Source: Atractiella rhizophila (taxonomy: Eukaryota). Taken from it: a stretch of DNA of 32,349 nucleotides. Below, one piece after another: positions 1 to 32,349 of the stretch. The position numbers were made by a program, and so were the translations under genes. The DNA is taken from assembly GCA_021432655.1 (NCBI GenBank), contig MU271303.1, positions 62,001 to 94,349 of the forward strand, in the 5' to 3' direction. Position 1 is the stretch's first letter. Each line of letters opens with the position of its first letter. The notes beneath the pieces were generated by a model. The model was not told the origin of the DNA, searched no databases, and saw only the letters and a program-made list of their open reading frames with translations.

Positions 1-344
1 CCGTCCAAAGTCCCATAACCTATCCTTCACTACTTCATACAATCACGTGTCTACCCATCACTGCTTTGCACATACCCACGCTATCCGTCGCTTTCCCTCT
101 TCTCACACGGATCGCCGCTCAGCAAACCTTATACATTTCACCGGTCTGCACCATCCCCATTTTCGTCTTGTCATCCCTTTTCACTAGTATTGCTCAGTAC
201 ATCTTTTTCCCGATTATTCCCTTTATTATTTTCCTGATCTAGCTATCCTACATGTTTCAAGAAACATATGTTACAGTTTATGGCAGTGCCTTTACATATG
301 TATATATACATCGAGATGTAGTGGTGGTGACCTTAGAGTATTCT

Positions 345-1001
345 CTTAGGTTTACCTCCACTACAGACGCATCGCCTGTCAGTGACCGCACATAGTGTTG
401 GGAATTGGCCTGGGATAGTAGAGGTGTAGACGTAAATTTCACGTAAAAATGTTGGAGCTGTGTTGGGTACTCCTTTGAAGATCGAAGGTGGAGCAAGCTT
501 AATACGTGCATATGGTGCTACTTGGGCAGTTGAGGTATAGATGGAGGAGAAGAGGCTTGAGGTATTGGGTCTGTTTGCGACGAAAAAGGAGAGGTGGTTC
601 CACTGTCCCTAGGAGGAGGTAGTCTGGAGTCTCGTAGTTGTAAATTTCGGTCATTTGTGTTTTGGACGTCAGACCTCAGTAGTGCAATTTCGTTCGCATT
701 TTGTGAGGTTTGCACGCTTTGTTGGTTGAAACTTGATATGTGGTCTTGTTCAAGTTTTCTGAACTGCTTTTCGGTTGTAAGGTGGAAAGTTTGGAACATC
801 CTTTCTAAGCAATGGATATGTTCTTCCGTTAGGTAGCGAGTCGCTGATGAGTGGCGAATCGCGCATTTCCATATTTTCCCAAACCTCCGACATTTTCTAA
901 TCTTGTTGTTTTGAAAGGGAAGGGAGAGTATTCTTCTGTTAGGGCTGATGCTATCTGTGGTCGCTGACGGGGGATGTGTCTGTAGTGGAGATAAACCCAA
1001 G
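345..1001. repeat. 51-bp imperfect inverted repeat pair (345-395 and 951-1001), probably PPT/LTR-start junctions of one LTR family in opposite orientation
   Basis: The reverse complement of 345-395 (ctatgtgcggtcactgacaggcgatgcgtctgtagtggaggtaaacctaag) matches 951-1001 (ctatctgtggtcgctgacgggggatgtgtctgtagtggagataaacccaag) with 8 mismatches; a purine tract precedes TGTAGTGG. Confidence 0.7.
396..950 (-). pseudogene. Degenerate Ty3/gypsy-like gag fragment
   Basis: ORF 518..1054 (coiled-coil, then Pro/Ser-rich) continues after a frameshift into IKLAPPSIFKGVPNTAPTFLREIYVYTSTIPGQFPT, which resembles the 'PxxFxG...FL...Y...P..F' start of retrotransposon Gag; bounded by the inverted repeats below. 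Confidence 0.4.
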
Positions 1002-1039
1002 TGATAATATGACATGAGAAGACTTACCTGTAGTGGAGA

Positions 1040-2423
1040 CACTGGGATTCCCAATTGTCGTCAAAACCGATTGTCGCTCGCTCCTAACCATACTTAAAAA
1101 TAAAAAGTTGAGTCCCAGGCATGAGCGTTGGAGGGAATGCCTAATCACCCACAACATCTGCTGCATTGAACACGTCTCAGTTAATGTGAACTATTGCTGC
1201 GATATGATGTCCCTAGCACCAGTGGAAGAAGCTGGGAAGGAGACATCAGAATCATGGATGGAGACAGAAGGGTCAAAGGACGAGTCGTTCCAAGAAGCAC
1301 TAGGGCAGAAGCAATGGGCGACGATAGTTAAGGAAGTATGTATGTTTGGGAAACTGGTTTGCAAGGTAGCAATAGCATGTGAATCACTTTTTGATGGGCT
1401 GTGATGTCATCGAACGAGAAAGTTGAGCTCAGAGTCTGCATCTTTAACAAAGACGTAAACCATGCCGACCCACCACTTCACGCAATGTTCGACAGAGGTG
1501 GAACCTTCAACAATGGGGAACTGAAAACGAGAATCAAGGAGGTTGGGACGATCACGCACTTCACGCCAGCTCTGCAACCATCGACGAACGGGTTTCTGGA
1601 GAACAAAAATCACATCTACCTCGAGTGATGCAGGAAAAATGCACCTGTGGGAGAAACGGACGCGAGCAGCACCTGGGCCCTCAGGTTGGATGAAGACATA
1701 AACTCCCTCAACTGAGACAAGATTAGAAGCCACAGCTTCATGCCCACGGAGCTACTCCATGGATGGAACCCATTGGACAGGTACACACTTATGCCGGAGG
1801 ATGTGAGGGACCGGTGGAGGGTGAAAAGGAACCGACAAGAAAGGAGATTGAGGTATCTGGGATGGTTGAAGGCAAAAAGGGAACAAGCATTCATTAACAG
1901 GGTCAAGTACACGGCATAGATGAAGTAGAATTTCGATAAACACATAAACCCCATCAAATTCAAGGTAAATGATCTTGTCATAGTGCTGGACAGCACTATC
2001 TGCATGCAACACTCGTGAAAACTCGAAGCCAGGTGGTTTGGACCATTCAAGATCATCAGGACATGAGGAAACATCGAAGGAGAAGAATCACCAAGTGCGC
2101 AATCTTGGATTTTGGAAACATTAACCAGAGTGAGACCAGGTGGATATTTCCACAACCAACGCCTTAAACGCTTTCACACAAGGGCCCCTGGAGTGGAAGG
2201 AGTTTAGCTACAGTATCGTCAGATTAGATCTCATAGTTCATTATCGTATATCTTATTATTTTACTCATCTCTTATCACCATTTTATTCAGCCTGCCACCT
2301 ATTTTATCTTCTTCGCAAGCCAGCACCTGTGGCAGGCACAAACATGAACAATCCATAGAATGAATGAAAGATACGTCCACCATCTATCAGTCATGTCCCA
2401 TCGCTACCTCGAGAACTGCTACA
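1040..2423 (+). mobile_element. Decayed Ty3/gypsy LTR retrotransposon 3' part (RNase H end, integrase core, GPY/F module, probable 3' LTR remnant)
   Basis: RNase H C-terminus IVVKTDCRSL..KKLSPRHERW..IEHVSVNVNYCCDMMS; integrase FDRGGTF..HFTPALQPSTNGFLENKN; KLEARWFGPFKII and IFHNQRLKRF near 2020-2180; many stops; ends in LTR-like CTGCTACA at 2416-2423. Confidence 0.85.
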
Positions 2424-3050
2424 TCGTTATACTTCCTGGAATAACTCTAGCAGCAGGGTAAAACAGGTTCCTCAAGGCGTTGTCCAGATCCGTCTGCTGC
2501 CAACATCAGTGTTATGGGCTCTTTTGATCAATTACACACTATGTAGCTCTCGATCTTGTCTTGTGGAATTCCCGGAACCCATAGACGAGATGTAAACGAC
2601 CCCAACACCCTCCATAGCTCCCAAATCTCCTCCTTCATCAAACCATCATCACTGAGGGGACGACATGCCCAAGGCATGACCTGCATGAGAATCTTGAGCT
2701 CCTTCCCAATCAGAGAACCAGCATATTGGATGTAGTATGCCGTGTTGATTGTTTGTCCAGCGTTGAGACAAGCGGTGGATGCCAACAACACCTAATAATT
2801 TATTAGGAATAGCTCTTAAAATGCAATAAAAAGGCAGCTTCAAGTTGAATTTGTAGATGTTTCTTGAAGTCAACCTGGATCCGATAAACTGTTCGACACC
2901 ATAGATACTTGACAATGCCAAGCAGAATGGTGGGTAATATTTCAACAGGAGTTTGTTGAGCATGACTTCTGCAAACTTCAAGACCAGCTTGAACTTTGCG
3001 ACACTCATTGGACGCCAGGGAATGTCGCTGATAAGAAGCACAAGGCCGAT
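2424..3050 (-). pseudogene. Remnant of a basidiomycete DNA-transposon (CACTA/EnSpm-like) transposase, internally deleted
   Basis: YYIQYAGSLIGKELKILMQ..LGSFTSRLW..DLDNALRNLF resembles the fungal 'YxGSLIGKxFK' putative transposase family; the reading is cut exactly at the gypsy LTR end (2423). Family assignment is from memory. Confidence 0.45.
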
Positions 3051-4184
3051 AATACGTTTTTAAGACCCTCTTGCATAGCTAGAAAAAGCGTACATTCTTG
3101 TCCTTATATGGTGCCCAATCCCCACTGTCTGCAGTCTTCATCGCATATTCCAAAAGCTCCATTGCTTCCTTAAGATCATTGAGGAAATGTCCTTCCTTCT
3201 CTTCCTCCAACTCTTTGCTCACCTTTATGTTCTCTGTACGAGGAAAAGGATCGAAACATTTCGACATGTTTGAGTTGAATTCTGTATTAGGTAACAACAC
3301 TTGTTCCACCGTGAGTAAATCAGGAAGGAATGGGTCCCCTCTAGCTCGTAACAAAGGCTATAGAAGCAGGATTTAGAGAACGATACATATGGATTAAGGA
3401 AACACAGATGTCTTTAGGATCACTATAAGACTCCCCTGTCTCATGCTCCTGCCGCCCCAACATGCTAGAATCCCCCAAAAAGTTGAACAGTGCTGGTGCA
3501 GCTTTCTTCAAGGACTTTGACCTAGGAACATAGGAGGACATTGAATGATTGAGCGATTGCCTTAGATTGTAGAGCTTCTTAATGTGCTGGAGATTTGAGA
3601 TGAGTGTTGATTTTATGCTGTGGGAATGCCTGATGCTTTCGTACCCCATTTGGACGAGGGCAGATATTACAGATGAATGAATTCTTTAATAAGACCTGCA
3701 GATCTAGTGCCAATAAAGTATGAACAAACCACACAGACAGGAACAGAAAGGCTCACCTTCGGGAACAACAACATCTGATGTTTCTTAACCATTTCGGACT
3801 AGCATTATGCAGCCTGAGGAGTAAGGTATTGACACGTCTTCAATGTTGATAAATCATCACAAGGTGTCTCTGGAACTTTAGCCAAAAAAAAATGTCTAAC
3901 ATCAACATCACCTTTCATTCTGACAATACATCTTACAACAGCAATGCCTTACAATTCAATCACAATGGCTCCTCGACCATTCCTCTCTAGGACATATGAG
4001 AAACAAACGGAAGGAGAAGAACAACAAGGAGTAGGAGAGGAGGAAGGAAGGGAAGATGAGGAGGAGGAAAATGACGATGATGAAGGACCGAATCTGATAA
4101 CTCGTTTTGGATTGTTCTCCTCCATAACTACATCCCCTTGAAATCGTCGGGGGCACAACGAAACAAACTCTTCAGAATTTATCT

Positions 4185-4990
4185 GTGGAACAAGATATGG
4201 AGCTTCCTTACGGTCTTGAAGAGATAGCTTGCAGGCAAAAGCTATCAATCCCTAGTCGCAGGTTCCTTGTCCAAGCTTTTGAAGAAACAGTACCTATATA
4301 TCTTTCATTTGACCATCCTTTCATCAAGTCTAATGTGAGGACACAGGTATCATATGCGGAATACCAGAGCGAGCTGGTCGTAAATCCAGAATATGTCAAA
4401 TATGACGATGATGGGAGACCTCAAAAGAAGCCTAGACACCTCATTCGACGCCACCACAAGGTCATGGACTTAGCACTCAATTTGCATTGACATGAGTTAT
4501 CAGAGTTGCTATTTGACAGAATGGAAGGCATCATGCAGCAGGCAGTCCACATCAACCAAACCACGATTGTATGTTATATCATCCATTACTAAAGAAGGGA
4601 CAGATTACTGACATCTGAATAGGATACTATTAGGGAGATGTGCTGCTTAGTCTTCTGGACCCCAGGTCTTCCTTTTGCAGCCAACAATACATATCTATTC
4701 AGGACGCTTCAAGTAAGTCCCCATCACTATAACCCTTAACCTACTAATATCGTGGGCCAGGCATTCTTCAATAAGAATCCTCATTTCCTGGGACCGGCCA
4801 AAAAGTGCCTTGAAGAAGTAGGCTCCACAACGTTCGAAGAGTTCAGGAAAGTAGCCCACTCCGCTTTCAATGACCTTCGCAGTCAAATAAAGTCATATTA
4901 CGCCATCTTCCCGGTTCAATGTCCTCACAAAATAAAATAACGATCACATATTTAGCTTGCCAATTCGGTCAAACAGTTATGGTCCCTCGC
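4185..4990 (+). pseudogene. Unidentified intron-containing gene remnant, probably a TE accessory gene
   Basis: Protein-like ORF pieces 4185..4490 and 4752..4940 separated by GT-AG intron-like segments and stops; no recognisable domain. Confidence 0.25.
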
Positions 4991-5639
4991 AAAACTAGTG
5001 GACACCATTACAACACGGCACACCAATGCTTTCGCTATAGACATATCAGCTGTGTGCACATTTTGCCCACTGGGTAAGCTGTTGATGATATAGCTATGCC
5101 AATTCCTTACTGATAGTCATCTCAACTCTTTGCAAGTAGCTCCTTCAGTAGCGTTACAATAAGTTGGTATACTAGAATGGAATGGTATGCCTGTGGGCGC
5201 GCAGAAAGATTGTGTATGCTTGCGGGCCAGGATTGCGGTCTTTGGGAATATAACCAAGTTGAGCTGATCCAGGCAGGGCATGAGATCCCTCGTAAGCCAA
5301 CAGGCGAGACCACACAGAAAGGGACAGGGCAGAAAGCTCACGCCAGATGCTGCTTGGCGCTTCAGGGCAAAGAGCAGTTAGCACTTCTGACCTGCACCAG
5401 AATGAAGTGGCGAGCGGCCTGCTTATGCGAGTTGGCGGATTGGACGGGAACTCTGTACTTTGCCTTTGGTTCCTGCAACTTTTCATGGTCCTTGGTGGAG
5501 GTGATATCTTTGTTGATAGTGGTCCCAATGTCTAAGGGCTCTGCCTCATGCTTGAAGGAATGGGCAGAGTTGGAGAGGTTTGAGGGGAGGTGACGCCCCA
5601 CACGGAGAAAGGCGTCTTTCTTGGCTAGGAGTGTGACCT

Positions 5640-6760
5640 TGGCGAACTGGTTTGGGATGTAGTCATGAAGGAACCAAAGGCACAGCTTGAAGGATATGGA
5701 CTTCCACTTGCCGACTAGCCGGATATACTCTATCTCGAATGCCAGTTTCAGTAGTAGGGATGCGCCACCGATTCTGAAGCTGTGACCGGAAATAGATGCA
5801 TACCCATTGTCCGTCCAGATCTGATTAACCCAGTTAAGGAAGGCTTCTTTTGTGAGGGCACGCATCGAGTCTGTCCACCTGTCGACATATGTGAAAAGTT
5901 GGATGGTCTTATCTTCTGTGAAGTTGGTGCAAGGTGATTTGTAAGCAGCTCTAATGTCCACCAATGGTGGAACTGTGTTTGAGTGAAGCAGAGGAGGTGG
6001 GTATGTCCAGGGTGAGGAGGGTCTTGTCGTGTCGCAGGTGGATACTGTAACAGGGCACATTTTCATCCGTCATGCAGTGCTTAATGTCACCTCTCGTGAT
6101 GGCAAATTCGAGATCGTATGACTTGTGGGAACGTACTGTCGACTCTGCAAGGTGGAACAAGGTGAAGAATGAGACGATGGCACATGACATGACCGCAGCA
6201 TCGAAATGGGAGTTGTGGTTGAGGTTATTGATGAGGCAGGCGATCATGCCTAGTGTGATTGGAGGGCATGGTGCTTTTTTGAAGAGACTACCCTGGAGTC
6301 TGGCTAATCCTTTGCACCAGATCTTCAGCTCATCAGGCCTGTGATCCCAGATCCAGGGGTATCCATGGAGGATGTGCCACACTTTGATGCCAGAGACATA
6401 TCGAGAAGCAGTGTCGACACTGACGGTCCGAGAAGGGGCTAGGGCTTTTGGAATGCCATCCATGGCACCAGGGCACCAGAGTAAGAAACTGGTGATGAGT
6501 TGGGGAGAGGCAGGGAACCAGTGGGAGTACGGGATCGCAGACTTGTCGCAGAACTCCAAATACTTGCAGGAGAGCAGAGGAGTAAGAGTCAGGGTGGCAG
6601 GGCATATCCAGCAGCAGTTACGACCCTTTGAATACGCCGTATGACCTCGTTGTCGATGTTGAGGTGGGCCAGGTCCGGAGTGGAGGCGTCAGTCCATTGT
6701 AAGAGACGTTGAGCTCCCTTGATGTTTGGGTTAAAGACTTCCTTAGCTCACAAGTTGGAG
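5640..6760 (-). pseudogene. Tyrosine recombinase of the YR retrotransposon (frameshifted)
   Basis: YLEFCD..TASRYVSGIKVWHILHG..PPIT..DAAVMSCAIVSFF, ISGHSFRIGGAS..VGKWKS; frameshifts near 6570 and 6060; the expected catalytic Arg position reads H (FHLAE) and the expected Tyr position reads C (KLCLW). Confidence 0.9.
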
Positions 6761-7144
6761 TGTTCTGCTTCGAAAGCGCACAGTTTTCTGAGTACGGTAG
6801 AAAACCTGAAATCGCAATGCAGGCTGAGCTGCTGCGTGCCGCCGTGAAGTAGAAGACTTATGAACCTAGGGAATTATGAGGGTGGACCGTCCCATGGAGG
6901 ACAAAGGAGTGAGCAAAGAAAGAGGGGGGGTAGAGGGCTGGATTTGGTATGAGGCGGGCTCTAACTGTGTCTGACACAAATGTGGCCACTGTGGATTTGC
7001 CAAATCGAAGAAATTAGGGCTACTCATTAGGAGAAGGAAGGAAGGGTATAGGGGAGAGCCCTATAACTATAAGTAAAGGTTAAGGAAGTATCCAAGGAAA
7101 ACTACTAGATCAAGGGTTCGAAACTGGGTTCTGAGGAAGAAACG

Positions 7145-8400
7145 CTACATAAGAGGTGCGGATAGCTGCAGAAATATGATACTAAGTGGGAGATCTGTGG
7201 TGGGGGGAATTGGGAAGAATAATAAAGGGTCAGAGGATGAGAAATTGCTGCATGACAGCGAGTCAGTAGGATTATTTGCCGAGGCTAGCCAACACGAAGA
7301 GAGTTCGATAGTAAGCTGTTGGCAGCCAGCGTAAATGCGCTTCAGAGATGAATTGGAGTTGATGTTGGAAGTCCAACCTTTGTCAAGGATAAACTGGACA
7401 CCTGTGTTATCAATGTGAATGATGATGGAACGGCAGTGCGGTGAGGGGACGTTGAATTTAGAGGGCAACCTGGAGAATAAGTGATGGAGAAGGTAAGTCC
7501 CCAGCTTGCAAGCCAGCATCTCACCAAAGCCTATCTCCTTGTCCAAGCGCGACAAGTTAGACTTCCACTTCCAGATGGACCAATAACCTTGGATCACTGT
7601 GCTGATTCCCCAGTCTGTGCTTGCATCTCCGTACTACTGGAGGTCGATTGGGTTCTCAGTGTCACACAGCAGGTATGCCAGGGTTTCTATTAGTAGATGG
7701 GATAGCCACTTCTCTAAATCCTTGTGGAGAGGTCCCAGGGAGTGGTGCTGGACTGATGAGGCTACCTTGTGGCCAAGTCTGTGTTTGATCTCATCGAAGC
7801 GAGCGTTCTCCAGGTATAGTGACCGCATGTAAGGACGAAGATAAGGGAAGATAAGGACGAGATGCTCAAGGAACCCCAGGAGGACAAGATTTCGGAGTGA
7901 GGAAAGGAACCAAAGGTGGGGGTGAGCCAGAGTTCTAATGACGGCTTTGAGGAGTTTCAGGCGAGGAAGGGATGTGGAACAGTCGACGAAGCTCCAAATG
8001 AAACCAATGTACTTGAATGTGTGAGCGAAATTGAATGCCTTCTTTCTGTTAATGTGAACGCCTAACTCTTTTAGGATGTCCAGGACATCCTTCAGGTCGT
8101 ACCACTGAGAGGCGGAGCGAGATCTAAAGAACAGTTTGTCATCAACCCAGTGAATGGCAATCCAGAAGAGCGAAGAGACAAAGTCGATCCAGCTGTCATT
8201 CAGGAGCCTGTAATTGCCAGGGCAAGAAGCGCAACCAAAGGAGGCCGCTGTGTCTACCCAGAGGTGACCTTTGAAGTCTTGGAAAACGAAGTAGCGCCCT
8301 GAGTCCGGGCTAGTTGAGAACGTCCTGAAAGCATCTTTGACGTCCAGAGTCATCACTTCGATGTCTTGTGGGAGTGAGAGGAATAAGTGCCACATCATTG
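7145..8400 (-). pseudogene. Reverse transcriptase-RNase H of the YR retrotransposon
   Basis: LDVKDAFR, WVDTAASFGCASCPG, IHWVDD (YxDD equivalent), FKYIGFIW; in-frame TAG at 7634-7636 just before the RNase H motif YGDASTDWGI; EML, HIDNTGV, SANNPTDSLS. Confidence 0.9.
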
Positions 8401-9963
8401 GGAAGCTGACCTTGAGAGGTATGGAAACAATGAAGATGAAATGACCATAGAACACATCACTCAACTCCCTTCGGTAGAGGATATTGCCTGTGAAGAGAGC
8501 AAGGAGACGTGCATGCTGGTAATGCAAATTAACAGCAGCATCTCCAACTGTTGTAAAAAGAAACAGAATCAGCGTCAGAAGAACTGAAGGCGCAATGCCT
8601 CCATCACCTAGTCATTCTTCGATTGACTTAACATTCATATTCAGTTTTTTATCATTTTGTCACACTGGTATTTTTTGTTTCTATCATTCATTGTTCAGCA
8701 TTTCAAAATATTTCAAGTCGTGATTCTTCATTACATCGTTTATAACCTGTCCATTCCAATATATGTCATTCTGTCAAAGTTACAAACCTTTACATCCCTA
8801 TCGACAAGTTCATAACCTATTCAATGATGTCTCTACATTTTCTCATTGTTACACTCATCTATATATCACTTGCATTTGTTTTGTTACTCTTCCAATCGAC
8901 AAGTGAATACTCAACACGATCCTTTACATTCATATATGTCTCTGTTGTATTTTGTTTTGTTACTCTTCTGTCAAATAGCTTCTTGATAAGTAAAAGGTTT
9001 TACATAACCCAAAGGTGAAATCACAATGAAATGATGTAGATTAAGAAGTACTCTCGTACCATATGATGTAGCGTCATCAAACAGGCAAGGTTCATTCAGT
9101 GAGTTGCAGAGATGTGCTTTGGATAGCTTCGTCTAATTGCAACATAGCAGGTATCCGCTGGCAGATATAGGCACTTACAGTCGCTTACGGTCTACTTAAT
9201 GTGTCGCCGTTAGCTTGAGGGTAAGCTGGCAACAGTTGTATGCACACACAGTGGTAGTTGACAGCTTGAGACTTATGGCATAAGCCTGCAACAGCAGTGT
9301 GCATTGCATAGACGGATAGGTTGACAGAAGCCAACTGGCATTGTGAGGAGAGTGGATCCACTGCGACAATGTGTGCAGTCGTCATCAACAGAATGGGGCT
9401 GCCCAGCCGAAATTTTGGTCCGTGTCCAGATTTTCAAAATTTGGATGCTTGCTTCGAGCTTCAGAGGATGCTTCCTGTTCCGAAGCATGTCCCAAACGTC
9501 AGAATCCCCCTCAAATCTCCATTTGACACAGCTAATACGAGGAACGAAGGGGTGCGGCGCGTTTCCAAAACCGTCTACAGTTCTTACAAACCTTCAGGCC
9601 ACTTATGACAAGCATACGAAACTAATCCATGTGGTCACGTGCATGAATGGAGCCCCTCAGTCTGCCTTTCTTTCAAAGTTTGAAGGCACTATGTGGTGAG
9701 AATCACCATGACATTAGCAATCTGGGTATGAGAACCCAAAGTGAATTTGTTAGTGCTACGGTCATGAAACCCACGGTGTTCCTACCCCGTTTGGTACACT
9801 AGGGCCCGAAATGGGCGAAGATATCATGTCCGCCTCACAGGGCCCTCTCATTTCCAATCCGTACCTACCCAAGAGTATGCCGGAGGCTTCCAAAGGGCTG
9901 TGGCGGATGAGATGTATTGAACGCGCCGTACATCACTCCCTTCTGAGGGACACAAGTGTGTCA

Positions 9964-10088
9964 GTGCCCTCGTCCCTCGGGCATCCCCCCCCGCCAGGGG
10001 CTTCGCCCCTTGGACCCCAGCCTCCGGCGGCCACTGCGTGGAGCTCTTGCCTCTGGCAGCCACTGCGTGGGGCCTCGCCTTCGGCGAG
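9964..10088 (-). other. Cluster of short DNA hairpins (GNA triloops on the minus strand), including a 29-bp direct repeat, in the Helitron 3' region
   Basis: Minus strand: CTCGCC-GAA-GGCGAG (10074-10088), CCAC-GCA-GTGG twice, GCC-GGA-GGC, TGCC-AGA-GGCA, AGGGGC-GAA-GCCCCT (9996-10010), then the terminal hairpin. Confidence 0.85.
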
Positions 10089-10134
10089 ATCAGAGTTACA
10101 CTTGTCCTGCAATGGTCAAGTGTGAAGAGTATTG

Positions 10135-13100
10135 TCAGTCTATTTGCATACGTTCTTGTAGATTCAAAACTTCTCTATATACTACATTCTCAGTTTTCTT
10201 ATTATCAGTCCCTTCCACTTGATGTAAATAAACTCTAAGATTCTTCACATTTGAAGCTCTTGACAGTCCGAGATAAAGTTGTCCATGAGCAAACACAGGG
10301 GTGTCCAAGTATAGGCCAACAGTCTCAACTGACTGACCCTGTGACTTGTTGATAGTGAGGCAGAATGCTAACTTGATTGGGAATTGCAACCGGCGTAGGA
10401 CAAAGGGAAATGAATTGGAGACTTTGCTATCCAAAGCGATGCGTGGAATGAGAACTGAGTTGCCTGCGAATGCACCTGTGACAATTGTCGCCTCAATGAC
10501 GCGAGAGAGTAGCTGGGTGACGATCAAACGTGTACCATTACAGAGCCCAGCAGAAGGGTTGAGGTTTCGAATGAGGATGATAGGGGCTCCGACTTTGAGA
10601 TGCAAGCGATAAAGAGGAAGGCCTGTAACATTGAGAGTATTAAGGTACTCGACCATAAAGCCTTGCTGAACATTCTCATTGTCATCCATCAAACGATCAG
10701 CACTGAGATAAATTCGTTCCTGTCGGGAGATAAATCTTCGGATAAGCTGATCGTTTATCAGGTCGACATCAACGTTTCGAGCAGTGAGGACCATGCGCTC
10801 TTGGAAGTATTGCCTCAGTTGATCACGATATTAGTCTTCAGTTATGGTGTTAAGCCCAGGATAGATGTCATTTAAGAGACCTTCCAGGCCACTTGATTGT
10901 GGGATTATTGTTCCATCCTTCATGGTGAATGGACGACAACCACAGTCATCTGGGTCGTCAGTTGCACCATTTCCGACTGACAGCAACAAATTAGCAAAGT
11001 CAGAAGCGATAGCAAAGTCATCAGCTGCCATATCAGCCTGGTGACGGAGAAGACGCATGTTGACGGTGAGAGGAAGGATCGTAACCGCTGGCCAAAACGG
11101 ACTGTTGATGACACATGCATCAACAATCTGTGCACGTGAAGCCTTGGGAATGACAGAGAGGCACTGTCGCATGTCACCTAATCTATTTATCAGAGGTGAA
11201 CTCTTTGAATTATCCCACTTACCACCTAGAACAAAAATTACTCCACCAAAAGGCGCATCTACTTTACGCATATCTCTCAGCATCCGATCGACCGCCTCAA
11301 AGCACCAACGATGGCTCATACCCACTTCATCCCATATTATCAATTCTGCCTCACGGCAAAGTCGTCCATGATCACTCTGAGCCTTAACACCACAGATTGA
11401 ATCTGCTTCAAGGTACAATGGTATTCGAAAGCGTGTGTGGGCAGTTCATCCCCCTTCCAACAGGATAGCAGCAATGCCTGAGGAGGCCACAGCAAGCACA
11501 ATCTTCCCAGTTGAACAAACTTTGGCAAGTAGTAAGTTTTCAACAAAAGTCTTTCCTGTCCCTCCTGGCCCATCAATGAAGAACAGACCTCCACTTCCCT
11601 CTTCCCAAGCTGCTATGATGGTGTCATAAGCATGACGTTGATCCCGATTAAGCAACAGCACCTCCCTGTTGAGACACTCTTGAAGTTGCAGACGATCATA
11701 TGCCAGCTCTTCACCAATTATTCTTGTCTCACCCCCCCACCTTTCTAATCTCTCTGTCTGTTGCGGTAGTCCAAAATCTGACAGAGACTTTGTGTGAGCC
11801 TGTAAGAGATCTTCAATCTCGAGGAGACAGAGACTGATGATTTGTTCTTCATGCGGATTGGCTATACCGTACTTTGTCTGCAGTAAGCGTTTGCAATCAT
11901 CGCTAAGTCGTTGATGATGGTTGTCCCATAACCTTCTTGGTTCACTTGCAACACCAAAAAGAAGGATATAGACAAAAAAGAGACCGCATAGCGTGACCAT
12001 TCTTGACTGAGCTGGCTTCCTCAAGGCAAAAGTCCCATTCTTCATCGCTTTCTAAAAGTCCCAGTGCCACACATGCGGCCTTAAATGTTTCATAAACCCT
12101 TCCCTCCACAGTCCGAACATTCTCAAAGGACTTTGGACTGGCTACCTTGTGTAAGAGAAGTCGGAGGTAGAAAAGCTCTCCTTGTGACCGTGCAACATAA
12201 TAGATCCTTCCAATAGCTTCTCCTCTCTGTCTGATTTTCCATGAGCGTGTGTTTGATTTCCAAGTAAGGTATTGAGGTGCTTTTGGATATGTCAAGTCCT
12301 CAGTAATGTCGGGGTGTTCCATTCAGAAGTCAAAAATTTGGGTTAGTGTGGTCTTGCTAATGTTTGGCCTGGAAAGGATATCATTGAGAGACTCTTCCTC
12401 TGGATTGAACGTGATAGACTGTTGATTGGGGAGGTGGATGGCTAATCGCTTGACTGTTGGAAAATGGTGATGCAATTGAAAGCGGAAGATGCGGGTAACA
12501 GGCTAAGATATATGTCAGACAATCTAAAATATGGTCTCAAAACTGCTTACCTTCAGAAGATCCAATGAATCTAGCATCGAGATACTCTTGGATCTCATCC
12601 ACCTCTTGAGCAGCATTGCCCCTTGTATCACGAATAATAGCTTGAGCTCGATCATGACCTTTATATACGTATTTGAAGAGATATTTCACAGATTTGATAG
12701 AGATGCACAGTTCGACGTTTATATGAGCCATAAAGCGTCGAAGAACGTATGGGTTGAATGGTACAACCCAACGATTATCCATTTGGTGTTTTCTGAAACG
12801 TACGTCCATTGTCACGGCATCGATAAGTTGGATATCCATCGTCATTGATGCCTGTCTCTGCTGCAAACGGTTTGGGGTACCCCTTGCTACAGATCTTTCT
12901 GCCTGGCCTTTTAGGATCCTCTACCATGCAGGGACTATCTGGATTAATGTCTCCACATGGTCCATGAAGCATATGCTGACACACAATATCGAAAAGCTCG
13001 GGGTCAGCATCTTTGTCTGGTAGTTCGGCGGATTCACTGAAGACTCTAGAGACCAAATCTGGTCTGTCTGTAGCAGTTTGTCCAGGCAGTAAAGCTTCAG

Positions 13101-14769
13101 TGATTTCTGGCCAGCGAGGATTGCAGGTAAATGTTGTAAAGATAGTAGGAGAGCCTCGGTTTCCAACAATCGCCATTGCATCCTGAAACTGTTGATTCAT
13201 CTGCCGAGGACTGCCACTGTGCGATGAGGGCAGAATAGTTCTCCTGCCAACATTTACAGGGTCTCGTCCATCCTCCAAGGCATCGCCAAGCCCAGCATAA
13301 GACTCTGTTCGGAGCAATCCTTGATTGAATCGAAGGAAGTTCAATTGTCCACTTTCAATTTGTGCATATGCATCACAAACAAATTCCTGAAAGAGACGGC
13401 CGCCATGATGAATGAGAGTGAAGGTGTCCTTTTTTAGATGGAGAAGGTAAGAGTAGTAGTTCATTTGAGTAACGTGATCCTGTTCTCCCATGTTTCCAAT
13501 GATTTGTCCATCATCGTTTCGATATTCCTCCCGTGGTCCAGGTCGAAGCAAATCTTTGTCCCGTAAGGGAATATAGGCATGCCATCCTTGCTCACCATAA
13601 GGAAACAAAAGTGGAAAACGCAGTGGAAGGTAGTTGGCATTCTGATCACTGACTTTGTCGTAATAGCGCTGACCATCAGGACATCTAAGTTTGACTATAA
13701 TGTCTCTTGTAACCCCTGCTGAGGCTCCTGATTACCCTCCAATGAGTAGAACCGCTATTTCTCCTATCCCATGGCCTGTTGGCTTATTGTATCGCCGAGG
13801 GTCCTTGTCCTTGGGATCAATAGTCCGAAGGTGTAGTTGTAGTGTGGGAGCGTCTTGCATTCACTCCTTCGCAATTTGATAGATATAAGGCCAGGGATTC
13901 TCGCGCCAGATCATCTCTTGAAGACTTCTTAATATATTCTCCTTTAACTTACTCCCCCCAACAACTCCTAACCTCTGCTGGATCTGTTCTGATGGATCGA
14001 GCATGTAGATCTGTACAAATTTCTCCTCACCATCAGAGTCTGGTAGCAGTGCCCCAATTCGATGACAAAGCTCTCCTTGGATCCGGAAAGAATAAACTCC
14101 ATGACCTGGAATAGGAGGTCGCTTGACACCAAGGGAAGTAAAGGAAAGAGCGTTGTTATAGGAACGTATATTCTCGCGGAACTGTTTCGATTCTGGTGCT
14201 TCAGGATTAAGAAGCTGGAGTAGTTCTGGAGGAGGGTCGTCATAAGCTGGCAGGACTACCTTTCCATGGAGACAGCAATAAGAAAACTCTGGTCTTCTTT
14301 TGGAGCTATCTGACGTCCTTTCCTCTAGCCAACGAAATGCACCACAGTGTGAGCAGAAGACAGTGTTCCAGCCGGAGAGTTTCAAGGTTTCAACAGTATG
14401 CGGAGAATAGTTGAATGCAGCAAAAGGATGACGGTCTAGCCTCTCATCCCATGGTGGAACATATCTTGCATTGTGTAGATCATTTTCTTCAAGGTCTTCA
14501 TCAGATGAGTCTGCATTGCTGCCTAATGGTTCTGGGTCTGGTTGGCGACGTTGACGGCGTTGCCTCTGCGGAGCATGTGCTTGCTGCTGCTGCCGAATCT
14601 CACGGGTCAAATGTTGAGGAGGTGTGGGTTGTGTAAGCTGAAAGCGCTGAGGTAACCCTGCAGCACGCCTCTCTGAACGCCGGGGAGGATCAATGGGGCT
14701 ATCTTCTCGCCTCTGCTGCTGGGCACGAATTCGTGTCTCAGCATCTTTTTTTTGCTTGGGACGGGGCAT
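10135..14769 (-). pseudogene. Helitron RepHel (Zn-finger, Rep, PIF1-family helicase) with stops, frameshifts and a HUH-motif deletion
   Basis: CSHCGAFRW..CCLHGKV, IRSYNNALSFTSLG, GSPRQM..QDAMAIV..PTIFTTFTCNPRWPEI, MLHGPCG, KYLFKYVYKG, GPGGTGKT, IIWDE, TINKSQGQS, HGQLYLGLSR; introns near 12500-12550 and 11180-11222. Confidence 0.95.
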
Positions 14770-14881
14770 AATGAAGTCTACTTGGCCATCAGAAGCACGT
14801 AACAGGCTATATTTCACTTACATATCAGTCCTTTCCTTCCCTCATGAAAGGCAAAAGCCAACTTTGGCACACAACCTGAGA

Positions 14882-15006
14882 TCAGAGAAAAGATCAAACC
14901 TCAGAGAAAAGATCAAGGCGCGCTAAAAAAAATTGCATGCAGGGCAATTCTGGGCACCGCTGCTGCGGCAGAATTTGGTTTATTGCGGGGCTGCTGCGGC
15001 AGAATT
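14882..15006. repeat. Two short direct-repeat pairs in the Helitron 5' untranslated region
   Basis: tcagagaaaagatcaa at 14882-14897 and 14901-14916; gctgctgcggcagaatt at 14959-14975 and 14990-15006. Confidence 0.8.
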
Positions 15007-15594
15007 GCGGGGACAGTGGTGGCTATTTCCTTGCTTTCAAGGTTCGAGTCCAGTACAAAACGCATTTTTTCAACCCTTTCAGAATAAAATTTCCTTGCAG
15101 GTTCAGAAAGGGGCAAGCATGTGAGTTATGATGGTATAATTCATTTCATTCTACTGTGCATGGTGTGGGAGGTGTGAGGGCTCAAAAGTGCGTCTTATGA
15201 CTCACGCCACGAAACCCAACGCTCTTAGAAGAATAGATTGGCTCCCGCGTCCCGTCTTCGCGCCTTTTCGTCGCCTTTCCTTGTGTTCACGACCTATTCG
15301 GTTGCAGTGAGTACATTCAGCCTACACGAATGTGACGAGATACCTCTGGAAATGCTTGATCAGCCGTCGTGAGGGGTCCTCATCCGCGGTCGCCTCTCTC
15401 GGTACACACAGTGATCTCCGAAAGATTCACTGGAAGCAAGTGAGTTCTGCCACATTCCTTCAGGCACTTACCAACCAGCAGAGCATCATCCGTGCCCTCC
15501 GCTTTGCTGCCAGATATAAAATGAGGTATGAAGAACCGTTGCTAACTCAGAAGCCAATCAAATCAAAATAACACAAGAGAAATCCCCATATACG

Positions 15595-16521
15595 ATGTCG
15601 ACCAAAATTTTGGTGATCACTGGCACCTCTCGCGGCATTGGGCTCGAGCTCGTCAAACAACTATCCGCCATGTCTTCCAATCTCACCTTTGCACTCGTTC
15701 GCAACCCCTCCAAGGCGGTCGAACTGGCCACCCTGGCGAGCCAGAGGAAGAACCTAGTCATCGTTCAAGCGGACACGAGCGTAACAGCAGAGATTACAAA
15801 AGCCGTTCAGCAAGTCGAAAAGGAACTAGCAGCCAGAGGTTTGAAGGGAGTCGATGTACTCATCAACAAGTAGCCCTCCTCTCACCTAACGACAAGTTCT
15901 CACGTTGGTTTGGTTACAGCGCCGGCATCGGTGGCCCTCGCGACGTCTGGACCAACGTCATAAGCAAAGCGACGTCTTGGGAGCCGGTGGATTTCCTCGA
16001 ACTCTTCCGAGTGAACGTCGTGGGAGTAGTGGAGACGACCAAGGGGTTCCTCTCACTGCTCCACGCTGGAAACGACAAGAAGATCTTGATGGCCTCCAGC
16101 ACAGTTGGATTGATCAGCCCTGTTGGAACTGACAAAGATATCCTTGGGCCTGGGAATCCCGGAGGATCTGCTCCATACGCCATGAGCAAAGCTGGTGCGT
16201 TCGTGCTTCAAGTACCAGTGGCCTATCCCTGATGTGAAGAAGGACTAAACATGGTTTCGAGGAAGCTGGCGACTGAACAACTTAAGCCTGAAGGTTTTAC
16301 AGTTATTCTGGTACACGTGTGTGCCTTCTTTCAGTCTTGTTTCGTCTTTCGCTCATGTAAAGGGATGATAGCCTGGCTGGGTAAAGACGGATATGGGAGG
16401 TGAACAGGCGATGTTGACCACTGAAGAGAGTGTTATCGGGTTGGTGAAAAGGATCGAAGAAATTAAGCCTGAAGAATCAGGCAATTTCTGGGCACCGGGA
16501 GAAAAGTGGGAAGGCTTCTGA
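15595..16521 (+). CDS. Short-chain dehydrogenase/reductase, CsgA/C-factor-like, 4 exons, apparently intact
   Basis: ITGTSRGIG Rossmann motif, INNAG across intron 15870-15919, YAMSK catalytic motif, VHPGWVKTDMGG; further introns at 16195-16242 and about 16317-16371; TGA at 16519-16521. Confidence 0.88.
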
Positions 16522-16789
16522 TGAAGGAGTCGAAATCCTACCTTGCATGATTGTTTCAGGTGTAAGGCAGGATAGACATAAAACAATGATGTTCGTTGTC
16601 TACAAAAAATGAATATATTTTCACGTTTTGAACTTACATGTGATTGAAAGAGAAGTACGAGAACAGGACAGGCTAGGTGTCACTAACTAATGTTTGAGAA
16701 TACGTATGATGGCTGAAGATCTCTTCCCAATGCAATGGTCTTAGAGCCACAATAGCAAGGTCACTTGTACAACACGGTGCGGTCAAGTT

Positions 16790-17911
16790 TCAATTCAAAG
16801 GCAATCCGGGCGACAGTAGTGAGGCAATCTTTCTCGCCTCACTAACATAACTCTCCATATATGCCTTGGCTGCGCCAACGATATCACTCACATTTCTCCA
16901 TTCTTCGACCGACGGGGGTCCTCCATCCTCGTCGAAACGAAAGTACCGATGTTCTTTATTCATGACAGTCAAAGTCCGTTTGACAAAATCTGCAATGCCA
17001 GCATATTGTCTCACGGCTTTCGCAAATGCTTCTACCGCATCGTCTCGTGTCTAGATGTCTAGTCTGACTCGCGGTTCTCTACCAGTACCAATAGACAGTA
17101 AGCATGAAATATCAGCGTGAGGTCCCCAGATGCACTTGAGCTCGTCCAAGGCAATACTAGTAGGATTGACATTGCCGTTGACTCCTGCGATGTACTCGGT
17201 GCGGTCTATCAAGACAGCCTTGAAAATGGCGGTCGTTGTCTGCAAGCGTCGACGAAGCTGCAATTGTGTATACTACTCAGACCTGGTCCATTGTAGGTTC
17301 GGAAAAATGCATCATTCGCAGGGGAAGCATCGTATGCGGGGTCACAAAGACTCGGCAACGGTCCTTAAAGTGATGATCTGAATCTTCAAAGGGAAGGAAC
17401 GAGGGATAAATCGACAAATCGGTAGAATGGGAAGTCAAAATTTCGATTATTGTGCCTGTAATTGCTTTAGAACCTGTAGGGCCTTACAACAGTTGCACGG
17501 AGTGCTTTAAAGCAGGGCCCGTATCGGGAAAATGTCTTTAGCATGGTGCTCAAATATCCTGTAAGCTTCTTGTGCTGTGAGACCTAGCCTCCCAAGCAAA
17601 AGCGCGATCAATCCTCCTGCAGAGCTGCCACAAATCAAGTCAAAAAAGTCGCACGGCCGGCAGGTTCCAACACGACAATATCCGCAGGCACGACACTTCT
17701 CATCAGAACCGAAGGAGCATGATGGAACGCATGATTTGATCCCCCAGTTCAGATGGTGGTCGAGCATGTTTTGAAGCGTTTCCATGATCCTTATGAGAAT
17801 GACAAGCTCAGAGAGACCGCGAATGCCTCCTCCGTCCAAGCACAAGACTCGAAGTGCGTGAGGATTTGGCACTTTCGTCGAACATGGTGGCACATAGACT
17901 TTGTCGGCCAT
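16790..17911 (-). pseudogene. Patatin-like phospholipase pseudogene, copy A
   Basis: LCLDGGGIRGL, FDLICGSSAGG, CRVFVT..FFRTY, NPT..SIGTG, YFRF; frame break near 17507-17520, frameshifts near 17340 and 17240, in-frame TAG at 17051-17053. Confidence 0.88.
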
Positions 17912-18363
17912 TGCAAGTTCAGGGCGCAGTTGCTGTCGCAGGAAACTCAACCCAGTGTCATATTGACTGTAATACATACCAGGAAGAGCGGACCAATAGC
18001 AGTCAAAGAGCATCAGCGGTGGCTTCCTTGTTGGCGTTTCAGATATCTGTGCCGCTTGGTGTCACAATCGTATTATCTCTCTCCTCTCACTTTCAAAGGC
18101 AGCGACTGGAAGAATGGAAGATCGGAGTGGGGATACGAAGACCTGCTAACTGAGCTGAGCGACTAGCTGAGCCGAGCTACGCATTCGTCTGCTCGGTCCT
18201 TTATTCCCCGATGCTAAGCAAGAACTAGGAACTTAACTTAGGAAGGATTGTTTTGGGGAGTGCGCACGGTGACAAGCGTAACGTCTTCGTTACACAGTAA
18301 TGGATTTAGTGGAGCTCTGAAAGTACTCTGAAACACAAAATAGTGAGGATTTCCCATGAAAAA

Positions 18364-18575
18364 TCACCACCTTCGCAGTCTTCGAACAGCAGGTCGCGTT
18401 CGACTCCAGTTGACCGTGGCAGCGGAATTGTATTCTCCCTTCAGAAAGTCTGCATCGTTCTCGAAATCCTTTCGAAATGCGCTAAGTTCTTCGCCTGCGA
18501 TTTTGAGTTCCTCCACATCCTTCTGAAAGATGCTTCTGATGTGTGAGGAACCCGCATCTTCAGCTTTGGCACATA
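18364..18575 (-). pseudogene. Duplicated 3' fragment of the helical-protein gene (copy of 21894-22105)
   Basis: Identical to 21894-22105 and cut at the duplication junction 18575/18576. Confidence 0.9.
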
Positions 18576-19162
18576 CCTTCTCATTTCCAATCCAAGAGTA
18601 CTTATGCTGGAGGCTCCGAAAGAGCTGTGGCGGACGAGTTGTATTGAAGCACCTCTCCCGCCACTCCCCGAAGTGCATGTAGGGGAGGGGTGTGCCCAAC
18701 AGCTCCTCGAAGATACGCCTGAGGTTACGCGCTCATATGCATAATCACTGGACGTTGATATTTTGAGCTCCGCCGAAAGGCGCGTGACATTTCTCCCTTC
18801 CGAGGGACGGTGGTTCCCGCGTAGCGTCTTCGCGTCTTTTCGTCGCCTTTCCTTGTGTTCCCCACCTATTCGGTTCCAATGATTACGTTCAGCTTCCACA
18901 AAGGTTCTGTGATATGTTTCTTTAAAGCGAGAAATGCTGGATCAACGATCAGGAGGGTTTATCGAGACCCGCGGTTGGGTTGCTTCTCCTTCGGCATTCA
19001 CTAGGAAGAGCAAGTGAGTTCTGTCGCCTCACGCGCTTACGAACAAGAAAAGCATAGTTCGTGCCCTCCACTTTGATTCAAGGCATAAAAAAAGGTATGA
19101 AGAACCGCTACTGTCCCAGAACACAATCGAAATAACAGCGCAGCATAGAAAGCTACTCTACC

Positions 19163-20060
19163 ATGTCTACCAAAGGTCTCGTCATCACCGGCACCTCTCG
19201 GCGCATGGGGCTTGAGCTCGTCAAGCAGCCTGCGGTGTCTTCTAATCTAATCTTTGCACTCGCTCGCAATCCCACTGCGGCGAGAAGAAGAACGTAGTTA
19301 TCGTTCAAGCGGACACCAGGGTGACGCTAGAGATCATAAAAGCTGTTGAGCAAGTTGGAAACGAACTGGCCGCCAGAGATCTCAAAGGAGTCTATGTTCT
19401 CATCAACAAGTAGACCTCTCTCGTACCAAGTTCTAAAGTTGATTTGGTTGTTACAGCGCCGGTGTGGGAGGCACTCGCAGTTTCTGGGGCCGCGTTATGA
19501 GCAAAGCGACATCGTGGGAGCCGGAGGGTTTCCTCGAACTCTTCCGAGTGAACGTCGTGGGAGTGGGGGAGACGACCAATGGATTCCTCCCTCTTCTCCG
19601 TGCCCGAAACAACAAGAAGATCCTAATGGTCTCTAGCACAGTTGGATTGATCAGTCCCGTTGGAACTGACAAAGACATCTTTGGTCCAGAAAACCTTGGA
19701 GGATCTGCTCTGTATGCTGTTAGTAAAGCTGGTGTCTTCCTCTTGTAATTATGAGGGGGGTGAGATTCCTGATGTGAAGTCAGGCCAAAATATGGTTTCG
19801 AGGAAGCTGGCGGCTGAGCTTAAGCCTGAAAGTTTTACAGTTCTTCTGGTACACCTGCGTGCCTTCCTTCAGTATTGTTTTCTCTTTTGCTTATGCAGAG
19901 GGATCATATAGCCTGGGTGGGTAAAGACGGATATGGGAGGTGAACAAGCGAAGTTGACCACTGAAGAGAGTGTCAATGGGTTGTGAAACGAATCGAGACG
20001 ATTAAGCCTGAAGAATCAGGCAATTTCTGGGCACCTGGTGAAAAGTGGTCAGGCTTCTGA
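19163..20060 (+). pseudogene. CsgA-like SDR pseudogene, copy B
   Basis: Clear paralogue of 15595-16521 with the same introns; nucleotide-binding motif changed to TGTSRRMG, frameshifting deletion near 19280 giving an early TAG, 1-bp deletion near 19983. Confidence 0.88.
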
Positions 20061-20332
20061 TGAAGGAGTCGAAATGCTACCTTGAATGATGGTTTCAGGT
20101 GTAAGGCATTCGCAGGATAGACGTAAAACAATGATGTGCGTGGTCTACGAAAAATGAATATATTTCAAGTCTTGAACTTACATGTGATTGAAAGAGAAGT
20201 AGGAGAACAGTACGGGCTAGGTGGCACTAATGTTCGAGAATACGGATAATAATATCCGAAGATCTCTTCCCAATACAATGGTCTTAGAGCCACAATAGCA
20301 AGGTCACTTGTACAACACGGTGCGGTCAAGTT

Positions 20333-21454
20333 TCAATTCAAAGGCAATCCGGGCGACAGTAGTGAGGCAATCTTTCTCGCCTCACTAACATAACTCTCCA
20401 TATATGCCTTGGCTGCGCCAACGATATCACTCACATTTCTCCATTCTTCGACCGACGGGGGTCCTCCATCCTCGTCGAAACGAAAGTACCGATGTTCTTT
20501 ATTCATGACAGTCAAAGTCCGTTTGACAAAATCTGCAATGCCAGCATATTGTCTCACGGCTTTCGCAAATGCTTCTACCGCATCGTCTCGTGTCTAGATG
20601 TCTAGTCTGACTCGCGGTTCTCTACCAGTACCAATAGACAGTAAGCATGAAATATCAGCGTGAGGTCCCCAGATGCACTTGAGCTCGTCCAAGGCAATAC
20701 TAGTAGGATTGACATTGCCGTTGACTCCTGCGATGTACTCGGTGCGGTCTATCAAGACAGCCTTGAAAATGGCGGTCGTTGTCTGCAAGCGTCGACGAAG
20801 CTGCAATTGTGTATACTACTCAGACCTGGTCCATTGTAGGTTCGGAAAAATGCATCATTCGCAGGGGAAGCATCGTATGCGGGGTCACAAAGACTCGGCA
20901 ACGGTCCTTAAAGTGATGATCTGAATCTTCAAAGGGAAGGAACGAGGGATAAATCGACAAATCGGTAGAATGGGAAGTCAAAATTTCGATTATTGTGCCT
21001 GTAATTGCTTTAGAACCTGTAGGGCCTTACAACAGTTGCACGGAGTGCTTTAAAGCAGGGCCCGTATCGGGAAAATGTCTTTAGCATGGTGCTCAAATAT
21101 CCTGTAAGCTTCTTGTGCTGTGAGACCTAGCCTCCCAAGCAAAAGCGCGATCAATCCTCCAGCAGAGCTGCCACAAATCAAGTCAAAAAAGTCGCACGGC
21201 CGGCAGGTTCCAACACGACAATATCCGCAGGCACGACACTTCTCATCAGAACCGAAGGAGCATGATGGAACGCATGATTTGATCCCCCAGTTCAGATGAT
21301 GGTCGAGCATGTTTTGAAGCGTTTCCATGATCCTTATGAGAATGACAAGCTCAGAGAGACCGCGAATGCCTCCTCCGTCCAAGCACAAGACTCGAAGTGC
21401 GTGAGGATTTGGCACTTTCGTCGAACATGGTGGCACATAGACTTTGTCGGCCAT
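20333..21454 (-). pseudogene. Patatin-like phospholipase pseudogene, copy B
   Basis: Near-identical to copy A (offset 3543) with the same frameshifts and stop. Confidence 0.88.
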
Positions 21455-21893
21455 TGCAAGTTCAGGGCGCAGTTGCTGTCGCAGGAAACTCAACCCAGTG
21501 TCATATTGACTGTAATACATACCAGGAAGAGCGGACCAATAGCAGTCAAAGAGCATCAGCGGTGGCTTCCTTGTTGGCGTTTCAGATATCTGTGCCGCTT
21601 GGTGTCACAATCGTATTATCTCTCTCCTCTCACTTTCAAAGGCAGCGACTGGAAGAATGGAAGATCGGAGTGGGGATACGAAGACCTGCTAACTGAGCTG
21701 AGCGACTAGCTGAGCCGAGCTACGCATTCGTCTGCTCGGTCCTTTATTCCCCGATGATAAGCAAGAACTCGGAAGGATTGTTTTGGGGAGTGCGCACGGT
21801 GACAAGCGTAACGTCTTCGTTACACAGTAATGGATTTAGTGGAGCTCTGAAAGTACTCTGAAACACAAAATAGTGAGGATTTCCCATGAAAAA

Positions 21894-23771
21894 TCACCAC
21901 CTTCGCAGTCTTCGAACAGCAGGTCGCGTTCGACTCCAGTTGACCGTGGCAGCGGAATTGTATTCTCCCTTCAGAAAGTCTGCATCGTTCTCGAAATCCT
22001 TTCGAAATGCGCTAAGTTCTTCGCCTGCGATTTTGAGTTCCTCCACATCCTTCTGAAAGATGCTTCTGATGTGTGAGGAACCCGCATCTTCAGCTTTGGC
22101 ACATAGTGCCATCTCATAAACCGTCTGGTTGACATACATGTCAAGTGCATAAGTTAATGACCACAATCGATCTTGGTTTTGGCGAAGATCTGTCGACCAT
22201 TTCTCCATCGTTTCCTTCGCTAATTCGTCCTGTGGAAGGCCGGTTGTAGCAAACGAAACGGGCAAGACACGATCATTAAAATAAGCGGAATAACCAGTTG
22301 GTTGGAGTAACCCTATTGGAAATCAGTCAATGTGCTCTTCCATGGCAAGAGCATACATACAAAGCTGATACCATTTCAGTTTGATCCAATCCACGATTGC
22401 AGCCAACCCGACAGCACTGCTTTCGGTGCGTTCTAATTGACAAGTGATAGAATGTGCCAAGAGCCCACTTGCTGCTCGGACAAAGGCTGCAGTGGAGTGT
22501 AACACCGTAGAAGTTCGCGCAAAAGAATAATGTAGCTTGGAAATAGACTCCCTGGCAGGACCTTCCGTCAAATTCTCCCTCAGCAAGAGATTTTCGAACA
22601 CTGTGAGGAAGTTCTGCAAGAAAGCCTCGTAGTCGTAAAGCCTTAGAAGCAAAGCAAATCGCAAGTCTTCTTGTAACAGTCGAACTTCTTGAGGTGAAAC
22701 AATCCATCGAGATTCAATAATAGCGTTGACCCATTTGAAAGAGCGAACAAGGAACTTAAGGTCCTGGTTGCATCGAAATAAAATACTGGAGAGGGTCATG
22801 GCATGAAGAGCGGCGCCTGAAGGTAGCGGTCCAGGTGGTCGCGGCGGATCTTCCACCTAGCGAGGATATCAGATTGCATGCACCATAAATTGAGGAGAAG
22901 ACTTGCTTGCACCTGTCCATCTCTGTTGCGTCCCTCGTGAGACGCCAACAAGGTGTGATGAGATGAGGACTGGTACCGAAACTGTGTCGCAGGTTGAAGG
23001 AAATCAACGGAAAGTTTCATAGCACGCGTGTTCAAAAGGCTATCTGGGACAACCTCAGCGTAGACATCGCTGCAATCCATCCACGACGGAGTTAAAACAA
23101 GAATTAAAGATCGTTGGAGTCGCAATGTTCCAGCTAGGAGATTTTGAAGTTCGGTTTCGACCCCCTTCCAAAAGTCGACGAGACCTTCTGAACACGACTT
23201 GATGACTAGGAAGTGTTGACTAAGATTCTCGCTGAAGGAGTCTAAACTGAGTATCAGTGTTGGGAGAAAGAAAATGAAGATGTCTACACTCACCAAACTC
23301 CCGTCTTTTGCTTAACAGCGCAAGTCGACGCCAGAACCAAAGATATGATGCAACATTTATGGGACGAAGGTGATCATGACAGTTACGGAGCAGCTCAGTC
23401 TGCAAGCTCGACAACTTTCTTGCGAAGCTCAATTGAGAATCGGTCGCATCAATCAATCCGCGAAGTTGAAACAGAACCGATTTCATCCACATACGCTGTG
23501 ATTCACTACCCCAATCACTGTGACCTTCCCAATCAGCGAAACTCGCTGCAAGTCCTTCACCATCGGAGCGTACGTCTCGCCAAGTCTCAAGACACAGGTC
23601 GAAAAGAGTCAGAATCTCGTGTATTTGAACGCAAGTTGAAAATGGAGTGACCAAATAAAATGACTTCCAGGCGTCGTCCCATCCTTTTAAATTTGATTGG
23701 ATGGATGAAAAACTCGTCCCTAAACGCTTGACCAACTCGACGTGATTATGAATGGATTCAAGGTTAGACAT
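21894..23771 (-). CDS. Uncharacterised ~573-aa, predicted all-alpha-helical two-domain protein, 4 exons
   Basis: Four ORF-track pieces join in frame through canonical introns 23242-23293, 22857-22912 and 22313-22360 (exons total 1722 nt); Pro-rich linker EDPPRPPGPLP between two amphipathic helical regions. Confidence 0.75.
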
Positions 23772-24284
23772 CGATGAAAACTGAAAGAAGATGGGAAACA
23801 GATAATGGAACCGCGAATTGTTGGCAGAACGAACAAGCGCTGAGTTGAAATTTACAAATAACTGCAACGCGAGACACTGGCGGGAATGAGTGATACGAAT
23901 TGTCGAGTAGAGAAAGAGCTGAGCGGCCAGAGCGGACTAACTTCTACAACGGGACAAAGGGAAAAAGGGTTAAAGAGATTGGCAGCGTAACCCTAACTCT
24001 ATCTTTGTCTGACAATCAGACTGGCTCCGTTGATTTTTGACCAGAAAATTGATATAGATTATAGTTATTTTCCCAAATCCATGGCACATTGATCGGCTAT
24101 CCATAAAGTTAACCTTAGTTCAGCTGGCAGTCGAAAGCAAGGTGTCAATGGCAAACATGGAAATTAATGAAACTTACCCCATTCCCTTATAGACGGTCGA
24201 GGACATCAGTCTCATTGACCGTAATTTTCAGTAACCCCTTCAGAAGTATCCATTCGGGCTACCTCTTGCCCGCTATTTTCACCA

Positions 24285-25598
24285 ATGGACGTTACTTCAA
24301 GCCAGACAGAAAGTCGCAAGTTCGTCAACATGTTAAAATCGCTCAGAAACCAGGAATCTCTGGATTATGCTCCCTTGTGGCCTGGAATGAGGGCGATATT
24401 ATCATGGGGAGAGCAAAAGTGATGGTCCTCATCAATGTTCATGTCACATTACTGAACTGAGGAACAGCGGCATGATTCCAAAAGCTTCCACAGTTCTTGC
24501 AAGATTACAGGCTACTTTTGACAATATCTGCACCAACTTCTTCTCAATTCTGAAAAATATCTTCTTAGCAGTTGCCGTTTCAATACGGTTGTTCCAACGT
24601 CTACAGGAGGAAATTTCTTCAAATCAAAGCGTTATTTCCGATGCCAAATGTGCTTCCCACTTCGCAGTCCAGCAGAATCAGTTATTTCTAAAAAGTGTTT
24701 CGGCGGATATTCATAGTTTGTGTGACAACCTGGATTCCGTGAGCTCAACATTGTTCTTATTCGGATGATGGCCTAACATGATTGACATCACAGCTGAATC
24801 AAGAATTCAAGTCGCTACATGATCGAAGTGACCGTCACTTTCCTTTCCCTGTGAGTATCAACAATACTTCTCATGAAAGATGATGATGGGTCGGTTTTAG
24901 AACAACTTGCTGAGAAAATTCAATCGTTTATTCTCCGGGTCTGGCGAAGAAGCAGGTAAGAACTTATTGAATATACTCTTCGCGTTTCCTATGAACGTTA
25001 ATGTATGATCACCTAGAGATTGTTGAACTGGACATTGCCACATTTCAGATTCAGTTCAAAGACCTAGGCCAGATGACGTCACAGCTTTCTTCCCCTCTCA
25101 AACAATGGATGGATCAGTTCGCATTCTTAAACTCTATCCTCAGAGCAGTGAGCCAACAAGCCAGCATCTTTCAGGTCGGCGGTGTCACCAAGGAACGGTT
25201 TGATGTTGGATGGTACCGGAATTGCCTGGGCCTGTGGGAACAGGTCTACAGTCGCCTTGACATGGATTTGTTCAAAGTATGTCTGTGATTTTCACATTGC
25301 TGGGAACTGCAACTTTGCCCGAATAGACCTAGGCAATACAATACGAATTATTGCATGACATGTATGGTGACCCAGGATCTTCTTTGTTTAGGGTATTTAG
25401 GCAACGTACGTAAAGAACTTCGTTGAGAATAGGTCGTTCATATTGTTCATATTTCCCACAGTCCGTGAAGACTCCGACCGACAGGGTGACCCACGGACTG
25501 TTGAATTCTTACACCTCCTGTGGGAAAAAGGTGCCAAGGAATGTGATGAGAAGATCAAGGAGCAAGGAGCGTTTTCACCAAGAAAAAATGGAGCTTGA
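24285..25598 (+). CDS. Uncharacterised helical protein, 7 exons; possibly the frameshifted N-terminal half of a fusion with the downstream patatin
   Basis: In-frame splicing through introns 24419-24467, 24739-24793, 24851-24900, 24956-25016, 25277-25332 (or 25326, which gives a TAG) and 25406-25461; LWEQVYSRLDM resembles LWSLTYALDM of the minus-strand helical protein. Confidence 0.6.
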
Positions 25599-26880
25599 GG
25601 CCGAATTTCGTAACTCGTACCGAAGCTATCGACAGATCAAGAAATGGGATGTGAATGAGCGAAGAGTCGATCTGCCTATCCCAAAGAAACAATTGGGTGA
25701 CTTCAGTTTCAAGACGTTTATGACCTCTTATCTTGCCGCAAATTCACAGTTTTTGTTCCACATCGACTTACCTTTGATAACGCCACAAAATACCCCAATC
25801 AAGGATTCCTTCGAGACTGAAGCAGTGCTCACTGCGGCCCAGCTAAGTTCGCTAAAGCTTGTAACCTCAGATTCATCTTCGACTCTTTCGCGGATACGCA
25901 TTTTGTCACTAGACGGGGGTGGAACCTGGGCCTTCGCGGAATTATTCTTTTTGCGAAAAATTCTGCAGGAACTCTGGTACGGGCTTTCGACGGACGAGCG
26001 AGCAAAATACGGGTCTCCTGAAAATATTCAACCATACAAATTCTTTGATCTGATTGTCGGTTCCTCGACTGGCGGCCTCCTAGCGTTGATGCTGGGTTCA
26101 CTCAAGATGTCCTTGAAAGAGACAATGGACGCTTTCGAGGACCTTTGCAAGAAGCTTTTCAATGCAGAGAAAGAGGGGGTTGTCACGGTTTCTTCCTCCA
26201 GCTCTGCCTTCGAAGATGCGTTCAAGAAGCTGATTCGCGACAGTGGTGCCGACGAGGAGGAACTTTTTTCTCCTGTCAGGGCCGAGTGCAGAGTAGTCGT
26301 CACCGCAGCTTATACCGCTTCCATAAACAAGTTAAAGCTGTTTCGCTCTTATGCACAGTTTGACTCGGACAAAGTAAAACTTTGGGAAGCTGCTCGTGCC
26401 ACAACTGCTCACCCAAACCTCTTCCTCCCAATCAAGATTGACGGTGCCAACTTTGTGGATGTCAGCGGTTCCGGAGACCTAAATCCTACCATGGCCGCAG
26501 TTTCTGAAGCGCATTCGATTTGGGGTCAGGACGTTCAATTTGGATGTGTTATTTCTCTGGGGACAGGTGAAAGACCTCCGATGGAGCAAAAGCAAAATAT
26601 GTCCCCGCACGATCTTTTTGCAGTCATAGGCGACACAGGCCAGCATGGATCTCGAGAAGTGGAAAGGGCGCACATCCGCTTCTGCGATAAAGATGTCTAC
26701 TTTCGCTTTGAGGCCAAGCGTCCAACCTACACTCATGTTTCTCAAGACTTTCATTTCAAGCATTTAACCGCCGCCGCCGGTTTAGCGCAAGCCGAATTGG
26801 GCAGATATCAGCGCAACAAGGAACTCGTACGAGCAGCTCAATGTTTATGCACTCCCACTCAGTCTGGCGTAGAATTGTGA
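25588..26880 (+). CDS. Patatin-like phospholipase domain protein (open frame; start uncertain)
   Basis: ILSLDGGG, FDLIVGSSTGGLLALMLG (GxSxG), CRVVVTA, LFRSY, LWEAARATTAHP, NPT, ISLGTG, YFRF. Confidence 0.9.
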   Translation: MELEAEFRNSYRSYRQIKKWDVNERRVDLPIPKKQLGDFSFKTFMTSYLAANSQFLFHIDLPLITPQNTPIKDSFETEAVLTAAQLSSLKLVTSDSSSTLSRIRILSLDGGGTWAFAELFFLRKILQELWYGLSTDERAKYGSPENIQPYKFFDLIVGSSTGGLLALMLGSLKMSLKETMDAFEDLCKKLFNAEKEGVVTVSSSSSAFEDAFKKLIRDSGADEEELFSPVRAECRVVVTAAYTASINKLKLFRSYAQFDSDKVKLWEAARATTAHPNLFLPIKIDGANFVDVSGSGDLNPTMAAVSEAHSIWGQDVQFGCVISLGTGERPPMEQKQNMSPHDLFAVIGDTGQHGSREVERAHIRFCDKDVYFRFEAKRPTYTHVSQDFHFKHLTAAAGLAQAELGRYQRNKELVRAAQCLCTPTQSGVEL

Positions 26881-27212
26881 TTCAATTCCTGACCATCGTA
26901 CCAAGTATGTGTCGTCTCCAGAAGTTCTTACTGTAGTTCCTGTTCGAAGTGTTCAGATTTTGTTGCAATGCATTTCCGCTTTGTACAACAATTCCGAAGA
27001 TCCTCACTTCTGATGAGTACAACGGGTTACATATGTATGTGTCCATCACCGTTGCAACAGTGACTACCAGCTCTGACAGAAAGAAATTCAATATTACAAC
27101 AGAACTTTTGGGTAGATTCCCGTCCAATGCACCCCTTACCCAGAAGCAGAACCATACAATACCCCTTTCTATTTCAAGGGTGATCCAAAAAATCGAAAGC
27201 TTGAAGGATGTC

Positions 27213-29068
27213 TCACGTGAATCCAATGTTAATCATATCCTTCGAAAATAGAGGTCGGGACCATGACAACCCAGCGATAGTCTCAACGTCGGTCCTCCAT
27301 CTCTTCCAGACTGCCTGTTCCATGCTGAATCCGAAAGAGGATTCATGGTCCTGCTTGGACAAGAGCTCACCGTACTTCGAGGCAACATGAACGTACGCAA
27401 GGTTTGGCAAACGTGCTCTATTACCTTCCAGCACTGAAAGAAATCTTTCGAGAACGTTAAGGTCTAACTCGCGAACGAATAGGTATCGAATGGTCGATGC
27501 GAGGCGCTTTAACTCGTTCTCCGGGAAAGCCTTCTCGATCGTAAGAGAGACAAGACCGGTGCAGTGAGAAATGGCTTCTCGAACTTGAGCTGCGCCGGTA
27601 AGGGTTCGAATGGAAAGGTTCCTCAGGCTCGATTTGGCGCGGAGAATCAGGTTGTACCCCTCGTTGAGACTGTAGAATTGCCGTTCGCGCCAGGTTGGTT
27701 CAGTTGCGTGGATTTCCAGACTGCGTAAGCAATTTTCTTCGATAGAGTTGCTGAAGGCAGTCGTGATCACTCCACAGTCCGTTAGTGATAAGTGCTGTAG
27801 TCGAAGCTTCCACGGCACCTCTTGAAAGTCTTCAAGGGAAATGAGAGATAGGTCTAGAACAACTAGATGGAGTGAAGCGCCGACGTTGGGTATCAACGGA
27901 GCGAAACCGACTGCATGAGAACTGAAATTCGAAACGGATAAGTGTACAAGCTTCGGTAAAGGAGGCAAATGGCCCATGGAAATGTGCTCGAATCTAAGAA
28001 ATTCCAATTGCTTCGAGCAGGCGGCAATAAACTCGTATGCCTGCGCATTAGGCTGCAGCAGTATTGCAGGGAGGGAGAGATGTCGAGTAAGCAATTTTCT
28101 TCGATAGAGTTGCTGAAGGCAGTCGTGATCACTCCACAGTCCGTGAGTGATAAGTGCTGAAGTCGAAGCTTCCATGGCACCTCTTGAAAGTCTTCAAGGG
28201 AAATGAGAGATAAGTCTAGAACGACTAGATCGACGGAAGCGCCGACGTTGGGTATCAATGGAGCGAAACCGACTGCATGGGAACTGAAATTCGAAACGGA
28301 TAAGTGTACAAGTTTCGGTAAAGGAGGTAAATGGCCCATGGAAATGTGCTCAAATCTAAGAAATTCCAATTGCTTCGAGCAGGCGGCAATAAACTCGTAT
28401 GCCTGCGCATTAGGCTGCAGCAGTATTGCAGGGAGGGAGAGATGTCGAAGGCTACTGATACTCCGCTCAAAAAAATAACTGAGGTGCTGAGGGATTTCGC
28501 CGCCTGTGTCGCCATAAATGCCTATTTCGCATGTGATGTCGAGACTGATAAGGCTTGATGATAGCTGGTGCGAGTTGGGAATCCAGACGGACTCGAAGTT
28601 CAGGGACAGATGTCGCAGGCCAACCAGGGTTGACAGCACGCCGATGGCGTAATTCGTTCCATCGGTTTGGAGGATATTGAGCGTTAGAGCGACAAGGCCA
28701 TTAGCAAGAGGCTGAGGGAAAGAAAACGTGCTCCAGAACTGCCGGTCGTCTTCGTTTTCGGTATCGCAGTCAATATCTAACGCCTTGAGGTTCGGTGACA
28801 TTCTGAGTACTTCGGAGGAATGCTCGATTTTGCATCTCCAATCCACGAGCAAATTTCGAAGTTGAAGACATATTCTTGGGCGCTGTTTGAAGAACGAAGC
28901 TGATTTCGACGTCAACGCGATGCGTCGTCGGAAGAGGACGTCGGACAATGCTTCATGGAAAATGCGAGAAACAGTTCGAAGGGAAGCAAGGTACGAATTT
29001 GAGATGTCTTGATCAAGGCAGAGCTGTGTTAGAATGTCGATGAGGAGCTCCGGAGGAAGATAGTTCAT
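27213..29068 (-). pseudogene. F-box/leucine-rich-repeat protein gene frameshifted by an internal 362-bp duplication (497 aa if one unit is removed)
   Basis: N-terminal F-box MNYLPPELLIDIL..LRTVSRIF; repeated LxxLxL motifs (NLKALDI, GLRHLSL, SLRHLSL, KLVHLSV, SLRNLSI, NLAYVHV); 1856-362=1494 nt, in frame. Confidence 0.8.
27725..28448. repeat. Tandem duplication, 2 x 362 bp (27725-28086, 28087-28448)
   Basis: Direct alignment gives 13 substitutions and no indels. Confidence 0.95.
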
Positions 29069-29491
29069 AGTCACCTGGAAGGAAACAGCAGATCTATCAG
29101 TTCGACGTTCAACGATGGGATCGGCAGTCTTTGAAGGTTCCACACAATGAATTGTAATTTTCGCACTGTTATATTTATGACAGACCCATTCGCCAGCTGC
29201 ATGTGTCGCTCATATTGCCGCTTTGTTGTGCAGGCTATGTCTAATCTTCGTGAAGAACTTGATTGATGCGCCTGAACACTGCGAACTCACGTTGTTTCCC
29301 ATCTCTAACAATAACTTTCATGCATCTCCAATGCTGTCGTGGAAAGATCAAAGGGGCAGGCCTCCTGGTCGTACATGTCATCGGAGAGCAGACGCCGACC
29401 TATTAGCGATCCTCCTTGTTTTTACGCAGCACAAGCTTAGTTCCAATTGCAACGCCAGTGTAACGGCTACAAAGCACAATCTCACAACAGG

Positions 29492-29851
29492 ATGGAAGAG
29501 AAGAGTACCATCACCAAAGAGCCCAACCACCTCTCCCTTCTACGCAATTTTCTCCTCACTTCAACAGTCGTGTCCTCATCCATTCCGTCCGCCCAATTCT
29601 CCCCCGAAACGTTGATAAGCCTACGAGCGCAGAGAAGGGAGGTCCGACGTCAAGTTGAGGAAGAGTTGGAGGAGTGGGCTGCAGAAAGACGACTGACTGG
29701 CGTAGAGCTGAGGTTGGTCGAGGATGAGAAAGTGGAAGCATGTTTAGAGAAGGAAGGGAAGCTTTTGAAGCGAGACTTGGTGGAGCTAGAAGAGCGGGTC
29801 GAAGAACTTCGTCAACAGTTAGAGAGGCCCGTTTTTCATTCCTCAGGATGA
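29492..29851 (+). CDS. Small coiled-coil protein, possibly Cnl2/Nkp2-like kinetochore subunit
   Basis: 119-aa ORF; SLLRNFLL..SIPSAQF..LRAQRREVRRQVEEE recalls the Nkp2 N-terminus; C-terminal heptads. Family call is from memory. Confidence 0.45.
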   Translation: MEEKSTITKEPNHLSLLRNFLLTSTVVSSSIPSAQFSPETLISLRAQRREVRRQVEEELEEWAAERRLTGVELRLVEDEKVEACLEKEGKLLKRDLVELEERVEELRQQLERPVFHSSG

Positions 29852-30316
29852 AACTAGAGCTCATGAAGACACAGTGTCAAAGCATCCCTTGCCAGTGATC
29901 ACTAAGAGCAGCGTGTTAGGGTAATGTGCAACAGTTTGCCGTTATCTATTGTATTTAGCACAATCCATTGCGTTCTGCAAAGAAAGTGTCAGATTCGGCC
30001 TTGTTGTACTTCTGAAGAAAAGACCGGAAATTGCTGTCTCGGGTTGGGATTGTCGCTAACGACACGTTCAGATAACTTGAGGGGATACAAAATTGAAGAG
30101 TGCGATACAACATAAGCCGTCCTAATCATTTTCAGCACACTCCAACGCAAACACTTGAAACGGTATCTATGAACCAGGAATGTGGGCCGCAGCATTCACA
30201 TGGTTTACAAAGCCAAAATAATGGCATAGAAACATTTCGGGCCGAATTAGCCAGCAAAAAACCGACTTTGGTGACGTCGACTCGCTCCGATTTTGTTCCA
30301 CCAACATTGTCTGAGC

Positions 30317-31354
30317 ATGTCCCTCTTCGCACGCACCCCCTCCGCCCTCCGCCAGGCGCCCCTCCGTCTCGCCGTGCGGCCATCCACTGCCGCTCTCCGC
30401 GTGCGCCACTATGCAGCTCCGAGCAGCGAGCCGTCTATCCACACCCAGCTGCACGAGAAGTACGACTCGCTGACGCCAGCCTCTGAAATTTTGAAGGCGG
30501 CGAAGGGATGGTCCAAGTCGCCGGCTATGGATAGGCTCATTAAGGATTTGGAGGCCATTCCGGACTCTGAGAGGGCTCATTCGAAGGACGCGATGAGGCT
30601 GCTGCAGGAGATAGTGGAGCTTCATAATAAGGATGGAGAGCCGAGAGCGGATAGAATTGGACATATTGGCGAGACGTTCAAGAGAGGAGACTTGAGTGCG
30701 CATTTTTTTTCTTCGGAAAGGGATGAAATAGTGCTGAGTATGACGACATAGTCTGGCTCATCGGCGCTCTCGCCGTGTTCGTACCAACAGCTGGTGCGTC
30801 TGCCTCTCTTCCTTCCGCTTCTCTTATTCAGTGTTCTTGTAATTAGGTTACCTCCTAAGCGCTCCGTCTGGCGCCCAACACCACCCCTCCGGCGTCGCCG
30901 AGTCCGAGAAAACCTTAGGGGACGTCCCAGAGCCAACGACTGACGTCGAGAAGGCTGCTGCACACGACGGCGAGGTGGAGGCGGCGGCGGGTAGGGGAGA
31001 ACTGAAGAAGGGGACTGTAAGTGTTTCGTAACCTCGGACTGTCTAGTCTACGAATGTTGACATATTTCGTTTGGTTACAGGAGGACGAGAAAGATACTCC
31101 TCCTCCGACCAGCGGAGAGAAGAAGGATACGCCTAAAATGGAGGAGAAGTCGCTGGCGAAGCAGAACGACGAAGGACATTCCACTCCGAATACCAAGGAA
31201 GAGTCTAAGCAGCCTGGGTTTGTCTTTTATCTTCCTTTTTGTATTGCATCGACTGAAACGGATTTGTGTGGGCAGCGAGACGCAGCCTAAAGAACAGCTG
31301 AGGGAAAAGGAAGCGGAGAGGAAGGACAAAATCGCAGACAACAAGTCCAAGTAG
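30317..31354 (+). CDS. Uncharacterised, probably mitochondrial single-pass membrane protein, 5 exons
   Basis: Arg-rich, acid-free presequence ending RVRHYA; spliced hydrophobic segment DLIWLIGALAVFVPTAGYLL; charged low-complexity tail ending in TAG at 31352-31354. Confidence 0.7.
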
Positions 31355-31620
31355 CCATCCTTCGAAAAGGACACTTAAAATATCTCTGACGAGTCGGCTA
31401 TAAAGCTGTCTGGACCAATGATGAATCAAAATACATTGTTTCACATGCTTTATATCAACAGATTGTCTCCCGCCTCCATTCCTCCAGATAGTACATGAAG
31501 AACCAAACTATCTAATCCTCTCAGATCCGCAACCTATCTCTAGAAATACAGCGAACGTCAGAGACAACATGCTACAAGTCCGTCTACACCATTCACCATT
31601 TCCCACAAGGTTAAAAACGA

Positions 31621-32349
31621 TCACTCCAACAACTCTCTCAACGCCTCATCAAACGGAGGCAGCTTGGACTTCAAGCTGTCCCTCCTACCACTCTCACTCT
31701 TCACGATAGGCTCCGGAGCGGAGCCTGCTCGACGACGTAGAGTTTGGGAGGTAGACATAGGGGAGGTACCGACGTCCTTCTCTTCGCCTCTCCGTCGGTC
31801 GTACGTCTCGATGATGGAGCGGAAAGTGAGGAAGAGGACTTCGGCGCGTGCGAGGAGGGGTTCGGGATCCATGGTCATTGCAAGCTCGTTGCAATACTGC
31901 CCAAGCGAAGCACAAAGCATCAGCTCAGCCCTTGAACGCCACGCCGAAAGAAAAAAAAAAAGAGCGCACCTTGAGAATCTCGTCGAATTCGGTCAGATAG
32001 CGCATGATCACGTCCCTCTGACTCTCAATGATCGCGAGCGCAAAGAAGATGTGAAACTGTTTGGAATAATGGTCCGTCCAACACACCTCCCAGATCCTCT
32101 GCACCTGTAACCATTCGAACTCCCTCTTGAAGAGGCAGAGCATCCACCGGAAGACGAAGAAGAGGTTGAGGGCACCGACGCGCTCCAGGAATCGGTAAAG
32201 TTGCGGATCCATCAGAGCGATGAGCGATTGGAGGAGCGTGAGCTGCTTCTTCATCCCACTTTGATCGCGGAGGAAGTTGGGCTTCGCTCGCTGCATGAGA
32301 CCGACGAAACACCAGAAAGCGAGGGCTTCATCTCCTTCTACCACTACGT
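31621..32349 (-). CDS. GYP7: TBC-domain Rab GTPase-activating protein (Gyp7/TBC1D15-like), 3' part
   Basis: AFWCFVGLM..NFLRDQSGMKKQL..DPQLY..LFFVFRWMLCLFKREF..FDEILK, intron, YCNEL..LARAEVLF; the gene runs off the window end. Confidence 0.9.

Follow-up and report, generated by a model that had tools for sequence, protein, structure and literature searches.

Gene structure of a divergent, expressed pair

Atractiella rhizophila is a root-dwelling fungus from an early-branching basidiomycete lineage. We analysed a 32,349-nucleotide stretch of its genome (the window), in which two gene sets diverge from a spacer of ~510 bp (23772..24284), as the initial annotation had described. The spacer lies between the start codons of a minus-strand gene for a helical protein, HelA (ATG at 23771), and of a plus-strand gene (ATG at 24285) with a helical N-terminal region, HelB. 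RNA contigs of the minus gene extend to 23907 and the plus-gene contig begins at about 24191, with 228 letters ahead of its 24418 joint, so that the untranscribed core of the spacer is ~280 bp or less. We infer that the spacer probably holds a shared bidirectional promoter.

The HelA gene (21894..23771, minus strand) has four exons (23771-23294, 23241-22907, 22856-22361 and 22312-21894), with intron ends GTGAGT..TAG, GCAAGT..TAG and GTATGT..TAG, and all three joints are present in RNA contigs of runs X3, X4 and X8. Translation of the exons gives a product of 575 aa that is letter for letter identical to the database protein P0128 (KAH8924137); with the GC donor of intron 2 taken into account, this corrects the 573 aa first given for the spliced protein. 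HelA is an intact, spliced and expressed gene. Its AF2 model is entirely helix in secondary structure and has a pLDDT of only 36, which makes it unfit as a fold-search query. No hydrophobic segment was found in HelA (top Kyte-Doolittle 19-residue mean 1.1-1.5). The five HelA family members had no Pfam match at E ≤ 1, with SNARE, HeLo, HeLo-like and Goodbye families included in the search, and the family had no match among PDB sequences at E ≤ 10. Atlas feature scores reached 0.82 for a cluster with 19% Bacillus_HBL carriers and 0.81 for HlyE, both below the tool's bar of 0.9. The pore-like, HeLo-like or SNARE-like character suggested for the helical proteins thus drew no support from Pfam, PDB sequence or feature-score searches, with the HelA model at pLDDT 36.

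On the plus strand, HelB (24285..25598) was delimited by RNA joints and translation. The gene has exons 24285-24418, 24468-24738, 24794-24850, 24901-24955, 25017-25276, 25333-25405 and 25462 onward, and a single 2398-nt RNA contig of run X3 holds all six GT..AG introns and seven exons and extends to 26900; the first joint is also present in X8 RNA. Because one RNA contig spans HelB into the patatin domain, the plus side is one fused gene, of which HelB and the patatin are two parts, not two genes. The layout first proposed, a multi-exon helical gene followed by a patatin in each direction, therefore holds in its ORF order and Pfam matches, but not in its count of genes on the plus side. HelB carries one hydrophobic helix at residues 69-87 (Kyte-Doolittle 19-residue mean 1.82).

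In this assembly a 7-bp perfect tandem duplication, AAGGAGC twice (25557..25570, plus strand), causes a frameshift between HelB and the patatin domain, leaving the plus gene with a truncated helical product of 328 aa that stops at 25596-25598. The patatin-like phospholipase domain and its linker (25571..26880, plus strand) are out of frame with HelB here, the first in-frame ATG being at 25546. With one AAGGAGC copy removed, the downstream frame is open to 26880. P0199, an intact paralogue, reads through the position matching the repeat, and its single ORF carries both the HelB tail and the patatin domain. Across 25462-26900, the X3 contig lacks 7 letters relative to the window; because the exact site of this loss is not listed, we infer an intact fused allele of the plus gene rather than read it.

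The plus patatin ORF (25414-26880) matches Pfam PF01734 at 2.6e-16 and 60.8 bits (cut-off 27.7) and is 57% identical to P0199 and to P0130, which are 93% identical to each other. The nucleophile elbow GSSTG is kept in all three proteins, as is the catalytic Asp, a column at least 90% conserved in our 51-row patatin alignment, with V/A-S in place of G after it. The oxyanion loop, usually GGGx[RK]G, reads DGGGTWA in the plus patatin and DGSGTWA in P0199 and P0130; as the usual Arg/Lys-Gly is absent from this loop, the activity of the plus patatin is uncertain. P0199 scores 47.9 bits against Pfam Patatin, and its AF2 model (mean pLDDT 73.7, ~90 within the patatin part) matched CapV, CapE, Pat17 and iPLA2-beta in Foldseek at E 4e-13 to 7e-11. 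From the model of this paralogue, the plus-gene patatin domain is predicted to have the patatin alpha/beta fold.

Patatin pseudogenes, duplications and mobile elements

Downstream of HelA lies a stand-alone patatin gene, copy B (20333..21454, minus strand), which is a pseudogene in this assembly. HelA and this patatin are two ORFs, with a stop and ~440 nt between them. Copy B has four reading-frame changes and an in-frame TAG at 20594-20596. Relative to the window, RNA reads +C after 20781, +C after 20882, -1 at 21029, +T after 21048, +A after 21071 and A>G at 20596, differences that are present in all four runs, X8 being without coverage of the two +C sites. Together they match the frame pieces exactly and abolish the TAG stop. 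A spliced 5' leader (21476..21797, minus strand) precedes the ATG at 21454, with introns 21797-21742 (GTGCGC..AAAG) and 21522-21476 (GTATGT..ACAG); joint 21475/21523 was found in X3 and X4, and joint 21740/21797 in X3. Since the spliced upstream frame, as read from the sequence, runs into a stop, the ORF starts at MADKV. The piece 21050-21604 scores 33.5 bits against Pfam Patatin (cut-off 27.7). This patatin has an oxyanion loop of the usual form (DGGGIRG) and a GSSAG elbow, and its catalytic Asp is replaced by Ala.

Self-comparison of the window revealed a recent duplicate, copy A (16790..18575, minus strand), comprising a patatin pseudogene and the last 70 HelA codons. Positions 16804-18575 match 20347-22105 over 1.8 kb (99.8% identity), the differences being 4 substitutions and a 13-bp indel, and the listed translated ORF pieces of copies A and B are the same. 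The HelA fragment of copy A is annotated as P0123 (18367-18678; tblastn 98.6% identity over 70 aa). Adjoining it, 15425..16789 (plus strand) is an older duplicate (~80% identity, 1.4 kb) of a short-chain dehydrogenase segment at 18996-20335, which has a weak adh_short match. A 362-bp tandem repeat lies inside an F-box gene of the region. Directly upstream of the duplicated block sits a Helitron (10135-14817) whose ORFs include Helitron_like_N and a PIF1 helicase, and a reverse-transcriptase fragment is also found near the duplicated region.

The locus is visibly decaying. All three patatin copies are broken in this assembly, by the 7-bp duplication in the plus gene and by five one-base indels and the TAG stop in the minus patatin, and HelA is intact. 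The frame-breaking lesions of the patatin copies differ between public runs: X1 has an 8-bp deletion at 26015 in the plus patatin, X1 and X3 share a 13-bp deletion in the minus patatin, and the minus patatin is intact wherever X4 and X8 give coverage. With broken patatins beside it, an intact HelA could be a gene that does not need them. Self-comparison and RNA contigs thus bear out the duplication and pseudogenisation first noted here. The accompanying view of these as fast-turnover conflict genes survives in part: helical and patatin genes lie together in a fast-changing region and their lesions vary between runs, but the inverted duplication of homologous partners proposed with it is not supported.

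The neighbouring elements raise the possibility that a mobile element carries HelA and the patatins as cargo or components, for instance after capture by a Helitron, and that their copy number reflects transposition. The Helitron directly upstream of the duplicated block, the truncated copies and a family that is multicopy in one genome and was found in no other would all agree with this. Young transposon copies would look different, however: the paralogues share 57-74% identity, their frames are open and their intron-bearing models are conserved. The window self-comparison shows no repeat pair bracketing the block, and HelA is without a transposase-like domain. We consider mobile-element cargo improbable.

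HelA and HelB compared, and their relatives

The initial annotation had traced the mirror-like layout of the locus to a module of helical protein and patatin that was duplicated long ago in inverted orientation, which would make HelA and HelB distant homologues and the two patatins likewise. As stated there, the two helical genes are without obvious DNA similarity: a tblastn search of the plus region with HelA had no match, so no similarity exists at the DNA or BLAST level. The profile comparison gave no more. Aligned by hhalign with P0199, the plus gene's intact paralogue, the HelA profile obtained a probability of 0.4% (E 0.14); BLASTP of HelA against the HelB side yielded E 0.5 or worse, and the HelA HMM had no match among HelB-bearing proteins. 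In Smith-Waterman alignment of full-length HelA with the window's HelB, the score was equalled or beaten by 203 of 500 shuffles, which leaves the pairwise similarity not significant.

The weak colinear C-terminal motifs reported for the two proteins are present as letters, but do not rise above chance in shuffles and paralogue pairs. Sub-regions chosen to contain them have a score of 39, where shuffles average 28.2 (s.d. 4.5); this value, an argument for a common origin of HelA and HelB, is reached by 16 of 500 shuffles. The matching regions of P0122, P0128 and P0127 aligned with P0199 were reached by 180, 357 and 475 of 500, so that three paralogue pairs carry no signal. One motif, IQYEL, lies within a 20-aa segment absent from the annotated model of P0199. 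The hhalign, BLASTP, HMM and shuffle results do not support a single HelA-HelB family.

The patatins are also far apart, at ~30% identity between plus and minus copies, and the minus patatin has a better match in a Mycena NLR patatin (116 bits) than in the plus patatin (103 bits). In a tree the four Atractiella patatins fall together (SH-aLRT 97), which would favour a shared duplication, but the program marks this grouping as long branches meeting, and with either one left out the placement is unstable. The two sides further differ in build, the plus side being one fused gene and the minus side two ORFs. An inverted duplication of a two-gene module is therefore very unlikely, despite the symmetry of the locus and the score of the chosen C-terminal regions.

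Relatives of HelA appear to be confined to A. rhizophila. An exhaustive HMMER search of 1.84 billion proteins with HelA exon 4 returned six matches at E ≤ 0.001, three of them real (P0121, P0122 and P0123); two of the real matches carry a source name, both A. rhizophila, and P0123 is the window's own protein. With P0122 as the query of a word-indexed search, 4/4 matches came from A. rhizophila. On these searches we regard HelA as an apparent orphan without a known domain. P0123 and P0121 are partial copies of HelA; identity within the family is 63% between loci, and no HelA pair exceeds 74%.

The search for homologues and their neighbours placed a HelA-type gene beside a patatin at a second locus, with all relatives found in A. 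rhizophila. On another contig, the HelA paralogue P0122 (KAH8915643) is followed in accession order by P0199 (KAH8915644), an intact patatin of the fused type; consecutive accessions give gene order only and not orientation. Because these accessions are consecutive, the repeated unit is HelA beside HelB-patatin, and both genes are intact at this second locus. On the window's contig, the HelA-type models KAH8924112, 113 and 119 and the patatin 116 fall within eight consecutive accessions. Partner divergence between loci is similar (HelA 63%, patatin 57%); since P0130 and P0199 are 93% identical and any HelA pair is at ≤74%, the HelA and patatin partners were not always duplicated together. Adjacency at several loci of one genome stems from duplication, and these cases are not independent.

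The same facts allow a reading in which the genes are neighbours by accident: HelA would be an unrelated lineage-specific gene and the patatins decaying members of a large repertoire, brought together by piecemeal copying in a transposon-rich region and having no joint function. The duplications of the region (1.8 kb at 99.8%, 1.4 kb at ~80% and the 362-bp F-box tandem repeat), the adjoining Helitron and reverse-transcriptase fragment, the partial HelA copies, the loss of every window patatin beside an intact HelA and the 93% versus ≤74% contrast between patatin and HelA pairs are all consistent with chance proximity. Against it, two loci at ~60% protein identity retain a HelA-type beside a HelB-patatin-type gene, intact at the second locus, and at the window locus both genes are transcribed and have in common a spacer of ~510 bp or less. 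We regard accidental proximity as a real contender, short of even odds.

A candidate patatin module and its known counterparts

We favour, at roughly 40%, a reading in which HelA and HelB-patatin make up an NLR-free patatin module specific to this lineage, with a possible role in cell death or conflict. The working unit would be the divergent pair, with HelB-patatin as a membrane-damaging lipase whose helical N-terminus would either restrain its own lipase or bring it to a membrane. HelA, expressed from the same promoter region, could partner the lipase as a trigger, an inhibitor or a guarded target, and the module would serve in conflict-related cell death, whether against conspecific non-self or under microbial attack. 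The frame-breaking lesions that differ among isolates would fit a costly, often-lost gene set. A more specific version, in which the pair is a two-gene, NLR-free cell-death or allorecognition system confined to Atractiellomycetes, the orphan helical proteins sense as NB-ARC/TPR do in PLP-1, the lipase kills and null alleles are kept because the active pair is costly, seems to us unlikely.

At this locus an expressed patatin of apparent NLR kinship, lacking the receptor part, is joined to an orphan helical region and paired with a further helical orphan gene. Should the two genes act together, they would represent a simple way to control a death lipase and provide a first function for two gene families without relatives. 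Should they not, the locus is a clear case in which duplication, slippage by 7 bp and indels of single bases are taking apart a conflict-type gene cluster.

As executioners, patatin lipases are known from fungal NLRs, bacterial CBASS and plants, and work on the fungal ones has treated them as head domains of NLR receptors. The best long matches of the patatin domains here are patatin-NB-ARC/TPR proteins (30-35% identity, at their residues 1-340), and on this similarity the plus patatin domain would have its nearest kin in the death-effector domains at the N-termini of fungal patatin-NB-ARC-TPR receptors, and is without their nucleotide switch or repeat sensor. No NB-ARC, NACHT or TPR Pfam match was found in the 11 ORFs scanned at positions 19-28.5 kb or in the 18 scanned elsewhere in the window, in agreement with the initial annotation, and both patatin ORFs terminate ~340-360 aa past the GGG motif. 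In fungi sec-9 adjoins plp-1, and a helical-protein gene is likewise linked to a lipase gene at our locus. According to the review PMC12881547, which cites Heller et al. (2018), NLRs of the PLP-1/HET-Z1/VIC2 type (patatin-NB-ARC-TPR) bring about cell death in partnership with the SNARE SEC-9. Among long proteins, the N-terminal patatin domains of such receptors are the most similar to the patatins described here. Unlike them, our locus is without NB-ARC, NACHT and TPR, and the plus patatin is C-terminal, preceded on its transcript by ~330 aa of HelB; the minus patatin does begin its protein, but nothing follows it. HelA, unlike SEC-9, matches no SNARE Pfam family at E ≤ 1.

A second study (PMC9815663) describes amyloid-controlled effector clusters of ascomycetes, with a HeLo-like protein, a SesB-like lipase and an NLR, and stand-alone pore-forming domains in Basidiomycota. 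As in that study, genes for a helical protein and a lipase are adjacent at our locus as putative death effectors, and effector domains stand apart from an NLR. In contrast, HelA has no HeLo, HeLo-like or Goodbye match, no amyloid-type motif is obvious by eye at the termini, the lipase is a patatin and not a SesB-type alpha/beta hydrolase, and the Pfam scan found no NLR gene in the window.

Sequence identity to the CBASS phospholipases CapV and CapE and to the plant patatin Pat17 is only 14-20%, and the fused type differs from them by an extra helical N-terminal region of ~200-330 aa and by a plus-type oxyanion loop without the usual basic residue. Nevertheless, the AF2 model of P0199 matches CapV, CapE and Pat17 at Foldseek E 4e-13 to 2e-11, with the solved structures 9jek, 9kh6, 9ioq, 4pkb and 1oxw at 4e-13 to 1e-11, and the Ser-Asp pair is kept in the plus-type patatin.

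HelA, a helical protein known only from Atractiella rhizophila

HelA, the helical protein encoded on the minus strand, is read from four exons (23771-23294, 23241-22907, 22856-22361 and 22312-21894), whose translation matches the database protein P0128 exactly, at 575 aa; the 573 aa given in the initial annotation differ because intron 2 has a GC donor. We compared the window with four public sequencing runs. All three HelA introns were present as joints in contigs of X3, X4 and X8, and these runs therefore hold RNA. The fourth run, X1, showed 0 of 11 joints and covered the divergent spacer (23772-24284), as DNA would. At the start of exon 4, four letters (22308-22311) differ in RNA contigs of three runs, a change that would give Ser for the window's Leu (WSLQ, as in paralogues, versus WLLQ) and that is an allelic difference directly at the splice site.

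Exon 4 was searched exhaustively with HMMER against 1.84 billion representative proteins, giving six hits at E <= 0.001. Three are real (P0122, P0121 and P0123); the remaining three are multi-stretch low-complexity matches. With P0122 as query, a word-indexed search retrieved four proteins (P0122, P0127, P0128 and P0129), all from A. rhizophila, a root-associated member of Pucciniomycotina, and no relatives of HelA are known beyond this species. Its paralogues share 57-74% pairwise identity. HelA matched nothing in Pfam (E <= 1) or among PDB sequences (E <= 10). Its top Atlas feature scores were 0.89 with unnamed Basidiomycota clusters, 0.82 with HBL and 0.81 with HlyE, all below the tool's bar, as were the Atlas structure rows (TM <= 0.38 by query). 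The ClyA/HBL-like nature raised in the initial annotation is a tentative lead.

AF2 run with five paralogues predicted helices throughout (pLDDT 36, pTM 0.25), and at this pLDDT the predicted three-dimensional model is unusable. No segment reached the hydrophobicity of a membrane span (top 19-residue Kyte-Doolittle mean 1.1-1.5), and self-comparison revealed no internal repeat (scores reached by 200, 376 and 204 of 500 shuffles). The family has 31 invariant columns, nearly all within the final 150 residues. The best-kept part is the C-terminus (21894-22000), which reads F..DADFL.GEY......NWS...P...R.R.W with Trp last; this tail may be a binding motif.

A HelB-patatin fusion on the plus strand

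The plus-strand gene contains six introns (24419-24467, 24739-24793, 24851-24900, 24956-25016, 25277-25332 and 25406-25461), whose GT..AG joints all occur in one X3 contig of 2398 nt that then continues unbroken to 26900; the first joint is also present in X8. The helical exons and the patatin domain therefore share one assembled transcript. The initial annotation had described a helical gene followed by a patatin gene: the order on the same strand holds, and the division into two genes gives way to a single transcript.

In the window, the spliced reading frame continues into exon 7 along a small ORF (25401-25598) and ends at a stop (25596-25598), giving a 328-aa product for HelB, the helical N-terminal region. 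A perfect 7-bp tandem duplication (two copies of AAGGAGC, 25557-25570) sits just upstream of this stop, and the frame expected from a single copy is open past the duplication to 26880. Over 25462-26900, taken as a whole, the X3 contig differs in length from the window by exactly 7 letters, all of them omissions from the contig. A single ORF of the 535-aa paralogue P0199 spans both the end of its helical region and its patatin domain, with no interruption at the corresponding position. We conclude that HelB and the patatin domain belong to one fused gene, which a 7-bp slip has disrupted in this assembly. An intact allele is probably expressed elsewhere; stretches of the gene lacking RNA cover in X4 and X8 were not taken as evidence of silence.

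HelB has one hydrophobic helix (residues 69-87, Kyte-Doolittle mean 1.82) and no Pfam match. A near-length search with its tail and linker found no relatives outside Atractiella, and the best Atlas feature score for P0199 residues 1-200 was 0.77 (GBP_C), below the bar. When HelB, including its first 190 aa, was compared with a set of 199 proteins, phmmer gave weak hits to the region upstream of patatin in 1300-aa ascomycete proteins (E 0.05-0.09). A profile built from 66 sequences of that region scored negatively, with an hhalign probability of 0.3%, and the link was thus rejected as noise.

The two helical proteins had initially been proposed to be homologous on the strength of weak colinear motifs, a proposal that the comparisons do not sustain. 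A tblastn search of the plus-strand region with HelA gave nothing better than E 2.5, BLASTP of HelA against P0199 gave E >= 0.5, and the HelA profile aligned to P0199 with an hhalign probability of 0.4%. Smith-Waterman scores were judged against 500 shuffles each. Full-length HelA against the window's HelB scored 39, with a shuffle mean of 38.1, and was equaled by 203 of 500; hand-picked C-terminal parts also scored 39 (shuffle mean 28.2, reached by 16 of 500), while the corresponding parts of three paralogue pairs were reached by 180, 357 and 475 of 500 shuffles. The positive control, window HelB against P0199, scored 221 and was reached by none of 500. The proposed motif is not kept in P0199; its "IQYEL" part lies within 20 residues missing from the annotated model. 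We found no evidence of kinship between HelA and HelB.

The stand-alone patatin and turnover of the region

Splicing of HelA to the patatin gene downstream on the minus strand was considered and rejected, because the RNA-supported introns there (21797-21742 and 21522-21476) both fall after the HelA stop and the spliced upstream frame closes; the patatin ORF starts at ATG 21454 (MADKV). One X3 contig links the last HelA exon to the patatin 3' end, which is no proof of a single transcript.

In the window, the minus-strand patatin carries four frame changes and an in-frame TAG. The runs differ from it by +C after 20781, +C after 20882, -1 at 21029, +T after 21048, +A after 21071 and A>G at 20596, with X8 lacking cover of the two +C sites. 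These changes match the ORF pieces exactly (frames 1, 2, 0, 2, 0, 1) and convert the stop to Gln. As they restore the frame and remove the stop, the window copy is a pseudogene, whereas the gene itself is intact in X4 and X8 over the stretches they cover. A further 13-bp deletion at 21234, present in X1 and X3, breaks the frame there, and the four runs together show three states. That deletion lies inside a Cys-rich insert (21150-21290, ...CVPSCSFGSDEKCRACGYCRVGTCRPC..., about 8 Cys in 35 residues) between GGG and GxSxG, which no other patatin of the 11-row alignment has. Across 20529-21071, the window differs from all four runs by 14 substitutions and five one-base indels in ~540 bp, and the 1.1 kb beyond is almost identical; this patch looks like gene conversion from or to another paralogue.

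The plus-strand patatin shows at least three haplotypes among the four runs, with a second, different lesion in X1 (an 8-bp deletion at 26015). HelA varies among runs by substitutions only, except that one minor X1 contig lacks a single base at 22196.

Duplication and pseudogenization at the locus, as initially noted, are borne out by self-comparison of the window and by the broken patatin frames. The stretch 16804-18575 is a recent copy of 20347-22105, from which it differs by four substitutions and one 13-bp indel; it contains the patatin pseudogene and the final 70 HelA codons, the latter annotated as P0123. Next to these stretches, 15425-16790 and 18996-20335 share just ~80% identity and represent older paralogous copies of a dehydrogenase gene. 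C>T and G>A changes make up 67 of 229 substitutions, which are not dominated by these changes of repeat-induced point mutation. Directly upstream of the duplicated block, and upstream of the HelA/patatin locus, are two minus-strand elements, a reverse-transcriptase fragment (7634-8611) and an adjoining Helitron (10135-14817) that is split over several frames and matches Helitron_like_N, PIF1 helicase and Pif1_2B. Downstream, a minus-strand F-box-like gene (27213-29209) contains an exact head-to-tail 362-bp tandem duplication (27725-28448, 96.4% identity); as 362 is not divisible by three, the gene is split into two overlapping ORFs, and it is a second gene of the window broken by tandem duplication.

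The initial annotation had also linked helical and patatin genes. On a 28,919-bp contig, the HelA-type P0122 (KAH8915643) and the fused-type patatin P0199 (KAH8915644) have consecutive accessions, and both partners are intact at this second locus. On the window's contig (100,820 bp), KAH8924112, 113 and 119 are HelA-type and 116 is the patatin P0130. By this accession order, the linkage stands and the recurring unit would be HelA with HelB-patatin, thus not a helical gene with a patatin behind it but the window's head-to-head pair. The main rival to a joint function is that HelA and patatin genes are adjacent merely through duplication. All copies come from one genome and therefore represent one history, not independent replication. 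Divergence between the two loci is similar for HelA (63% identity) and patatin (57% identity); P0130 and P0199 are 93% identical, a level matched by no HelA pair.

The patatins and their possible role

The plus and minus patatins share ~30% identity, the minus one scoring higher against a Mycena NLR patatin than against the plus one. The four Atractiella rows grouped together (SH-aLRT 97) in a quick maximum-likelihood tree of 73 rows, which flagged that long branches meet in this group. When either partner was omitted, both were nearest to P0131 by path, and the plus clade joined another long-branched group. The two patatins may have arisen from a common ancestor within the lineage. GxSxG and the Asp are both retained in the plus type, whose oxyanion loop is unusual; in the minus type the loop is of the usual kind and the Ser is present, but Ala occupies the position of the catalytic Asp even in the intact form. 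In the AF2 model of P0199 the patatin part is predicted with confidence, and the model matches CapV, CapE, Pat17 and iPLA2-beta.

The top matches among long proteins were fungal patatin-NB-ARC/TPR proteins, whose first 340 residues were aligned. A profile scan of ORFs in the locus and the rest of the window found no NB-ARC, NACHT or TPR domain, in agreement with the first reading of the sequence. A narrow check of the literature on patatin in fungal NLRs and on A. rhizophila listed no paper whose title or abstract describes a comparable locus.

Altogether, the structural account of the locus is well supported. By analogy, the patatin would be a relative of death effectors, here without an NLR; it would be controlled by its own helical N-terminus and probably work with HelA, in a region where such genes are gained, copied and broken. 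This functional reading builds on known systems, since patatin domains occur in fungal NLRs (PMC12881547, PMC4986451) and effector domains can also exist outside NLRs (PMC9815663).
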